This document shows, in pieces, positions 1 through 52,262 of a stretch of 52,262 bases of DNA; positions within the stretch are counted from its first letter, which is position 1; every line of letters begins with the position of its first letter. The stretch is from an uncultured Alphaproteobacteria bacterium (GTDB lineage Bacteria; Pseudomonadota; Alphaproteobacteria; HIMB59; GCA-002718135): assembly GCA_902619045.1 (NCBI GenBank), contig CACNCX010000002.1, positions 1 through 52,262 of the forward strand, written 5' to 3'. The notes under the pieces were generated by a model, which saw only the letters and a list, made by a program, of their open reading frames with translations, had not been told where the DNA came from and ran no database searches. The position numbers and the translations under genes were made by a program.

Positions 1-411
1 CCATCTAATTTTTGATTGTTTAAAATAATTTAAATTTTTTTCTTGTATTTTTCTTAATTCTTTATTTATTTCTATAAAATATACATCAGCATTTTCAAAA
101 AAACCTGGAAGTATCTTTGCAGTTCTTTCAATATCTTTAAATAAAGTGCCATTTCCTGGGCCCAATTCAATTAAATTAAATTTCGAATTAATTTTTTCTT
201 TCCAATGATAAAGTAAATACACACCAATAATTTCTCCAAACATTTGTGAAATTTCTGGAGATGTAACAAAGTCAAATTTTTTTCCTATGGGTTTTTTGCT
301 AAAGTAATAACCATTTCTTTGATAAAGAGCCAAGTCAATAAATTTATCTAAACGCAAATTTTTTTTATTGTTAAGTAGTTTTATTTTATTAATTTTTCTT
401 TTGCTTAACAT
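1..411 (-). CDS. SAM-dependent methyltransferase, MidA/NDUFAF7 (COG1565) family; 3' end cut by window edge
   Basis: Not in the ORF track because it is open at the window edge. Manual minus-strand translation from the ATG at 409-411 (overlaps the lgt 3' end by 23 nt) gives MLSKRKINKIKLLNNKKNLRLDKFIDLALYQRNGYYFSKKPIGKKFDFVTSPEISQMFGEIIGVYLLYHW...LIELGPGNGTLFKDI. DFxTSPEISQxFGE and ELGPGxGTL are hallmark MidA-family motifs. The frame stays open to position 1. Confidence 0.6.
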   Translation of the reverse strand, partial: MLSKRKINKIKLLNNKKNLRLDKFIDLALYQRNGYYFSKKPIGKKFDFVTSPEISQMFGEIIGVYLLYHWKEKINSKFNLIELGPGNGTLFKDIERTAKILPGFFENADVYFIEINKELRKIQEKNLNYFKQSKIRW

Positions 412-1180
412 TTTGAATTATCAATATTCCAAAAATAAAAAAAGGTATACATAGTATTTGACCCATTGAAATAAAATTAAAAAATAATCCTAGGTGCAAA
501 TCTGGTTCTCTTACATATTCAATTAAAAATCTAAATATGGAATAAAATATTAAAAACTGACCACTAATTAATCCATAAATTTTGTATTTTTTTATCTTAT
601 AAAAATAGATTAATAATATGAGAAATAAAATAATTCCCTCAAGAAAAGCTTCGTATATTTGAGAAGGATGTCTTGGTATATTATCTATCGATGGATAAAT
701 AACTGATACATAAAAATCGGTTGGCCTACCTATTAGTTCTGTATTAATAAAGTTTGCAATTCTACCAAAGAATAATCCAATAGGAGCAACGATTGAAACT
801 AAATCAGATAGGTAGAAAAAACTTTTTCCATTAATCTTTGCAAATATTAAAGTACTTATTATTATACCAATCAACCCACCATGAAATGACATACCTCCAT
901 TCCAAATTTCAAATAGATAAAAAGGATTAGTTAAAAACTCATTAAGTTGATAAAAAATAACATAACCTGTTCGTCCTCCGATAATTACACCTAATACTGC
1001 CCAAATAAGAAAGCTATCTATATTTTTATTACTGTATTGATTTCCATAAATTTTGTTTAATCTTTTAATAATATAAATCCCTAATAGAAATCCCAAGATA
1101 TATGCTAAACTATACCATCTTATCTCAATGAAACTGATTGATAAGATGACAGGATCTATTGATGGTTGAATAAAATTCAT
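389..1180 (-). CDS. lgt: prolipoprotein diacylglyceryl transferase
   Basis: 263-aa polytopic membrane protein with Lgt motifs SFHGGLIG, GRIANFINxEL and RHPSQIYEAFLEG. Confidence 0.93.
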   Translation of the reverse strand: MNFIQPSIDPVILSISFIEIRWYSLAYILGFLLGIYIIKRLNKIYGNQYSNKNIDSFLIWAVLGVIIGGRTGYVIFYQLNEFLTNPFYLFEIWNGGMSFHGGLIGIIISTLIFAKINGKSFFYLSDLVSIVAPIGLFFGRIANFINTELIGRPTDFYVSVIYPSIDNIPRHPSQIYEAFLEGIILFLILLIYFYKIKKYKIYGLISGQFLIFYSIFRFLIEYVREPDLHLGLFFNFISMGQILCIPFFIFGILIIQNVKQKKN

Positions 1181-1203
1181 TTATCTATATTTAATATTAT
1201 AAC

Positions 1204-1494
1204 ATGGTTGATAGAAACAAAATACTTTCCGATTTATCAAAATTTGCAGTTGATGCTATGAGCACTTTTTCAGGTGTTAAAGAAGAAATTGAAACAATTG
1301 TATCTTTAAGAGTTAATAAAATAATAAAAAAAATGAATCTTGTTAAAAAAGATGAATTTGATGCACTGAAAAAAATGGTGCAAAAAGTAATGATGGAAAA
1401 CGAAAAATTAAAAAAAACATCTTCAAGATCAGTAAAATCTAAGAAAAAAACAGTTAAAAAGAAAAAAACTATTAAAAAGAAATCAAAAAAGTAG
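1204..1494 (+). CDS. UbiK/BMFP-family accessory factor (COG2960-like coiled-coil protein)
   Basis: 96 aa; the central coiled-coil segment LVKKDEFDALKKMVQKVMMENEKL is typical of the UbiK family, followed by a Lys-rich tail. The antisense ORF 1197..1538 is low-complexity shadow. Confidence 0.65.
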   Translation: MVDRNKILSDLSKFAVDAMSTFSGVKEEIETIVSLRVNKIIKKMNLVKKDEFDALKKMVQKVMMENEKLKKTSSRSVKSKKKTVKKKKTIKKKSKK

Positions 1495-1602
1495 GAATCC
1501 TCAACTAATTCACATTTTTTATAGATTTTGCCTTGCAAAATACGAGTTCAATCTAGTAATCAATATATAGTACTATTTATATGTGCCATGACTATATAGT
1601 GT

Positions 1603-2091
1603 ATGGAAAATGAGAATATATTGTTAAATCCCATAGATATCATTGAAGATGTTATTCATCAAAAAAAATGGAATTTTAGTAGAGCTGCCGACCATGAATT
1701 AGTTGCTGAGATAGCATCCCATTGGTGCGCTTACAGATTATATTTTACATGGTCTGAAAATATTAACGCACTAAGTTTTTCAATAACTTTTGATATTAAG
1801 TTTCCTGAAACTAAACTCAATAAGGCGTATGAGCTACTGGGACTTATAAATGAGAACTTATGGATTGGACATTTTGATATAACAAGTAAAAATGGAATCC
1901 CAGCTTTTAGACATACTTTGTTATCAAATAATTCAACAGAAACATTGCACAAAAAATTTGAAGATCTTGTTGATATTGGAATTTATGAATGTGAAAAATT
2001 TTATCCAAGTTTTCAGCAAGTTCTCTTTGACGATATTCCTCCTAAAGAAGCTATAAAATTTTCTAATTTTGAAGTTATTGGTAGAGCTTAA
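1603..2091 (+). CDS. YbjN-domain (putative sensory-transduction regulator-like) protein
   Basis: 162-aa acidic cytosolic protein. As I recall, this position between the ubiK-like gene and proC is the common alphaproteobacterial arrangement. The family call is from recall, not a search. Confidence 0.5.
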   Translation: MENENILLNPIDIIEDVIHQKKWNFSRAADHELVAEIASHWCAYRLYFTWSENINALSFSITFDIKFPETKLNKAYELLGLINENLWIGHFDITSKNGIPAFRHTLLSNNSTETLHKKFEDLVDIGIYECEKFYPSFQQVLFDDIPPKEAIKFSNFEVIGRA

Positions 2092-2123
2092 TTTTTAAAA
2101 TAAAACTGCTATATTATAGATAA

Positions 2124-2939
2124 ATGAAAAATATCTTATTAATTGGATGTGGTCATATGGGAGGTTCATTAATGTCTGGATGGTCTAACTCTAAGAATTA
2201 CACCATCAGTGTTATAGATAAAAAAAAATATGCAATTCTTAAAAAAAGAAATAGAAATAAGAAAATAAAATTTTTTAAATCAATTGATGATATTAATAAT
2301 CAGAATAATCTTGATTATATAATATTTGCAACTCGACCTCTTGAATTAACAAATGTTTTTAAAGAGTTAAAAAACGCAAATTTTAATAAAAAATCTATTG
2401 TAATAAGTGTAATAGCTGGCAAAAAAACAGAAATTTTTAAAAAAAATTTATTAAATATTAGCAAAATTGTAAGAGTAATGCCAAACATGCCTGCTTTAAT
2501 AGGGGAGGGTGTTCATTGCATTTATACAAATAAATCAATTAATAAAAAAGAAATTAAAGAGATTGATAAATTGTTCTCTTTGAGCGGCAAAACTATTTTT
2601 TTTAATAGTGAAACTTTCATAGACAAAGCAACCGCTGTATCTGGCAGTGGTCCGGGTTTTATATTTAAGTTAATTGATATTATGGAAAAATCCGCAATTA
2701 ATTTAGGTTTTTCAAAAAATACAGCTAAAACTTTAATTAATGAAACTTTTAGAGGTTCTTTAAATCTATTAAACTCTAATAATATTTCTGCTGAAAAAAT
2801 GGTTGAAACTGTTGCAACGAGAGGAGGTACGACTGAAGCAGGAATTAAGAAAATGAAAATAAATAAGGTTGATAAAATTTTTAATCAAGTTTTTAAGGCA
2901 GCATACACAAGAGCAAAACAACAAGGTGAAGGTAAGTGA
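2124..2939 (+). CDS. proC: pyrroline-5-carboxylate reductase
   Basis: N-terminal Rossmann segment IGCGHMGGSL, plus VMPNMPALIGEG, SGSGPGFIF and TRGGTTEAG motifs characteristic of ProC. Confidence 0.9.
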   Translation: MKNILLIGCGHMGGSLMSGWSNSKNYTISVIDKKKYAILKKRNRNKKIKFFKSIDDINNQNNLDYIIFATRPLELTNVFKELKNANFNKKSIVISVIAGKKTEIFKKNLLNISKIVRVMPNMPALIGEGVHCIYTNKSINKKEIKEIDKLFSLSGKTIFFNSETFIDKATAVSGSGPGFIFKLIDIMEKSAINLGFSKNTAKTLINETFRGSLNLLNSNNISAEKMVETVATRGGTTEAGIKKMKINKVDKIFNQVFKAAYTRAKQQGEGK

Positions 2940-3472
2940 ATCAAAATAAAATATCTCTAGCAAAAAAGACTTTACAATATTTAGAGAAAAAAAAATTGAA
3001 AGATATTAATCTTAAAATTTTTTTATCTAATACTAAAGTGCCAAATATAAATAATAAAATTGATTTAATCTTAAATATTAATGACTTCTTCGATTTTCAA
3101 TTAAAAAATAATCTTGTTAATATAGAAAAGTCATCACAGAGAGATATGTTATTTGAAATTATGATGGCACGTTATGATGTATTGAATGAATACAGAACTT
3201 CTGTAAAAAATATAATCAATTATTTTATGTCTAGACCACAAGGAGTATTGAAACTTATTCCTAAATTAATTGAGAGCAAAATTTTAATTGCTACTTTTGC
3301 AAATATTAATTCTAGTGGTATTCAAGGTGTTTTAAAAATAAAAATAATTTTTGCGCTTTATTATATAACCCTGTTTACTTGGTTTAATGATGAAAATGAA
3401 AGTTTAGAAAAAACAATGAGTGTCTTAGATAAATATTTAAACAATATTGAAAAATTTATAAAATTTTCATGA
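2936..3472 (+). CDS. COQ9-family (rpsU-divergently-transcribed-like) protein, tentative
   Basis: 178 aa with a 4-nt overlap onto proC. The C-terminal pattern ALYYITLFTWFNDENESLEKTMSVLDKYLNNIEKF resembles the conserved COQ9-domain tail (Y..T.L.W..D.S....T...LD.R......F). Confidence 0.4.
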   Translation: MNQNKISLAKKTLQYLEKKKLKDINLKIFLSNTKVPNINNKIDLILNINDFFDFQLKNNLVNIEKSSQRDMLFEIMMARYDVLNEYRTSVKNIINYFMSRPQGVLKLIPKLIESKILIATFANINSSGIQGVLKIKIIFALYYITLFTWFNDENESLEKTMSVLDKYLNNIEKFIKFS

Positions 3473-3816
3473 ACTCTCATAATTTTATAAATTACAAAGA
3501 ATTTGAAAATGTAGATATAAGAATAGGAACAATAATTGAAGCCTATGAATACAATCAACTTAAAAAACCATCCATAATTTTGAAAATTGATTTTGGTGAT
3601 AAGATTGGTATAAAAAAAACTTCTGCACAATTACAAAAATATTATAAAAGTGATAAATTAATTAATAAGCAAGTTATCGCTGTTGTAAACTTTAAACCTA
3701 AACAAATTGGTAAAATTATTTCAGAAGTATTAGTTCTTGGTGTGCCAGACTTAGAAAATGAACCAGTTTTGTTGTCTCCAGATAAACAGGTAAATAATGG
3801 AGGTAAATTATTTTAG
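3469..3816 (+). CDS. tRNA-binding (EMAP/CsaA-type OB-fold) protein
   Basis: 115 aa. FENVDIRIGTIIEA...KPSIILKIDFGDKIGIKKTSAQL...LINKQVIAVVNFKPKQIG...SEVLVLG matches the CsaA/YgjH tRNA-binding domain pattern. Confidence 0.8.
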   Translation: MNSHNFINYKEFENVDIRIGTIIEAYEYNQLKKPSIILKIDFGDKIGIKKTSAQLQKYYKSDKLINKQVIAVVNFKPKQIGKIISEVLVLGVPDLENEPVLLSPDKQVNNGGKLF

Positions 3817-3818
3817 AA

Positions 3819-5111
3819 TCAAAGAGGAAGTAGAACTTTAAGTTGAAGACCTCCTAGATTTGAATCAGATAATTTAACATCACCTCCATGCGATCGAATA
3901 ATATCCCTTGTAATAGTTAATCCTAAACCGCTCTCACCTTTAAGTTTGTTCCTCGAGGGGTCTAAAGTAAAAAACGGTTTAAATACATCTTCATATTTAT
4001 CTCTTGGTATACCCTCACCATCATCATTAAATTCAATGACACAATCTTTTTCATTTGTATAAAGATTTATCTCAATTTTTTTTGCATATCTTTGTGAATT
4101 ATCAATTATATTATTGAAGGCTCTCTTAAGTTGAATTTGTCTTCCGGATGATTGAATTGTGCGATTTTCATTTAAAACTAAATCAATATTATTTTTGTCA
4201 ACTGTCTTAATAATATCACTAATTAATTCATTTATAACAATAGTTTCAATTGGTTCAGGTGATTCTGTTTTTACAAAACTAACATAGCTATCCAACATTG
4301 ACGTCATTTCATTAACATCTGCTTCTAGTTCAGATTTTGCTTTTGCATCTTTCATCAATGAAATTTGTAATTTCATTCTTGTTAAAGGAGTTCTAAGATC
4401 ATGGCTAACACCAGCAAGCATTTCTGTTCTTTGCTTTAAAAATCTTTTAATTCTTGTTCTCATCTGATTGAAAGCATTGGCCGTTTGCCTTATTTCATAT
4501 GCGCCCGCAGTCTTGATATTTGGAGCATCTAAACCTCTTCCAAAAGTCTCAGCAATTATCGCCAGTCTTTTAAGGGGCCTTAATTGTCTACTCATTAAAA
4601 AGTAAGACATAAAAAAAAGAATAATAGAAGCAAAAATCATCCAAAGCAGAAAGACAAAAGCGGATTCACTATATAGTCTATCTTTATCAACATTAATTTC
4701 TAAAATATCTTCCTCATTTTGAATATAAATTAGAACACCTTCTTCAAGATTAGATAAATCATAATCAAATTTTTTTTTTAGATTGCTTAAGGACTGATTT
4801 AATCTGTTAGATAATATTCCTGAATTTAAAATAGATTTTGAAGACAATAATTGTTTATCTCTAATAATATTGATTTTCATTTTAAAATCCTGATTTGCTA
4901 TATTAATTGCATTATCAGTAAGATCACTGTTAATTAATTTTACTAAAACATTAATATCTGCAGCCACAGACTCGGTCAGTCTTTTAGAAATAATACTCCA
5001 TGAGGTTTGATAGAAAACAAAAGAAGTAATTAGGAGTATAATAATTATAGGTACAAAGATAATAATTATTGATCTTCCAATTAGCGTAGAAGGTATTATT
5101 TTTTTAATCAT
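3819..5111 (-). CDS. sensor histidine kinase, EnvZ-like
   Basis: Two TM segments (IIIIFVPIIIILLITSFVFY; FVFLLWMIFASIILFFMSYFL), a HAMP-like linker, H-box VSHDLRTPLTRM, and ATPase boxes NIIDNSQRYA, DDGEGIP and GLGLTITRDI. It shares one nucleotide with the upstream response-regulator gene. Confidence 0.9.
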   Translation of the reverse strand: MIKKIIPSTLIGRSIIIIFVPIIIILLITSFVFYQTSWSIISKRLTESVAADINVLVKLINSDLTDNAINIANQDFKMKINIIRDKQLLSSKSILNSGILSNRLNQSLSNLKKKFDYDLSNLEEGVLIYIQNEEDILEINVDKDRLYSESAFVFLLWMIFASIILFFMSYFLMSRQLRPLKRLAIIAETFGRGLDAPNIKTAGAYEIRQTANAFNQMRTRIKRFLKQRTEMLAGVSHDLRTPLTRMKLQISLMKDAKAKSELEADVNEMTSMLDSYVSFVKTESPEPIETIVINELISDIIKTVDKNNIDLVLNENRTIQSSGRQIQLKRAFNNIIDNSQRYAKKIEINLYTNEKDCVIEFNDDGEGIPRDKYEDVFKPFFTLDPSRNKLKGESGLGLTITRDIIRSHGGDVKLSDSNLGGLQLKVLLPL

Positions 5112-5791
5112 TAAATTTCATTACAAATTAATTTATATCCTTTACCTCTAATAGTTTTAATAAATTGAGGTTGTTTTGCATTTGTTTCAATTTTTTGTCT
5201 TAAACGCGTAACTTGTACATCAACTTTTCTAAGTTCGGTTTCATCAAATTCCTGGTCTGCTAATTCTTCTCTTAAAACAATATCATTTCTTTTATTTATT
5301 AATTTAACAAGCAAATTATTTTCTCCCTCTGTTAAATAAATTAATCTATCATTTTTTTGTAATTTAAAATTTTTTGTATCAAAGGTAAATTCTCCAAAGG
5401 AAATTTTAGTTATCTTGTTTTTAAGGTTTTCAAATAAATCTAGTAGATTTTTAATCCTTAAAAATAATTCTTCTGGTTCAAATGGTTTAGATAAATAATC
5501 ATCAGCACCAATTTTTAATCCATCAATTTTATCTTTGTCCTCCCCCATTGCCGTAAGCATGATTATGGGTGTATTAGAAAATTGTTTTATATGCTCAATA
5601 AGCTCTATACCATCACCACTTGGCATCATCCTATCAAGAATGATTAAATCAAACAAAACAAGAGATAAAATTTCTTTTGCTTCATTGTAATCCTCACTTT
5701 GATAAACTTGTAAATTTTTTTCATTTAAATAATCTTTGAGCAGTTCCCTCAATCTTTTATCATCATCAACAATCAAGATATTTTTATTCAT
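5111..5791 (-). CDS. OmpR/PhoB-family response regulator
   Basis: Receiver domain (ILIVDDD..., phospho-acceptor context LIILDRMMP, SKPF) followed by a winged-helix output domain (VQVTRLRQKIE...IKTIRGKGYKL). Confidence 0.9.
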   Translation of the reverse strand: MNKNILIVDDDKRLRELLKDYLNEKNLQVYQSEDYNEAKEILSLVLFDLIILDRMMPSGDGIELIEHIKQFSNTPIIMLTAMGEDKDKIDGLKIGADDYLSKPFEPEELFLRIKNLLDLFENLKNKITKISFGEFTFDTKNFKLQKNDRLIYLTEGENNLLVKLINKRNDIVLREELADQEFDETELRKVDVQVTRLRQKIETNAKQPQFIKTIRGKGYKLICNEI

Positions 5792-5793
5792 TA

Positions 5794-6279
5794 TTATCTA
5801 TTTATTTCATCAAACTTTTCTTTACTTTCATCATCTACCATCTCATACAGAATTTTTTTAAAACCATATATATCCATCTCACTAAATTTTAACAAAACAT
5901 TACGTATCTTTTTTATTTGAATTTCAGATAATCTTTTCTCTAATTCTTGACCTTTTTTTGATAGTATTAATTTTTTAGTACGCTTATCTTCACCAACAGA
6001 TAATATGATATATTTCTCGTTCACAAGTTGGCTCAATACCCTGGATAAACTTTGTTTAGTTATTTTCAATATTGAGAGGAGTTCTTTAATTGTAAGATTA
6101 TTTTGCTTTCCAACAAAATATATTACTCTATGATGTGCACGACCAAAATTAATTTTTTCCAAAACTTTATCAGGACCCTCAGTAAAATCTCTATATGAGA
6201 AAAATAATAGCTCAATAATCTTTCTAATTTCCCCCTCATTTAAAAAAAGAGGTGTTAACAACTTATTTAGGTCAGCCAT
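5794..6279 (-). CDS. MarR-family transcriptional regulator
   Basis: 161 aa with a winged-HTH core LTIKELLSILKITKQSLSRVLSQLVNEKYI...DKRTKKLILSKKGQEL. It lies 2 nt upstream of the response-regulator/kinase genes on the same strand. Confidence 0.8.
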   Translation of the reverse strand: MADLNKLLTPLFLNEGEIRKIIELLFFSYRDFTEGPDKVLEKINFGRAHHRVIYFVGKQNNLTIKELLSILKITKQSLSRVLSQLVNEKYIILSVGEDKRTKKLILSKKGQELEKRLSEIQIKKIRNVLLKFSEMDIYGFKKILYEMVDDESKEKFDEINR

Positions 6280-6337
6280 ATTGACTTAATTATGCATCAC
6301 TGATAGTCAATTGTCATTAAAAAAGTTATTAAAGAAT

Positions 6338-7222
6338 ATGCTTAAATCATTTGAAAATAGGGATGGATGGATTTGGATGAATGGTAAAATAATTCCATGG
6401 CAGGATGCAAATTCCCATATAATCTCCCAAGGCCTTCATTATGCAAGCGCAGTATTTGAAGGAGAGAGAGCATACAATGGAAAAATTTTTAAATCAGAAG
6501 ATCATACCAAAAGATTTTTTAAATCTGCCGAAATAATTGGAATGAAAATTCCATTCACACATGATCAAATTAATAGTGCAAAATACGAGCTTATTGAAAA
6601 AATGAACTATAAAAATTGTTATGTAAGACCGCTTGCTTGGAGAGGTGGTGATCAAATGGGTTTATCAACAGGTAAATCGAATATCAACGTAGCAATTGCT
6701 GTTTGGGATGACTGGGCAACATATTTTAAAATTGAAGATCAAAAAGCAGGTTTAAGATTAATTACATCTCCTTGGAAAAGACCTGCCCCAGATACCGCTC
6801 CATATGAAGCAAAAGCCTCTGGGCCTTACATTATTTGTACTCTGTCAAAAGAATTTGCAGAAAAAAAAGGCTATCACGATGCCTTAATGTTAGACTATAG
6901 AGGTTATGTTGCTGAAGGCACAGGAGCAAATATTTTTTTTATTAAAGATAATAATATCCATACTCCTATTCCAGATTGTTTTCTTAATGGGATAACTCGT
7001 CAAACTGTTATTGAAATGGCAACTAATCAAGGCTTTGAAATAACAGAAAAGCATTTAATGCCTGATGAAATTGGAAATTATGATGAAGCTTTTTTAACAG
7101 GTACTGCTGCAGAAATTACTCCTATTAAATCTATTGATGATTTTAAATATAATACAGGTGATAATACTACCACATTTAAATTTATGAATGATTTTAGTAA
7201 TATGGTTAAAAACGCTAGTTAG
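6338..7222 (+). CDS. ilvE: branched-chain amino acid aminotransferase (fold type IV)
   Basis: IWMNGKIIPWQDANSHIISQGLHYASAVFEGERAY, TGANIFF and LTGTAAEITPI are IlvE-type motifs. The ORF is open from TTG 6311. ATG 6338 is preferred because it gives the usual ~10-aa lead before IWMNG. Confidence 0.88.
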   Translation: MLKSFENRDGWIWMNGKIIPWQDANSHIISQGLHYASAVFEGERAYNGKIFKSEDHTKRFFKSAEIIGMKIPFTHDQINSAKYELIEKMNYKNCYVRPLAWRGGDQMGLSTGKSNINVAIAVWDDWATYFKIEDQKAGLRLITSPWKRPAPDTAPYEAKASGPYIICTLSKEFAEKKGYHDALMLDYRGYVAEGTGANIFFIKDNNIHTPIPDCFLNGITRQTVIEMATNQGFEITEKHLMPDEIGNYDEAFLTGTAAEITPIKSIDDFKYNTGDNTTTFKFMNDFSNMVKNAS

Positions 7223-7631
7223 AATTTTCTAACCATTCATCATCTTTATAATAAAATTCATTTTTCCAGAATGGTGCATCTTTTTTTAAATAATTCATAA
7301 TAAACTCACAGGCTTCAAAACTATTTTTTCTATGTTGTGAAAAACAACAAACTAAAACTATTTTTTCATTAACAATTAATTTTCCATATCTATGAATTAT
7401 CAAAGTATCAATTAAACTCCATTTTTTAATCGCGTTATTCTCTATTTTTGATAATTCCTTAAATGCCATTTCTTCGTAAACTTCTAAATTTAAATATCTA
7501 ACATCTTTATTTTTATTTATATCTCTTACATATCCAACAAAAGAAGTAAGAGCCCCTATATCTGAATGTTTATTTTTAATTTTCTCAATTTCTTCTTCTA
7601 AATTAAAATTTTTTTTTTGAATCTTTATCAT
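7215..7631 (-). CDS. moaE: molybdopterin synthase catalytic subunit
   Basis: 138 aa with GALTSFVGYVRD, CCFSQHRKNSFEACEFIMNYLKKDAPFWK (MoaE pattern), immediately downstream of moaD. Confidence 0.85.
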   Translation of the reverse strand: MIKIQKKNFNLEEEIEKIKNKHSDIGALTSFVGYVRDINKNKDVRYLNLEVYEEMAFKELSKIENNAIKKWSLIDTLIIHRYGKLIVNEKIVLVCCFSQHRKNSFEACEFIMNYLKKDAPFWKNEFYYKDDEWLENSN

Positions 7632-7876
7632 TACCCACCACTAACTGGGGGAAATATTGCAATTTCATCAATTGGTTTTAAATTCAAATTTTCTGAAACA
7701 TATTCCTGATTAACTGCAAATCTTAAAACATCTTGTAAAAAATGCTTTTTTAGCTCTGGATATAAATTTTCTAAATATTTTTTTAATTCTTGTATGGTTT
7801 TAGGGTGATTTAAATCAATTATTTCGTCATCTTTATTTGTTATATCCTTAATCCAAGCAAAATATCGAATTCTCAT
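7631..7876 (-). CDS. moaD: molybdopterin synthase sulfur-carrier subunit
   Basis: 81 aa, ubiquitin-like size, C-terminal ...FPPVSGG (Gly-Gly end). It shares one nucleotide with moaE. Confidence 0.8.
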   Translation of the reverse strand: MRIRYFAWIKDITNKDDEIIDLNHPKTIQELKKYLENLYPELKKHFLQDVLRFAVNQEYVSENLNLKPIDEIAIFPPVSGG

Positions 7877-7877
7877 T

Positions 7878-8420
7878 TTAAAAATGTTTTATTGATCCTT
7901 TAATATAATCATAAGCTGTATAGAGAGTTAGAATTCCAGCAATCCATAGAAAAGTCTTACCTAAATAAATAATAAATAATAAATTTAGATTACTCTCAGA
8001 TAAAATAAGTAATCCAAGTGCAGCTAGTTGAAGAAAGGTTTTTGCTTTTGCAATTCTTGAAACTGGTATACTGATTTTTATCCCTGCTAAGTATTCTCTT
8101 AAACCTGATACTGTTATTTCTCTTAATAATATTATAAGGGCTGGAATGGTATCCCAGTCTTTTATTACACCTTTAGAAGTTAAAATAAGAATAACTGCCG
8201 CTACTAATAATTTATCTGCAATTGGATCTAAAAATGTTCCAAAATTTGTTACTTCATTTCTTAACCTTGCTAAATAACCATCAAAGTAATCTGTTATTCC
8301 AGCTAAACAAAATAATATAAAGGCAATCCAGCCAAAGTATGGGTTCGTAAGATATATACAAAGAACTATAATTGGGATTATAGCAATTCTAATTATAGTT
8401 AGAATATTTGATATATTCAT
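7878..8420 (-). CDS. pgsA: CDP-diacylglycerol--glycerol-3-phosphate 3-phosphatidyltransferase
   Basis: CDP-alcohol phosphatidyltransferase motif DYFDGYLAR...GTFLDPIADKLL. The 180-aa membrane protein sits in the conserved uvrC-pgsA-moaD-moaE order. Confidence 0.9.
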   Translation of the reverse strand: MNISNILTIIRIAIIPIIVLCIYLTNPYFGWIAFILFCLAGITDYFDGYLARLRNEVTNFGTFLDPIADKLLVAAVILILTSKGVIKDWDTIPALIILLREITVSGLREYLAGIKISIPVSRIAKAKTFLQLAALGLLILSESNLNLLFIIYLGKTFLWIAGILTLYTAYDYIKGSIKHF

Positions 8421-8447
8421 TTCTTTTCTTTGTAGATGAAGAATTTT

Positions 8448-10280
8448 TTAAACGCTATGAAAATATTCATAAATTTTTATTAGAATTGACTCAGGTATAG
8501 ATTTAACCTCTTTTAATTCATCTAAAGTAGCTAATTTTAATTTTTCCACTGTACCAAAGTGTTTTTTTAAAATTTTCTTTCTTTCAGGACCTACTCCTTC
8601 TATTTCATCAAACACAGATCTTACACTCATTTTCGCTCTTTTTGATCGATGTGTTGTTATTGCAAATCTGTGCACTTCATCTCTAATATTTTGTAAAAAG
8701 TGGAGAAGAGGATTATTTTCATTTAATCTATGTGTAAATTTATCATGTATCAGAATTTCTCTACCTGCATCTCTTTCCTCACCTTTTGCCATTGAGATAA
8801 TTGGTATATCTATTTTTAAACTATCTAAAACTTTTTTTGCAGAATTATATTGTCCTTTGCCTCCATCTATAAGCAATAAACTTGGCAAATCTAATTCGTC
8901 TTGAAATTTTGAATTATTAAATCTCCTAGTAAGCATTTCTTTCATCATATAATAATCATCAACTTTATTTTTATTTTCTTCAAGATCAAATCTAATATTA
9001 AATTTTCTATAGTTTGATTTTATAAATCCATTTTGATTATATGCAACCATTACACCTATAGGATGTTTTCCAAATGTATGGCTATTATCATAAGCTTCTA
9101 TTTTTATAATTTCATCTTTGAGTTTGAATATTTTTTTTATTTCTGCATTAAAATTATCAAAAGATTTAAGTTTATTTAATTTGATGTCTAAATTTATTTT
9201 AGAATTTTTTTCTGCAAATTTAAGTAAATTTTTTTTAGGTCCTTTTAATGGTTTAATGAATTTTGTTTTATCAAAATTTTTTCCTAAAATTTGTGAATTA
9301 TTATTCTTATCAATAACTATATTGGTAATAATTGTTTCAGGGATATCTTTTTCTGCATAAAATATATTTAGGAAACCTAACATTATTTCCTGGTGATCTA
9401 ATAAGTTGTCATGATCTGGAAAGAAAGCTTTGCCACCATAAGATGTATTATTTCTAAAAAAACTTCCATAAATACATGTTTTTCCTTCATTTGATGTTAT
9501 TGCAAAAATGTCAGCATTTTTTATATCCTTAATCTTAATTGAATTATTTTGTTCAATATGTTTTAAAGCTTTAAGTCTATCTCTTAAAGATGCTGCTAAT
9601 TCAAAATTATTTTTTTTTGATGCCTTATACATTTGATCTGTGAAATTTTTTTGTATTTTTTGAGAATTGCCACTACTTAGAAAATCATCTGCTGCCTCTA
9701 TTAATTTTGAATAGGCTTCTTTCGTTATTTTTCCTCCACAAGGACCAGAACATCTTTTAAGATAATAATTGAAGCACAGTTTATTTCCTGCACTTACCTC
9801 TTTGTCTGTGCATGATCTTAAAAGAAATATTCGTTGTATTGTATTAATAGTTCTATTTACTGCATCTGGGCTTGCAAATGGTCCATAATATCTACCTTTT
9901 TTCTTTTGAGGACCACGATGTTTCTCAATTCTAGGAAAATCATGTTCTGATGAAATAAATATATAAGGAAATGATTTATCGTCTCTTAACAGAACATTAA
10001 ATCGAGGTTTATGTTTTTTAATTAAATTACATTCAAGTATGATTGCTTCTAACTCTGTATTTGTGACAAAGAAGTTCATTGATTTAGTTAGGCTAACCAT
10101 TCTTTGAATTCTTCTGGTTAGGTTATTTAAAGATAGATAATTCTTTACTCTATTAGATAATACTTTTGCTTTTCCAATATATAGAATGTTACCCTTTTCA
10201 TCTTGCATTTGGTATACACCAGGTTGATTAGGCAAAGTTTTAGATGTAGCCTTAATAATCTCTTGTCCAGGAAGCGTCAT
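8448..10280 (-). CDS. uvrC: excinuclease ABC subunit C
   Basis: 610 aa with N-terminal GIY-YIG (PGVYQMQDEKGNILYIGKAK), a Cys-rich segment CFNYYLKRCSGPCGG, and a C-terminal endonuclease plus (HhH)2 region (IEGVGPERKKILKKHFG). Confidence 0.95.
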   Translation of the reverse strand: MTLPGQEIIKATSKTLPNQPGVYQMQDEKGNILYIGKAKVLSNRVKNYLSLNNLTRRIQRMVSLTKSMNFFVTNTELEAIILECNLIKKHKPRFNVLLRDDKSFPYIFISSEHDFPRIEKHRGPQKKKGRYYGPFASPDAVNRTINTIQRIFLLRSCTDKEVSAGNKLCFNYYLKRCSGPCGGKITKEAYSKLIEAADDFLSSGNSQKIQKNFTDQMYKASKKNNFELAASLRDRLKALKHIEQNNSIKIKDIKNADIFAITSNEGKTCIYGSFFRNNTSYGGKAFFPDHDNLLDHQEIMLGFLNIFYAEKDIPETIITNIVIDKNNNSQILGKNFDKTKFIKPLKGPKKNLLKFAEKNSKINLDIKLNKLKSFDNFNAEIKKIFKLKDEIIKIEAYDNSHTFGKHPIGVMVAYNQNGFIKSNYRKFNIRFDLEENKNKVDDYYMMKEMLTRRFNNSKFQDELDLPSLLLIDGGKGQYNSAKKVLDSLKIDIPIISMAKGEERDAGREILIHDKFTHRLNENNPLLHFLQNIRDEVHRFAITTHRSKRAKMSVRSVFDEIEGVGPERKKILKKHFGTVEKLKLATLDELKEVKSIPESILIKIYEYFHSV

Positions 10281-10412
10281 TTTATCAATCGTAAATAATT
10301 ATTTTTTCATTAAATAGGAATTTTATAAAATTAATAAATAACTAACAAGATTATTGTAGTTCATTTAATAATTAATTTAATGTAGGAAAGAATGATATAT
10401 TAAGGATTTATT

Positions 10413-12182
10413 ATGGCAAAAATGACAACAGAAGAGGCTTTCGTAAAAGTTTTACAAAAACACGGTATTCAACATGCTTTTGGAATAATTGGATCTGCAT
10501 TTATGCCAATATCAGATCTTTTTCCTAAAGCTGGAATAACATTTTGGGATGTTGCTCATGAAACAAATGGTGGAATTATGGCTGATGGCTATACAAGATC
10601 AACTGGTAAAATCGCTATGTGTATTGCGCAAAACGGACCTGGTATAACTGGCTTAGTTACACCTATAAAAACTGCTTTTTGGAATCATACTCCAATGCTC
10701 TTAGTTACTCCTCAAGCAGCTAACAAAACTATAGGTCAAGGAGGTTTCCAAGAAGTCGAGCAAATGAACTTATTTAAAGATATGGTGTGCTATCAAGAAG
10801 AAGTAAGAGATCCCTCAAGAGTTGCAGAAGTTTTAAATAGAGTTATTTCAAAAGCTATTAAAGGATCTGCTCCTGCTCAATTAAATATACCAAGAGATTT
10901 TTGGACTCAAGTTGTTGATATTGATCTGCCACCTATAATTAAATTTGAAAGACCTGCTGGTGGAACAGAAGCAATTAAAGAAGCTGCTGATCTTTTATCT
11001 AGTGCAAAATTCCCAGTCATTTTATCTGGTGCTGGAGTGATTTTAGCTGACGCTATTGATGATTGTAAAAAACTTGCTGAAAAATTAAGTGCTCCAGTTG
11101 CTTGTGGATACCAACACAATGATAGTTTTCCTGGCAAACATCCTCTTGCGGTTGGTCCTTTAGGTTACAATGGATCTAAAGCAGCAATGGAAATAATATC
11201 TAAGGCAGATGTAGTTCTCGCACTTGGTACAAGGTTAAATCCTTTCTCAACTTTACCAGGTTATGGAATAGATTATTGGCCAAAAAATGCGGATGTCATT
11301 CAAGTTGATATCAATTCCGATCGAATTGGTTTAACAAAAAAAATAAGTGTTGGTATTTGTGGAGATGCAAAACTAGTTGCAGAACAAATTTTAGCAAACC
11401 TTACAACAAATGCAGGTGATAAAGATAGAAGAGAAAGAGAAGAGTTAATTCATAAGACAAAGTCAGCTTGGCTTCAAACATTAACTGGCCTTGATCATGA
11501 AGAAGATGATCCTGGCACATCTTGGAATAAAGATTCACGAGATAGAGAACCAGAGAAAATGTCACCAAGAATGGCATGGCGAGCTATTCAAGCAGGTCTT
11601 CCTGAAGATGCAATTATATCAAGTGATATAGGAAATAATTGTGCAATCGGTAATGCTTATCCAACATTTGAGAATGGTAGAAAGTATTTAGCACCGGGTT
11701 TATTTGGACCATGTGGGTATGGTTTTCCATCAGTAATTGGAGCAAAAATAGGTTGTCCAAATACACCAGTTGTTGGTTTTGCAGGTGATGGAGCATTTGG
11801 AATAAGTATGAGTGAGATGACTTCTTGTAATAGAGAAGGTTGGCCAAATATTACAATGATAATTTTTAGAAATTATCAATGGGGAGCGGAGAAAAGAAAT
11901 ACTACACTTTGGTATAATAATAATTTTGTTGGAACAGAACTTGATCCTAAATTAAGCTATGCAAAGATCGCACAAGCGTGCGGATTTAAAGGTGTCAAGG
12001 TTCATACTCAAGAGGAACTAACAGAAGCATTGCAACAATCTTGCAAGGATCAAATGGAAGGCATAACTACTTTTATCGAAGTTATGCTAAATCAAGAACT
12101 AGGAGAGCCTTTTAGACGAGATGCTATGAAGGCCCCAGTTGAAGTTGCTGGAATTGATCCAAAAGATACAGTAGTTCAATAA
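10413..12182 (+). CDS. xsc: sulfoacetaldehyde acetyltransferase (ThDP-dependent)
   Basis: 589 aa. The N-terminus MAKMTTEEAFVKVLQKHGIQHAFGIIGSAFMPISDLFPKAGITFWDVAHE...GQGGFQEVEQMNLFKDMVCYQEEVRDPSRVAEVLNRVI closely matches my recollection of Xsc sequences. ThDP motif GDGAFGISMSEM. The pta/tpa/ald and comDE context in the same window supports the call. Confidence 0.82.
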   Translation: MAKMTTEEAFVKVLQKHGIQHAFGIIGSAFMPISDLFPKAGITFWDVAHETNGGIMADGYTRSTGKIAMCIAQNGPGITGLVTPIKTAFWNHTPMLLVTPQAANKTIGQGGFQEVEQMNLFKDMVCYQEEVRDPSRVAEVLNRVISKAIKGSAPAQLNIPRDFWTQVVDIDLPPIIKFERPAGGTEAIKEAADLLSSAKFPVILSGAGVILADAIDDCKKLAEKLSAPVACGYQHNDSFPGKHPLAVGPLGYNGSKAAMEIISKADVVLALGTRLNPFSTLPGYGIDYWPKNADVIQVDINSDRIGLTKKISVGICGDAKLVAEQILANLTTNAGDKDRREREELIHKTKSAWLQTLTGLDHEEDDPGTSWNKDSRDREPEKMSPRMAWRAIQAGLPEDAIISSDIGNNCAIGNAYPTFENGRKYLAPGLFGPCGYGFPSVIGAKIGCPNTPVVGFAGDGAFGISMSEMTSCNREGWPNITMIIFRNYQWGAEKRNTTLWYNNNFVGTELDPKLSYAKIAQACGFKGVKVHTQEELTEALQQSCKDQMEGITTFIEVMLNQELGEPFRRDAMKAPVEVAGIDPKDTVVQ

Positions 12183-13787
12183 TTATTTCTGATCGTTAAT
12201 AATTAAGTCTGATGCTTTTTCGGCAATCATCATAGTAGGGGCATTAGTATTACCTGAAGTTATAGTTGGCATCACAGATGCATCAACAACTCTTAAGTTG
12301 TTTATTCCTTTTACTTTAAGATTATCACTTACAACTGAGTTTTCATCATTACCCATTTTACAGGTACTTACTGGATGAAAAATAGTGTTTGCAAATTTAC
12401 CCGCTTCTTTTGCTAGAGATTCATTATCTTTAAATTGTATTCCCGGTCTATATTCTTCTGGTTCATAATTTTTATATGCTTTTGATTCTAAAACTATTTT
12501 TCTTACAATTTTAATTGATTTTCCTGCAATTTCCCTATCTTCATCAGTAGATAAATAGTTCATTTTTATTTGAGGATAAATTCTTGTATCTGAAGATTTA
12601 ATTTCTACAGAGCCTCTACTTGTAGGTTGTATATTTGTTATTGTAGGAGTGAATGCTGGAAATTTATGTAGGTCTGCTTTTCCTAATAAATCAGTGCTAG
12701 CTGGCGAGATATGAAATTGTAGATTAGGGTTTTCTAAATACGAATCACTTTTAATAAAGCCACACAAGTAACTTGCTCCAACTGTTAAAGGTCCTTTTTT
12801 ATAAATAAAATAATTTAATCCTGTTAAAAATTTTTTAGTAAAACTGTGATATATATCGTTTAATGTTTCTAAGTTTTTAATTTTATAAACTGGTCTTAAC
12901 ATTAAGTGATCGGTTAAATTTTTTCCAACACCTTTAATTTCTTTTACAATATTAATATTATTTTCATTTAATAATTTACCTGGACCAATACCTGAAGCTT
13001 GTAATATGTGAGGAGATCCAATTGTTCCTGCAGACAATAAAACTTCTTTATTTACAGAATATGAAAATTCTTCATTGTTTTTCCATAAATTTACAGTTTT
13101 TACTTTTAAATTTTCAATTGTTAATTTTTTAACATGTGCCTTGGTTATAATTTTTAAATTTTTTCTATTTTTTATAGGATTTAAGAAAGCAACTGCAGCA
13201 CTACATCTATACCCTTTATCAATTGTCATTGGAAAATAACCCATTCCTTCATTGTCACCATCGTTAAAGTCTTCATTTTTTTTGTATCCAAATTCTTGAG
13301 AGGCCTCTAAAAATAAATCCAATAATTTAAAATTTGATCTAATTTTCTCTACTTTGATGGGTCCATTAGTACCATGAAATTCACTTTTAGAAATTCTGTA
13401 ATCTTCAGATTTTTTAAAGTACGGTAATACGTCTTCCCAAGACCATCCAATATTACCTAATTGTCTCCAGTAATTGTAGTCATTTGCATGACCTCTTATA
13501 TATAACATCCCATTAATTGATGAACTTCCACCTAATGTTTTTCCTCTTGGAATAAGCATTTTTCTATTATTACAAAATTTTTCCTCTTCAGTTGTGAAGC
13601 ACCAATCAGTTTTAGGATTATGCATTGTTTTAAAATAACCACCTGGAATATGTATCCAAGGATTAGTGTCTTTTCCTCCAGCCTCAATCAAAAGTACTTT
13701 AATGTTTTCATTCTCTGAAAGTCTATTTGCTAATATGCAACCAGCTGTACCTGCACCAATAATAATATAGTCAAAACTTTGGTTCAT
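12183..13787 (-). CDS. GMC-family FAD oxidoreductase (choline/alcohol dehydrogenase-like)
   Basis: N-terminal FAD fold DYIIIGAGTAGCILANRLSE, GMC signature GKTLGGSSSINGMLYIRG, and C-terminal HPVSTCKMG...LRVVDASVMP. Confidence 0.85.
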   Translation of the reverse strand: MNQSFDYIIIGAGTAGCILANRLSENENIKVLLIEAGGKDTNPWIHIPGGYFKTMHNPKTDWCFTTEEEKFCNNRKMLIPRGKTLGGSSSINGMLYIRGHANDYNYWRQLGNIGWSWEDVLPYFKKSEDYRISKSEFHGTNGPIKVEKIRSNFKLLDLFLEASQEFGYKKNEDFNDGDNEGMGYFPMTIDKGYRCSAAVAFLNPIKNRKNLKIITKAHVKKLTIENLKVKTVNLWKNNEEFSYSVNKEVLLSAGTIGSPHILQASGIGPGKLLNENNINIVKEIKGVGKNLTDHLMLRPVYKIKNLETLNDIYHSFTKKFLTGLNYFIYKKGPLTVGASYLCGFIKSDSYLENPNLQFHISPASTDLLGKADLHKFPAFTPTITNIQPTSRGSVEIKSSDTRIYPQIKMNYLSTDEDREIAGKSIKIVRKIVLESKAYKNYEPEEYRPGIQFKDNESLAKEAGKFANTIFHPVSTCKMGNDENSVVSDNLKVKGINNLRVVDASVMPTITSGNTNAPTMMIAEKASDLIINDQK

Positions 13788-13861
13788 AATTTAGAAAAAT
13801 TTATTTATTATATACTATTTAATTTAAACATATAACTAACTTAAATAATTAAAAATTTTCA

Positions 13862-14773
13862 ATGGATATTTTATTTTCGATAATTGGATTAGGGCTTCTA
13901 GTTTTAGGTGCTGAAATAATTATAAGAGGTTCAGTTAGTTTTGGAAGAAAGATTAATATCTCATTGTTTGCAATTGGTGTTGTAATTGTAGCTGGGGGAA
14001 CATCATTACCTGAATTGGCAAGCAGCATTAATGCAGTTCTTAATGATTTTTCGGATCTTGCTTTAGGCGCTGTATTTGGAAGTAATATTGCAAACTTGAT
14101 ACTTGTAATGGCGACTACAACATTAATTTTTCCAATTGTAAATATAAATAAAAATCAAATTAACCAAGCTTGGATAAATATTATTTTAGGAATTGTATTA
14201 ATTATTATGACTTTTTTTTATTTTAATTTTATTTTTGGATTAGTTGCAACTACATCATTGATTTATCTAATGTATGTTCAAATAAAAAAAGGAGAAATTG
14301 ATAATTTAGAAATAGATAAAAACGATTATTCAATAACAATCTCATTAATATTAATTATTATAGGTATAGTATGTTTAGTATTTGGTGCAGATTTACTTGT
14401 TGATTCAGCAATTAATATTGCAAGAACTTATAATGTTCCAGCTTCAGTAATTGGATTATCATTAGTAGCTTTTGGAACTTCCCTTCCAGAACTTGCAGTT
14501 GGTATTGTTTCTGCCTTTAGAAAAAAGATTGATTTTGCTTTAGGAAATATTCTGGGGTCTAATATTTATAATGTATTAGGTGTTCTAGGTATTAGTTCAT
14601 TTTTTGGTAATTTTAAAGTTCCTGCAGTTTTAGCAAATCAAGACTTATACTTCATGTTATCAATTACAGCATTAATTTTAATGTTTATGATTTTTGCAAA
14701 AAAAATTGGACGTATTTATGGAATTATTGGATTAACTTTGTATTTTGGATATATGTATTTCATTTACATATAA
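13862..14773 (+). CDS. Ca2+/Na+ antiporter, CaCA (YrbG-like) family
   Basis: 303-aa membrane protein with the two alpha-repeat signatures GTSLPELASS and GTSLPELAVG plus GSNI.N motifs. Confidence 0.85.
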   Translation: MDILFSIIGLGLLVLGAEIIIRGSVSFGRKINISLFAIGVVIVAGGTSLPELASSINAVLNDFSDLALGAVFGSNIANLILVMATTTLIFPIVNINKNQINQAWINIILGIVLIIMTFFYFNFIFGLVATTSLIYLMYVQIKKGEIDNLEIDKNDYSITISLILIIIGIVCLVFGADLLVDSAINIARTYNVPASVIGLSLVAFGTSLPELAVGIVSAFRKKIDFALGNILGSNIYNVLGVLGISSFFGNFKVPAVLANQDLYFMLSITALILMFMIFAKKIGRIYGIIGLTLYFGYMYFIYI

Positions 14774-14807
14774 TTTTAATTAATAAAAAAATTCTGTTAA
14801 AAGAACC

Positions 14808-15599
14808 ATGAACTTAGAATTACATAAATCAAAAAATTTATTAAAAATATTAAATACTGCTATAGATGCAGGTAAGGAAATTCAAAAAGTATATAAAAAA
14901 TCTTTTAATGTAGAAATAAAAGATGATAATTCACCTATTACCGAAGCTGATATAAAATCAAATAATTTAATTTTAAATAGATTAAAATCTTTTAGCCCGA
15001 ATGTTCCTATATTAAGCGAAGAAAGTCTAATAGAATGGAAAGAAAGAAAAACTTGGAATTCATATTGGTTAATTGATCCATTAGATGGAACTAAAGAATT
15101 TATTAAAAAAAATGGAGAATTTACAGTTAACATTGCATTAATAAAAAATAATTCACCAATATTTGGTATTATATATGCGCCTGCTAAGTCTTTGCTTTAT
15201 TATGCTTTAAAAAACAATGGCGCATATAAATTAATTACAGAGTCAAATATTGAAACAACTAAAGATTTTATAAAAATAAATTCAGTAAAAGACAAAAGTA
15301 ATTTAACAAAGGTTATTGGTAGTCGATCACATTCTAATAAAGATTTTGATAATTGGATAAATGATAATTGTAATAATTTTGAGTTAATCCAAATTGGTAG
15401 TTCTCTTAAATTTTGTTACTTAGCTGAAAGTAAGGCAAATATCTATCCAAGACTAGGTCCAACTTCAGAATGGGATATTGCTGCGGGACATATTATTCTT
15501 GAAGAGGCAGGAGGTTCAGTTAAAGATTTTAATAAAAATATATTACTATACAACACGAAAGAAAGTGTTATTAACCCTAATTTTATAGCTAAAATATAA
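14808..15599 (+). CDS. cysQ: 3'(2'),5'-bisphosphate nucleotidase
   Basis: PITEAD, EES, WLIDPLDGTKEF and EWDIAAGHIILEEAGG motifs; DPLDGTKEF is the CysQ variant of the inositol-monophosphatase fold. Confidence 0.82.
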   Translation: MNLELHKSKNLLKILNTAIDAGKEIQKVYKKSFNVEIKDDNSPITEADIKSNNLILNRLKSFSPNVPILSEESLIEWKERKTWNSYWLIDPLDGTKEFIKKNGEFTVNIALIKNNSPIFGIIYAPAKSLLYYALKNNGAYKLITESNIETTKDFIKINSVKDKSNLTKVIGSRSHSNKDFDNWINDNCNNFELIQIGSSLKFCYLAESKANIYPRLGPTSEWDIAAGHIILEEAGGSVKDFNKNILLYNTKESVINPNFIAKI

Positions 15600-15610
15600 A
15601 TTATAATCAT

Positions 15611-16024
15611 ATGAAAATACTTATTTGTGGTCTTCCTGGAGCTGGCAAAACTTGGTTAGCTGAAAGGCTTATTAAAGTAATTGATAATTGTGCTTGGTAT
15701 AACGCAGATGTAGTCAGGAAGTCAGCAAACGATTGGGATTTTACGATGGAAGGTAGAATAAGACAAGCCAATAGAATGAAAACATTTGCCGATTTCGAAA
15801 AACAAAATGGAAGATGGGTAATTTGTGACTTTGTAGCACCAACTGAAAAAGCAAGAGAAGCTTTTGAGCCTGATTTTGTTATCTGGCTGGATACTATTAA
15901 AGAAGGTAGGTTTGAAGATACAAATAAAATGTTTGAACAACCAAATAAAACTGACATTAAAATAACTAAATTTTTATCAGATGAAGAAATAGAAAATCTA
16001 GCAAAGGAGATTAAAAATGTTTGA
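15611..16024 (+). CDS. small P-loop kinase, APS-kinase-like fold (function unassigned)
   Basis: 137 aa with Walker A ICGLPGAGKTW. The segment NADVVRKSANDWDFTMEGRIRQANRMKTFADFEKQNGRWVICDFVAPTEKARE can be aligned by eye to the CysC core LDGDNVR..L..DLGFS..DR.ENIRR..EVAKL..DAG..V...FISP. The antisense ORFs 15607..16068 and 15722..15940 are shadows. Confidence 0.55.
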   Translation: MKILICGLPGAGKTWLAERLIKVIDNCAWYNADVVRKSANDWDFTMEGRIRQANRMKTFADFEKQNGRWVICDFVAPTEKAREAFEPDFVIWLDTIKEGRFEDTNKMFEQPNKTDIKITKFLSDEEIENLAKEIKNV

Positions 16025-16412
16025 TTGGAAAAAACCAACAGTACAAATGTTAGGTAGATGGCAACCATGGCATGACGGACATACAGAATTATTTAAAAGA
16101 GCACTTCAGAAAACAGGTCAGGTATGTATTATGTATCGTGATGTGGGAGGTGTAGATGCAGGTGTAGAAGGTCAAGCTGACAATCCATTTCAATTTGAAG
16201 AAGTAAAAGCAAAAATTAATGAAGGTTTAGCTCAACATGGTTTTACTGATGGCAAAGAATATGTAGTTGTAAAGGTCCCAAACATTATTGATATTTCTTA
16301 TGGAAGAGGAGTTGGTTATTCCTTTACAGAACATGATTTAGGAAAAGAAATACATGATATCTCGGCAACAAAAATTAGAAATGAAATGAGAGTTAAAGGG
16401 GAATTAAAATAA
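16017..16412 (+). CDS. cytidylyltransferase-superfamily nucleotidyltransferase, NadM/NMNAT-like
   Basis: 131 aa with an 8-nt overlap onto the kinase. It has the (H/T)xGH motif GRWQPWHDGH, a central DNPF, and a C-terminal ISATKIRNEM. Together these match the archaeal-type NMN adenylyltransferase pattern GRFQPFHxGH / ENPF / SGTxIR. Confidence 0.62.
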   Translation: MFDWKKPTVQMLGRWQPWHDGHTELFKRALQKTGQVCIMYRDVGGVDAGVEGQADNPFQFEEVKAKINEGLAQHGFTDGKEYVVVKVPNIIDISYGRGVGYSFTEHDLGKEIHDISATKIRNEMRVKGELK

Positions 16413-16413
16413 A

Positions 16414-17733
16414 CTAAATTTTTTCTCCTGCTGGTTTTCCATATCCAACATTTTTTTTCCCATATCTTCTCACTCTAACGTTACATTGTTCAGCGTGACC
16501 GATAAATCCTTCAAGGTGTGAAAGTCTAGATCCATATTCTCCAATAAGTGTAGCTGCTTCATCGGTTGTAATCTTTTGATAAGTGTGGGTTTTAATAAAC
16601 TTACCAACCCACAAACCACCAGTATATCTTCCAGCTTTTTTAGTAGGAAGAGTATGGTTTGTGCCTATGACTTTATCGCCATTAGCAACATTAGTTCTAG
16701 CGCCCAAAAATAGAGCTCCATAAGATGTCATATTTTCTAAAAACCAATCATCTTTTATTGTCATAACTTGAACGTGCTCTGATGCTATTTCATTTGCTTT
16801 AGATAACATCTCTTCATAGGTATCACATAAAACTATTTCTCCATAATCTCTCCAGCTAGTACTTGCTGTTTCTTTAGTAGGTAAGATTTCTAAAATTCTA
16901 TCAATTTCTTTAAATGTTTCTTCTGCAAGTTTTCTTGAGTTTGTTATCATGACAGCAGGAGAATTATACCCATGTTCTGCTTGTCCTAATAAGTCTGTTG
17001 CACATATTTCACCATCAACTGTTTCATCTGCTATAACCATTGTTTCAGTTGGACCAGCAAATAAATCGATACCAACTTTGCCATACAATTGTCTTTTTGC
17101 TTCAGCAACGAATGCATTGCCAGGTCCAACAAGCATATCAACATGTTTAATAGTTTCTGTACCAATTGCCATCGCACCAACTCCTTGCATTCCTCCCAAA
17201 ACATAAATTTCGTGAGCACCACCCATTTTCATTGCTGTAACGACAGCTGGATTTGGCTTACCTTTAAAGGGTGGGGTAGTAGCAACAATTCTTGGAACTC
17301 CAGCAACTGAGGCAGTAACAACTGACATATGAGCAGAAGCTACCATTGGGAATTTTCCAGCAGGTACATAACATCCTACTGCTTGTACTGGTATATTTTT
17401 ATGACCAAGAATTACACCTGGATGCGTTTCTACTTCTAATTCACTTAAAGTTTTAAGTTGTGCTTCTGCAAAAGACCTTACTTGTTTTTGAGCAAATTTA
17501 ATATCTTCTTTGTCTTCGTCAGAGACTTCACTCATTAATTGATTTATTTGATCTTCACTTAATCGAAAACTATCTGGTGAATAGTTATCAAATTTTTGTG
17601 ATAATTCTCTAACATATTTATCACCTTCTGATTCAATTTTACTTAATGTTTCCTCAACAATTTTTTTTACTTTATCATTATCTTCAATTCTTTGTTTTTC
17701 GTCTAAACCTTTTTTTAAATATTCAATTGCCAT
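16414..17733 (-). CDS. histidinol-dehydrogenase-family NAD-dependent dehydrogenase (HpsN-like candidate, not biosynthetic hisD context)
   Basis: 439 aa with GPGNAFVAEAKRQLYGKVGIDLFAGPTE and GQAEHG motifs of the HisD fold. There are no other his genes nearby and the neighbours are catabolic. The N-terminus MAIEYLKKG resembles HisD paralogues such as sulfopropanediol 3-dehydrogenase (from recall). Confidence 0.75.
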   Translation of the reverse strand: MAIEYLKKGLDEKQRIEDNDKVKKIVEETLSKIESEGDKYVRELSQKFDNYSPDSFRLSEDQINQLMSEVSDEDKEDIKFAQKQVRSFAEAQLKTLSELEVETHPGVILGHKNIPVQAVGCYVPAGKFPMVASAHMSVVTASVAGVPRIVATTPPFKGKPNPAVVTAMKMGGAHEIYVLGGMQGVGAMAIGTETIKHVDMLVGPGNAFVAEAKRQLYGKVGIDLFAGPTETMVIADETVDGEICATDLLGQAEHGYNSPAVMITNSRKLAEETFKEIDRILEILPTKETASTSWRDYGEIVLCDTYEEMLSKANEIASEHVQVMTIKDDWFLENMTSYGALFLGARTNVANGDKVIGTNHTLPTKKAGRYTGGLWVGKFIKTHTYQKITTDEAATLIGEYGSRLSHLEGFIGHAEQCNVRVRRYGKKNVGYGKPAGEKI

Positions 17734-17735
17734 AA

Positions 17736-18833
17736 TTATTTTTTATGAATTAATTTAAAGATATCAACACCTATTTGATCTAGTATATGTGCTATATCGA
17801 TTGGTACCCAATTTTCTCTAATTAGCCCTTCATGATGTAAATAAAAATCCATAACTCTTATTGTAATTTTTTTATTAGTTGGCTCATAACCTAACCATTC
17901 TTTTGAACCATGAATGCATTCTATGCTATGCCAACCTCCAGTCATTGAATAATTACCATCACCAATTTCAATATAATGTCCAATTTTCCAATAATCCCTT
18001 TCTTTAAATGTAAGTCTAAATGGAAGTTGATGATATTCTACATATCCTTTTAAACCTCTTGCAGTTCCTATTCCTGCAGGTCCGTGCCACATCATTTTTG
18101 GATGCCAATATTTTTTTTGAGGATGATTAAGTAATTTATCTCTTATATAATCTTTGTTTGAGTTTGGATCACTTTCGGGCTTAATATTTAAACTTCGCTG
18201 CATGGTTAATGATTGATTTAAAGATTCTAAAGATAATTCGTTGTCAAAATTTTCATTATTTTCTCCATCTCCAGTAATAGGCGCTGACCACATACCTTCT
18301 GCTCCTAAAGATTTATTAATTGGCCAGTGTCCAGCTTGTCTAATAAAATCAACTGTATCAATTAAAACATATGATTTTATAATTTTACCATTAGAGATTT
18401 GATGAGCTTCGCAAGTTCTAAGATAAATATTTTTTTTTGTGGGTGTAACACCGAGCCATTCGTTGACAAATGTTCCAGTTAGATAGCTAACAAACGATAC
18501 AAATACTTTGTCTCTATAAGATCCTCCAATTACAATTATATTTCTTCTTTCGAGATCTGGAAAAGCTTCTTTTAGAGGTATCCAAAGTTTATTTTTTATA
18601 TTCTCAACACCACTTATTTCATTTATTGGATGAAAAGCATTTAATTCAGCTTCTTCATGGTATAAGTTTTTTAAATTAACTCCTAATTCATCTAAAGGAG
18701 ATTCAGCAACTTTATTTAATAAATATTTAAATTTTTTTTTATTTTCTAAATTTTCACTTGTACTTAAATCTACAAAAATTATTTTCTTGTTTTCTTTTTC
18801 CCCTGTTTCAAAATCTTCAATTTTATTTGTCAT
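17736..18833 (-). CDS. tandem NTF2-like (SnoaL/ester-cyclase-like) protein, paralogue 1
   Basis: 365 aa. It shares the blocks KYWHPKMMWHGPAGIGTARG and LIRENWVPIDIAHILDQIGVDIF with ORF 28015..29088. The PDLERR...TGT...G..PT.K...GKI pattern is typical of SnoaL-like domains. Confidence 0.6.
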   Translation of the reverse strand: MTNKIEDFETGEKENKKIIFVDLSTSENLENKKKFKYLLNKVAESPLDELGVNLKNLYHEEAELNAFHPINEISGVENIKNKLWIPLKEAFPDLERRNIIVIGGSYRDKVFVSFVSYLTGTFVNEWLGVTPTKKNIYLRTCEAHQISNGKIIKSYVLIDTVDFIRQAGHWPINKSLGAEGMWSAPITGDGENNENFDNELSLESLNQSLTMQRSLNIKPESDPNSNKDYIRDKLLNHPQKKYWHPKMMWHGPAGIGTARGLKGYVEYHQLPFRLTFKERDYWKIGHYIEIGDGNYSMTGGWHSIECIHGSKEWLGYEPTNKKITIRVMDFYLHHEGLIRENWVPIDIAHILDQIGVDIFKLIHKK

Positions 18834-18869
18834 AAAAATTATTTACATACTAATAAATATTAATTGATT

Positions 18870-18895
18870 TATTCAATAATTTGAATAATATTCAA
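18870..18895. promoter_or_regulatory. triple half-site array with the same TTGAATA/TATTCAA motif, candidate operator
   Basis: TATTCAA-taat-TTGAATA-a-TATTCAA, in the 89-nt divergent spacer between 17736..18833(-) and 18923..19894(+). Confidence 0.5.
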
Positions 18896-18922
18896 AAAAA
18901 ATGAATAAAATATCATAAAGAT

Positions 18923-19894
18923 ATGTCAATTAATATTACTACAAGATTAGCAAAATTTGAGGAACTTATTCCAAGTACTATTCCTTTTGTAGAAGGAAAA
19001 TTAAAGGGACATCAAGATAGGAAAAATTATTCTGTTATAGGCCCAGGTGTTAGTGAAGATGCTAAACAAAATGTTAAAATAGCTGAAGCGCATGGCTTCA
19101 ATATTGGAGCTGTAAGTGCCGCTCCAATGAACGGTTCTGGATTACATAGCCATACAACTGCTGAAGTATTTATAATTCATTCTGGTGCTTGGCGTTTCTA
19201 TTGGGGAGTTGATGGCACAGAAGGAGAGGTAATACTTAGAAAAGGTGATATTGCTTCTTTCCCTACAAATATGTTTAGAGGTTTTCAAAATGTAAGCAAA
19301 GAAGAAGCGTTAATGTTTGTAGTTTTAGGTGAAAATGATCCAGGTGTAATCACTTGGACTCCAAAACTTTTAAAAGATGCAAAAGATTCTGGTATGGTAT
19401 TAATGAATGATAATTCTTTAGTAGATACAGAAAAACAGAAAATTACTGATGAAACTAAAATTATTCAACCATTAAAAGAAGATGAATTAAAGAGTTTTGA
19501 TCATTATTCCTCAGAAGATATAGAAAACTTTGTCATTCGATTTGATGAAAAAGATAAATACTTTGTTGATGATGAACACTATCAATCCAATAAAATTATC
19601 AATTACCTTGATCAATTTAATATTCATAATAAATCATTTATTCCAAACATACCGCATTTAACAGGATTTAGCCTTTCACTTCTGCATGGAAAAAATGCCC
19701 ATATACATGAATACAAATTTGAGAAATCAGAAGTATATCATTGTTTATCTGGTGAATGGGAAATAGATTGTGATGGAGAGAAAGTAGTAATTAAGGACAA
19801 GGATACTTTTTCAGTACCAAAAAACTCATCACGATCAATTAAGCAGATAAGTGATGAGGATGGAAATTTATTTATTATAAGACAAACAAATTAA
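18923..19894 (+). CDS. bicupin-domain protein (putative metalloenzyme)
   Basis: 323 aa. The first cupin motif is GSGLHSHTTAEVFIIHSGAWRF...GDIASFP. The second, degenerate cupin is HGKNAHIHEYKFEKSEVYHCLSGEWEI...DTFSVP. Confidence 0.7.
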   Translation: MSINITTRLAKFEELIPSTIPFVEGKLKGHQDRKNYSVIGPGVSEDAKQNVKIAEAHGFNIGAVSAAPMNGSGLHSHTTAEVFIIHSGAWRFYWGVDGTEGEVILRKGDIASFPTNMFRGFQNVSKEEALMFVVLGENDPGVITWTPKLLKDAKDSGMVLMNDNSLVDTEKQKITDETKIIQPLKEDELKSFDHYSSEDIENFVIRFDEKDKYFVDDEHYQSNKIINYLDQFNIHNKSFIPNIPHLTGFSLSLLHGKNAHIHEYKFEKSEVYHCLSGEWEIDCDGEKVVIKDKDTFSVPKNSSRSIKQISDEDGNLFIIRQTN

Positions 19895-19906
19895 GAATTC
19901 AGTTAT

Positions 19907-20881
19907 ATGAAAGGTTTTAATAACAAGTTTGAAAATCTTCCAGATTATATTCTAAAAATAACTCATCAGATATGGGAAGAAAAAGATGTTAACTCAATTA
20001 TGGAATATTATGCTGAAAATATTCCTGTTAGATCACCTATGGGAATCATTTATGGACCTAATACAGTAGTTGATGCAACTAATGCAACTTTAGACGAATT
20101 TCCAGATAGGCAATTATTAGGTGAAGATGTAATTTGGATTGGTAACGAAGATGAAGGGTTTTTATCTTCTCATAGAATTCTTAGTAAAGCCACTCATGTA
20201 AAAGATGGTTTATATGGTAAAGCAACAAATAAAAAACTTGTATACAGAGTCATTGCTGACTGCGCTTGTAAGAATAATCAAGTTTATGATGAATGGTTAG
20301 TTAGAGATCAAGGCGCAATTGTTAGACAGCTAGAAATAGATCCAAAAAAATATGCAGCAATTTTAATAAAGCAAGAAGGTGGAATAAAGAATTGCATTAA
20401 ACCATTTGATAAGAATTCATCTCAAGAATCAAGTTATACACCACCAATTTTATCAAAAAATAATATAGCTGATCAATATGCAGAAAATTTAGAAAACATT
20501 CTTAATATTAATTTTAAATCTACAATTGAAAAAAATTATGACAGATCAGTTCAACAATTTCAACCAGGAGGTTTTGTTTGTTATGGTATCGATGATGTAA
20601 CAAATTTCTGGCTAAATTTAAGACAATCTTTCCCAGATGCTCTTTTTAGAATAGAACATAAAAGTTTTACTGTAGAAGAAAATCAACCAAAAAAAGTTGC
20701 TATACGCTGGTCTTTAGTTGGGAAGCACAGTGGGAATGGTATATTTGGGCAAGCTTCTAATTCTGAGATTTATATTATGGGAATTAATCATGCCGAAATA
20801 GGACCAAGAGGTATAAAGAACGAATGGGTTTTATTTGATGAAACTGCAATTTGGAAACAAATCTTGATAAAAACAGGTTAA
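19907..20881 (+). CDS. tandem NTF2-like (SnoaL/ester-cyclase-like) protein, distinct subfamily
   Basis: 324 aa. The N-terminal half has ITHQIWEEKDVNSIMEYYAENIPVRSPMG...QVYDEWLVRD and the C-terminal half has YDRSVQQFQPGG...IRWSLVGKHSGNGIFG...NEWVLFDE. Both halves have SnoaL-like signatures. Confidence 0.6.
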   Translation: MKGFNNKFENLPDYILKITHQIWEEKDVNSIMEYYAENIPVRSPMGIIYGPNTVVDATNATLDEFPDRQLLGEDVIWIGNEDEGFLSSHRILSKATHVKDGLYGKATNKKLVYRVIADCACKNNQVYDEWLVRDQGAIVRQLEIDPKKYAAILIKQEGGIKNCIKPFDKNSSQESSYTPPILSKNNIADQYAENLENILNINFKSTIEKNYDRSVQQFQPGGFVCYGIDDVTNFWLNLRQSFPDALFRIEHKSFTVEENQPKKVAIRWSLVGKHSGNGIFGQASNSEIYIMGINHAEIGPRGIKNEWVLFDETAIWKQILIKTG

Positions 20882-20888
20882 TTAAAAA

Positions 20889-22016
20889 ATGTCTAAAATA
20901 TTAACTACACATGTAGGCAGCTTGCCTAGATCAAAAGGTCTTTCAGAAATTTTATTTTCTAAAGATCGGGGTGAAAAATTTATTAAAGAAGATTTTAATA
21001 ATATATTGAAAAAAAATGTTGAGACAATTGTTAAAAAACAGATCGAAGTTGGTATTGATTATATAAGTGACGGTGAAATGAGTAAAATAAGTTATGCAAC
21101 TTATATAAAAGATAGGATAGATGGTTTTTCTGGAGAAAGTGAAAGAAGAGCACCAGCTGATTTAGATGATTTTCCAGAGTATAAAGAAAAAATAGCTAAA
21201 AGTGGGGGTACACCAACGTATAGCAGACCGTGTTGTACTAATGCATTAAAAATCAAAGATAAAGATTCATTAAATAAAGACTTAGAGAATTTTAAAAATT
21301 CATTAGATAAAAACAATCATCAAAAAGCATTTATGAATGCTGCATCACCAGGTGTCATAAATGTATTTATGCCAAATAGGTTTTATAAAACAGATGATGA
21401 ATATTTACATAAACTTTCAGAAATTATGGCTATTGAGTATGAGACAATTACTAAATCAAATATACAAGTGCAATTAGATTGTCCTGATCTTGCATTAGCT
21501 AGACATATGAATTTTAAGGAATTATCTGAACAAGAATTTTTAAAACGTGCGGAAATTCAAATTGAGTGTTTGAATGAAGCTTTAACTAATGTAGATGTTA
21601 ATATGACTAGAATGCATATTTGTTGGGGAAACTATGAAGGACCTCATACACATGATATCCCACTAGAAAAAATATTACCAATAATTTTAAAATCTAAAAT
21701 TAAATATTTTTTAATTGAGTCATCAAATCCCAGACACGCACATGAGTGGAAAGTTTTTCAAGATATTAAATTACCAAAAGATAAAGTTTTAGTTCCTGGT
21801 GTTATCGATTCAACATCAAATTTTGTTGAGCACCCTGAGGTTGTAGCAGATAGATTAATTCAGTTTTCAACGGTAATTCCAAAAGATCAACTAATGGCTG
21901 GAACTGATTGCGGATTTAGTACTTTTGCAGGATTTGGCAAAATTGATGAAAATATTTGTTATGAAAAACTTCATTCTTTAGTTGAAGGAACTAAATTAGC
22001 AAACAAAGTTATATAA
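20889..22016 (+). CDS. cobalamin-independent methionine-synthase-like (MetE C-terminal domain/COG0620) protein
   Basis: 375 aa with N-terminal TTHVGSLPRS and putative Zn ligands in HICWGNY and GTDCGFS, as in the MetE catalytic domain. Confidence 0.75.
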   Translation: MSKILTTHVGSLPRSKGLSEILFSKDRGEKFIKEDFNNILKKNVETIVKKQIEVGIDYISDGEMSKISYATYIKDRIDGFSGESERRAPADLDDFPEYKEKIAKSGGTPTYSRPCCTNALKIKDKDSLNKDLENFKNSLDKNNHQKAFMNAASPGVINVFMPNRFYKTDDEYLHKLSEIMAIEYETITKSNIQVQLDCPDLALARHMNFKELSEQEFLKRAEIQIECLNEALTNVDVNMTRMHICWGNYEGPHTHDIPLEKILPIILKSKIKYFLIESSNPRHAHEWKVFQDIKLPKDKVLVPGVIDSTSNFVEHPEVVADRLIQFSTVIPKDQLMAGTDCGFSTFAGFGKIDENICYEKLHSLVEGTKLANKVI

Positions 22017-22017
22017 T

Positions 22018-23016
22018 TTATCTAGATGTTTTTCTTTTTATTAACGTTCCTTGGATTAAATGACTAACGGCCTCATAATCTGGATCTTTAATATTATCAT
22101 TAATAAGTTGAGTTACTAATTTTGACATTTGTCTCAAGGGCTGTTTTACAGTACTTAAATTGTAAGATGACCAGTTTGCCATTGAGATGTCGTCATATCC
22201 AAATATTTCAATATCTTTAGGTATTTCAATTTTTGTATTTTTTTTAATGTAATCTAAACATCCAAATGCCATCGTATCATCTGCACAAAAAATAGCTGAG
22301 ATTTTTTTATTCGTTAAGATTTTTGCTGTTGCAGCATATCCACCTTCATATGTAAAATTTCCTTTTTGAGAGTATAATTTTAATTTTTTTGATTTTTTTA
22401 ATTTATTTTTAAATCCTTTACATCTTTCATTACTTACATAAGACCCTGTGGGACCTTCAATTAAACCAACTTCCTGATGGTTATTTTTGATTATTTGATC
22501 TGCAATTAATTCACCACCAAATCTATGATTACATGCAACTGAACTTATAGTAGGGATATCCCAAGCTCTATTATAGGCTATAATTTGAATCTTTTTATTT
22601 AAGCAATTTTCAACAAATTGATCTGTTGGTTTAGTTGCTGAAATTATTGCAACTAATCTTTCTTTCAAATATGGCTGAATGAGCTTATCGTCTAATTCTT
22701 CACCATCATCAGTTGTTATCAATAAAATTCTAAAACCCGATAAACGTAGCGCTTCATGCAATTCAGTTAATACCTCTGGATAAAATCGATTGGTTATATA
22801 AGGTAAAATAACTCCCACTAGTCCACTATCTTCAATATTTTGAGAATCTTGCAAAAAAGTTTGAGGTTTATATTTTAGTTTTTTGGCAGCTTCAAGAACC
22901 CTTAGTTTTGTCCTGCTTGAGATGCTTGCACCTTTAGTAAAACATCTTGAAACAGCTGATTGAGATACTCCTGCTAATTTTGCGACATCTTGGGATGTGG
23001 CATTTTTATTCATCAT
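22018..23016 (-). CDS. LacI-family transcriptional regulator
   Basis: HTH ATSQDVAKLAGVSQSAVSRCF followed by a periplasmic-binding-protein-like sugar-binding fold. The ORF is open to 23058, but ATG 23016 has an AAGGAA Shine-Dalgarno 5 nt upstream. The 16-bp palindrome at 23043-23058 would otherwise fall inside the coding sequence. Confidence 0.85.
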   Translation of the reverse strand: MMNKNATSQDVAKLAGVSQSAVSRCFTKGASISSRTKLRVLEAAKKLKYKPQTFLQDSQNIEDSGLVGVILPYITNRFYPEVLTELHEALRLSGFRILLITTDDGEELDDKLIQPYLKERLVAIISATKPTDQFVENCLNKKIQIIAYNRAWDIPTISSVACNHRFGGELIADQIIKNNHQEVGLIEGPTGSYVSNERCKGFKNKLKKSKKLKLYSQKGNFTYEGGYAATAKILTNKKISAIFCADDTMAFGCLDYIKKNTKIEIPKDIEIFGYDDISMANWSSYNLSTVKQPLRQMSKLVTQLINDNIKDPDYEAVSHLIQGTLIKRKTSR

Positions 23017-23042
23017 TTTTCCTTTTTTATGTATGCAAATGC

Positions 23043-23058
23043 TTGAATAATTATTCAA
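23043..23058. promoter_or_regulatory. perfect 16-bp palindrome, candidate LacI-family operator in the lacI/SBP divergent promoter
   Basis: TTGAATAATTATTCAA, flanked by ATGCAA (23033-23038) and TTGCAT (23063-23068). It lies 27 nt upstream of the LacI ATG 23016 and 58 nt upstream of the SBP ATG 23117. Confidence 0.6.
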
Positions 23059-23116
23059 ACTGTTGCATTAATAAAATATTATAAATTAATATATTAATAA
23101 ATTATAGGGGAAACAA

Positions 23117-24331
23117 ATGAAAAAAATACTAGTATTATTTTCGATTTTCACATCATTTTTTTTCTTAGCCGGTACTAATGCAAAAGCTTGCGAGCTAAAC
23201 AATTCTGTACCAGTAACTTCTTTATCTGCAGGATTTGATGCCTGGAAAGTTGTTACTTCTGCTATGGAAGAGTGTGGAAATTTTACACCTACACTTGATC
23301 AAGAATACAGAGATAAGCTTGTTGCATCATTAGAAAGCAACCCATCTCAATTTACAATGGCAGGTGTTTCAGCTTCTACAAATGTATCGGTTCTTGATGC
23401 TGGTGTAACTAGACCACTTGACGATCTAGTTGCTAAATATGGAGACTCTCTACAAGATAATCAAAAAATTGTAATTGATGGAAAAATTATGGCAATTGCA
23501 ATGATGACAAATGCTCAACATTTATTTTACAGAGAAGATATTTTGAGTGATCTTGGTATAGATATTCCAACAACTTATGACGAGCTTTTGAAAGCTGCTA
23601 AAGTTATTAAAGATGCTGGAGTTGTAGATTATCCACTTGGTGGAACATTCAAGTCAGGTTGGAATTTAGGAGAAGAATTTGTAAATATGTATTTGGGTTT
23701 TGCTGATTCTTTTTTTGATGGAAATATGCCAGCAGTTAATAATAACGATGGCTATGAAACACTTAAGATGATGAAAAAACTAACAGAATATATGGATCCT
23801 GAGTATTTAACTTCAGATTCTACATATGTTCAACAACAATTCCAACAGGGTAAGATTGCTCTTGCAAACCTTTGGGCGTCTCGAGCTGGTGCTATGGACA
23901 ATGCAGAGGAGTCAACAGTTGTTGGATTAGTAAAGTTTGCATCAGCGCCTAAAGCAAAAAAGAATGGTAAACCAGCATCTACATTATGGTGGGATGGTGT
24001 TGTTATAGCTAAAAATGTTACTGATGAAGAAGCAGAAGCAGCATTTAAACTAGCTATGGTTGGATTAGATCCAGCAAACTTAGGAGCGAACCCTGAAGCT
24101 GCTCCTTGGCTGTCTAATGCGTTTGATCCAGCTCCATCAAATATTGGTGCAATTTTAACTGCAAAATCTGGAGCAGCTCCTTATCCTGCATCAGCAAAAA
24201 TGAGCACACTCCATGGAGTCTTAGGTGCTGCTATTGGTGATTATTTGACTGGGGCAGCTACTGCAAAAGCTACTCTAGAAAAAATTGAGGCTGATTATAT
24301 TACTGCAGCAACAGAAAAAGGTCTCTTATAA
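23117..24331 (+). CDS. ABC transporter substrate-binding protein, family 1 (CUT1 sugar/polyol type)
   Basis: 404 aa with a signal peptide MKKILVLFSIFTSFFFLAGTNAKA, followed by two CUT1-type permease genes. It has higher GC and Ala/Gly content than its neighbours. Confidence 0.85.
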   Translation: MKKILVLFSIFTSFFFLAGTNAKACELNNSVPVTSLSAGFDAWKVVTSAMEECGNFTPTLDQEYRDKLVASLESNPSQFTMAGVSASTNVSVLDAGVTRPLDDLVAKYGDSLQDNQKIVIDGKIMAIAMMTNAQHLFYREDILSDLGIDIPTTYDELLKAAKVIKDAGVVDYPLGGTFKSGWNLGEEFVNMYLGFADSFFDGNMPAVNNNDGYETLKMMKKLTEYMDPEYLTSDSTYVQQQFQQGKIALANLWASRAGAMDNAEESTVVGLVKFASAPKAKKNGKPASTLWWDGVVIAKNVTDEEAEAAFKLAMVGLDPANLGANPEAAPWLSNAFDPAPSNIGAILTAKSGAAPYPASAKMSTLHGVLGAAIGDYLTGAATAKATLEKIEADYITAATEKGLL

Positions 24332-24348
24332 TTTTATATAATTGTATA

Positions 24349-24380
24349 TTACTCCCCTTTTAAAATCTTAAGGGGGGTAA
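24349..24380 (+). promoter_or_regulatory. intercistronic stem-loop after the SBP gene that includes the permease Shine-Dalgarno
   Basis: TTACTCCCCTT (24349-24359) pairs with AAGGGGGGTAA (24370-24380), giving 11 bp with one G-U and a 10-nt loop. No U-tract follows. The G-rich 3' arm sits 10-20 nt before ATG 24390. Confidence 0.55.
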
Positions 24381-24389
24381 TATTAGTAA

Positions 24390-25409
24390 ATGAAAAAATC
24401 TACTTTTTTAGTTTTTACAATGCCATCATTTATAATGATGACATTATTTATTGCCTTACCTCTTCTAATAGTTTTAATTCAAAGTTTTCAATTCAACCAA
24501 GATGTATTAGAAACGATTGAAAGAGAAAATTGCGATCCTTTTGGATGTAAAACAGAAACAATTACCGTTCCTGTATTAGATGAAAATGGAAATAAAATAA
24601 AAAATAATATTTGGGTAGGCTTTCAAAATTATAAAAATATTTTGAAATTTGAACAATTATCATCTGTTATTTCAAATGATGGTTTTGAATGGAGTAAAAT
24701 AAGATCTATTGATTTTTATAAAGCTCTAAGGTTTACACTAACATTTACATTTATTACTTTACCATTTGTAATAATCTTAGGTTTAATATTAGCTCTATGC
24801 GTTAATGTTTTAATTAATAGATTGAAAGGTCCAATAATTTTTATAACCTTGCTCCCATTTATAATTACACCTGTAATAGGTGCTTTATCAATAAAATGGT
24901 TATTTATAGGAGATGGTATATTAACTTTATTTTTAGAAAATATTTTAGATAAAGATATTGCCCTATTTTCTCAAGGCTGGACGATAGAGATTCTAATGCT
25001 TTTTTATAGAGTTTGGCACACTATACCTTTTGCCTTTGTTATTTTTTATGCAGGACTACAAACTGTCGATAAAGAAAAAATTGAGGCAGCATTTGTAGAT
25101 GGGGCAAATAGACTTCAGCGTTTAAGATTTATTATAATTCCGCATATCATGCCATTAATAGTATTTGTTGCTTTAATTCATTTAATGGATTCATATCGAG
25201 TTTTTGATGAAATTGTTGGTTTTAGTGCTTCTGGATTTAGGATTTCATTACAATGGATGACTTATGATTTCTTGAGAATTGATGATTCTGGAACAAGATC
25301 TATTGGAAGAGCATCAGCTACTTCTGTTCTTACAATGATAGGAATTATAATAATATTAATTCCAGTTTTAAGAAGAACTTTTAAAGAGCAAAAAGAAAAA
25401 AGATTATAA
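24390..25409 (+). CDS. ABC transporter permease (MalF/UgpA-like)
   Basis: 339-aa multi-TM protein with an EAA-loop-like EAAFVDGANRLQRLRFIIIPHIMP. Confidence 0.85.
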   Translation: MKKSTFLVFTMPSFIMMTLFIALPLLIVLIQSFQFNQDVLETIERENCDPFGCKTETITVPVLDENGNKIKNNIWVGFQNYKNILKFEQLSSVISNDGFEWSKIRSIDFYKALRFTLTFTFITLPFVIILGLILALCVNVLINRLKGPIIFITLLPFIITPVIGALSIKWLFIGDGILTLFLENILDKDIALFSQGWTIEILMLFYRVWHTIPFAFVIFYAGLQTVDKEKIEAAFVDGANRLQRLRFIIIPHIMPLIVFVALIHLMDSYRVFDEIVGFSASGFRISLQWMTYDFLRIDDSGTRSIGRASATSVLTMIGIIIILIPVLRRTFKEQKEKRL

Positions 25410-25786
25410 TGGAAAGTAAACTTTTTAACTTAACCACGCCTCTTAAAATTATTGTTTCAATTACAATAATTACGTGGTGTATAATTGCTTTATTCCCTCT
25501 CTTATGGATTGTTGTAATGTCAATAAAACTTCCTGTTGATTCTTTTGCTTCCAATCCTTTAAAGGTAATAATTGGTCCAAGCACAAAAGAACAGGTTGGA
25601 GGTCTATCTTTTGTTAACTTTATTTTTCTTTTTCTATCAATTTTTTTGTTTTATAAATTATACCAAATAAGAAAAATTTTATTTGATTTAATTAATCCTA
25701 TTTTAAAATTTTCTTTAATTACTTTTTTCATTTTATTCATTATATATAACTATTTCCTTCATATTATTTTTTTTAATTCAAAATAA
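25409..25786 (+). CDS. ABC transporter permease (MalG/UgpE-like), N-terminal fragment of a frameshifted gene
   Basis: Shares one nucleotide with the upstream permease gene. ALFPLLWIVVMSIKLP is the typical MalG-type first TM and loop start. The frame ends at TAA 25784-25786 just after a T8 run, and the remainder of the gene continues in another frame (see findings). Confidence 0.6.
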   Translation: MESKLFNLTTPLKIIVSITIITWCIIALFPLLWIVVMSIKLPVDSFASNPLKVIIGPSTKEQVGGLSFVNFIFLFLSIFLFYKLYQIRKILFDLINPILKFSLITFFILFIIYNYFLHIIFFNSK

Positions 25787-25925
25787 TTTATCTGAATTTG
25801 TAAATATATTATTTTCAAATTTAGAATTCTTAAAAATTTTTTCTTACCCAATCATAGGTTTTACTCCTCAGCATTATTTATCTGTTTGGGTTGGTAATGA
25901 ATTTTATAAACAATTCTTAAATACT

Positions 25926-26540
25926 ATGATTGTAACAGGTGGGGTTGTTACAATTTCATTAACTGTTGGAACACTAGCTGGTTATGGATTAGCAAGAAGT
26001 AATTCTATGATTGCCTTTTGGCTTTTAATTTTTGCTTTAATTTTTAGAGCCTTACCTCATTCTGTTTTGGTAACTGGTTATTTAGAACCTTTTATAAATT
26101 ATGGATTATATGGAAAAAAAATTGCTGTTATTGTTTTGTTAGTAGCTATTAACCAACCTTTTACAATATGGATGCTGAGATCATTTTTTATGAATATACC
26201 TCAAGATTTAGATGAAGCTGCTCAAATTGATGGATGTAATCCTTTTCAAGCTTTCTGGAAAGTTGTGATGCCTTTAATGTGGCCAGGTGTAATTACAACA
26301 GGATTATTTTCTTTCTTGTTAGCTTATAATGATTATCTTGTTGCAGCATTATTATTAGATGGACAATCACAAACTATGGTTCCAGCAATTATGCAATATT
26401 TTAATATGGAAACTAAAATGACAGATTTAGTTGAGTCAATTGCTGCTGCTGCATCAATTACCGCACCATTGTTTTTGTTAGTGATGTTTTTCCAAAAACA
26501 AATAGTGTCTGGTTTAACTCAAGGTGCAGTAAAGGGTTAA
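25926..26540 (+). CDS. ABC transporter permease (MalG/UgpE-like), C-terminal fragment
   Basis: EAA loop DLDEAAQIDGCNPFQAFWKVVMP. The frame is actually open from 25719 and encodes the conserved FTPQHY...F.NT segment upstream of the listed ATG, so this is not an independent gene. Confidence 0.7.
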   Translation: MIVTGGVVTISLTVGTLAGYGLARSNSMIAFWLLIFALIFRALPHSVLVTGYLEPFINYGLYGKKIAVIVLLVAINQPFTIWMLRSFFMNIPQDLDEAAQIDGCNPFQAFWKVVMPLMWPGVITTGLFSFLLAYNDYLVAALLLDGQSQTMVPAIMQYFNMETKMTDLVESIAAAASITAPLFLLVMFFQKQIVSGLTQGAVKG

Positions 26541-26574
26541 CAATAATATGATAATTATTTATTAAAATTATAAG

Positions 26575-27234
26575 ATGAAATACAAAGCATTACTTTTTGG
26601 ATCAATTGGAACACTGATTGAATCTTCTAATATCCAACGTAATTCATTTAACGAAGCCTTTAAAGAAGCTGGTTTAGATTGGTATTGGGACGAGCAAGAT
26701 TATAGAATTTTATTAAAAAAATCAGGTGGCACTAAGAGAGTAGAAGATTTTGCAGAAAAAAATAACATCAATGTTAATGCATCACAAATTAGAGATAGAA
26801 AAACAGAATTATTTAGTTCATTCATTATTCAAAACAAACAAAAATTAAGAGAAAGTGTTTATGAAATGATTAGATATACTAAAGATAATAATATTAAACT
26901 TGCATTCTCAACTTCTACAACTGTAAATAATGTAGAAGCTGTATTTGAAAGTCTTTCTAATCAAATTTCAAAAGCGGATTTTGATTTTATTGGAAATAGA
27001 TCATTTGTTAACAATGAAAAACCTCATCCAGAGATATATAAAGTAACACTAGAAAAATTAAATTTAAAACCTGAAGAATGTCTTGCAATTGAAGATACAG
27101 AGGAAAGTAGTAATGCCGCTGTTAATGCAAGTGTTAAATGTATTGCATTTCCAGGTGATTTTCACAAAGAAGATAAATTTGATATGTGCATCAAAAAAAT
27201 GAATTTATTAGATCAAACCATTTTTTCATTGTAA
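26575..27234 (+). CDS. HAD-superfamily (subfamily IA-like) protein lacking the canonical motif-I aspartates
   Basis: 219 aa with a cap-domain pattern and C-terminal motifs (STST; KPHPEIY; AIEDTEESSNAAVNASVKCIAF). Motif I reads LLFGSIGTL instead of hhhDxDGT. Confidence 0.65.
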   Translation: MKYKALLFGSIGTLIESSNIQRNSFNEAFKEAGLDWYWDEQDYRILLKKSGGTKRVEDFAEKNNINVNASQIRDRKTELFSSFIIQNKQKLRESVYEMIRYTKDNNIKLAFSTSTTVNNVEAVFESLSNQISKADFDFIGNRSFVNNEKPHPEIYKVTLEKLNLKPEECLAIEDTEESSNAAVNASVKCIAFPGDFHKEDKFDMCIKKMNLLDQTIFSL

Positions 27235-27247
27235 ATTATACGCATAA

Positions 27248-28015
27248 ATGTTTCTAAAAAAATTCGAAGTAAAAGATAAGACTGCACTTGTTACAGGTGC
27301 AGGAAAAGGGATTGGTAAAGCATCTGCAATCGCACTGGCAGAAGCTGGAGCAAATTTAATAATTATAAGTAGAACAGAAAAAGATCTTATAGCTGTTAAA
27401 AACCAAATTAAAAAAATTAAAAGAAAATGCAACTACTTTGTTTGTGATGTAACAAATTTAAAAGAAATAAAAAAAATATTTTCTAAAATTCCAAAATTAG
27501 ACATATTAGTAAATAACGCTGGAACAAATAGGCCAGAATATTTTACTAAAATTAAAAGAAAAGATATGAGTGAAGTGGTTGATCTTAATATTAAAGCATC
27601 ATTTGATATTGCTCAATTAGCAACAAAAATTATGCTAAAATCAACAAATAGAAAAAAAAGTGGTGGATCAATTATAAATATTTCATCTCAGTTAGGTAAA
27701 GTTGGAGCTCCTCTTAGAAGTGTTTACAATATGACCAAGTTTGGCGTTGAAGGTCTAACTAAAGGAATGGCTATCGATTTAGCAAAACACAACATTAGAG
27801 TTAATTCAGTTTGCCCTACATTTGTTGAAACTCCTATGGTTAAAAAATTTTTCAAAGATAAAAATTTTAAAAAATCTGTTATTGAAAATATACCTTTAGG
27901 AAAAGTAGCAACAGAAAGTGATATTGCTAGTGCAGTAGTGTATCTTGCTTCTGATGCTGCATCGATGATAACTGGCTCTTCATTAGTAATTGATGGAGGA
28001 TGGACTGCTAAATAA
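27248..28015 (+). CDS. short-chain dehydrogenase/reductase (SDR) family oxidoreductase
   Basis: TGAGKGIGKA cofactor motif, NNAG, catalytic S...YNMTKFG (YxxxK), and PG-like motif CPTFVETP. Confidence 0.9.
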   Translation: MFLKKFEVKDKTALVTGAGKGIGKASAIALAEAGANLIIISRTEKDLIAVKNQIKKIKRKCNYFVCDVTNLKEIKKIFSKIPKLDILVNNAGTNRPEYFTKIKRKDMSEVVDLNIKASFDIAQLATKIMLKSTNRKKSGGSIINISSQLGKVGAPLRSVYNMTKFGVEGLTKGMAIDLAKHNIRVNSVCPTFVETPMVKKFFKDKNFKKSVIENIPLGKVATESDIASAVVYLASDAASMITGSSLVIDGGWTAK

Positions 28016-29088
28016 TGATTTCTAGAGAATTAAAAAATTTTTTTGCCAACTATCAGATTGCAACTCAAACATTTAACAAAAAGACAATTGAAAAATCATT
28101 AAGCAATTATTTTACAAAAGAATCTTTATTTAATTTTTGCCATCCTTTTGGAACTTTTAAAGGTTTAAATAATTTTCTTTCTAAATGTATTTTGCCATTA
28201 TTGGATAGTATCCCTGATCTAGAAAGAAGAGATATGATTATTATGGCGGGAAAAACCCCTGAAGGGCAAAAATGGATAGGTACAATGGGAAATTATATGG
28301 GAACTTTTATAAAACCATACTTAGATATTCCACCAACAGGAAATTTAATTCATATGCGCTATCATGAGTTTTTTAAAATAGAGGAAAATAAAATTACTGA
28401 AGTACAATCTATTTGGGACTTACCTGAAATTATGATGCAAGCAAATGCATGGCCAATGTCTCCTCAACTTGGTGCATTTCTTTGTACCCCAGCTCCTATG
28501 ACTGGAGATGGCTTGTCAATAAATGGAGAAAAGAAAGAAAATTTTGATCATGTTATAGATATGTTAAATGATTTATCCTTACATCCTAAAAATCCTGATC
28601 CAAAAATTATGAATCTAGAAAAATATTGGCACCCAAATCTTAATTGGTACGGACCAGCCGGAATTGGTACAGGTAGAGGTATAGCAGGTTTCAGACATTG
28701 GCATCAAATCCCATTTTTAAGAGCAATGCCAGATAGAAAAGGTGGTTCATCAAATGAAAAATTAGCCACCGATGGCATGGAAGATTTGCAAACACACTGG
28801 ATACATGAAGGAAATTATGTGTGTGAAACAGGTTGGCCTAATATGAGATTAACAATAACCAATGATGGCTGGATGGGTATTGCTCCATCAAATCAAGCAC
28901 TAGAAATGAGAAGTCTAGATTTCTGGAGGCTAGAAAATGGTTTGATTAGAGAAAATTGGGTCTTAATTGATTTACTTGATATTTATAGACAAATTGGAAT
29001 CAATATATTTGACAGAATTAAAGAGTTTAATAAAGCTCGTCAAACAGGACATATCAATTTATCTGATGGATTAGATGTTTTAAAGTAG
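28015..29088 (+). CDS. tandem NTF2-like (SnoaL/ester-cyclase-like) protein, paralogue 2
   Basis: 357 aa sharing one nucleotide with the SDR gene. The blocks KYWHPNLNWYGPAGIGTGRG and LIRENWVLIDLLDIYRQIGINIF are shared with ORF 17736..18833. Confidence 0.6.
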   Translation: MISRELKNFFANYQIATQTFNKKTIEKSLSNYFTKESLFNFCHPFGTFKGLNNFLSKCILPLLDSIPDLERRDMIIMAGKTPEGQKWIGTMGNYMGTFIKPYLDIPPTGNLIHMRYHEFFKIEENKITEVQSIWDLPEIMMQANAWPMSPQLGAFLCTPAPMTGDGLSINGEKKENFDHVIDMLNDLSLHPKNPDPKIMNLEKYWHPNLNWYGPAGIGTGRGIAGFRHWHQIPFLRAMPDRKGGSSNEKLATDGMEDLQTHWIHEGNYVCETGWPNMRLTITNDGWMGIAPSNQALEMRSLDFWRLENGLIRENWVLIDLLDIYRQIGINIFDRIKEFNKARQTGHINLSDGLDVLK

Positions 29089-29946
29089 CTAATTTTCCTT
29101 ATTAATAAAATAAGTTGCTACGATTACAATTATACCACCAATAAAAGTAATTAAAGTTGGTATTTCATAAAAAATTATAAACGTTAACAACACACCAAAT
29201 ACAGGAAATAGAGCATAAAATGGAAATACTCTATTTACAGGATACATCCTATATAAATAGAACATCGACATGTGTGCAGCAATTGAAACAAAGATACCTG
29301 AATGAAATATTAATAACCATGACTGAAAACTAATAGTTTTTATTTCGTTTATTGTTTGTCCTTCAAATATTGATGATGAAATAATTAATAACATAAATCC
29401 TACTAATCCCATTACTGCATTTGTGAGAGTGACCTCTAAATCTTTAAGGTATCTGGAAAATACCTGTGCACTAGCATAAAAGAATGCCATTAACGTTATT
29501 AAGATTAATGCAAAAATTTCATTTCTTATTAAAGGATCAAAGCCTAACAAAATAATTCCAAAAAAAGAAATAAATATAAGCACCCATTTTTTAATACTTA
29601 CTTTCTCTTTTAAAAAAAATGAGCTTAATAATATTGCAAATGGTACAGCCAATTGAGAACCAATAATTATCGGAGAAACTATGTTTGCTTCATTTAAAGA
29701 CAATGTCATAAAAACATTTGCTAAAAAACCCATAGAAATTGAAAAAAAGAGAAGTGGTAACCAGTATTTTTTTTCAGGAATTCTAAATCTCCAAAAAGGC
29801 AAAAGGCATATGAAAACTACTAACATTCTTAAACTTCCCATTAATAATGGGGGTACATTTTCATTAAAAATAACTTTCTGAACAGGGTAGGCACTTCCAA
29901 ATAAAAAAGTGATTATTAAAATTAAAAAATAATGTCTTAAAAGCAT
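29089..29946 (-). CDS. DMT-superfamily (EamA-like) transporter
   Basis: 285 aa with about 10 hydrophobic segments in a two-EamA-repeat architecture. Confidence 0.78.
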   Translation of the reverse strand: MLLRHYFLILIITFLFGSAYPVQKVIFNENVPPLLMGSLRMLVVFICLLPFWRFRIPEKKYWLPLLFFSISMGFLANVFMTLSLNEANIVSPIIIGSQLAVPFAILLSSFFLKEKVSIKKWVLIFISFFGIILLGFDPLIRNEIFALILITLMAFFYASAQVFSRYLKDLEVTLTNAVMGLVGFMLLIISSSIFEGQTINEIKTISFQSWLLIFHSGIFVSIAAHMSMFYLYRMYPVNRVFPFYALFPVFGVLLTFIIFYEIPTLITFIGGIIVIVATYFINKEN

Positions 29947-29969
29947 TCGAGCTAAAATTTATTTACTGG

Positions 29970-30869
29970 TTAGTTATTTGCAGCAACTACAGCTGCCATA
30001 ATTGATGCAAGTTTAGAATTTTTACTATCTGCTCGACTAGGAACCACAACTGGTACTTTACCACCAATTACTATTCCTGCTGCACAAGCATTCATAAAAT
30101 AAACCATTATTTTGGATAAAGAATTTCCAGTTTCTAAGTTAGGAACTAATAATACATCAGTATTACCAGCAACATCGTTCTTAATCCCTTTTATTTTAGC
30201 TGCTTCCTCAGAAACAGCATTATCAAAAGCAAGCGGCCCATGAACAAAAGCATTAATTTTTTCTTCTAACGCAAGTTCCATAACTTTTTTGGCATCAACT
30301 GAACTTGGCATACTATCAATTGGATCTTCTGTACCTGATAAAATTGCAACTTTTGGTTTGTTAATGTTTAATTTATTACAAAACTGCACAGCATTTTTAA
30401 GAATTTGTAATTTTATATCAACTCTTGGTAAAACATTTAAGGCGCCATCAGTGATAAAAAGAGGTTTTTTAAGCTGCGGTGTAGTCATATGCCAAATATG
30501 ACTTAATCTTCTGCCATCAAGTAAATTAAATTCTTTTTTTAAATAAGAGCGCATTAAAATATCAGTATGGAGGTTCCCTTTAATTATGATTTTACTTTTA
30601 TTTTCATTAGACATCTGACAAGCAATTGAAGCACTATCCTCTTCATCTTTAGCCTCTACAATATTAAAATTAGAAATATCAAAACTTAAATTTTTCGCTG
30701 TTTCAGCAATTGAACTTCTATTTCCAATTAAAGTTGGATCGATGAGTTTCATATTCTTACCTTCAATCACAGCTGATAATATGCTTTCTTGATTGGGGCA
30801 CACAACAGCTGCAGGTATGTTAGGAGTTTCTAAAGCTTTACTTTTAAGATCTTCTGGTAATGTGCTCAT
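29970..30869 (-). CDS. pta: phosphate acetyltransferase (short PTA_PTB type)
   Basis: 299 aa with a PTA_PTB-like C-terminal core (GAL.V.P, VPNLETGNSLSK, VVVPSRADS). It is divergent from tpa-ald and in the same window as xsc, the classical Xsc partner arrangement. Confidence 0.78.
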   Translation of the reverse strand: MSTLPEDLKSKALETPNIPAAVVCPNQESILSAVIEGKNMKLIDPTLIGNRSSIAETAKNLSFDISNFNIVEAKDEEDSASIACQMSNENKSKIIIKGNLHTDILMRSYLKKEFNLLDGRRLSHIWHMTTPQLKKPLFITDGALNVLPRVDIKLQILKNAVQFCNKLNINKPKVAILSGTEDPIDSMPSSVDAKKVMELALEEKINAFVHGPLAFDNAVSEEAAKIKGIKNDVAGNTDVLLVPNLETGNSLSKIMVYFMNACAAGIVIGGKVPVVVPSRADSKNSKLASIMAAVVAANN

Positions 30870-30911
30870 ATTTGTTATTCTCTCTATACCACTGCTACAA
30901 TTTTTCCTATG

Positions 30912-30937
30912 ATATTTCTTTATTGTGTAAGAAATAT
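30912..30937. promoter_or_regulatory. 9-bp inverted repeat in the pta/tpa divergent promoter, candidate operator
   Basis: ATATTTCTT-tattgtgt-AAGAAATAT, overlapping a second small palindrome AAGAA-ata-TTCTT (30929-30941). Confidence 0.4.
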
Positions 30938-30987
30938 TCTTTGATTTATCGATAATTTCATATACTCAATCTCTATTAAGGAAAAAT

Positions 30988-32328
30988 ATGGACTTAGAAA
31001 AAAGAACTGAAATACCTAATTCATTAGAAGAACATTGGATGCCATTTACATCTAATAGAGATTATAAAAATAGTCCAAGATTAATGGTTAAGGCAGAAGG
31101 TGTTTATTACACTGATCATTATGGAAATAAATTAATTGATGCTAGCTCAGGATTATTTTGTAGTCCAGCGGGTCATTCAAGACCAGAAATAAGAGAAGCA
31201 GTATCAAAACAATTGGAGCAATTAGATTATGTTCAACCATTTCAACAAGGTTTTGGCGGTTCATTTGATTTAGCTAGAAAAGTTTCAAAACATACGCCCG
31301 AAGATTTAAATAAAATATTTTTTACTATTTGTGGTTCATCAGCTGTTGAAACAGCAATTAAAACAGCTATAGCATATTTTAAAGCAAAAGGAGAAGGTCA
31401 CAGATCTCACATAGTCGGAAGAGAAAGAGGTTATCATGGAATGAATATTGGAGGAATTTCTGTTGGTGGAATGATTGCTAATAGAAAAACTTTCTCAAAT
31501 ATTCTCATGCCAAATGTACATCATCTAAGACATACTCATTTACCTGAAAATTTATTTGTAAAAGGCGAACCTGAAACAGGTGCTGATCTAGCAGATGATC
31601 TTGAAAGAATTGCTGGTAACATAGGTGCTGAAAATATTGCAGCATGTATTGTTGAGCCAGTAGCAGGATCAACAGGAACTTTAGTTCCGCCAAAAGGATA
31701 TTTAAAAAGACTAAGAGAAATTTGTGACAAACATGGAATTCTTTTAATTTTTGATGAAGTTATTACTGGCTGGGGAAGAATGGGCGCTCCATTTGCAGCT
31801 CAAGCGTTTGATGTATGTCCTGATATTATGACAATGGCTAAAGCAATTACTAATGGTGTTGTACCTTTAGGAGCAGTAGCTTCACGTGATCATATCTATG
31901 ATACTATTGTTGATGCTTCACCTACAGGAGCTATAGAATTTTTTCATGGCTATACTTATTCCGCCATACCTGTTTCAATGGCAGCAGGTTTAGCAATGCA
32001 AGATATAATTGAGAAAGAGGATTTATTTAATAGGGCTAAAGATATGTCTCCATATTTCTTAGATGGTTTATTTTCTTTAAAGGATTTAGATATCATTACA
32101 GATATAAGAGGATATGGAATGATGGGAGGAATTGACATTAAAATGGATGAGCGTTTAGGCAAAGCTGGATATGCTTGTTTTAAAAAATTATTTGAAGCAG
32201 GTTTAAGCTTAAAAGCAACAGGTGATTGCTTAATTGTTGCACCTCCATTTACTTGTGAAAAAAAACATATTGATGAGATAATTGAAAAATTAAGAACAGG
32301 TATCTCAAATTATATGCATGATAGATAA
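30988..32328 (+). CDS. tpa: class-III (omega-amino acid:pyruvate) aminotransferase, probable taurine--pyruvate aminotransferase
   Basis: EEHWMPFTSNRDYK...GLFCSPAGHSRPEI...GRERGYHGMNIGGISVGG...FDEVITGWGRMG...MAKAITNG (PLP lysine context). It shares one nucleotide with ald and is divergent from pta. Confidence 0.72.
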   Translation: MDLEKRTEIPNSLEEHWMPFTSNRDYKNSPRLMVKAEGVYYTDHYGNKLIDASSGLFCSPAGHSRPEIREAVSKQLEQLDYVQPFQQGFGGSFDLARKVSKHTPEDLNKIFFTICGSSAVETAIKTAIAYFKAKGEGHRSHIVGRERGYHGMNIGGISVGGMIANRKTFSNILMPNVHHLRHTHLPENLFVKGEPETGADLADDLERIAGNIGAENIAACIVEPVAGSTGTLVPPKGYLKRLREICDKHGILLIFDEVITGWGRMGAPFAAQAFDVCPDIMTMAKAITNGVVPLGAVASRDHIYDTIVDASPTGAIEFFHGYTYSAIPVSMAAGLAMQDIIEKEDLFNRAKDMSPYFLDGLFSLKDLDIITDIRGYGMMGGIDIKMDERLGKAGYACFKKLFEAGLSLKATGDCLIVAPPFTCEKKHIDEIIEKLRTGISNYMHDR

Positions 32329-33443
32329 TGAAAATAGGTGTTCCATCCGAGATTAAGGCTCAAGAGTCTAGAGTTGGGCTTACTCCACAAAGTGTTAAAG
32401 AATTAGTAAAGGATAAGCATACTATTCTAATACAAAAAGATGCCGGTGCTGGTGCTGGATTTTCAAATAGTGATTATGAATTGTCAGGTGCAAAAATTGT
32501 AAATTCAGCTGAAGATATTTTTAATGACTCTGAAATGATTGTAAAAGTAAAAGAACCTCTAATGAATGAAGTAGCAATGATAAAAGAAAACCAAATTTTA
32601 TTTACTTATTTACATCTTTCAGCTGCTCCAGAATTGACAAAGGGTTTGATTGATTCAAATTCAATTTGTATAGCTTATGAAACGGTAAGTGATCATAATA
32701 ATAAATTACCTCTACTAGCACCAATGAGCGCTGTAGCAGGTAGAATGTCGATACAAGCCGGAGCTTATTCTCTTGAAAAACATAAGGGTGGAAGTGGTTT
32801 ACTTTTAGGTGGTGCGCCTGGAGTTCAACCTGGAAATGTCTTAATTTTAGGCGGAGGTGTTGTAGGAGAAAATGCAGCAATAATTGCCACAGGTATGCAA
32901 GCAAAAGTTTTCATTGTTGATAAATCAGAAAAAAGATTAGAAGAATTACAAGAAAAATTTGGTGATAAAATAGAACCACTTCATAGTGATAAAATAAATC
33001 TAAAAGATTATATTTCTGAATGTGATTTACTAATTGGAGGAGTGCTTGTTCCAGGTTCTAATGCTCCTAAGATTATAACTAAGGACATGATCAAAGAGAT
33101 GAAAAGTGGATCGGTGATTGTTGATGTTGCAATTGATCAAGGTGGTTGTGTTGAAACTAGTAAACCAACAACCCATGCAAACCCTACGTATGTTGTAGAT
33201 GATGTTGTTCATTATTGTGTTGCAAATATGCCAGGGGGAGTTCCTAGAACCTCTACACTTGCTTTAAATGCAGTTACTTTACCATTTATTCAAAACTTAG
33301 CTTCTAACGGTTTTAATGATGCTTTAAAAAATGATAAAAATTTTATGAATGGTTTAAATATTTTTAAAGGTGCCGTTACATATAAAGCTATTGCTGATGA
33401 TTTAAATTATGATTATGCTAATCCAGAAACTTTAGTTCACTAG
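32328..33443 (+). CDS. ald: alanine dehydrogenase
   Basis: MKIGVPSEIKAQESRVGLTP start, NAD motif ILGGGVVGENAA, and VDVAIDQGGC, canonical for Ald. Confidence 0.94.
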   Translation: MKIGVPSEIKAQESRVGLTPQSVKELVKDKHTILIQKDAGAGAGFSNSDYELSGAKIVNSAEDIFNDSEMIVKVKEPLMNEVAMIKENQILFTYLHLSAAPELTKGLIDSNSICIAYETVSDHNNKLPLLAPMSAVAGRMSIQAGAYSLEKHKGGSGLLLGGAPGVQPGNVLILGGGVVGENAAIIATGMQAKVFIVDKSEKRLEELQEKFGDKIEPLHSDKINLKDYISECDLLIGGVLVPGSNAPKIITKDMIKEMKSGSVIVDVAIDQGGCVETSKPTTHANPTYVVDDVVHYCVANMPGGVPRTSTLALNAVTLPFIQNLASNGFNDALKNDKNFMNGLNIFKGAVTYKAIADDLNYDYANPETLVH

Positions 33444-34489
33444 AAATTATTAGAAGCTTCCACCATTATTTTTAATTTTATTTTTGCTAAATCTTTAGGT
33501 AAGTGACCAAGACCGCAATCAGGAGCAACAATTAATTGTTCCTTATCAATAAATTTCAATGCTTCATTTATTCTTGAAACAATTTCTTCTTTAGTCTCTA
33601 TCTGAGAGCTTGCAATTTTTATCAAACCAAAGATAACTTTCGTTTGATTAAAATCTTTTAAAAAATTTAAATCATTATATCGATGAGCATCTTCTATAGA
33701 AACTGTATCTATAATTGATTCATCTAAAGCTTTACTAATTTTACTGTAAGAATCTAAAGGCGCTTTTGGATAATCTACTGCATCTAATTTATCAGGATAG
33801 CCGCAACAAATATGAGTAATTTTTTCAATACTTTGATTATTTATATCCTTAAAACATCTCTCTAAATTTTTAATTCCAAAATTAAGAGCATTTTCTGGTT
33901 TTCTCGCAAACAAAGGTTCATCGACTTGAATATATTTACAACCTGCATCAACTAATCTTTTAATCTCTACATTAATAGCATCAGCTAAATCTTCACCCAT
34001 ATGCTCATCTGAATCATAAAATGTATTTGCTATAGTATCTGTTATAGTCATTGGTCCTGGAATAGTAATTTTCAAATCCTTATTGGTTAAACTCTGATTT
34101 TTTTTCCACTCTTCAACTAAAAAAGATTCTTTTGCTTTAACTTTTGAAGTTATTGTTGGTAACCAGCATTTATAATTCCCTGTCCTAGCAACTTTTTCTG
34201 TGAGATTTGTAAAATCAATTCCTTCTAAATATCTACAATGATAGTGAATATAATTTTCTCTTCTAACTTCACCATCGGTGAGGATATCAATACCACATTC
34301 CTCCTGATCTCTGATTATTTCTTTTGTAGCTTTATTAAATAACTCTTCAACATTATTGCCCATCTTTTTTATTTCATCTTCATAAAATTTAGTTGGATAT
34401 TCAGTATCTGTACCACCAGAAGCATTAAACCAATCAGTTATTTTTAAATAACTTGGCTTTGGGTAGGCACCTATAACAGTTGTAAACAT
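33440..34489 (-). CDS. cobalamin-independent methionine-synthase-like (MetE C-terminal domain/COG0620) protein
   Basis: 349 aa with N-terminal TTVIGAYPKPSYL and putative Zn ligands HICCGYP and APDCGLG (MetE-like PDCGL). It lies 7 nt downstream of the sulfatase gene on the same strand. Confidence 0.75.
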   Translation of the reverse strand: MFTTVIGAYPKPSYLKITDWFNASGGTDTEYPTKFYEDEIKKMGNNVEELFNKATKEIIRDQEECGIDILTDGEVRRENYIHYHCRYLEGIDFTNLTEKVARTGNYKCWLPTITSKVKAKESFLVEEWKKNQSLTNKDLKITIPGPMTITDTIANTFYDSDEHMGEDLADAINVEIKRLVDAGCKYIQVDEPLFARKPENALNFGIKNLERCFKDINNQSIEKITHICCGYPDKLDAVDYPKAPLDSYSKISKALDESIIDTVSIEDAHRYNDLNFLKDFNQTKVIFGLIKIASSQIETKEEIVSRINEALKFIDKEQLIVAPDCGLGHLPKDLAKIKLKIMVEASNNF

Positions 34490-34496
34490 AAGTTAA

Positions 34497-36032
34497 TTAT
34501 CCCATTTTTCTGCTAGCTGGTCCAGATTTTGTTTTAACTCCTGAGCTAGAAAGTTTTGTATTGGATAACTGTCTTTCCTGATGAATCATTCGATGGCTTA
34601 ATAGTTTTGATACCAAATCATTTTTAATGTCTTGAAATTCTTTTACTCTAGATAAATCATTAATTTCATTAGGATCATTTTCTAAATCAAACAATAAACA
34701 TGGCAATGAAGGGAAATGAACATATTTCCATTTATTATTTCTAATAACTGATAGATTGCATTGCTCAGGTGCTAATTTTTTATCATTAACAAATGAAGTA
34801 CTTTCTCTAAAATCATAATCAAAAACAACAAAATCTTTATTAGGTGATTTTTCATATTGATCATTAATATTATGCATTAGTGATTGACCATTCCAATCAA
34901 TTGGAATCTCACCACCTAGCCATTCTAAAATTGTAGGAGCAACATCTACGGATTCAGTTAAGTGGTTAATTTCCTTCGCACTGTTTTGGGGTACATAAAT
35001 AAATAATGGAATTCTATAAGAGGAGTCCCACCAGCCTAATTTTCCCCATAAATTATTTTCATTTAACATCTCTCCATGATCACTAGTAAATATTATCATT
35101 GTATTCTCTTCTTGCCCTGATTCTTTCAAAGCATTCAAAATTTTACCAATATTAAAATCAACTTCTGCACACATAGCAAAATAGACACTCATAATATTTT
35201 TGATGTCTTGATCTTTTAAAAGATCATAATTAATTTCAGAGAAATTTTCTTTTAATAAAAATTTTTTACATAATTCTTTAAGTAAAGGATGTTTTTTTGA
35301 TAATTCTTTCAGTGAAATATCATTTTTAGATAAATTAATATTATCTGGATTAAATTTACTAAACCATGGATCAGCAACATGAAAGGGTGGGTGTGGTTTT
35401 AAAAAAGATACATGCATAAAAAATGGGTCTTTGATTTTTTTTAAATCATTGACAACTTTGTCTGCTAAAAAAGCGGTATCTGAAAATTCAGTTGGAATAT
35501 AATATGGTTCATAAATATATGCTTGATCATCTTTAGGTTTTCTTCCTTTGTATAAATCTTCTGCTTTATTAATTTCAAAACCATTTTGATTAAGATGGTT
35601 AGCCCAAGGTTCTGGTTTTCCTCCTGGTAAAACACAACCATCTTCAAATCCTTCCATTGGCGATTCATAGGTAAAGTTTTTTTTATCTTTTGGTTCTAAG
35701 TATCTTGGATCCCAAGATGTATCAGTGTATCCATAAAGACTTGGATTATAATTTAGTTTGCGAACTTCTTTAGCAATATTTGTAAATCTTTTATCAAGAG
35801 GCGCACCATTATAAACTGAACGATGTATAAATGGATATAATCCTGTAAGCATTGTAGTTCTAGATGGTCCGCAAGGGACAATCCCTGCGAAATGTGATTT
35901 AAAAACAACACTTTGTTTTGCAAGCTTGTCTAAGTTTGGAGTAAGCGCATATGGATGATTTAGGAAACTAAAGCAGTCAAAACGCCATTGGTCAGCACAG
36001 ATAAATAGCACAGATTTTTTGGATTTTTTCAT
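34497..36032 (-). CDS. Cys-type sulfatase (formylglycine-dependent), apparently cytoplasmic
   Basis: 511 aa with N-terminal VLFICADQWRFD, sulfatase signature PCGPSRTTMLTGLYP (CxPxR), and later IFTSDHGEML. There is no signal peptide or lipobox at the N-terminus (MKKSKKSVLF). Confidence 0.85.
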   Translation of the reverse strand: MKKSKKSVLFICADQWRFDCFSFLNHPYALTPNLDKLAKQSVVFKSHFAGIVPCGPSRTTMLTGLYPFIHRSVYNGAPLDKRFTNIAKEVRKLNYNPSLYGYTDTSWDPRYLEPKDKKNFTYESPMEGFEDGCVLPGGKPEPWANHLNQNGFEINKAEDLYKGRKPKDDQAYIYEPYYIPTEFSDTAFLADKVVNDLKKIKDPFFMHVSFLKPHPPFHVADPWFSKFNPDNINLSKNDISLKELSKKHPLLKELCKKFLLKENFSEINYDLLKDQDIKNIMSVYFAMCAEVDFNIGKILNALKESGQEENTMIIFTSDHGEMLNENNLWGKLGWWDSSYRIPLFIYVPQNSAKEINHLTESVDVAPTILEWLGGEIPIDWNGQSLMHNINDQYEKSPNKDFVVFDYDFRESTSFVNDKKLAPEQCNLSVIRNNKWKYVHFPSLPCLLFDLENDPNEINDLSRVKEFQDIKNDLVSKLLSHRMIHQERQLSNTKLSSSGVKTKSGPASRKMG

Positions 36033-36183
36033 ATTTACGTATGATTATTAAAGTAATTAATTAGCAAGAAATACACAATTTTTTACAAAAAACTGTAATA
36101 AAAGTGTCAAATTTTTTTGATAAAAAATCAAAATTGTTTACAAACTAAATCATACGATAAATTTATCTTATAGGAGAAAATAT

Positions 36184-38238
36184 ATGTTAAAAAAATTATT
36201 CATAGCGTTGGTATTTTCTTCCGCAACTTTTGTTTGGAGTGGAAGCTCTTTTGCAGGTGGTCATTGTGTAGGTACAACAATGAACGATGCACAAACAGGC
36301 GGAAAATATCCTCAGCAATATGAGTTATCGGAATATGAAAGTGCAGCCAGCTGTACGATGAAATTTTCTGACAATCCAAATATTGCTAGCATTAACGCTA
36401 CAATACAAGGTAACCCAGGAAGTCTACCTCCAGTTGAGGATAGATTACCTGACGAGCCGCTTGTTGTAGTGCCATATGATTCTATTGGTAAATATGGAAA
36501 TACAATAAACTTTTTATCAAACGCAACTGAAGCCGGAACTTCAGATATGTTATCTACAAGACACGTTAACTTATTACGTTTTGCTGATGACTTAAGTACA
36601 ATTGTTCCAAACGTTGCTAAAGATTATGAGTGGAATGATGATTTTACTACTTTAACTTTCATGTTACGTAAAGGTCACAAGTGGTCAAACGGTGAACCTT
36701 TTGTAGCAAGAGATGTTGAGTTTTGGTACGAAGATTTGATGATGAATTCAAACATCCGTGAAAAACCATATCCATATCTATTAGTTGGTGGTGAACCAAT
36801 GACTGTTGATGTAATTGATGATCAAACAGTAAGATTTAATTTACCATCACCATTCCCTGGTTTAACTGCAACTATTGCATGGTCATATAACCAGTTCTTT
36901 ATGCCTTCACATTTCCTAGAACAATTCCATCCGGAAATTGATTCAAATGCAGATGCAAATGCACAAGCTTTAGGATTTGAAAACGGTTATGATGCTTTAG
37001 CAGCATATTATGGTAACTCTGGTTGGACTGATACTCCAACTCCTTTATTAGCTAGACCTGATCTAGTTGATGGATTACCTTATGCAGCGTATCCTTCTTT
37101 AGAAGCTTATATGACGATTGAAGATACTACTGAAGGTAGAGTCTATGCAGCTAACCCATACTTTTTCCAAGTTGATACAGCTGGAAATCAATTACCATAC
37201 ATTGATTATCAAAATGAAAGATACATCAATGAAAATGAAATAAGATTATTAAAACTTGTTAATGGTGAAGTTGATTATAAATCTCAGTCTGTTCAATTAG
37301 AGTCTGCTCCTCAATTACTTGATGGTGCTGAGTCTGGTGGATATCAAGTTCAAATCAATCCAGGTTGTGGTGCTGCATTATTTAGTTTTAATGTAACACA
37401 TCCTGATCCTGAAAAACGTAAAGTCTATGGAGATATTCGTTTCCGTCAAGCAATGTCAATTGCGATGAATAGAGACGAGATCAACGAAGTTGCATATTAC
37501 GGCTTAGGTAAAGTTGAGCAGTTCGTAGGATTTTCTCCTGCACCTGACTTCGTTCCTGAAAGTATAAAAATGCATATGACTCAATACGATCCAGATGGAG
37601 CAAATGCTCTTCTAGATGAAGTTGGATTAAAAGATGTTGATGGAGATGGATTTAGAGAATTACCAAATGGTGATGCTCTAGCTATTAACATTGATTACGC
37701 TACTCAAGGTATTGGTGGTGTTGAAGTTGAACTTGTCGCAAGATACTTTAATGAAGTAGGAGTAAAAACTACTTTTAAAGAGGTAACTCCGGATGAATAT
37801 CGTGGTTCGCAAGCTGCAAACCAACTTGATGTTCATGTTTGGGACAAAGGTCAACCATTGGCAATTGTTGCTGGTAACCCAGAAACATTTAAACCTCCTT
37901 TTGGTAACTACTTTAACCATACGCAAGGTTTAGATTGGGCAGCATACATTGATAGTAATGGTGACGAAGGTACTAAACCTCCTCAGTGGGTATATGACTT
38001 AAGTGATGGAATTGATAAATTCCAATCTTATGCTCTTGGTACTGCTGAGTCTAACGAGTGGGGAGAAAAAATTGCAACAATGTTAACAGAGCAAAGTCTA
38101 TTGATTGGTACGGTGAAAGCACCTTTCCCAACTTATCATAGAAACGCTTTGAAAAACTTTACGCAGTTTAAAACTACTTCGTATGAGTATTATAGAACAT
38201 ACCCATACCTAGCTACTCAATGGTGGTTAGACGAGTAA
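36184..38238 (+). CDS. ABC transporter substrate-binding protein, family 5 (Dpp/Opp-like), unusually large
   Basis: 684 aa with signal peptide MLKKLFIALVFSSATFVWSGSSFA and LPPVEDRLPDEPLVVVPYDSIGKYG typical of the family-5 N-lobe. Dpp-type permease and ATPase genes follow. Confidence 0.85.
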   Translation: MLKKLFIALVFSSATFVWSGSSFAGGHCVGTTMNDAQTGGKYPQQYELSEYESAASCTMKFSDNPNIASINATIQGNPGSLPPVEDRLPDEPLVVVPYDSIGKYGNTINFLSNATEAGTSDMLSTRHVNLLRFADDLSTIVPNVAKDYEWNDDFTTLTFMLRKGHKWSNGEPFVARDVEFWYEDLMMNSNIREKPYPYLLVGGEPMTVDVIDDQTVRFNLPSPFPGLTATIAWSYNQFFMPSHFLEQFHPEIDSNADANAQALGFENGYDALAAYYGNSGWTDTPTPLLARPDLVDGLPYAAYPSLEAYMTIEDTTEGRVYAANPYFFQVDTAGNQLPYIDYQNERYINENEIRLLKLVNGEVDYKSQSVQLESAPQLLDGAESGGYQVQINPGCGAALFSFNVTHPDPEKRKVYGDIRFRQAMSIAMNRDEINEVAYYGLGKVEQFVGFSPAPDFVPESIKMHMTQYDPDGANALLDEVGLKDVDGDGFRELPNGDALAINIDYATQGIGGVEVELVARYFNEVGVKTTFKEVTPDEYRGSQAANQLDVHVWDKGQPLAIVAGNPETFKPPFGNYFNHTQGLDWAAYIDSNGDEGTKPPQWVYDLSDGIDKFQSYALGTAESNEWGEKIATMLTEQSLLIGTVKAPFPTYHRNALKNFTQFKTTSYEYYRTYPYLATQWWLDE

Positions 38239-38256
38239 TTTAACTCAATAAATAAT

Positions 38257-38296
38257 AAAAAAAGCGGCAATTATATATTGCCGCTTTTCTTTTTTT
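38257..38296 (+). terminator. rho-independent terminator/attenuator between the SBP gene and permease genes
   Basis: An A7 run, stem GCGGCAA (38264-38270) / TTGCCGC (38278-38284) with a 7-nt loop, then TTTTCTTTTTTT (38285-38296). Confidence 0.8.
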
Positions 38297-38324
38297 AATT
38301 ATTCTTATTTTCTAATTATTTTAT

Positions 38325-39338
38325 ATGATTAATTTTATACAATTTACTCTTACACGAGCGGGGCTTGCAGTTATAACTTTGCTTCTTGTATGCTTTATTG
38401 TTTTTTCTTTAATGGAATTAGTTCCTGGAACTTGTGCTGAAAGATATCTTGCATTTAAAAATACCCAAGGATCACAAATAACGTATGAAGATATAGAAAA
38501 AGAAAAAATTCGCTTAGGTTTGGATAAACCTTTTTTGTACAGATATGGCAAATGGGTTTCTAATATAGTTTTTAATGGAGATTTTGGTGACAGTTGTATT
38601 TTAAGAATGAATATTAATGAATTATTAAGTGGAAGATTTACTTTATCTCTAATAATATGTTTGGTTGCACTAATATTTTCTTATTTAATAGCCATACCAG
38701 TTGGGATTATATCGGCCACGACAAAATATGCTTCATTAGATAATACCCTTAAATTTATAAGTTATCTTGGAATAGCTCTCCCCAACTTTTTAGTAGCACT
38801 CTGTATTATGCTTTTTATGACTGTCTATTATGGGGATACAATGACAGGCCTATTCTCTCAAGAATATGAAAACGAACCATGGTCATCAGCAAAATTATTT
38901 GATTTTTTAAGCAGAGCTTGGCTTCCCATTTTTGTTTTAGGTTGGAATGCAACTGCTTTTGCTCTTCAGACAGTTAGAGCGCTAATGTTAGATGAAAATG
39001 ATAAATTATATGTAATGGCTGCAAGAGCTAGAGGAATATCTGGGATGAGTTTATTGTGGAGATATCCTGCAAAACATTCTTTAGGTCCAGTTATCAATTC
39101 TATAGGTTTTGACCTTAATCGAATATTTAGTGCATTACCGATTGTGGCCTTAATTTTAATTCTTACCGAAGCTGGTGCATTATTGATTGAAGCTTTAGCA
39201 AGGTCAAATGATCAGCAATTAGCAGGTGCAATTATTTTTCTTTTAACAGCAACAATTGTTTTTGTTAATTTTATAACTGATATTATTTTAGCTATAATTG
39301 ATCCAAGAATAAGAAAAGGAGTTATGGGTGGAGGTTAG
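38325..39338 (+). CDS. ABC transporter permease (DppB/OppB-like)
   Basis: 337 aa with the N-terminal pattern LAVITLLLVCFIVFSLMELVPG, multiple TM segments, and the conserved C-terminal DPRIR. Confidence 0.85.
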   Translation: MINFIQFTLTRAGLAVITLLLVCFIVFSLMELVPGTCAERYLAFKNTQGSQITYEDIEKEKIRLGLDKPFLYRYGKWVSNIVFNGDFGDSCILRMNINELLSGRFTLSLIICLVALIFSYLIAIPVGIISATTKYASLDNTLKFISYLGIALPNFLVALCIMLFMTVYYGDTMTGLFSQEYENEPWSSAKLFDFLSRAWLPIFVLGWNATAFALQTVRALMLDENDKLYVMAARARGISGMSLLWRYPAKHSLGPVINSIGFDLNRIFSALPIVALILILTEAGALLIEALARSNDQQLAGAIIFLLTATIVFVNFITDIILAIIDPRIRKGVMGGG

Positions 39339-40488
39339 TAATCAAAAAAAAGAGGCTTATTATACTGCAACACAAATGCAGTTAGTAAGAACACGTTTCT
39401 TCGGAAATAGATCAGCCATGATTGCTGGTTCTATTTTATTGTTTATGATTATTTGTAGCCTCTTCGCAGATTTTCTATCTCCTTATGATCCAACAATTAA
39501 AGGAAGAGATAAAGATTATGAAAATGGAGCACCTCAAATTCCAATGTTTTGGGATGAGAATGGTTTTTCAACTAGACCTTTTTTACATACATTAGAAAAA
39601 TATAGAGGAGCAGATACAAATTTCAGATGGGTGTATAAAGTTGATACAGAAAAAAGAAGATACGTTTATTTTTTTGTTGAAGGTTGGGAATATAAAGTTT
39701 TTGATTTTAATATAAATCTTCCAGGTAAAATTTTAGATTTTAAAATCCCAGGTTTTACATTTAATACCCATTTATTTGGCGTCGAAGAGGGTGGAATTCA
39801 CATATTTGGAACAGATAAAGCAGGAAAAGATTTATTTAGTAGAACGTTAAGTGCAATTTATATTTCGCTAGCTGTAGGTACACTTGGTGTTTTTATATCA
39901 TTTGTACTATCGCTAATTATTGGAGGAATTTCAGGTTATTATGGTGGTTGGATTGATAGTGTACTTCAAATGTTTACTGATGCAATTCGAACGGTTCCAC
40001 CAATACCTCTTTTTATGTGTCTTGCTGCTTTTGCACCATTAGAATGGAGCTCTGAATTACGTTTCTTTTTTATATCTTGTTTGCTAGGATTAATTTCATG
40101 GCCAACACTTGCTAGAAGAGTAAGAACACATCTTCTTAGTGAAAGAAGCCAAGAATATATTCTTGCTGCAAAACTTTGTGGAGCATCTTCTACTCACATT
40201 ATTGTAAGACATTTATTACCAAGTTTCACTAGCTACATTATTGTCGATTTAGTTATTAGTTTTCCATATATGTTATTATCTGAAACGGCTTTAAGTTTTA
40301 TTGGACTTGGTTTAAGAGAACCCGTAAACTCTTTAGGTGTACTTTTGCAAAATGCAACAAAGGCTGACGTACTTTTAAACTATCAATGGTATTTTATACC
40401 TGTATTTTTCTTAGTCGTATTAATTTTAACATTTGTTTATGTGGGGGATGGATTACGTGATGCAGCAGATCCTCATAAGGTAAAATAA
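39328..40488 (+). CDS. ABC transporter permease (DppC/OppC-like) with a long periplasmic loop
   Basis: 386 aa with a GTG start overlapping the upstream gene by 11 nt. It has FADFLSPYDP, then a ~120-aa extra loop, then GTDKAGKDLFSR and the C-terminal GDGLRDAADP. Confidence 0.85.
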   Translation: MEVSNQKKEAYYTATQMQLVRTRFFGNRSAMIAGSILLFMIICSLFADFLSPYDPTIKGRDKDYENGAPQIPMFWDENGFSTRPFLHTLEKYRGADTNFRWVYKVDTEKRRYVYFFVEGWEYKVFDFNINLPGKILDFKIPGFTFNTHLFGVEEGGIHIFGTDKAGKDLFSRTLSAIYISLAVGTLGVFISFVLSLIIGGISGYYGGWIDSVLQMFTDAIRTVPPIPLFMCLAAFAPLEWSSELRFFFISCLLGLISWPTLARRVRTHLLSERSQEYILAAKLCGASSTHIIVRHLLPSFTSYIIVDLVISFPYMLLSETALSFIGLGLREPVNSLGVLLQNATKADVLLNYQWYFIPVFFLVVLILTFVYVGDGLRDAADPHKVK

Positions 40489-40489
40489 T

Positions 40490-41479
40490 ATGAGTCATTT
40501 ATTAGAAGTAAAAAATTTAGATGTAAAATTTGATACTGATGAAGGTAGAATTACTGCAGTTGAAAATATCTCTCTTTCTGTAGATCAAGGTGAAGTACTT
40601 GGTATAGTTGGTGAATCTGGATCAGGTAAATCTGTGACTGCTAAATCGATTATGAAATTAAATCCAGGTAATACTTCTTATAATGAAGACGCAGAAATAA
40701 TTTTAGACAACGAAAATGTTCTTCAATTTACCTCTAAGCAAGACTTAAAAAAAATAAGAGGTGGTAAAGTATCAATGATTTTTCAAGAGCCTATGGCAAG
40801 TTTTGCTCCAGCAATAAAAATTGGCGCACAAATGGTTGAGCAATTACTAATTCATAAAAATATTAATAAAGAAGAAGCAAAATCAATATCCATAAACATG
40901 CTAAAAAGAGTAGGTATCGCAGATGCAGAAAAACGGTTTAATCAATATGCATTTGAATTATCTGGGGGAATGCGTCAAAGAGCAATGATAGCTATGGCAC
41001 TATCAACAATGCCTAAACTTTTATTAGCAGATGAGCCAACAACTGCTTTAGATGTAACAATTCAAGCTCAAGTAATTAACCTAATTAAAGATATTATTAA
41101 AGAATATCAAATGGGAGTAATATTTATTACTCACGATCTAGGTGTTATTGCACAGGTAGCTGATCATGTAGCGGTTATGTATTTGGGAAGTGTAGTGGAG
41201 AAAGGTCCAGTAAATGAGATCCTTAAAAACCCAAAACATCCTTATACAAAAGGGCTATTACAAGCTTTACCTGACATAAATAACTTAGACGCACCGTTAT
41301 CTCCAATACCTGGAAATATTCCAAGTCCATTAGATAGACCAACAGGGTGTGTATTTAGAACTAGATGCCCCCATCATAATCCAGAAGGAAAAGATGGTAA
41401 AATAGAAATGAAATTAATTGAAGTTGAACCAGGTCACTGGGTTGATCAATGTGGAATTAAGTGTGGTCAAAATGGGTGA
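40490..41479 (+). CDS. ABC transporter ATP-binding protein (DppD/OppD-like)
   Basis: Walker A GESGSGKS, signature LSGGMRQR, Walker B LLLADEPTTALD, and an oligopeptide-type C-terminal domain with a Cys-rich tail GCVFRTRCP. Confidence 0.9.
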   Translation: MSHLLEVKNLDVKFDTDEGRITAVENISLSVDQGEVLGIVGESGSGKSVTAKSIMKLNPGNTSYNEDAEIILDNENVLQFTSKQDLKKIRGGKVSMIFQEPMASFAPAIKIGAQMVEQLLIHKNINKEEAKSISINMLKRVGIADAEKRFNQYAFELSGGMRQRAMIAMALSTMPKLLLADEPTTALDVTIQAQVINLIKDIIKEYQMGVIFITHDLGVIAQVADHVAVMYLGSVVEKGPVNEILKNPKHPYTKGLLQALPDINNLDAPLSPIPGNIPSPLDRPTGCVFRTRCPHHNPEGKDGKIEMKLIEVEPGHWVDQCGIKCGQNG

Positions 41480-42458
41480 TAATTTAATTTCAGTAAATAA
41501 TGTTTCAGTAAATTTTGATTATCAAGAAAATTTTATTTCAAAAAAACAAAAAATACATGCTGTAAACAATATCAATATCAAAATTAAAAAAGGATCTTTT
41601 TTTGGTTTAGTGGGTGAGTCTGGTTCAGGAAAAACTACTCTTGGTAGAGCAATACTTGGAGCTAATAAAATTAGTTCTGGAAATGTTATTTTTCATGACG
41701 ATGAAAGAGATTATGATTTAACAGATATGAACAAACAAGATTTAAAAGAATATAGAAAAAAAGCTCAATTAATTTTTCAAGATCCTTATGCTGCTTTAAG
41801 TCCAAGAATGACAGTGAGAGATATTATTGCAGAGCCTTTAGAAGTGATGAAAATAACAAACTCAAGACAAGAAACTGATGAAAGAGTAAGAGACATTGCT
41901 TCAAAATGTAGATTAAATATTGAGCATTTACGAAGATTTCCTCATGCATTTTCTGGAGGACAAAGACAAAGAATATCAATTGCAAGAGCCTTAGTAAGTA
42001 ATCCAAAATTTATAGTAGCAGACGAAAGTGTTGCAGCTTTAGATGTATCAATACAAGCAGATATATTAAATCTTTTAAAACAACTTCAAACAGAGCTTAA
42101 CCTAACTTATTTATTCATAAGTCATGATTTAAGTGTAGTAGCTCATGTATGTGATGTTGTTGCAGTTATGTATTTGGGGCACATAGTTGAAATGGGACCC
42201 TCAAGAGAATTATTTAAGAACCCAAAACATTCTTATACAAAGGCACTATTATCTTCTATTCCATCAATTGATCCAGAGAAAAGATCTGAAGCTATAGAAC
42301 TAAAAGGAGAAATTCCTAGCGCATTAAATCCACCTCCAGGTTGTGTGTTTAGAACCAGATGTCCCAATCCTGGAGTAGATTGCAAAGGTGGAGAAATAAA
42401 TATGGGCCTTATTGAAGTTGAACCAGGTCACTGGGTCGATCAGTGTTGTGCTCTATAA
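41472..42458 (+). CDS. ABC transporter ATP-binding protein (DppF/OppF-like)
   Basis: Walker A GESGSGKTT, signature FSGGQRQR, Walker B IVADESVAALD, and tail GCVFRTRCP. The ORF is open from 41418, but ATG 41472 gives the usual ATGGGTGA overlap with the upstream stop and a normal N-terminus (MGDNLISVNNVSVNF). Confidence 0.9.
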   Translation: MGDNLISVNNVSVNFDYQENFISKKQKIHAVNNINIKIKKGSFFGLVGESGSGKTTLGRAILGANKISSGNVIFHDDERDYDLTDMNKQDLKEYRKKAQLIFQDPYAALSPRMTVRDIIAEPLEVMKITNSRQETDERVRDIASKCRLNIEHLRRFPHAFSGGQRQRISIARALVSNPKFIVADESVAALDVSIQADILNLLKQLQTELNLTYLFISHDLSVVAHVCDVVAVMYLGHIVEMGPSRELFKNPKHSYTKALLSSIPSIDPEKRSEAIELKGEIPSALNPPPGCVFRTRCPNPGVDCKGGEINMGLIEVEPGHWVDQCCAL

Positions 42459-42476
42459 GTAGTTTTTATAACTGTA

Positions 42477-43466
42477 ATGAAAAATATAGCATTTATTGGA
42501 ACCTCTCATATTCATACACCAAATTTTATTTCTAAGGTAATTTCAAACATTAAAATTAATTGTATTGGTGTTTGGGACAAAGACAAGAATAGGTCAAAAA
42601 TTGACTCTGATAAACTGCAATGTAAGAATTATGATAACTACATTGATTTATTGAAAGAACCTAATTTAGATGGTGTTATTGTATGTTCAGAAACTAATTT
42701 GCACTATGAATTAGTTAAACAGATTACCGAGAATAAAAAACACTGTTTTATAGAAAAACCTTTGGGGATAGGAAAAAAAGATTCTTTTGAAATGGCAAAT
42801 CTTATTGAGTCTTCAAATATTATTTTTCAAACTGGATATTTCATGAGAAGCAATCCTGTTTACATAAAACTTAAAGAATTAATTGCTGATAATTATTTTG
42901 GCGAAATTTCAAGAATTCGACTAATTAATTGTCACGATGGTATTATGAGGGATATTTTCAAAAACTATCAATGGATGACAGATCCTAAAGTTGCAGGCGT
43001 TGGGGCTTTTGGTGATTTAGGAACACATGTTTTAGATCTTCTTTTATGGTTTTTTTCTGATGTTGAGTCAGTAAGTGCAGCCTTTACAAAAGTATATAAT
43101 CAATATCCAGGTTGTGAAGAGAGTGGAGAAGCATTAATAAAATTTAAAAGTGGATTGATAGCTAGTATTGCTGCGGGATGGATAGATATAGCACAGCCGT
43201 ATACTATTTTTGTGAGTGGAACGAAAGCTCACGCAAGAACAACCAATGAGCAATTAATTATAAACGAAAATAAGGAAGGTAAAAAAATAGAAAGAATAGA
43301 AGAAAATTTACCAGAAACATTGCCTCATGCATTTGATTTGTTTCTCAATTCATTAATTGATAACAATACCAAAAATCTAGTTACTCCTACAGAAGCTGCA
43401 TTGAGAAGTAGTATAATGGAATCAATTTACCAATCAGAAAAAGAAAAAAAATGGATAAATATCTAA
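42477..43466 (+). CDS. Gfo/Idh/MocA-family NAD(P)-binding protein (atypical N-terminal glycine motif)
   Basis: 329 aa with an EKP motif (CFIEKPL) and a C-terminal alpha/beta domain. The N-terminus reads IAFIGTSHIHTPNF rather than the canonical GxGxxG. Confidence 0.75.
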   Translation: MKNIAFIGTSHIHTPNFISKVISNIKINCIGVWDKDKNRSKIDSDKLQCKNYDNYIDLLKEPNLDGVIVCSETNLHYELVKQITENKKHCFIEKPLGIGKKDSFEMANLIESSNIIFQTGYFMRSNPVYIKLKELIADNYFGEISRIRLINCHDGIMRDIFKNYQWMTDPKVAGVGAFGDLGTHVLDLLLWFFSDVESVSAAFTKVYNQYPGCEESGEALIKFKSGLIASIAAGWIDIAQPYTIFVSGTKAHARTTNEQLIINENKEGKKIERIEENLPETLPHAFDLFLNSLIDNNTKNLVTPTEAALRSSIMESIYQSEKEKKWINI

Positions 43467-43482
43467 ATTAAAAAATATAAAT

Positions 43483-44541
43483 ATGAGTAAAATAAAAGTT
43501 GGCATTATTGGCGTTGGGGGTATTGCAAAGTTACATGTACCTGGTTGGCGCATGTCAGAACATGCAGAATTAATAGCAGGTTCCGATATAAATAATTCTA
43601 TTCTTGAAGATTGGGGCAATACAAATCAAATAAAAAAATTATATCTTGATCCCTTAGATATGATTAATGATCCAGATATAGATGTAATAGATATATGTGC
43701 ACCTAATAACTATCATTGTGATTTAGCAATTAAAGCAATGCAAGCAGGCAAAGATGTTTTATGTGAAAAACCCTTAGCTCCAAATGCCTTACAAATAAAA
43801 AAAATGATTGAAGTAAGAGATCAAACGAAAAAAAAATTAATGTGTGCTCAACACTTTAGATTTAGAAAAGATTCTCAATTAATAAAAGATCAATCCAAAT
43901 CAATTGGTTCGATATATCATGCACGTTCTTGGATGCTTAGAAGAAATTTTTTACCAGTCTCACTTGGTTTTTTAAAAAAAGAAAATTCAGGAGGAGGTCC
44001 TTGTATTGATATAGGAGTGCACGTATTAGATTTAACTCTTTGGTTTATGAACAATCCAGAACCACTTTCTGTTACAGGTGTGTCAAAAACAGAATTAGCA
44101 AAGCAGCCAAATTCTTTTAGTTACAATGGTGAGTACGATAAGGAAACAATGAACGTTGAAGATTTTGCAGCTGCGTTTGTTAGGTTTAAAAATGGTGCAA
44201 CCTTGATGCTTGAAGTATCATGGATGCTTCATCATAAACTACCAGAAGATAAAATAGAAGATATGCAGGTATGGTTATACGGAAGAGAAGCTGGTTTGCA
44301 TTGGCCTAATTGTGAGATTATAAAAAATGATATCAATTCTCAAACTCACATAACTAAAAAAATTGAAGGAAATTTAAAAGACACTATTGAACCTCATGCC
44401 AAAGAATGTATCGAGTTTGCAGAGTTTGTTGCAAACGATCAACCAGTTGCTATTCCGGCTGAACACTCTCTACAAGTAATGAAAATTTTAGATGGAATTT
44501 ATAAAAGTCAAGAAGTAGGAAAAGAAATTATTTTAGCATAA
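43483..44541 (+). CDS. Gfo/Idh/MocA-family oxidoreductase
   Basis: 352 aa with Rossmann segment KVGIIGVGGIAKLH, VLCEKPL, and GGGPCIDIGVHVLDL. Confidence 0.83.
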   Translation: MSKIKVGIIGVGGIAKLHVPGWRMSEHAELIAGSDINNSILEDWGNTNQIKKLYLDPLDMINDPDIDVIDICAPNNYHCDLAIKAMQAGKDVLCEKPLAPNALQIKKMIEVRDQTKKKLMCAQHFRFRKDSQLIKDQSKSIGSIYHARSWMLRRNFLPVSLGFLKKENSGGGPCIDIGVHVLDLTLWFMNNPEPLSVTGVSKTELAKQPNSFSYNGEYDKETMNVEDFAAAFVRFKNGATLMLEVSWMLHHKLPEDKIEDMQVWLYGREAGLHWPNCEIIKNDINSQTHITKKIEGNLKDTIEPHAKECIEFAEFVANDQPVAIPAEHSLQVMKILDGIYKSQEVGKEIILA

Positions 44542-44554
44542 CAGATTATGATTA

Positions 44555-45454
44555 ATGAAAAATAATTTATTTTTAGCCGTTATATTATCACTTTCAGGTT
44601 TGTTTTTATTGGATTGTATGGGGATTGCGATAAAGTTTTTACGAAACGAATATCCAGCAGCTCAACTTTCTGTTTTTAGAAATTTATTTGGAATGATCCC
44701 ATGTGTTATTGCTTTATATTTTTCACATGATTGGCATCAAAACGGTAGACAAATAAAAATAACGCAATGGAAGTTAGGATTATTCCGCGGAGTATTTGTA
44801 GCATTGGCTCAATTATGTCTCTATACTTCTTATGCTTACTTACCTTTTGCTTTAGTCGCTACCATGGAATACACTGGGCCCATGATGGTTACCCTTCTTG
44901 CTATTCCTTTATTAGGTGAAAAATTTGGTTGGTACAAAATGAGTGCGGTAATTTCTGGTTTTGTAGGTATCGTTTTAATTATGCAACCTTGGTCATCAGA
45001 CTTTAATTATATGTTATTACTTCCTATACTTGCTGCTTTTGGATATTCATTGGCAAGGGTAACATCCTTAAGTTTTGAGGATCATGTTCCTTCACCACTT
45101 ATCAACTTGTATGGTCAAACAGGGACAATCATAGTTGCATGTATGTTAGTGGTGTCTTTAGGTATGTGGGAAAATTTCAAAAGTATAAATGATTTCTTAG
45201 TAGTTTGTATAATGGGGATTGCAGGAGGATCTGGAACTTTACTTTTAATATATGGTGCTAGAAAAGCAGAACTTAGTAAAATTATGCCATTTGATTATAT
45301 TGAGATATTTTTTGCACTTATTTTAGGTTGGATATTTTTTGCAGAATGGCCAGTTGATCAACTTTTCCCGGGTGCTTTTTTCATAGTTTTAGGTGGATTA
45401 ATCATTTATCTTCAACAAAGAAAAAATAATTTTCAAAGATTAAGGAAAACATAA
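44555..45454 (+). CDS. DMT-superfamily (EamA-like) transporter
   Basis: 299 aa with about 10 TM segments, embedded in the enzyme operon. It shares one nucleotide with the downstream mutarotase gene. Confidence 0.78.
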   Translation: MKNNLFLAVILSLSGLFLLDCMGIAIKFLRNEYPAAQLSVFRNLFGMIPCVIALYFSHDWHQNGRQIKITQWKLGLFRGVFVALAQLCLYTSYAYLPFALVATMEYTGPMMVTLLAIPLLGEKFGWYKMSAVISGFVGIVLIMQPWSSDFNYMLLLPILAAFGYSLARVTSLSFEDHVPSPLINLYGQTGTIIVACMLVVSLGMWENFKSINDFLVVCIMGIAGGSGTLLLIYGARKAELSKIMPFDYIEIFFALILGWIFFAEWPVDQLFPGAFFIVLGGLIIYLQQRKNNFQRLRKT

Positions 45455-46503
45455 TGGAATATAAAATTACCAAACTTCAAAATGATAAAGGTTTAGATAT
45501 TGACATAGTTAATATTATTAACTCAAACAATTATAGTTTTAGTTTTTATACTTATGGTGGTTATATGAGTGAAGTTTGTATTCCAATTTCTTCGAATGTT
45601 TCTGAAACAGAGGATGTTTTATTAGGTTATGGTAATTTAGATGATTGCCTGGAAGCTCATGGATATTTCAATTCAATTATTGGAAGAGTTTGCAATAGAA
45701 TAGGGCAAAGTAAATTTACTCTTAATGGGAAAGAATATAATTTATATTCTAATACTGAACCTGATCATCTTCATGGTGGAGAGGTAGGTTTCAATAAAAA
45801 GATTTGGAAAATAGCTGATATTAAAAAAACAAGCCAAAGTATAAAAGTAGAGCTCACTTACCAGTCTAAACATTTAGAAGAAAATTATCCAGGCAACCTA
45901 AATTGTAAAACTATTTACGAACTTAATAATAATAACGAAATTCTAATTTCCTTTAATGCTACTACAGATCAAGATACTATTGTTAATATGACTAATCATA
46001 ACTATTGGAATTTCCATGGCCATAAAGATAATTATAAAAATATTACTGACCATGTTGTAATAATATCATCTAATCAAATTTGCGAAACTGATGAGGGATC
46101 AATTCCTACTGGTAAATTATTCGATGTAGTTAATACAAAATATGATCTTAATAATTCATTTGAAATAAATAAATCTTTTTTAGATGGCGGAGGTATTGAC
46201 CACAATTATGTTCTCAAAGATCATTCTATTGATCAATCTATAGCTACCATCTACAGTAATATTACTGGTATGGGAGTTGAATACTCAACTGATCAACCTG
46301 GAATACAATTTTATACTGGTAATATGATGAAAGATTCATATCATGGCAAACATAATCGAAATTATGGATTACAATATGGTATGTGTCTAGAGACGCAAAT
46401 TTTTCCAGATGCTATTAATCAACCAAATTTTCCATCAACTATATTAAAAGTAGGCGAAACATATAATTCAAATACAAAAATAAAATTAAGAAATGATTTT
46501 TAA
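45454..46503 (+). CDS. aldose 1-epimerase (mutarotase) family protein
   Basis: IIGRVCNRIGQSKFTLNGKEYNLYSNTEPDHLHGGEVGFNKKIW matches the GalM core (GR.ANRI..G.F...G..Y.L..N...N.LHGG..GF....W), plus the downstream TNHNYWN and CLETQ.FPD motifs. Confidence 0.85.
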   Translation: MEYKITKLQNDKGLDIDIVNIINSNNYSFSFYTYGGYMSEVCIPISSNVSETEDVLLGYGNLDDCLEAHGYFNSIIGRVCNRIGQSKFTLNGKEYNLYSNTEPDHLHGGEVGFNKKIWKIADIKKTSQSIKVELTYQSKHLEENYPGNLNCKTIYELNNNNEILISFNATTDQDTIVNMTNHNYWNFHGHKDNYKNITDHVVIISSNQICETDEGSIPTGKLFDVVNTKYDLNNSFEINKSFLDGGGIDHNYVLKDHSIDQSIATIYSNITGMGVEYSTDQPGIQFYTGNMMKDSYHGKHNRNYGLQYGMCLETQIFPDAINQPNFPSTILKVGETYNSNTKIKLRNDF

Positions 46504-46552
46504 TAAATTAATTTATTGTTTTATAATTTTATATCTATAGACATCCGCATAA

Positions 46553-47053
46553 ATGAAAATCAGTAAAAAAATCATCGATAATTTAAAAAAAGGTGGAGTA
46601 GATTTTTACTTAAGTGTTCCTTGTAAGTTATTAGCCAACATGATTGATATTCTTGAAAATGATAAAGATGTTTATTATTCGGCTGTACCAAGAGAAGAAG
46701 AAGGTATGGGTATTTGTGCTGGAGCTTATTTAGGAAATAAATTCCCGTGTATAATGATGCAGAATACAGGGATTGGAAACTCAGTGAATGCAATTGTTTC
46801 TCTATTACAATTATATCAAATGCCTGTTGTTTTTTTAATTAGTTACAGGGGTACACCTGGTGAGCCAGTAGGAGCGCAAGGTGGAATGGCGAAGATTACC
46901 GAAGATATTTTACAAACATTGAGAATACCCATGTTGCATTGCTCTTCTGAAAAAGAATTAGATAAAATTTCAACATTTAGCAAACATGCCAAAGTTGTTG
47001 AATCACCAGTAGCTATTTTATGTGATTTCAATTTAATGAAAGATGATAAATGA
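46553..47053 (+). CDS. comD: sulfopyruvate decarboxylase alpha subunit (ThDP enzyme, PYR half)
   Basis: 166 aa with VPCKLL...EEEGMGICAGAYLGNK..CIMMQNTGIGNSVNAI.SL...Y.MPVVFLISYRG, the pattern and size of ComD. It overlaps the beta-subunit gene by 4 nt. A split form of phosphonopyruvate decarboxylase cannot be excluded without a search. Confidence 0.7.
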   Translation: MKISKKIIDNLKKGGVDFYLSVPCKLLANMIDILENDKDVYYSAVPREEEGMGICAGAYLGNKFPCIMMQNTGIGNSVNAIVSLLQLYQMPVVFLISYRGTPGEPVGAQGGMAKITEDILQTLRIPMLHCSSEKELDKISTFSKHAKVVESPVAILCDFNLMKDDK

Positions 47054-47619
47054 ACCGTTTTGATTTATTAAATAAGGTACAAAATATTCTTAAAGATAAC
47101 TTAGTTATTTGTAATATAGGTCTTCCATCTCAAGAATTATATAAAATTAGTGATCAACCAAATTTTTTTTATATGTTAGGCAGTATGGGCTTATCATCTT
47201 CTATTGGCTTAGGCTTGGCACTATCCCAAAATAAACACGTTATTAGTATAGATGGTGATGGATCAGTTTTAATGAATATGAATACCCTAGCAACAATAGG
47301 TAATAGAGCACCATCAAACTATACTTTATTGATAATTGATAATGGTTCTTATGGATCAACAGGAGATCAACGAACATTTACTGATGAGAAAACTTCCTTA
47401 AAGGATGTTGCATTAGGAGCTGGCTGCAAAAATGTGATTGAATGTTCTGGCGAGGAAACAGCTAATGAATTGAACAAAGCCATTGATGATAAAGATAATT
47501 CATATGTAATAATTTCAAAGATCAATTCTGGAAATGTTAAAATTGATCCCATTCCACTCAATCCTATAACTATAAGAGATAGGTTTAGAAAGTTTATTGG
47601 TAAAGTTAAATACCTTTAA
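47050..47619 (+). CDS. comE: sulfopyruvate decarboxylase beta subunit (ThDP enzyme, PP half)
   Basis: 189 aa with ThDP-binding motif GSMGLSSSIGLGLAL...ISIDGDGSVLMNMNTLATIG...IIDNGSYGSTG. Confidence 0.72.
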   Translation: MNRFDLLNKVQNILKDNLVICNIGLPSQELYKISDQPNFFYMLGSMGLSSSIGLGLALSQNKHVISIDGDGSVLMNMNTLATIGNRAPSNYTLLIIDNGSYGSTGDQRTFTDEKTSLKDVALGAGCKNVIECSGEETANELNKAIDDKDNSYVIISKINSGNVKIDPIPLNPITIRDRFRKFIGKVKYL

Positions 47620-47629
47620 TTAATATTTT

Positions 47630-48538
47630 ATGATCATTTGTGCAGGATCAATATTTACAGATTATATAAGTAGGATTAATAAATTTCCAAAAAAACCAAT
47701 TAAAGTTTTATCTAGAGGTATTGATAAAAGATTAGGCGGTTCAGCAGCAGTATCAGCATTTACTGCAAAAATTTTGGGCTCTGAATCAAAATTCATAGGA
47801 AAATTTGGAGATGATGATTCATCAGTTTTTTTAAAAAATGAATTAAAAAAATTTTCTATTAATACTAGCAAATCAATTTTTATTAAAAAATGTCAGTCTT
47901 CGCAAAGCTTTGTAATTGAGGATACAAAAGGTGAAAGATTACTAGCAGCATACAATGATCCAAAATTACTTGATTATAAGAAAATACCCAAATTAAATTT
48001 TAAAAAAAAGGATATTTATTCAATAGATATGAGATGGATAGATATGGCCTCTTATATTGCTATTAATACCAATAAAAAAAATATTAAATGTGTTGCTGAT
48101 CTAGATAATTTTAAAAATTCTTATAAAATTTCTGAAATTGTTCACAAAGCCTCGCACCCTATATTTTCTGAAGAAGGTTTGAAAACTTATAAAAAAAACA
48201 TCAATATGCAAAAGGCTCTTTTTCAAATATTCAATGAAACAAATAAATTTGTTGCAGTTACTATGGGATCAAAAGGTGTTTATTGGGTTGAAAATAACTC
48301 ATTATATCATTGTAATGTTCCAAAAGTAAAAACAGTTGAAACGAATTGTGCAGGAGATGTTTTTCATGGTGCTTTTGCAACAGCTTTATCATTAAATAAA
48401 TCAAACTCTCAAAGTATTCAATTGGCAGCAGCTACTGCAACTTTAAAATGCATGAAAGCTGGAGGCATATATTCAATACCAAATTTAAACAACGTAAAAA
48501 AGTTTTTAAAAAAATTAAAAATTAGAAAAATTAAATGA
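47630..48538 (+). CDS. PfkB-family (ribokinase-like) sugar/sugar-acid kinase
   Basis: 302 aa with N-terminal GGSAAVSA...G and the C-terminal PfkB signature TNCAGDVFHGAFATAL. Confidence 0.8.
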   Translation: MIICAGSIFTDYISRINKFPKKPIKVLSRGIDKRLGGSAAVSAFTAKILGSESKFIGKFGDDDSSVFLKNELKKFSINTSKSIFIKKCQSSQSFVIEDTKGERLLAAYNDPKLLDYKKIPKLNFKKKDIYSIDMRWIDMASYIAINTNKKNIKCVADLDNFKNSYKISEIVHKASHPIFSEEGLKTYKKNINMQKALFQIFNETNKFVAVTMGSKGVYWVENNSLYHCNVPKVKTVETNCAGDVFHGAFATALSLNKSNSQSIQLAAATATLKCMKAGGIYSIPNLNNVKKFLKKLKIRKIK

Positions 48539-49470
48539 CAAAAATTTTAATTACAGAATTTATAGATTCACAATCATTGCAAAATATAAATAAAAAATTT
48601 GATGTAATTTATAAAAAAGATGCCTGGCAAAATAAAGATTTTTTAGAGAGAGAAATTCAGAAATTTGATGGCATCATCGTAAGGAATAAAACAAGTTTAG
48701 ATAAGAAAATTTTAATAAATGCGTCAAATTTAAAGTTTATAGGAAGATTAGGTGTTGGTCTTGATAATATAGATACAGAATACTGTAAAAAAAATAATAT
48801 CATTGTTCAGCCAGCAACAGGTATGAATTCTGACTCTGTTGCAGAATATGTTGTGAATTCTTCTCTTACATTATTAAAAAAAACTCACATCATTAAAGAA
48901 CAAACTATACAAGGAAAATGGCCAAGGACATCAATTGTTACAAAAGAGCTTAAAGGAAAGACTCTTGGTCTAATAGGTTTTGGGGATATTTCAAAAAAAG
49001 TTTCAAATCTTGTAAATGTTTTTGATGTTAGCTGTATTGCATATGATCCTTTTATAACTTCGAAACAAATGGAGGCAGCAAATGTTAAGAAAGTTTTATT
49101 CGATGAAATTCTTAATTTGGCCGACATAATTTCTATTCATGTCCCATTAAATAATGAAACAAAGTATATATTTGACAGACAAGCTTTTATTAAAATGAAA
49201 AAACAACCAATTATAATTAATTCTTCTAGGGGTGGTGTCATCAATGAGAAAGACTTAATTGATGCTTATAAAAATAAATATATCTCTGGTTTCGCATTAG
49301 ATGTTTTTGAAAATGAACCAGTAAATGAAGCATTTTATAACAATATTACAAATGATATGAATTGCATCTTAACACCTCATATTGCAGGTGTAACTGCTGA
49401 ATCAAACGTTAGAGTAAGTAATTTTATAATTGATAAAACAAATAAATTTTTTGAAAATTTTAAAGATTAA
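48535..49470 (+). CDS. D-isomer-specific 2-hydroxyacid dehydrogenase (SerA/ComC-like; candidate sulfolactate dehydrogenase)
   Basis: GRLGVGLDNID, NAD motif LGLIGFGDISKKV, HVPL, SSRGGVI, DVFENEP and TPHIAG. It overlaps the kinase gene by 4 nt and sits next to comDE. Confidence 0.83.
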   Translation: MTKILITEFIDSQSLQNINKKFDVIYKKDAWQNKDFLEREIQKFDGIIVRNKTSLDKKILINASNLKFIGRLGVGLDNIDTEYCKKNNIIVQPATGMNSDSVAEYVVNSSLTLLKKTHIIKEQTIQGKWPRTSIVTKELKGKTLGLIGFGDISKKVSNLVNVFDVSCIAYDPFITSKQMEAANVKKVLFDEILNLADIISIHVPLNNETKYIFDRQAFIKMKKQPIIINSSRGGVINEKDLIDAYKNKYISGFALDVFENEPVNEAFYNNITNDMNCILTPHIAGVTAESNVRVSNFIIDKTNKFFENFKD

Positions 49471-50548
49471 ATTCACTCATCTTAACCACACGATTTTCTT
49501 TTATTGATTTCTCTGCTGCTTCTCCAATAGCCACTGCATGAAGACCATCGTTTATAGAAACTTGTGGTTTTAAATTATTATTAATTGCTTTAATAAATTC
49601 TAAATGTTGATAATAAGTCGATCCATGATGTTGCCCAGCTGATAAAATTTTTTTATCTACCTCAACTAATTCTTTAATTGCATTTTTAGAGTTTCTTAAA
49701 CCTATTCTAACTTCTGAAGAGTTTTTTCCAGATGCATCAGCTGGCACACCTGTTTCTATTTTACCCTTATCTCCAACAACACATAGCTCTTCTTGCATTT
49801 CTGAATTTTCTGCAAACATACAAAGTTCTAAAGAACTTCTTATTCCATTTTTAAAATCTAAAATTACAAATGCATTGTCCAATATATCAGGAACTTTTCC
49901 ATTATAATTTTCATTAAGATGATTTACACTTTGGTCACCACTTGCATATACTTGTGTAACTTCACTATTTGTAATTAGGCGCATTAAATCAAAAAAATGA
50001 CAGCATTTTTCTACTAACGTTCCACCGGTGTTTATTTGGAATCTATTCCAATCATCTACTTTTTTGAGAAATGGAAATCTATGTTCACGAATTGAAAGCA
50101 TTTTAAGCTTACCAATTTTATTAGTATCTATTTCTTGGATCATTTTTTGAACAGGTGGCATGTACCTATACTCCATAGCCACCCATATTACTGATGGATA
50201 TGAAGTTGATAATTTTTTAATTTCAAGACAATCTTCTAATTTTGTACATAAGGGTTTTTCAATTAATAAATGTTTTTTTGTTTTTAATGCTTCTTTAATA
50301 ATTTCATGATGGGTAAAATTGGGAGTCGAAATAATAAAAGCATCCACTTCATTATTTTTAAAAATTTCATTATTATTTGAATAGATTTTAATATCATTTG
50401 AGATAAGATTTTTAGCCTTATTTATTGAATTTTCATTACTGTCTGAGATGGCAACTACTTCAGCTGAATCTATAAGATTAATATTTGAAATATGTTCACA
50501 ACCCATTAGTCCACTTCCAACAATTCCATATTTAATTTTTGTTTTCAT
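49460..50548 (-). CDS. Gfo/Idh/MocA-family oxidoreductase
   Basis: 362 aa with KYGIVGSGLMGCEHI and LLIEKPL. It overlaps the upstream isomerase-like gene by 4 nt (ATGA). Confidence 0.8.
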   Translation of the reverse strand: MKTKIKYGIVGSGLMGCEHISNINLIDSAEVVAISDSNENSINKAKNLISNDIKIYSNNNEIFKNNEVDAFIISTPNFTHHEIIKEALKTKKHLLIEKPLCTKLEDCLEIKKLSTSYPSVIWVAMEYRYMPPVQKMIQEIDTNKIGKLKMLSIREHRFPFLKKVDDWNRFQINTGGTLVEKCCHFFDLMRLITNSEVTQVYASGDQSVNHLNENYNGKVPDILDNAFVILDFKNGIRSSLELCMFAENSEMQEELCVVGDKGKIETGVPADASGKNSSEVRIGLRNSKNAIKELVEVDKKILSAGQHHGSTYYQHLEFIKAINNNLKPQVSINDGLHAVAIGEAAEKSIKENRVVKMSEFNL

Positions 50549-51918
50549 GCTGTGTAAATTGGAATATTAAGTTGCGCACTTAGTTTTTTTATTTCTGAAT
50601 ATACATCTCCATATGTGAATGCTAGATGATGTTCGATACCAGACGTGAATAACCTAACTAATTTTTGATAGGTATTCGTTTGAAATCTAACAACACCAGA
50701 AGTACCTGAAAATGAATTTTTTTTATCTAAAACTTCACCTTTAATAACAATAAATTTTAATTTATTTTCTGATTTTGAAACTCTAAATATTGTTATTTTT
50801 CCAGGTCTAAATGCAAAATCATGTAGTAATGCTTTCCTTCTATTAGAATGTACAGTTGCACTTGCTGTATTTTTTTTTGCCATACTAATTGGAGCTAATC
50901 CACAATGCCAAAAAACTAAAGTATCAGTTTTGGGATCACAATCAACAATGTCTACTAAAAGTGAAGGTTTGTTATTTATCTTATTTAAAATATCGCAACT
51001 TATACTTCCTAATACATCAGCTTCACATGCACTGCTAACTCCCTTTTCATTCATCATAGCCATTGGACCACATGATGCACATCCAAATTGAGTAAACATT
51101 TCAGGCCAACACTTAATTGCAAAAGTATCAATTTTGTTATCATTTTTTATTTTTTCTAACCCATGAAAAATTGAAATACTTTTATTTAATTCATTTGCAT
51201 TCAACTTAGAGACTGATTTCAAATTTTTTTTTATTAAATTTTTAGTTTTTGTAATATCTTTAGTGCTAACATTTTTAGAAACATTAAACAAAGTTTCTAA
51301 TTTAATTTTCTTAAGACTATAATTTAATTTTTTTTCTATTTCTCTATTATCATAATCACAGGTAAAAAATCCATCTGGTCTTTTTCCAACAAGTCCTAAA
51401 TTCTTTTTTTTTGAAAAAATAATGTCATATTTCTTTTTAGAATTTTTTATTTTTTTCAATCTATTATTTTTTAAAATTTTTTTATTTTTTAAAAAATTAT
51501 TAATTTTTTCCATTTCGAATAATTTATTATTAATAAAAATTGAAAATTCTGGCTTATATTTTAATTTGATTAAAGAATGCATAGCAAGATTTACACCACA
51601 TAAAGAATTCAATCTTAACCGCTTACCTGTTCTTGGCTCTTTAAAACTTATTAAATGTATTGGTTTATTAAATGTTTTAGCAAAACTTGTTATAAATTTT
51701 GCATCAGTGAAAGTTGTTTGAGCAATGATATATTTGCTACAATTTAGTTTTTTAAAATATCTAATAGCTTTTTTTCCTGTTTCATCATCTGTAATTAATT
51801 CTTTAAAATGTGAGTATTTAATGTCTAAAATATCTATAAATTTTTCAAACCTTTTTTTATTATCTAAAGCATAATTTATATCAAATGTATCTCTTGCTAA
51901 TGCTAAATAACCAATCAT
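50545..51918 (-). CDS. L-fucose/L-arabinose isomerase-family protein (aldose-ketose isomerase candidate)
   Basis: 457 aa. The N-domain has LNSLCGVNLAMHSL. Candidate metal and catalytic positions are ACEADVLGS, VDIVDCD and the C-terminal GIEHHLAFTYGD. A Lys-rich low-complexity insert spans roughly aa 140-240. The family call is from recall only. Confidence 0.55.
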   Translation of the reverse strand: MIGYLALARDTFDINYALDNKKRFEKFIDILDIKYSHFKELITDDETGKKAIRYFKKLNCSKYIIAQTTFTDAKFITSFAKTFNKPIHLISFKEPRTGKRLRLNSLCGVNLAMHSLIKLKYKPEFSIFINNKLFEMEKINNFLKNKKILKNNRLKKIKNSKKKYDIIFSKKKNLGLVGKRPDGFFTCDYDNREIEKKLNYSLKKIKLETLFNVSKNVSTKDITKTKNLIKKNLKSVSKLNANELNKSISIFHGLEKIKNDNKIDTFAIKCWPEMFTQFGCASCGPMAMMNEKGVSSACEADVLGSISCDILNKINNKPSLLVDIVDCDPKTDTLVFWHCGLAPISMAKKNTASATVHSNRRKALLHDFAFRPGKITIFRVSKSENKLKFIVIKGEVLDKKNSFSGTSGVVRFQTNTYQKLVRLFTSGIEHHLAFTYGDVYSEIKKLSAQLNIPIYTA

Positions 51919-52053
51919 TGAATTTTGATATGTTTATAATATTTTTTAACAAAATATTATTATTTAATTTCAAAATTAGCCATTATTTCTAGGTTTTTAT
52001 TACTTGTATATAATAATTTAATATGTTTAAGTCTGAAAAAAATTGGAGGATAA

Positions 52054-52262
52054 ATGATGAACTTTAAGTTTATTTTAAAAGCAATATCTGTAGCTTTAGT
52101 TTCATTCTCATTAACTTTAATTTCTGCAGTTTCTTTTGCTGCCACTGATGTACGTATTATGTGGTATGGAGATGGAGACAAAGAAAATGTGCCAATTGCA
52201 GCACAAATTGATGAGTTTAATGCAGCTAATCCAGATATAAATGTAATTTTAGATATTGTACC
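52054..52262 (+). CDS. ABC transporter substrate-binding protein, family 1 (sugar type); 3' end cut by window edge
   Basis: Not in the ORF track. GGAGGA lies 7 nt upstream of ATG 52054. Translation gives MMNFKFILKAISVALVSFSLTLISAVSFAATDVRIMWYGDGDKENVPIAAQIDEFNAANPDINVILDIV, a signal peptide plus the typical CUT1 SBP start. Confidence 0.6.
   Translation, partial: MMNFKFILKAISVALVSFSLTLISAVSFAATDVRIMWYGDGDKENVPIAAQIDEFNAANPDINVILDIV

What the first reader, a model, noticed from the sequence alone, without database searches (positions are those of the whole stretch)
16414..29088. LacI-controlled cluster of enzymes with no assignable pathway
The cluster forms two divergent units around a LacI gene. 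The first unit has a HisD-family 4-electron alcohol-to-acid dehydrogenase, a tandem-NTF2 protein, a bicupin, a second tandem-NTF2 protein and a MetE-like Zn protein. The second unit has a CUT1 SBP plus two permeases, an Asp-less HAD protein, an SDR and a third tandem-NTF2 protein. I do not know a described catabolic pathway that combines these families. There is no kinase, aldolase, glycoside hydrolase or dehydratase that would mark an ordinary sugar route. The mix suggests stepwise oxidation, ring or ester chemistry, and methyl or thiol transfer on a small polar osmolyte-like substrate.
Basis: inference. Interest (0 to 1): 0.65.

Follow-up and report, generated by a model that had tools for sequence, protein, structure and literature searches.

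The report
Orphan SAR11 nutrient-uptake and oxidation gene cluster
This is a real, conserved and actively transcribed gene cluster in an abundant ocean bacterium that imports and oxidises a still-unidentified small organic compound; its key enzyme is a relative of a known sulfonate-degrading enzyme with a rebuilt substrate pocket.

Summary
There are three corrections. The cluster has four transcription units, not two. The second permease is broken by a frame change. The LacI gene starts at 23016, not 23058.

The cluster is not a chance adjacency. The same gene set recurs in 48 SAR11-type loci and in Rhodobacterales, Hyphomicrobiales, Burkholderiales, Gammaproteobacteria, a Chitinophagaceae MAG and an Anaerolineae MAG. 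In Pseudahrensia it forms one co-directional operon. Near-identical cDNA contigs cover it in four marine metatranscriptomes, and the binding-protein gene has by far the highest contig depth.

The "HisD" belongs to the HpsN clade (DHPS 3-dehydrogenase) and keeps every zinc and catalytic residue. Its sulfonate-binding signature G-R-Y-A-H reads G-K-F-P-M. This variant is a separate clade, 63-75% identical across phyla. The layout of LacI, transporter, HpsN-like enzyme and SDR parallels the known hpsR-hpsKLM-hpsN-hpsO system.

I found no characterised operon or paper covering this cluster. My best reading is a sibling of the DHPS system, for a different substrate carrying a terminal 1,2-diol or 2-amino-alcohol. 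The substrate is not identified.

The parts
16414..17733 (-). HisD/HpsN-family Zn/NAD+ four-electron alcohol dehydrogenase, 'type A' (motif G-K-F-P-M in place of the HpsN signature G-R-Y-A-H)
   Evidence: Pfam PF00815, E 9e-133. It scores 398 bits against solved C. pinatubonensis HpsN and 255 bits against the best true HisD. The identity matrix is. cDNA contigs cover it.
17736..18833 (-). Tandem NTF2-like (SnoaL) protein 1, co-transcribed with the dehydrogenase
   Evidence: Pfam SnoaL in 2 stretches. The family has 825 clusters at 50% identity with E<=1e-3. A cDNA contig spans the 17733/17736 junction.
18871..18895 (.). Overlapping palindromes ATTCAATAATTTGAAT and TTGAATAATATTCAA in the divergent intergenic region; candidate LacI operator
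   Evidence: The same palindrome sits at the equivalent position in L002, L005, L006, L008, L010 and L014. An X25 cDNA contig ends at 18893 next to a template-switch adaptor.
18923..19894 (+). Bicupin; the N-terminal cupin keeps a His-His-Glu metal site and an invariant Arg, while the C-terminal cupin is degenerate
   Evidence: Pfam Cupin_2 x2. Alignment A3. AF2 pLDDT 73.5. Foldseek matches generic bicupins at TM about 0.5.
19907..20881 (+). Tandem NTF2-like (SnoaL) protein 2
   Evidence: Pfam. It is 21% identical to SnoaL1. cDNA contigs span both gene junctions.
20889..22016 (+). MetE-like, catalytic-domain-only Zn protein (His243-x-Cys245 and Cys341 invariant; D-G-E and Q-L-D motifs kept)
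   Evidence: Pfam Meth_synt_2 at 49.5 bits. NCBIfam scores are far below the methionine-synthase cut-offs. Alignment A5. At least 8000 close relatives occur in marine metagenomes.
22018..23016 (-). LacI-family regulator (true start ATG 23016)
   Evidence: Pfam LacI HTH plus Peripla_BP. N-terminal translation. Orthologues are 333-336 aa.
23043..23058 (.). Perfect 16-bp palindrome TTGAATAATTATTCAA between LacI and the SBP gene; candidate operator
   Evidence: It is one of only two TTGAAT-N(1-5)-ATTCAA sites in the window; the shuffle mean is 0.2.
23117..24331 (+). CUT1-type periplasmic solute-binding protein (transporter 'type 1')
   Evidence: Pfam SBP_bac_1. It has only distant PDB relatives. 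Its cDNA contig depth is 80-425, the highest of the cluster. It is 82% identical to L010, 51-56% to Hyphomicrobiales SBPs and 40% to L001.
24390..25409 (+). ABC permease 1
   Evidence: Pfam BPD_transp_1.
25409..26540 (+). ABC permease 2, interrupted by a frame change between about 25637 and 25778
   Evidence: The L010 orthologue is an intact 377 aa.
26575..27234 (+). HAD-fold protein without the catalytic Asp pair (LFGSIGT)
   Evidence: Pfam HAD_2. The motif is conserved in all SAR11 homologues. No homologue appears in the non-SAR11 clusters.
27248..28015 (+). Classical SDR oxidoreductase
   Evidence: Pfam adh_short. PDB relatives are generic. In non-SAR11 clusters it sits next to the HpsN-like gene.
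28015..29088 (+). Tandem NTF2-like (SnoaL) protein 3, a 36%-identical paralogue of SnoaL1; present or absent in natural variants
   Evidence: Pfam. Alignment A1. An X25 contig joins 28016 to 29090.

Best explanation
The region is a substrate-inducible uptake-and-oxidation regulon for a hydroxylated small molecule that has not been identified. It is an evolutionary sibling of the LacI-regulated DHPS (hps) system, but it serves a different substrate.

**Proposed steps**
1. A LacI-family repressor binds TTGAATA..TATTCAA palindromes in the two divergent promoter regions. (Inferred.)
2. A CUT1 ABC importer takes up the compound. Its binding protein is very highly represented among transcripts in the sea. 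(Family and transcription shown; ligand unknown.)
3. A Zn/NAD+ dehydrogenase of the HpsN clade oxidises a terminal -CH(OH or NH2)-CH2OH group to the carboxylate in two hydride transfers.
   - The fold and all catalytic residues are shown.
   - The sulfonate-binding His and neighbouring polar residues are replaced by Met, Val and Ile. The distal group of the substrate is therefore probably not a sulfonate or an imidazole.
4. The SDR oxidises or epimerises a secondary alcohol. (Inferred by analogy with HpsO.)
5. The three tandem NTF2-like proteins carry out enolisation-dependent steps such as isomerisation, dehydration or elimination, or retro-aldol or decarboxylation reactions. (Inferred from what the fold family does.)
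6. The conserved three-gene module SnoaL2, bicupin and MetE-like protein finishes the job.
   - It would use a mononuclear metal centre and a Zn-thiolate alkyl or methyl transfer.
   - (Inferred from conserved ligands.)

In other taxa a pyruvate-type aldolase follows, which suggests the carbon ends up as pyruvate plus a second fragment.
For: **Gene families and coordinates:**

**HpsN-clade membership**
- The dehydrogenase scores 398 bits against solved HpsN and 255 bits against true HisD.
- It is 48% identical to CpHpsN.
- Gln248, His251, Glu318, His319, Asp352, Lys353, His359 and His411 are all conserved.
- A125P, H126M, Y131H, T354V and S355I are fixed in 29 type-A sequences.
- His126 is the residue reported to distinguish HpsN from HisD by binding the sulfonate (PMC11382572).

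**Conserved synteny**
- 45-48 of 48 SAR11-type loci carry the HisD-family gene, SnoaL1, bicupin, SnoaL2 and the MetE-like gene.
- Of 12 non-SAR11 loci with full flanks, 9 carry the type-A dehydrogenase, 10 the SDR and 10 the ABC genes.
- Complete operons occur in Pseudosulfitobacter, Pseudahrensia, Boseongicola and an unnamed 4.45-Mb genome.
- Transport modules are swapped for a TonB receptor or for SusD plus SSF in a Gammaproteobacterial MAG and a Chitinophagaceae MAG, while the enzyme genes are kept.

**Operator candidates:**

**Transcription and operon structure:** cDNA contigs at >=99% identity span the gene junctions. SBP contig depth is 80-425, against 5-30 for the enzyme genes.

**Architectural parallel:** the R. 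pomeroyi cluster hpsR(LacI)-hpsKLM-hpsN-hpsO (PMC4334477).

**Aldolases in other taxa:**
Against: - No ligand, activity or effector was measured, so every chemical step beyond family assignment is inference.
- A SAR11 HpsN homologue assayed in the literature (CuHpsN) does turn over R-DHPS, although with a Km of 106 mM (PMC11131964). I could not establish which of the three SAR11 variants it is.
- In this window the second permease is frameshifted and no ATPase gene is present, so this particular copy may not import anything.
- LacI is absent from the Pelagibacter Ia versions of the cluster, so LacI control is not universal.
- The accessory genes differ between taxa (RidA, M19 peptidase, PNPOx-like protein, alpha/beta hydrolase, GMC oxidoreductase). 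The substrate may therefore not be the same everywhere.
Confidence: 0.55

Rival explanations
1. It is a DHPS (or other C3-sulfonate) utilisation cluster. The CUT1 ABC system is an alternative DHPS importer. The HisD-like enzyme is a bona fide HpsN making sulfolactate. The SDR acts like HpsO or a sulfolactate dehydrogenase. The product is funnelled to sulfoacetaldehyde and then to the flanking Xsc and Pta.
For: - The dehydrogenase is closest to solved HpsN, and JGI names relatives 'sulfopropanediol 3-dehydrogenase'.
- Xsc (1026 bits against a 620-bit cut-off), a Pta-like gene, an omega-aminotransferase and Ald bracket the cluster in this genome.
- In Pelagibacter Ia the same cluster lies next to a canonical G-R-Y-A-H HpsN and pta.
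- The layout parallels the hps cluster.
- SAR11 is reported to catabolise DHPS (PMC11131964).
Against: - The sulfonate-binding His126 and neighbouring polar residues are replaced by hydrophobic ones throughout the type-A clade.
- Type A is a clade separate from canonical HpsN, 46-50% against 56-71% identity.
- No xsc, pta, suyAB, slcD, comDE or cuyA homologue was seen near the cluster in any of the 32 non-SAR11 loci.
- This reading leaves the three NTF2-like proteins, the bicupin, the MetE-like protein and the aldolases without a role.
Confidence: 0.15
2. It is a non-phosphorylative polyol or sugar route. An alditol or ketose is imported and its terminal CH2OH is oxidised to the aldonic or 2-keto acid. 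It is then dehydrated or isomerised by NTF2-like enzymes and split by an aldolase encoded elsewhere in SAR11.
For: - It has a CUT1 SBP and a LacI regulator.
- The nearest solved SBPs are sugar or polyol binders: 5iai at E 1e-12, the sorbitol SBP 4rya, and SmoF.
- HpcH/HpaI aldolase occurs in 6 non-SAR11 loci, and Amidohydro_2 (a lactonase-type family) in L061.
- SusD and a sodium:solute symporter (SSF family) accompany the cluster in the Chitinophagaceae locus.
Against: - SBP similarity is remote (<=50 bits) and gives no specificity.
- Known aldonate dehydratases are not NTF2-like.
- This reading gives no role to the MetE-like Zn protein or the bicupin.
- No aldolase or lactonase lies in the SAR11 cluster.
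Confidence: 0.12
3. The genes are not one functional unit. Separate small operons (for example a methionine-related MetE-like module and an unrelated sugar transporter) are merely packed together in a streamlined genome.
For: - There are four transcription units.
- The transporter module has been exchanged between close relatives: SBP 40% identical against 76-96% for the enzymes.
- SnoaL copies are gained and lost.
- LacI is absent in Pelagibacter Ia.
Against: - The same families stay together across phyla with very different genome sizes, and in Pseudahrensia they form a single co-directional operon.
- The two divergent promoter regions share a palindrome.
Confidence: 0.06

Closest known systems
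DHPS catabolic (hps) cluster: hpsR (LacI) - hpsKLM (TRAP) - hpsN - hpsO - hpsP of Ruegeria pomeroyi and Cupriavidus pinatubonensis
   Same: - A LacI-family regulator, a binding-protein-dependent importer, an HpsN-clade four-electron dehydrogenase and an adjacent SDR.
- All zinc and catalytic residues of HpsN are conserved.
   Different: - ABC (CUT1) transport instead of TRAP.
- No MDR-type HpsP, and no sulfolyase in the cluster.
- The signature G-R-Y-A/S-H, with the sulfonate-binding His126, reads G-K-F-P-M.
- Three tandem NTF2-like proteins, a bicupin, a MetE-like protein and an Asp-less HAD are added.
Histidinol dehydrogenase HisD
   Same: The same fold and mechanism class. The protein scores above the TIGR00069 cut-off (430 against 244 bits). 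Like HisD, it has Pro and a hydrophobic residue at the last two motif positions.
   Different: It is much closer to HpsN than to any solved HisD (398 against 255 bits). It has no histidine-biosynthesis context and sits in a catabolic operon with a transporter.
Cobalamin-independent methionine synthase MetE and the 'core' MetE-like single-domain proteins
   Same: The catalytic-domain fold. The His-x-Cys and C-terminal Cys zinc ligands are kept, as are the G-S-x-P-R, D-G-E and Q-x-D motifs.
   Different: - It has no N-terminal folate-binding domain.
- It scores 107 bits against a cut-off of 406 for the nearest NCBIfam model.
- It is 24% identical to the second MetE-like gene of the same window.
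- It is always adjacent to a bicupin and a tandem SnoaL protein.
SnoaL / NTF2-like enzymes (polyketide cyclases, scytalone dehydratase, ketosteroid isomerase, limonene epoxide hydrolase)
   Same: Pfam SnoaL and SnoaL_2 hits. A conserved Asp...Gln pair lies near the C-terminal end of each half.
   Different: - These are tandem two-domain proteins of 324-365 aa.
- They have no solved relative better than E 0.02.
- There are three to six copies per cluster.
- They sit in a catabolic transporter-linked context, not a polyketide one.
Sulfoquinovose monooxygenase (SMO) cluster transporter SmoF
   Same: A CUT1 SBP distantly similar to SmoF (E 1e-9).
   Different: The similarity is only remote, and none of the SMO enzymes is present.

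Membership tests
HpsN (DHPS 3-dehydrogenase) | PF00815 fold, closer to solved HpsN than to HisD | tested here: met
   398 bits against 8v35, 255 bits against the best HisD.
HpsN (DHPS 3-dehydrogenase) | Zinc ligands and catalytic Glu318, His319 and Asp352; Lys353 | tested here: met
   All are invariant in 29 type-A sequences.
HpsN (DHPS 3-dehydrogenase) | Signature motif G-R-Y-A/S-H with the sulfonate-binding His126 (PMC11382572) | tested here: not met
   G-K-F-P-M in the window. G-K/R-F/Y-P-M/L/I throughout the clade.
HpsN (DHPS 3-dehydrogenase) | Neighbourhood with hpsO and hpsP and a sulfolactate-degrading route | tested here: inconclusive
   An SDR is adjacent in many taxa, but there is no MDR-type hpsP. 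Xsc and pta flank the cluster only in SAR11 and are absent from the 32 non-SAR11 loci.
HpsN (DHPS 3-dehydrogenase) | Efficient NAD+-dependent oxidation of R-DHPS to sulfolactate | not testable with these tools
   This needs an enzyme assay. A literature SAR11 homologue of undetermined type has a Km of 106 mM.
HisD (histidinol dehydrogenase) | Motif G-S-A-P-L and a histidine-biosynthesis context | tested here: not met
   The motif is G-K-F-P-M and the context is a catabolic operon.
LacI-family repressor | N-terminal HTH plus a periplasmic-binding-protein-like effector domain | tested here: met
   PF00356 plus PF13377, PF00532 and PF13407.
LacI-family repressor | Palindromic operator in the controlled promoters | tested here: inconclusive
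   Candidate palindromes lie at 18881-18895 and 23043-23058 and are conserved in six loci. No binding data exist.
CUT1 ABC importer | SBP_bac_1 protein, two intact BPD_transp_1 permeases and a MalK-type ATPase | tested here: not met
   The SBP and permease 1 are intact. Permease 2 is frameshifted. No ATPase gene is in the cluster, though homologous clusters have one.
HAD phosphatase / beta-phosphoglucomutase | Motif I DxDx(T/V) with the nucleophilic Asp | tested here: not met
   LFGSIGT, conserved in all SAR11 homologues.
MetE methionine synthase | Two-domain protein scoring above the curated cut-off | tested here: not met
   It is 375 aa with the catalytic domain only, and scores 107 bits against 406.
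MetE methionine synthase | Zn site His-x-Cys...Cys and amino-acid-binding motifs | tested here: met
   H243, C245, C341, the D61-G62-E63 motif and D197 are invariant.
Bicupin metalloenzymes | Two cupin barrels with a metal triad or tetrad | tested here: met
   Foldseek E 1e-14 to OxdC and quercetinase. H75, H77 and E81 are invariant in the N-terminal barrel only.

The most novel reading that the evidence does not exclude
The cluster encodes the first genetically defined catabolic route for a major but pathway-orphan class of algal or cyanobacterial metabolites. In this route tandem NTF2-like proteins replace conventional dehydratases and isomerases. A MetE-like enzyme harvests a methyl or alkyl group onto a thiol, and may make methionine.

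One chemically fitting candidate class is the methoxylated C7 cyclitols: gadusol, 4-deoxygadusol and the mycosporine-like amino acids.
- They carry a -C(OH)(CH2OH)- group, which would suit the HpsN-like enzyme.
- They carry an O-methyl group, which would suit the MetE-like protein.
- They carry a cyclic enone or enaminone, which would suit the NTF2-like proteins, the bicupin, and the RidA found in some taxa.

Another candidate class is DHPS-like 'glyceryl-X' compounds.
Probability: 0.08. Interest if true: 0.85.

Novelty: new variant of a known kind. Interest (0 to 1): 0.62.

Why it matters

In this cluster the binding-protein gene has by far the highest cDNA contig depth in four marine metatranscriptomes. 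The cluster therefore points to a dissolved organic compound that is taken up in the sea but has not been named.

Identifying the compound would do three things:
- It would add a flux term to marine carbon budgets, and possibly to sulfur or methyl budgets.
- It would define a third specificity class in the HisD/HpsN dehydrogenase family. Members of this class are currently annotated as histidinol dehydrogenase or as DHPS dehydrogenase, which inflates hpsN-based estimates of DHPS turnover.
- It would assign the first functions to a family of tandem NTF2-like proteins and to an Asp-less HAD.

Cultured carriers make the question directly testable. They include Ahrensia sp. R2A130, Pseudahrensia aquimaris, Pseudosulfitobacter sp. 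SM2401, Boseongicola aestuarii, Microvirga pudoricolor and Psychromarinibacter sediminicola.

Tried and rejected
**Things that led nowhere**
- **Literature.** No paper held SnoaL together with dihydroxypropanesulfonate, with histidinol dehydrogenase, cupin and LacI, or with ABC transporter and catabolism. A mycosporine/gadusol query also returned nothing. SnoaL with Pelagibacter gave one unrelated paper. SAR11 with 'polyketide cyclase' gave only incidental mentions.
- **Solved structures.**
  - The tandem SnoaL proteins and the bicupin have no informative sequence relatives.
  - The SDR matches only generic FabG-like enzymes.
  - The SBP has only remote matches.
- **SAR11_0769.** I tested whether the Pelagibacter Ia-type SBP of this cluster is the characterised glucose/galactose binder SAR11_0769 (8HQQ). 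It is not.
- **Bicupin fold search.** It confirmed the fold only and gave no functional assignment.
- **SnoaL1 structure prediction.** With only the three window paralogues as the alignment it failed (pLDDT 42.8), so I did not use it.
- **RNA elements.** No Rfam family and no tRNA lies in the window, so no SAM or other riboswitch precedes the MetE-like operon.
- **Permease frameshift.** I tried to resolve it with metagenome and metatranscriptome contigs. The AT-rich stretch 25596-25881 is not covered.
- **Accessory genes.**
  - The flanking GMC oxidoreductase is only 31% identical to the GMC gene inside the L088 operon, so orthology is not supported.
  - The 219-aa ORF in the Boseongicola cluster is unrelated to the SAR11 HAD.

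**Rejected readings**
- True histidine-biosynthetic HisD.
- A phosphatase function for the HAD.
- A genuine methionine synthase for the MetE-like gene.

Full report
**1. What is in the sequence**

The window has about 29% G+C. Its closest relatives are single-cell genomes labelled uncultured Alphaproteobacteria. Pelagibacter isolates carry more distant copies of the same cluster. I read this as a SAR11-type lineage outside Pelagibacter subclade Ia.

| Coordinates | Strand | Assignment |
|---|---|---|
| 16414-17733 | - | HisD-family dehydrogenase |
| 17736-18833 | - | tandem SnoaL/NTF2-like protein (SnoaL1) |
| 18923-19894 | + | two-cupin protein |
| 19907-20881 | + | tandem SnoaL/NTF2-like protein (SnoaL2) |
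| 20889-22016 | + | Meth_synt_2 (MetE-like) protein |
| 22018-23016 | - | LacI regulator |
| 23117-24331 | + | SBP_bac_1 binding protein |
| 24390-25409 | + | BPD_transp_1 permease 1 |
| 25409-26540 | + | BPD_transp_1 permease 2 |
| 26575-27234 | + | HAD-fold protein |
| 27248-28015 | + | SDR |
| 28015-29088 | + | tandem SnoaL/NTF2-like protein (SnoaL3) |

Four corrections apply.
- There are four transcription units: HisD-like plus SnoaL1 (minus strand); bicupin, SnoaL2 and MetE-like (plus strand); LacI (minus strand); and SBP through SnoaL3 (plus strand).
- LacI starts at ATG 23016.
- Permease 2 is split over two reading frames. It is 2 nt short of the intact 377-aa orthologue in L010.
- No ABC ATPase gene is present, although homologous clusters encode one.

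**2. More than chance**

Conservation inside SAR11:
- The MetE-like protein alone has at least 8000 close relatives in marine metagenomes.
- Contigs carrying it show the same neighbours.
- A genome-collection scan with an alignment of SnoaL1 relatives returned 80 loci.
- By tblastn, 45-48 of the 48 SAR11-type loci carry the HisD-family gene, SnoaL1, bicupin, SnoaL2 and the MetE-like gene together.

Conservation outside SAR11:
- The set recurs in Paracoccus, Hoeflea, Psychromarinibacter, Ahrensia, Microvirga, other Hyphomicrobiales, Comamonadaceae, Hydrogenophaga, Rhodoferax, Gammaproteobacterial MAGs, a sponge symbiont, a Chitinophagaceae MAG and an Anaerolineae MAG.
- Pfam-annotated neighbourhoods give complete operons in Pseudosulfitobacter, Pseudahrensia, Boseongicola and an unnamed 4.45-Mb genome.
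- In Pseudahrensia the order is LacI, SBP, permease, permease, ATPase, SnoaL, HisD-like, SnoaL, SDR, SnoaL, PNPOx-like, bicupin, MetE-like, all on one strand.

The transport module is interchangeable while the enzymes are kept:
- A TonB-dependent receptor takes its place in a Gammaproteobacterial MAG, and SusD plus a sodium:solute symporter (SSF family) in the Chitinophagaceae MAG.
- Two paralogous ABC types occur. The window's SBP is 82% identical to L010 and 51-56% identical to Hyphomicrobiales SBPs.
- It is only 40% identical to the SBP of its near relative L001, whose enzymes are 76-96% identical.

**3. Regulation and expression**

The pattern TTGAAT-N(1-5)-ATTCAA occurs only twice in the 52 kb window; base shuffles give a mean of 0.2.
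- One site is at 18881-18895, between SnoaL1 and the bicupin.
- The other is at 23043-23058, between LacI and the SBP gene.
- The same palindrome sits in the SnoaL1/bicupin intergenic region of L002, L005, L006, L008, L010 and L014.

This supports LacI control as an inference. The Pelagibacter Ia versions of the cluster have no LacI within 10 kb.

Four marine metatranscriptomes contain contigs at >=99% identity over the whole cluster.
- Several contigs span gene junctions at 17733/17736, 19894/19907 and 20881/20889.
- One contig ends at 18893 next to a template-switch adaptor.
- SBP contigs have depth 80-425, against about 5-30 for the enzyme genes.
- Contig depth is a crude measure, and DNA carry-over cannot be excluded.

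**4. The dehydrogenase**

It is far closer to solved C. pinatubonensis HpsN (398 bits) than to any HisD (255 bits or less). It is 48% identical to CpHpsN.

The published structure work defines a signature G-R-Y-A/S-H. Its His126 binds the sulfonate and distinguishes HpsN from HisD, where the motif is G-S-A-P-L (PMC11382572). The window protein reads G-K-F-P-M.

Across all loci I found three variants of the HisD-family gene next to this cluster:

| Type | Motif | Where found |
|---|---|---|
| A | G-K/R-F/Y-P-M/L/I | the window's lineage and every non-SAR11 cluster |
| B1 | G-R-Y-A-H (canonical) | many Pelagibacter Ia loci |
| B2 | G-R-Y-N-N | other SAR11 loci |

- Type A is a tight clade, 63-75% identical across phyla. 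It is 46-50% identical to CpHpsN, B1 and B2, which are 56-71% identical to one another.
- All zinc and catalytic residues are invariant in type A. A125P, H126M, Y131H, T354V, S355I, E345R, Q107H and R413E are fixed differences.
- The chemistry is therefore conserved, but the pocket that holds the sulfonate has become hydrophobic.
- A SAR11 'HpsN' assayed in the literature had a Km of 106 mM for R-DHPS and 16 mM for histidinol (PMC11131964). I could not determine which variant that protein is.
- The published HpsN survey analysed only homologues with hpsO and hpsP nearby. Type A has probably not been examined.

**5. The other proteins**

- **MetE-like protein.** It keeps His243-x-Cys245, Cys341 and the D-G-E and Q-L-D motifs in every homologue. 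It scores far below the methionine-synthase cut-offs. It is only 24% identical to a second MetE-like gene at 33440-34489.
- **Bicupin.** Its N-terminal barrel has an invariant His75, His77, Glu81 and Arg119, and its C-terminal barrel is degenerate. Foldseek gives only generic bicupin matches.
- **SnoaL2, bicupin and MetE-like gene.** They form a conserved three-gene module.
- **HAD-fold protein.** It has LFGSIGT in place of DxDGT in all 35 SAR11 homologues. It is absent from the non-SAR11 clusters. It is a conserved non-phosphatase.
- **Tandem SnoaL proteins.** They have no solved relatives. Their family comprises 825 clusters at 50% identity.
- **Accessory genes elsewhere.**
  - HpcH/HpaI aldolase in 6 loci.
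  - One locus each: RraA-like aldolase, Amidohydro_2, RidA, M19 peptidase, a PNPOx-like protein and GMC oxidoreductase.
  - Alpha/beta hydrolase in three loci.

**6. Comparison with known systems**

The closest known system is the DHPS cluster of Ruegeria pomeroyi. It is also built of a LacI regulator (HpsR), a binding-protein-dependent transporter, HpsN and an SDR (HpsO) (PMC4334477). The present cluster looks like a sibling of that system with a different substrate.

In this genome the cluster sits between xsc and a block holding a pta-like gene, an omega-aminotransferase and ald. That keeps a sulfonate reading alive. No such genes flank the cluster outside SAR11.

**7. Verdict**

My best explanation (confidence 0.55) is a LacI-type-regulated ABC uptake and oxidative catabolism of an unidentified compound with a terminal 1,2-diol or 2-amino-alcohol. 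The route begins with a new specificity class of HpsN-like dehydrogenase. NTF2-like, bicupin and MetE-like enzymes supply the downstream chemistry.

- Shown: the family assignments, conservation, transcription and pocket remodelling.
- Inferred: the order and nature of the chemical steps.

Noticed in passing
window 25409-26540: The second ABC permease is split by a frame change. It is net 2 nt short of the intact 377-aa L010 orthologue, and the switch lies between about 25637 and 25778 in an AT-rich homopolymer stretch. This permease type also carries an insert of about 85 aa, apparently hydrophobic, compared with the 293-aa type in L001. It could be a sequencing error or a recent pseudogene.
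   Followed up: partly
window 28015-29088: One contig in metatranscriptome X25 joins 28016 directly to 29090, with 7 other bases in between. Natural variants therefore exist that lack the third tandem SnoaL gene.
   Followed up: no
L001 11129-13808: A near relative (enzymes 76-96% identical) carries three extra SnoaL-family genes between the MetE-like gene and LacI. The window has none there. Copy number of NTF2-like genes in the cluster varies from 3 to 6.
   Followed up: no
window 23117-26540 versus L001 14971-18184: The whole transporter module has been exchanged between close relatives: SBP 40%, permeases 42-54% identical. The window's type is closer to Hyphomicrobiales and Bosea transporters (51-77%). 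DNA metagenome contigs break at 26229/26230, inside the 3' part of permease 2.
   Followed up: partly
window 10413-12182 and 29970-33443: Sulfoacetaldehyde acetyltransferase Xsc lies upstream of the cluster. A Pta-like phosphotransacylase, an AptA-type omega-aminotransferase and alanine dehydrogenase lie downstream. Together they look like a taurine-to-acetyl-CoA route that brackets the cluster.
   Followed up: partly
window 33440-46503: A second possible catabolic block. It holds another single-domain MetE-like gene, a PehA-like sulfatase or phosphoric ester hydrolase, an Opp-type ABC system with a 684-aa SBP_bac_5 protein, two Gfo/Idh/MocA oxidoreductases, an EamA transporter and an aldose 1-epimerase.
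   Followed up: no
window 14808-16412: CysQ (3'(2'),5'-bisphosphate nucleotidase) is followed by two small genes whose ends overlap by 8 nt. One is a 137-aa P-loop, APS-kinase-like protein. The other is a 131-aa cytidylyltransferase-like protein. Both are 99% identical to L001, more conserved than their neighbours.
   Followed up: no
L019-L052 (Pelagibacter Ia loci) and L007, L009, L010, L015: Different SAR11 lineages carry different HisD/HpsN-family variants next to the same cluster: canonical G-R-Y-A-H, or G-R-Y-N-N in place of the window's G-K-F-P-M. The Ia versions lack a LacI gene within 10 kb but include the ABC ATPase.
   Followed up: partly

Follow-up and report, generated by a model that had tools for sequence, protein, structure and literature searches.

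Sulfolactate is reportedly degraded in Roseovarius nubinhibens ISM by the SlcD-ComDE-Xsc-Pta route. The SAR11 locus analyzed here would share with it the conversion of sulfolactate via sulfopyruvate and sulfoacetaldehyde to acetyl phosphate and sulfite by ComDE, Xsc and Pta, but it has a soluble SlcC-type 2-hydroxyacid dehydrogenase (2HADH) instead of the membrane-bound SlcD, and the genes physically joined to its route would be those of sulfoglycolysis, not those of a sulfolactate importer. The SlcC/ComC-SuyAB clusters (Chromohalobacter salexigens, Paracoccus and Methylobacterium plasmids) carry at the SlcC position a sister of the SAR11 dehydrogenase gene. The SAR11 locus, in contrast, has neither a ComC partner nor the SuyAB lyase, and desulfonation would use ComDE and Xsc in place of a sulfolactate sulfo-lyase.

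Hybrid sulfo-EMP1/EMP2 clusters have been described for sulfoquinovose (SQ) (Liu et al. 2021; Sharma et al. 2023, PMC10665668; review PMC9594981), and these pair an SqvD-type isomerase with a YihR-type mutarotase (PMC10665668; PMC9594981). The SAR11 locus resembles them in its PF01263 mutarotase, PF02952 SqvD-type isomerase and PF00294 YihV-type kinase, with a PF01791 class I aldolase occurring in its relatives, and the expected intermediates are likewise SQ, sulfofructose (SF), sulfofructose-1-phosphate (SFP) and then DHAP plus sulfolactaldehyde (SLA). It differs in lacking genes for SFP aldolase, a YihU-type SLA reductase and an SlaB/GabD SLA dehydrogenase, in having a GH188 and not a GH31 glycosidase, and in that the C3 sulfonate is apparently processed on instead of excreted. 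The marine sulfo-SMO clusters of Roseobacteraceae (Kaur et al. 2023; Ma et al. 2025) have the same SqgA gateway and a CUT1 ABC importer adjoining sqgA. Those clusters are sulfolytic, with a monooxygenase freeing sulfite from the intact sugar, whereas the SAR11 locus appears to be sulfoglycolytic; SAR11, HIMB59-like bacteria and SUP05 go unmentioned as hosts in both studies. The sulfofucolytic-sulfolactate sulfolyase tandem of Paracoccus wurundjeri (PMC12421959) also combines glycolysis of a sulfosugar with complete C3-sulfonate mineralization in one organism, also without an identified SLA dehydrogenase, but uses ED-type chemistry on sulfofucose and desulfonation by SuyAB. All parts of the SAR11 locus are of known kinds; novelty lies in how they are combined, in the host and in the two steps that are missing.

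The window, which is the whole 52,262-nucleotide stretch of DNA that was analyzed, originates from an uncultured SAR11 bacterium (Pelagibacter-type). ORF calling recovered ten ORFs between 42477 and 51918 at exactly the coordinates listed in a first-pass annotation, and Pfam and NCBIfam assignments bore out its gene list. Intergenic spacing across this region is −11 to +49 nt, and spacing and orientation fit two convergent operons, with the Opp-type importer genes preceding in the plus-strand one. The features are as follows.

36184..42458, plus strand: Opp/Dpp-type ABC importer with SBP_bac_5 binding protein, two permeases and two ATPases (Pfam)
42477-43466, plus strand: Gfo1, Gfo/Idh/MocA protein (Pfam)
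43483-44541, plus strand: Gfo2, Gfo/Idh/MocA protein (Pfam)
44555-45454, plus strand: EamA/DMT membrane carrier (PF00892)
45454-46503, plus strand: aldose 1-epimerase, candidate SQ mutarotase (PF01263)
46553-47053, plus strand: ComD, putative sulfopyruvate decarboxylase alpha subunit (TIGR03845)
47050-47619, plus strand: ComE, putative sulfopyruvate decarboxylase beta subunit (TIGR03846)
47630-48538, plus strand: PfkB protein, putative YihV-type sulfofructose kinase (nearest solved structure 7AG6)
48535-49470, plus strand: D-2-hydroxyacid dehydrogenase (HADH), putatively SlcC-type (NJ tree, cluster context of matches)
49460-50548, minus strand, convergent: third Gfo protein, predicted GH188 enzyme SqgA (matches 8QC2 and 8QC3)
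50545-51918, minus strand, convergent: Fucose_iso_C protein, proposed SqvD/SftI-family isomerase (NF048012, PF02952)
52054..52262, plus strand: 5′ end of a CUT1 sugar ABC binding-protein gene, coding for the signal peptide (translation; cut by the window end)
10413..12182, plus strand: Xsc, sulfoacetaldehyde acetyltransferase (NF005713, TIGR03457)
29970..30869, minus strand: Pta-type phosphotransacylase (PF01515, NF006045)

We read the region, with a probability of roughly 0.7, as the SAR11 version of a catabolic island for SQ and sulfoquinovosyl glycerol (SQGro), in which a hybrid sulfo-EMP pathway would be joined to C3-sulfonate mineralization in the same cell. The earlier proposal of a sulfo-sugar module feeding Xsc is upheld by a GH188 SqgA with a sulfonate pocket, a YihV-like kinase, ComDE scores above cut-off and an SlcC-like HADH. 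Breakdown of SQ with probable desulfonation would be an ability so far uncredited to the ocean's most abundant bacteria.

A sequence search against solved structures matched the third Gfo protein to FlSqgA (8QC2, E = 1.2e-106) and ArSqgA (8QC3, E = 1.4e-103) (PMC10755693), while the next Gfo/Idh/MocA family member was far weaker (E = 3.7e-30). It is 48% identical to FlSqgA over 354 aa. In ArSqgA the catalytic residues are K107, Y136, E189, H193 and H321, and the sulfonate pocket is formed by R166, K172 and the backbone of L170 (PMC10755693); in an HMMER alignment all of these are identical in the SAR11 protein (ArSqgA numbering). Judged by sequence, the protein is a GH188 NAD+-dependent sulfoquinovosidase with intact sulfonate pocket, predicted to release SQ from SQGro. 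Its presence had been noted correctly; a reading as a dehydrogenase step does not stand.

The isomerase gene overlaps sqgA by 4 nt, and the pair is kept in all related lineages. Its sole NCBIfam match is the SQ isomerase SftI (NF048012, E = 1e-84), which covers the full length (residues 4-439 of 443) at 285 bits, under the equivalog cut-off of 700. Pfam identifies a PF02952 C-terminal domain. An AF2 model (pLDDT 86, pTM 0.89) compared with the PDB by Foldseek gave AraA (2e-20) and FucI (1e-13 to 1e-15) at TM values of about 0.5-0.57, in keeping with the FucI/AraA three-domain fold. In relatives its flanking genes encode an aldolase and a YihV-like kinase. We propose that the enzyme belongs to the SqvD/SftI family and would convert SQ to SF. 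The idea of a FucI-like isomerase as a new non-orthologous replacement for YihS has to be dropped, as this family is already known.

For the PfkB protein the best match in the solved structures is 7AG6, a sulfofructose kinase of E. coli (36% identity, E = 1.3e-46), followed by a runner-up at 1.5e-27 and ribokinases at only about 1e-16. The GAGD motif (GXGD) with the catalytic Asp is conserved. Of the KRN sulfonate triad K27 and R138 are kept, whereas at N109 the SAR11 kinase has Ala, with an Asn two residues further on. These data support assignment as a YihV-type sulfofructose kinase. The epimerase is GalM-like (PF01263, 230 bits) and falls in the mutarotase family of sulfo-EMP1 clusters (PMC10665668; PMC9594981), which makes it a candidate SQ mutarotase. 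With epimerase, isomerase and kinase, the analogues of the first three sulfo-EMP steps that had been postulated are in place.

Enzymes that would convert sulfolactate to sulfopyruvate and sulfoacetaldehyde had also been noted beside the sugar genes, and HADH and ComDE fit this role. The 3′ end of the kinase gene and the start of the HADH gene share 4 nt, and the two genes stay neighbors in all lineages. The protein is a 2HADH of the SerA-like clade, and its top plasmid matches sit inside suyAB-slcHFG-comC sulfolactate clusters. Identity is 36-40% for these matches and 39-42% to SlcC-position genes of suyAB/comC clusters versus 32-33% to SerA. In an NJ tree it is sister to SlcC-position proteins and lies outside genuine SerA, a grouping that compares it with the SlcC-position genes of clusters. 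The anion-binding R50 and R71 and the R232/E260/H282 triad are conserved. The evidence supports an SlcC-type (S)-sulfolactate dehydrogenase, which would form sulfopyruvate.

ComD scores 161 bits with TIGR03845 (cut-off 147.95) and ComE 223.3 bits with TIGR03846 (cut-off 221.5). As phosphonopyruvate decarboxylase they reach only 100 and 131.5 bits, respectively, against a cut-off of 312. The scores, although barely above the equivalog cut-offs, support a split ThDP sulfopyruvate decarboxylase, as had been suggested for this pair. Xsc exceeds the cut-offs of both NF005713 (1026 bits) and TIGR03457 (955 bits), and the Pta-type enzyme scores 307 bits with NF006045 (cut-off 282); both indeed lie in the same window as the sugar module.

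To compare the locus among lineages, a ComE-centered scan was made that covered 80 species-level genomes. PfkB and HADH adjoin ComE in 57/69 informative loci, and SqgA and the isomerase then follow in 47 of 58. The gene arrangement is not due to chance. A core set of isomerase, SqgA, kinase and SlcC-like enzyme is kept, in varied order, in SAR11, HIMB59-like bacteria, Thioglobus/SUP05, PS1 and a SAR202 bin. Sequence comparison shows this conservation as well as the identities of SqgA, the kinase, the isomerase family, the SlcC-like enzyme, ComDE and Xsc. Genes for glycerol kinase and G3P dehydrogenase often occur alongside the core set, as expected for use of SQGro.

Two transport systems adjoin the catabolic genes. 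The Opp-type importer is linked to DMT-epimerase-ComDE in 66/68 SAR11/HIMB59-like loci but is missing from Thioglobus-type SQ clusters. The CUT1 binding-protein gene at 52054 is divergent from the isomerase gene and extends past the window end; related locus L011 has the complete gene together with permeases and a MalK-type ATPase. Homologous transporters travel with the core genes in the Thioglobus, PS1 and SAR202-bin loci. Since CUT1 accompanies the core genes in other phyla and the Opp-type system does not, the CUT1 system is the likelier SQ/SQGro importer. Gfo1 and Gfo2, of which Gfo2 resembles the glycoside 3-dehydrogenase DgpA (E = 4e-53), occur as a pair in only 29/68 related loci and are precisely missing from close relatives (e.g. 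L005, L014). They are therefore best seen as an accessory cassette, present in the module as listed earlier but not core members of it.

The locus does not encode a complete sulfo-EMP set; genes for SFP aldolase and SLA reductase/dehydrogenase are missing. Among essentially all of the larger ORFs of the window, scanned against Pfam, there was no aldolase, transaldolase, transketolase or member of the ALDH family, in agreement with the first-pass annotation, and no SFP aldolase of class I (PF01791) or class II (PF01116) was found in the window or 10 kb beyond. In L011 only 135 bp separate the binding-protein and isomerase genes. A pattern-limited scan of the other contigs of aldolase-less SAR11 genomes, which are incomplete single-cell genomes, gave no aldolase orthologue. 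The suggested search for a YihT-type aldolase was successful in sister lineages: in HIMB59-like bacteria, Thioglobus and others, a class I aldolase of the LacD/YihT family is encoded immediately upstream of the isomerase gene, which ties the gene set to sulfo-EMP logic. A clustered SLA dehydrogenase was found in no lineage, with no NAD_binding_2 or ALDH protein at any examined locus.

We infer the substrates, the direction of flow, the importer used and the enzymes for the aldolase and SLA dehydrogenase steps as follows. SQGro would be imported, probably via the CUT1 system beginning at 52054, and SQ released by SqgA. After equilibration of the anomers by the GalM-type epimerase, the SqvD/SftI-type isomerase would form SF and the YihV-type kinase would phosphorylate this to SFP. 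Cleavage to DHAP and (S)-SLA would need an aldolase not encoded at the locus, and oxidation to (S)-sulfolactate an unclustered dehydrogenase. The SlcC-type enzyme would then yield sulfopyruvate and ComDE sulfoacetaldehyde, which Xsc and Pta, encoded elsewhere in the window, would convert to acetyl-CoA and sulfite, with Pta acting on acetyl phosphate. Tentatively, and with considerable doubt, we suggest that SAR11 fully mineralizes SQGro in this way, having lost a dedicated SFP aldolase and never having had a dedicated SLA dehydrogenase. These steps would then fall to housekeeping glycolytic enzymes that accept sulfonate counterparts of their phosphate substrates (fructose-bisphosphate aldolase acting on SFP, and on SLA either an aldehyde dehydrogenase or an enzyme of GAPDH type) or to an unrecognized enzyme of the island. 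If true, SAR11, the most abundant heterotroph in the ocean, would act as a primary degrader of a sulfosugar pool of petagram scale, beyond its scavenging of C2/C3 sulfonates.

It is also conceivable, though unlikely, that two modules, each independent of the other, are neighbors in a variable genome region. The CUT1 system, SqgA, isomerase, kinase and HADH would then perform sulfoglycolysis and excrete a C3 sulfonate like most sulfo-EMP organisms, and the Opp-type importer, DMT carrier, epimerase and ComDE would channel another substrate, e.g. imported cysteate or sulfolactate, to Xsc. The latter group occurs without the SQ core in 10/69 ComE-centered loci, where core genes follow (UxuA, arginase, AhpC), so that ComDE is not exclusively tied to SQ genes. 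In Thioglobus, in PS1 and in the SAR202 bin the SQ genes in turn occur without ComDE, and recombination within the island is indicated by mosaic loci (e.g. L160). However, the ComE and kinase genes are on the same strand and only 10 bp apart without a terminator-like site between them, and the joint order persists over three deeply diverged lineages (ComE identity 79-99%). Furthermore, as HADH is SlcC-like its product would be exactly the substrate of ComDE; the ComDE-bearing group alone would have no clustered source of sulfopyruvate.

A bypass of SFP aldolase in true SAR11, with the accessory enzymes around the locus (the Gfo proteins together with a second 2HADH, a protein like UxaC and a TIM barrel resembling xylose isomerase) providing an undescribed C-C cleavage or processing route, seems very unlikely. 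It would account for the absence of the aldolase beside an intact kinase in all window-type and variant-3 SAR11 loci, in both of which a 404-aa UxaC-like protein ends the transporter operon, and Gfo and TIM-barrel pairs occur in oxidative glycoside-cleavage systems. Nevertheless, the HIMB59-like loci L022, L080 and L081 have the same accessory genes and the aldolase as well, so nothing in the cluster visibly replaces this enzyme. Close relatives do without Gfo1 and Gfo2, and C-C bond cleavage is not known from the Gfo, 2HADH, UxaC-like or TIM-barrel families. That the module serves a sugar without a sulfonate group or a sulfated one (such as fucose, inositol or a rare sugar, or sulfated fucose via the sulfatase at 34497, an earlier alternative that no finding supports), with ComDE adjacent by coincidence, is extremely unlikely: the generic family names (FucI-like, PfkB, Gfo/Idh/MocA), weak similarity to IolG and IolC and the upstream sulfatase/PehA-like gene on the opposite strand stand against the conserved sulfonate-binding Arg and Lys of SqgA, a kinase whose similarity to YihV far exceeds that to ribokinase, IolC or KDG kinases, the clustering of HADH with SlcC and the position of the sulfatase outside the core set conserved in other phyla.

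The EamA/DMT carrier of the island is conserved alongside the epimerase and ComDE in 71/74 informative ComE-centered loci, and our guess is that it exports sulfite or a sulfonate.

The sequence-only first-pass annotation had read positions 42477-51918 as a sulfo-sugar module that would feed Xsc. This reading is supported, with corrections, by a YihV-like kinase, a predicted SqgA, a D-2-hydroxyacid dehydrogenase (HADH) of SlcC context, ComDE and Xsc. The evidence supports a hybrid sulfo-EMP pathway fused to SlcC-ComDE-Xsc mineralization, with two steps lacking an assigned enzyme. The ORF calls matched the annotated gene list exactly and the families were verified by Pfam and NCBIfam; the G+C content is ca. 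29% throughout the window.

Genes of the proposed pathway in the window (families of the genes from Gfo1 onward from the ORF list with Pfam/NCBIfam)
10413-12182, Xsc
29970-30869, Pta-type enzyme
36184-42458, Opp-type ABC importer, 18 bp before Gfo1
42477-43466 (+), Gfo1
43483-44541 (+), Gfo2
44555-45454 (+), EamA/DMT carrier
45454-46503 (+), aldose 1-epimerase
46553-47053 (+), ComD
47050-47619 (+), ComE
47630-48538 (+), PfkB kinase
48535-49470 (+), HADH
49460-50548 (-), third Gfo/Idh/MocA protein, convergent on the plus-strand genes
50545-51918 (-), Fucose_iso_C protein (isomerase), convergent

The third Gfo/Idh/MocA protein matched the crystallized FlSqgA (8QC2) with E 1.2e-106 and 48% identity and ArSqgA (8QC3) with E 1.4e-103, while the next Gfo structure followed at E 3.7e-30. 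The alignment, based on the PDB codes and active-site residues of Kaur et al. 2023 (PMC10755693), retains K107, Y136, E189, H193 and H321 as well as all of the sulfonate-binding residues R166, L170 and K172. By these matches and residues, the protein is a predicted NAD+-dependent sulfoquinovosidase SqgA and not a generic dehydrogenase. GH188 SqgA is already known in sulfo-EMP, ED, SFT, SMO and SDO clusters (PMC10755693).

The isomerase had a single NCBIfam match, the SftI sulfoquinovose isomerase model, over its full length (E 1e-84) and with a score of 285 bits, which is under the 700-bit equivalog cut-off. No sequence-detectable relative was found among solved structures and a fold search was used instead; the AlphaFold model (pLDDT 86, pTM 0.89) has the L-arabinose/L-fucose isomerase fold. 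Homologues are publicly annotated as 'hypothetical' or 'L-fucose isomerase-like', and a look-up of public assemblies gave no record of the exact sequence.

For the PfkB protein the best solved relative was the E. coli sulfofructose kinase YihV (7AG6; E 1.3e-46, 36% identity), and ribokinases were matched only to E ~1e-16. The catalytic GAGD motif and K27 and R138 of the YihV sulfonate triad are kept, and N109 of the triad is replaced. The UxaC-like and UxuA genes nearby raised the possibility of a KDG or IolC kinase, which was rejected because such matches reached 36-71 bits against the clear best match to YihV. The split ThDP enzyme kept its assignment as a sulfopyruvate decarboxylase: ComD and ComE exceed the cut-offs, narrowly, and score far under that for phosphonopyruvate decarboxylase.

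The HADH resembles type-IIIH phosphoglycerate dehydrogenases (1WWK, E 8e-50) and retains both anion-binding arginines and the Arg/Glu/His triad. Its best matches among annotated plasmids (36-40% identity) all adjoin an Ldh-family (ComC-type) gene, in clusters with SuyAB-type 'UxaA family hydrolases', sulfolactate-type transporters and TauE/SafE exporters; the Paracoccus versutus cluster additionally has hpsNOP-like genes. These matches thus occupy the SlcC position of classical sulfolactate clusters. In a neighbor-joining tree the HADHs of SAR11, HIMB59-like genomes, Thioglobus and the SAR202 bin form a sister clade of the SlcC-context proteins, and genuine SerA proteins with serC neighbors fall outside. 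A 2HADH classification paper places characterized SlcC in or beside the SerA clade. By our own stereochemical reasoning (S)-sulfolactate shares the spatial arrangement of D-3-phosphoglycerate, the CIP priorities being swapped, which fits a SerA-like HADH. Because the HADH is the only redox enzyme that always accompanies the kinase, it was also considered as a sulfolactaldehyde (SLA) reductase replacing YihU; this was dropped as the main reading after the protein grouped with SlcC-context proteins and is kept as a less likely one.

In the proposed pathway, sulfoquinovose (SQ)-glycerol would be imported, SQ would be released by SqgA and passed to the mutarotase, and the SqvD-type isomerase and the YihV-type kinase would convert SQ to sulfofructose and then to sulfofructose phosphate (SFP). 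An aldolase without an assigned gene would cleave SFP to DHAP and (S)-SLA, which a dehydrogenase, also without an assigned gene, would oxidize to (S)-sulfolactate. The SlcC-type HADH would form sulfopyruvate, ComDE sulfoacetaldehyde, and Xsc and Pta acetyl-CoA and sulfite. The chemistry of the locus is not categorically new. A route from sulfolactate via ComDE to Xsc was reportedly described in Roseobacters by Denger et al. in 2009. Hybrid sulfo-EMP1/2 clusters, including SqvD and a YihR-type mutarotase, are already documented (PMC10665668; PMC9594981). The alternative of a sulfated sugar as substrate was dismissed since the sulfatase lies outside the conserved gene set.

As already seen at first pass, no aldolase, transaldolase, transketolase or aldehyde dehydrogenase is encoded in the 52 kb according to Pfam scans of the ORFs. 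In several groups of related loci a 339-376-aa DeoC/LacD-family class I aldolase is encoded just upstream of, and in the same orientation as, the isomerase: Thioglobus, PS1, the SAR202 bin, distant alphaproteobacteria, and HIMB59-like or SAR11-like SAGs (loci L022 and L080-L087, counted as eight). This aldolase scored 321-329 bits against PRK12858; among PDB entries it is closest to 8TNF, annotated as a 'DUF2090 domain-containing protein' (1e-75), with YihT at 2e-16. No source paper for 8TNF was traced, and the sulfofucose paper (PMC12421959) does not mention it.

In window-type and variant-3 SAR11 there is no room for the aldolase, the gap being 135 bp in the syntenic contig L011, and an alignment-based scan with two peptide patterns found it in none of these genomes, as far as the incomplete SAGs extend. 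Since the HIMB59-like loci combine the aldolase with the same set of accessory genes, its loss in true SAR11, and not its replacement by a neighboring gene, is the simplest interpretation. The kinase and all other genes are intact in the aldolase-less genomes (77-99% identity), and therefore another aldolase presumably acts there; the housekeeping fructose-bisphosphate aldolase would be a candidate.

YihU-type reductases and SlaB/GabD-type dehydrogenases were clustered with the locus in no lineage examined, so that oxidation of SLA to sulfolactate has an assigned enzyme in none of them. Within the window, the HisD-family protein encoded at 16414-17733 (-) may supply sulfolactate or oxidize SLA; over its full length it is 44% identical (E 6e-130) to the 'hisD' in the hpsN position of the P. 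versutus DHPS/sulfolactate cluster and is likely an HpsN-like DHPS dehydrogenase. HpsN-type enzymes convert DHPS via the aldehyde to sulfolactate, and they are reported to be R-specific whereas SQ gives S-SLA, which counts against this candidate. Which enzymes stand in for the SFP aldolase and the SLA dehydrogenase is the biochemical question raised by the locus.

Conservation was followed with an isomerase-centred scan using one genome per species, which gave 79 loci. The closest isomerases (93-98% identity) came from single-cell genomes labeled uncultured Alphaproteobacteria or Pelagibacteraceae, and the window is therefore taken to be SAR11. Copies at 51-59% identity occurred in further SAR11 lineages, MarineAlpha5/HIMB59-like genomes, Thioglobus/Pseudothioglobus (SUP05), a PS1-clade MAG and a Dehalococcoidia bin, and copies at 31-35% in Parvularculaceae, Caulobacterales and Steroidobacteraceae. 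Mapping of the window proteins on all loci showed that the isomerase-SqgA and kinase-HADH pairs are kept together in all marine lineages, in varying gene order. ComDE, the epimerase, the DMT carrier and the Opp-type importer join this core only in SAR11 and HIMB59-like genomes, and Gfo1 and Gfo2 are either present or precisely missing among close relatives.

The reciprocal ComE-centred scan covered 80 genomes, with counts over informative loci. PfkB and HADH adjoined ComE in 57 of 69 loci and were both missing in 10; SqgA and the isomerase were found in 47/58, the epimerase and DMT carrier in 71/74, OppF in 66/68 and Gfo1 with Gfo2 in 29/68. In the 10 loci without PfkB and HADH, core genes (among them UxuA, arginase and AhpC) come after ComE, and the island is therefore modular. 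Module A comprises Opp-DMT-epimerase-ComDE and module B kinase-SlcC, SqgA-isomerase and a CUT1 ABC importer; as a rule the modules are linked, but they can also occur apart. Across SAR11, HIMB59-like bacteria and Thioglobus, the locus is kept in genomes of dozens of uncultured species, and its homologues make up metagenome protein clusters that count hundreds of members.

Four mosaic loci from the ComE-centred scan (L160, L162, L169 and L177) carry ComDE, epimerase and kinase 91-99% identical to those of the window, together with SqgA (63-64%) and isomerase (50-59%) from another variant; HADH identity is 70-72% in L162, L169 and L177 and 92% in L160. These mixed identities place recombination breakpoints inside the island. 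The complete chromosome of Pseudothioglobus sp. nBUS_23 (L094, NZ_CP179200.1) has an aldolase-isomerase-SqgA-kinase-SlcC-like cluster with a CUT1 transporter and glycerol kinase. Its RefSeq record suggests that this organism is an isolate, which would make it the most accessible one for experiments on the cluster.

The window ends inside the gene for a CUT1 sugar-binding protein, its final 209 bases (52054-52262, +) coding for the signal peptide and N-terminus. In L011 (1-9865) the CUT1 operon continues with two permeases, a MalK-type ATPase, a second 2HADH (29% identical to the SlcC-like HADH), two more Gfo/Idh/MocA proteins and a 404-aa UxaC-like protein, called 'glucuronate isomerase' in some sources; a xylose-isomerase-like TIM-barrel protein is encoded divergently. 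The N-terminal PIFDLHTHL motif of the 404-aa protein resembles the HxH metal motif of UxaC. Clusters of this protein at 90% identity hold up to 867 member sequences, and its AF2 model (pLDDT 51) was too poor for a fold search. In a second SAR11 variant this position is taken by a GH31 glycosidase instead; it is a 793-aa protein present besides SqgA (L028, 2644-5025 (-), and L026-L035 generally). The CUT1 binding protein of this variant is ~84% identical to the Thioglobus one and its isomerase only ~58% identical to that of the window, a pattern that suggests lateral exchange between SAR11 and SUP05. In Thioglobus-type loci glycerol kinase is also present, in some together with glycerol-3-phosphate dehydrogenase, which is what use of SQ-glycerol would predict.

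SQ-containing compounds in the ocean are estimated at ~1.5 Pg C per year (Ma et al. 2025, PMC12780224). A 2025 Nature Communications survey and 2026 reviews name Roseobacteraceae, Alteromonadaceae and Oceanospirillaceae as the degraders of SQ, with Pelagibacter appearing only as a scavenger of short sulfonates. In full-text searches that combined sulfoquinovose with SAR11, Pelagibacter or SUP05, no title, abstract or checked portion of text assigned SQ catabolism to these groups. We found no description of sulfoglycolysis fused with a ComDE/Xsc route, of its occurrence in SAR11, HIMB59-like bacteria and SUP05, or of the aldolase-less configuration. The locus points to free-living oligotrophs as primary degraders of SQ; its host is ecologically dominant and uncultured, and the view of who degrades a very large marine sulfosugar pool would be revised. 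Via ComDE and Xsc, SAR11 may fully mineralize the sulfonate carbon skeleton within one cell, which would alter current expectations for DHPS and sulfolactate cross-feeding. SqgA and the SqvD-like, YihV-like and SlcC-like proteins provide a marker set.

Several other genes were observed in the window. A GMC oxidoreductase at 12183-13787 (-), convergent with and adjoining xsc, is choline-dehydrogenase-like (574.6 bits, just under the 605-bit cut-off); by its position it could be an IseJ-type isethionate dehydrogenase feeding Xsc. Divergent from pta, at 30988-33443 (+), a class-III aminotransferase above the AptA omega-aminotransferase cut-off (587 vs 500 bits) precedes alanine dehydrogenase. The two resemble a taurine:pyruvate aminotransferase/Ald pair, in which case taurine and SQ routes, possibly also isethionate and DHPS, would converge on Xsc. 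The regions 17736-22016 and 33440-36032 encode two SnoaL-like double-domain proteins, a cupin protein, two short MetE-like (Meth_synt_2) proteins and a PehA-like sulfatase/phosphonate-monoester hydrolase (416 bits, under the 900-bit cut-off). The second permease of a CUT1 ABC system at 25409-26540 (+) appears split into 125-aa and 204-aa ORFs 139 nt apart, the latter matching only MalG positions 100-296; a frameshift, a pseudogene or an assembly error could explain the split. An Rfam search of the window gave no match, and promoter and terminator scans of this AT-rich DNA gave signals at chance level. Directly 3' of the Opp-type binding-protein gene, a strong 12-15 bp hairpin with T-runs on both strands (38257-38291) may serve as an intra-operon attenuator or stabilizer that tunes the ratio of binding protein to permease.
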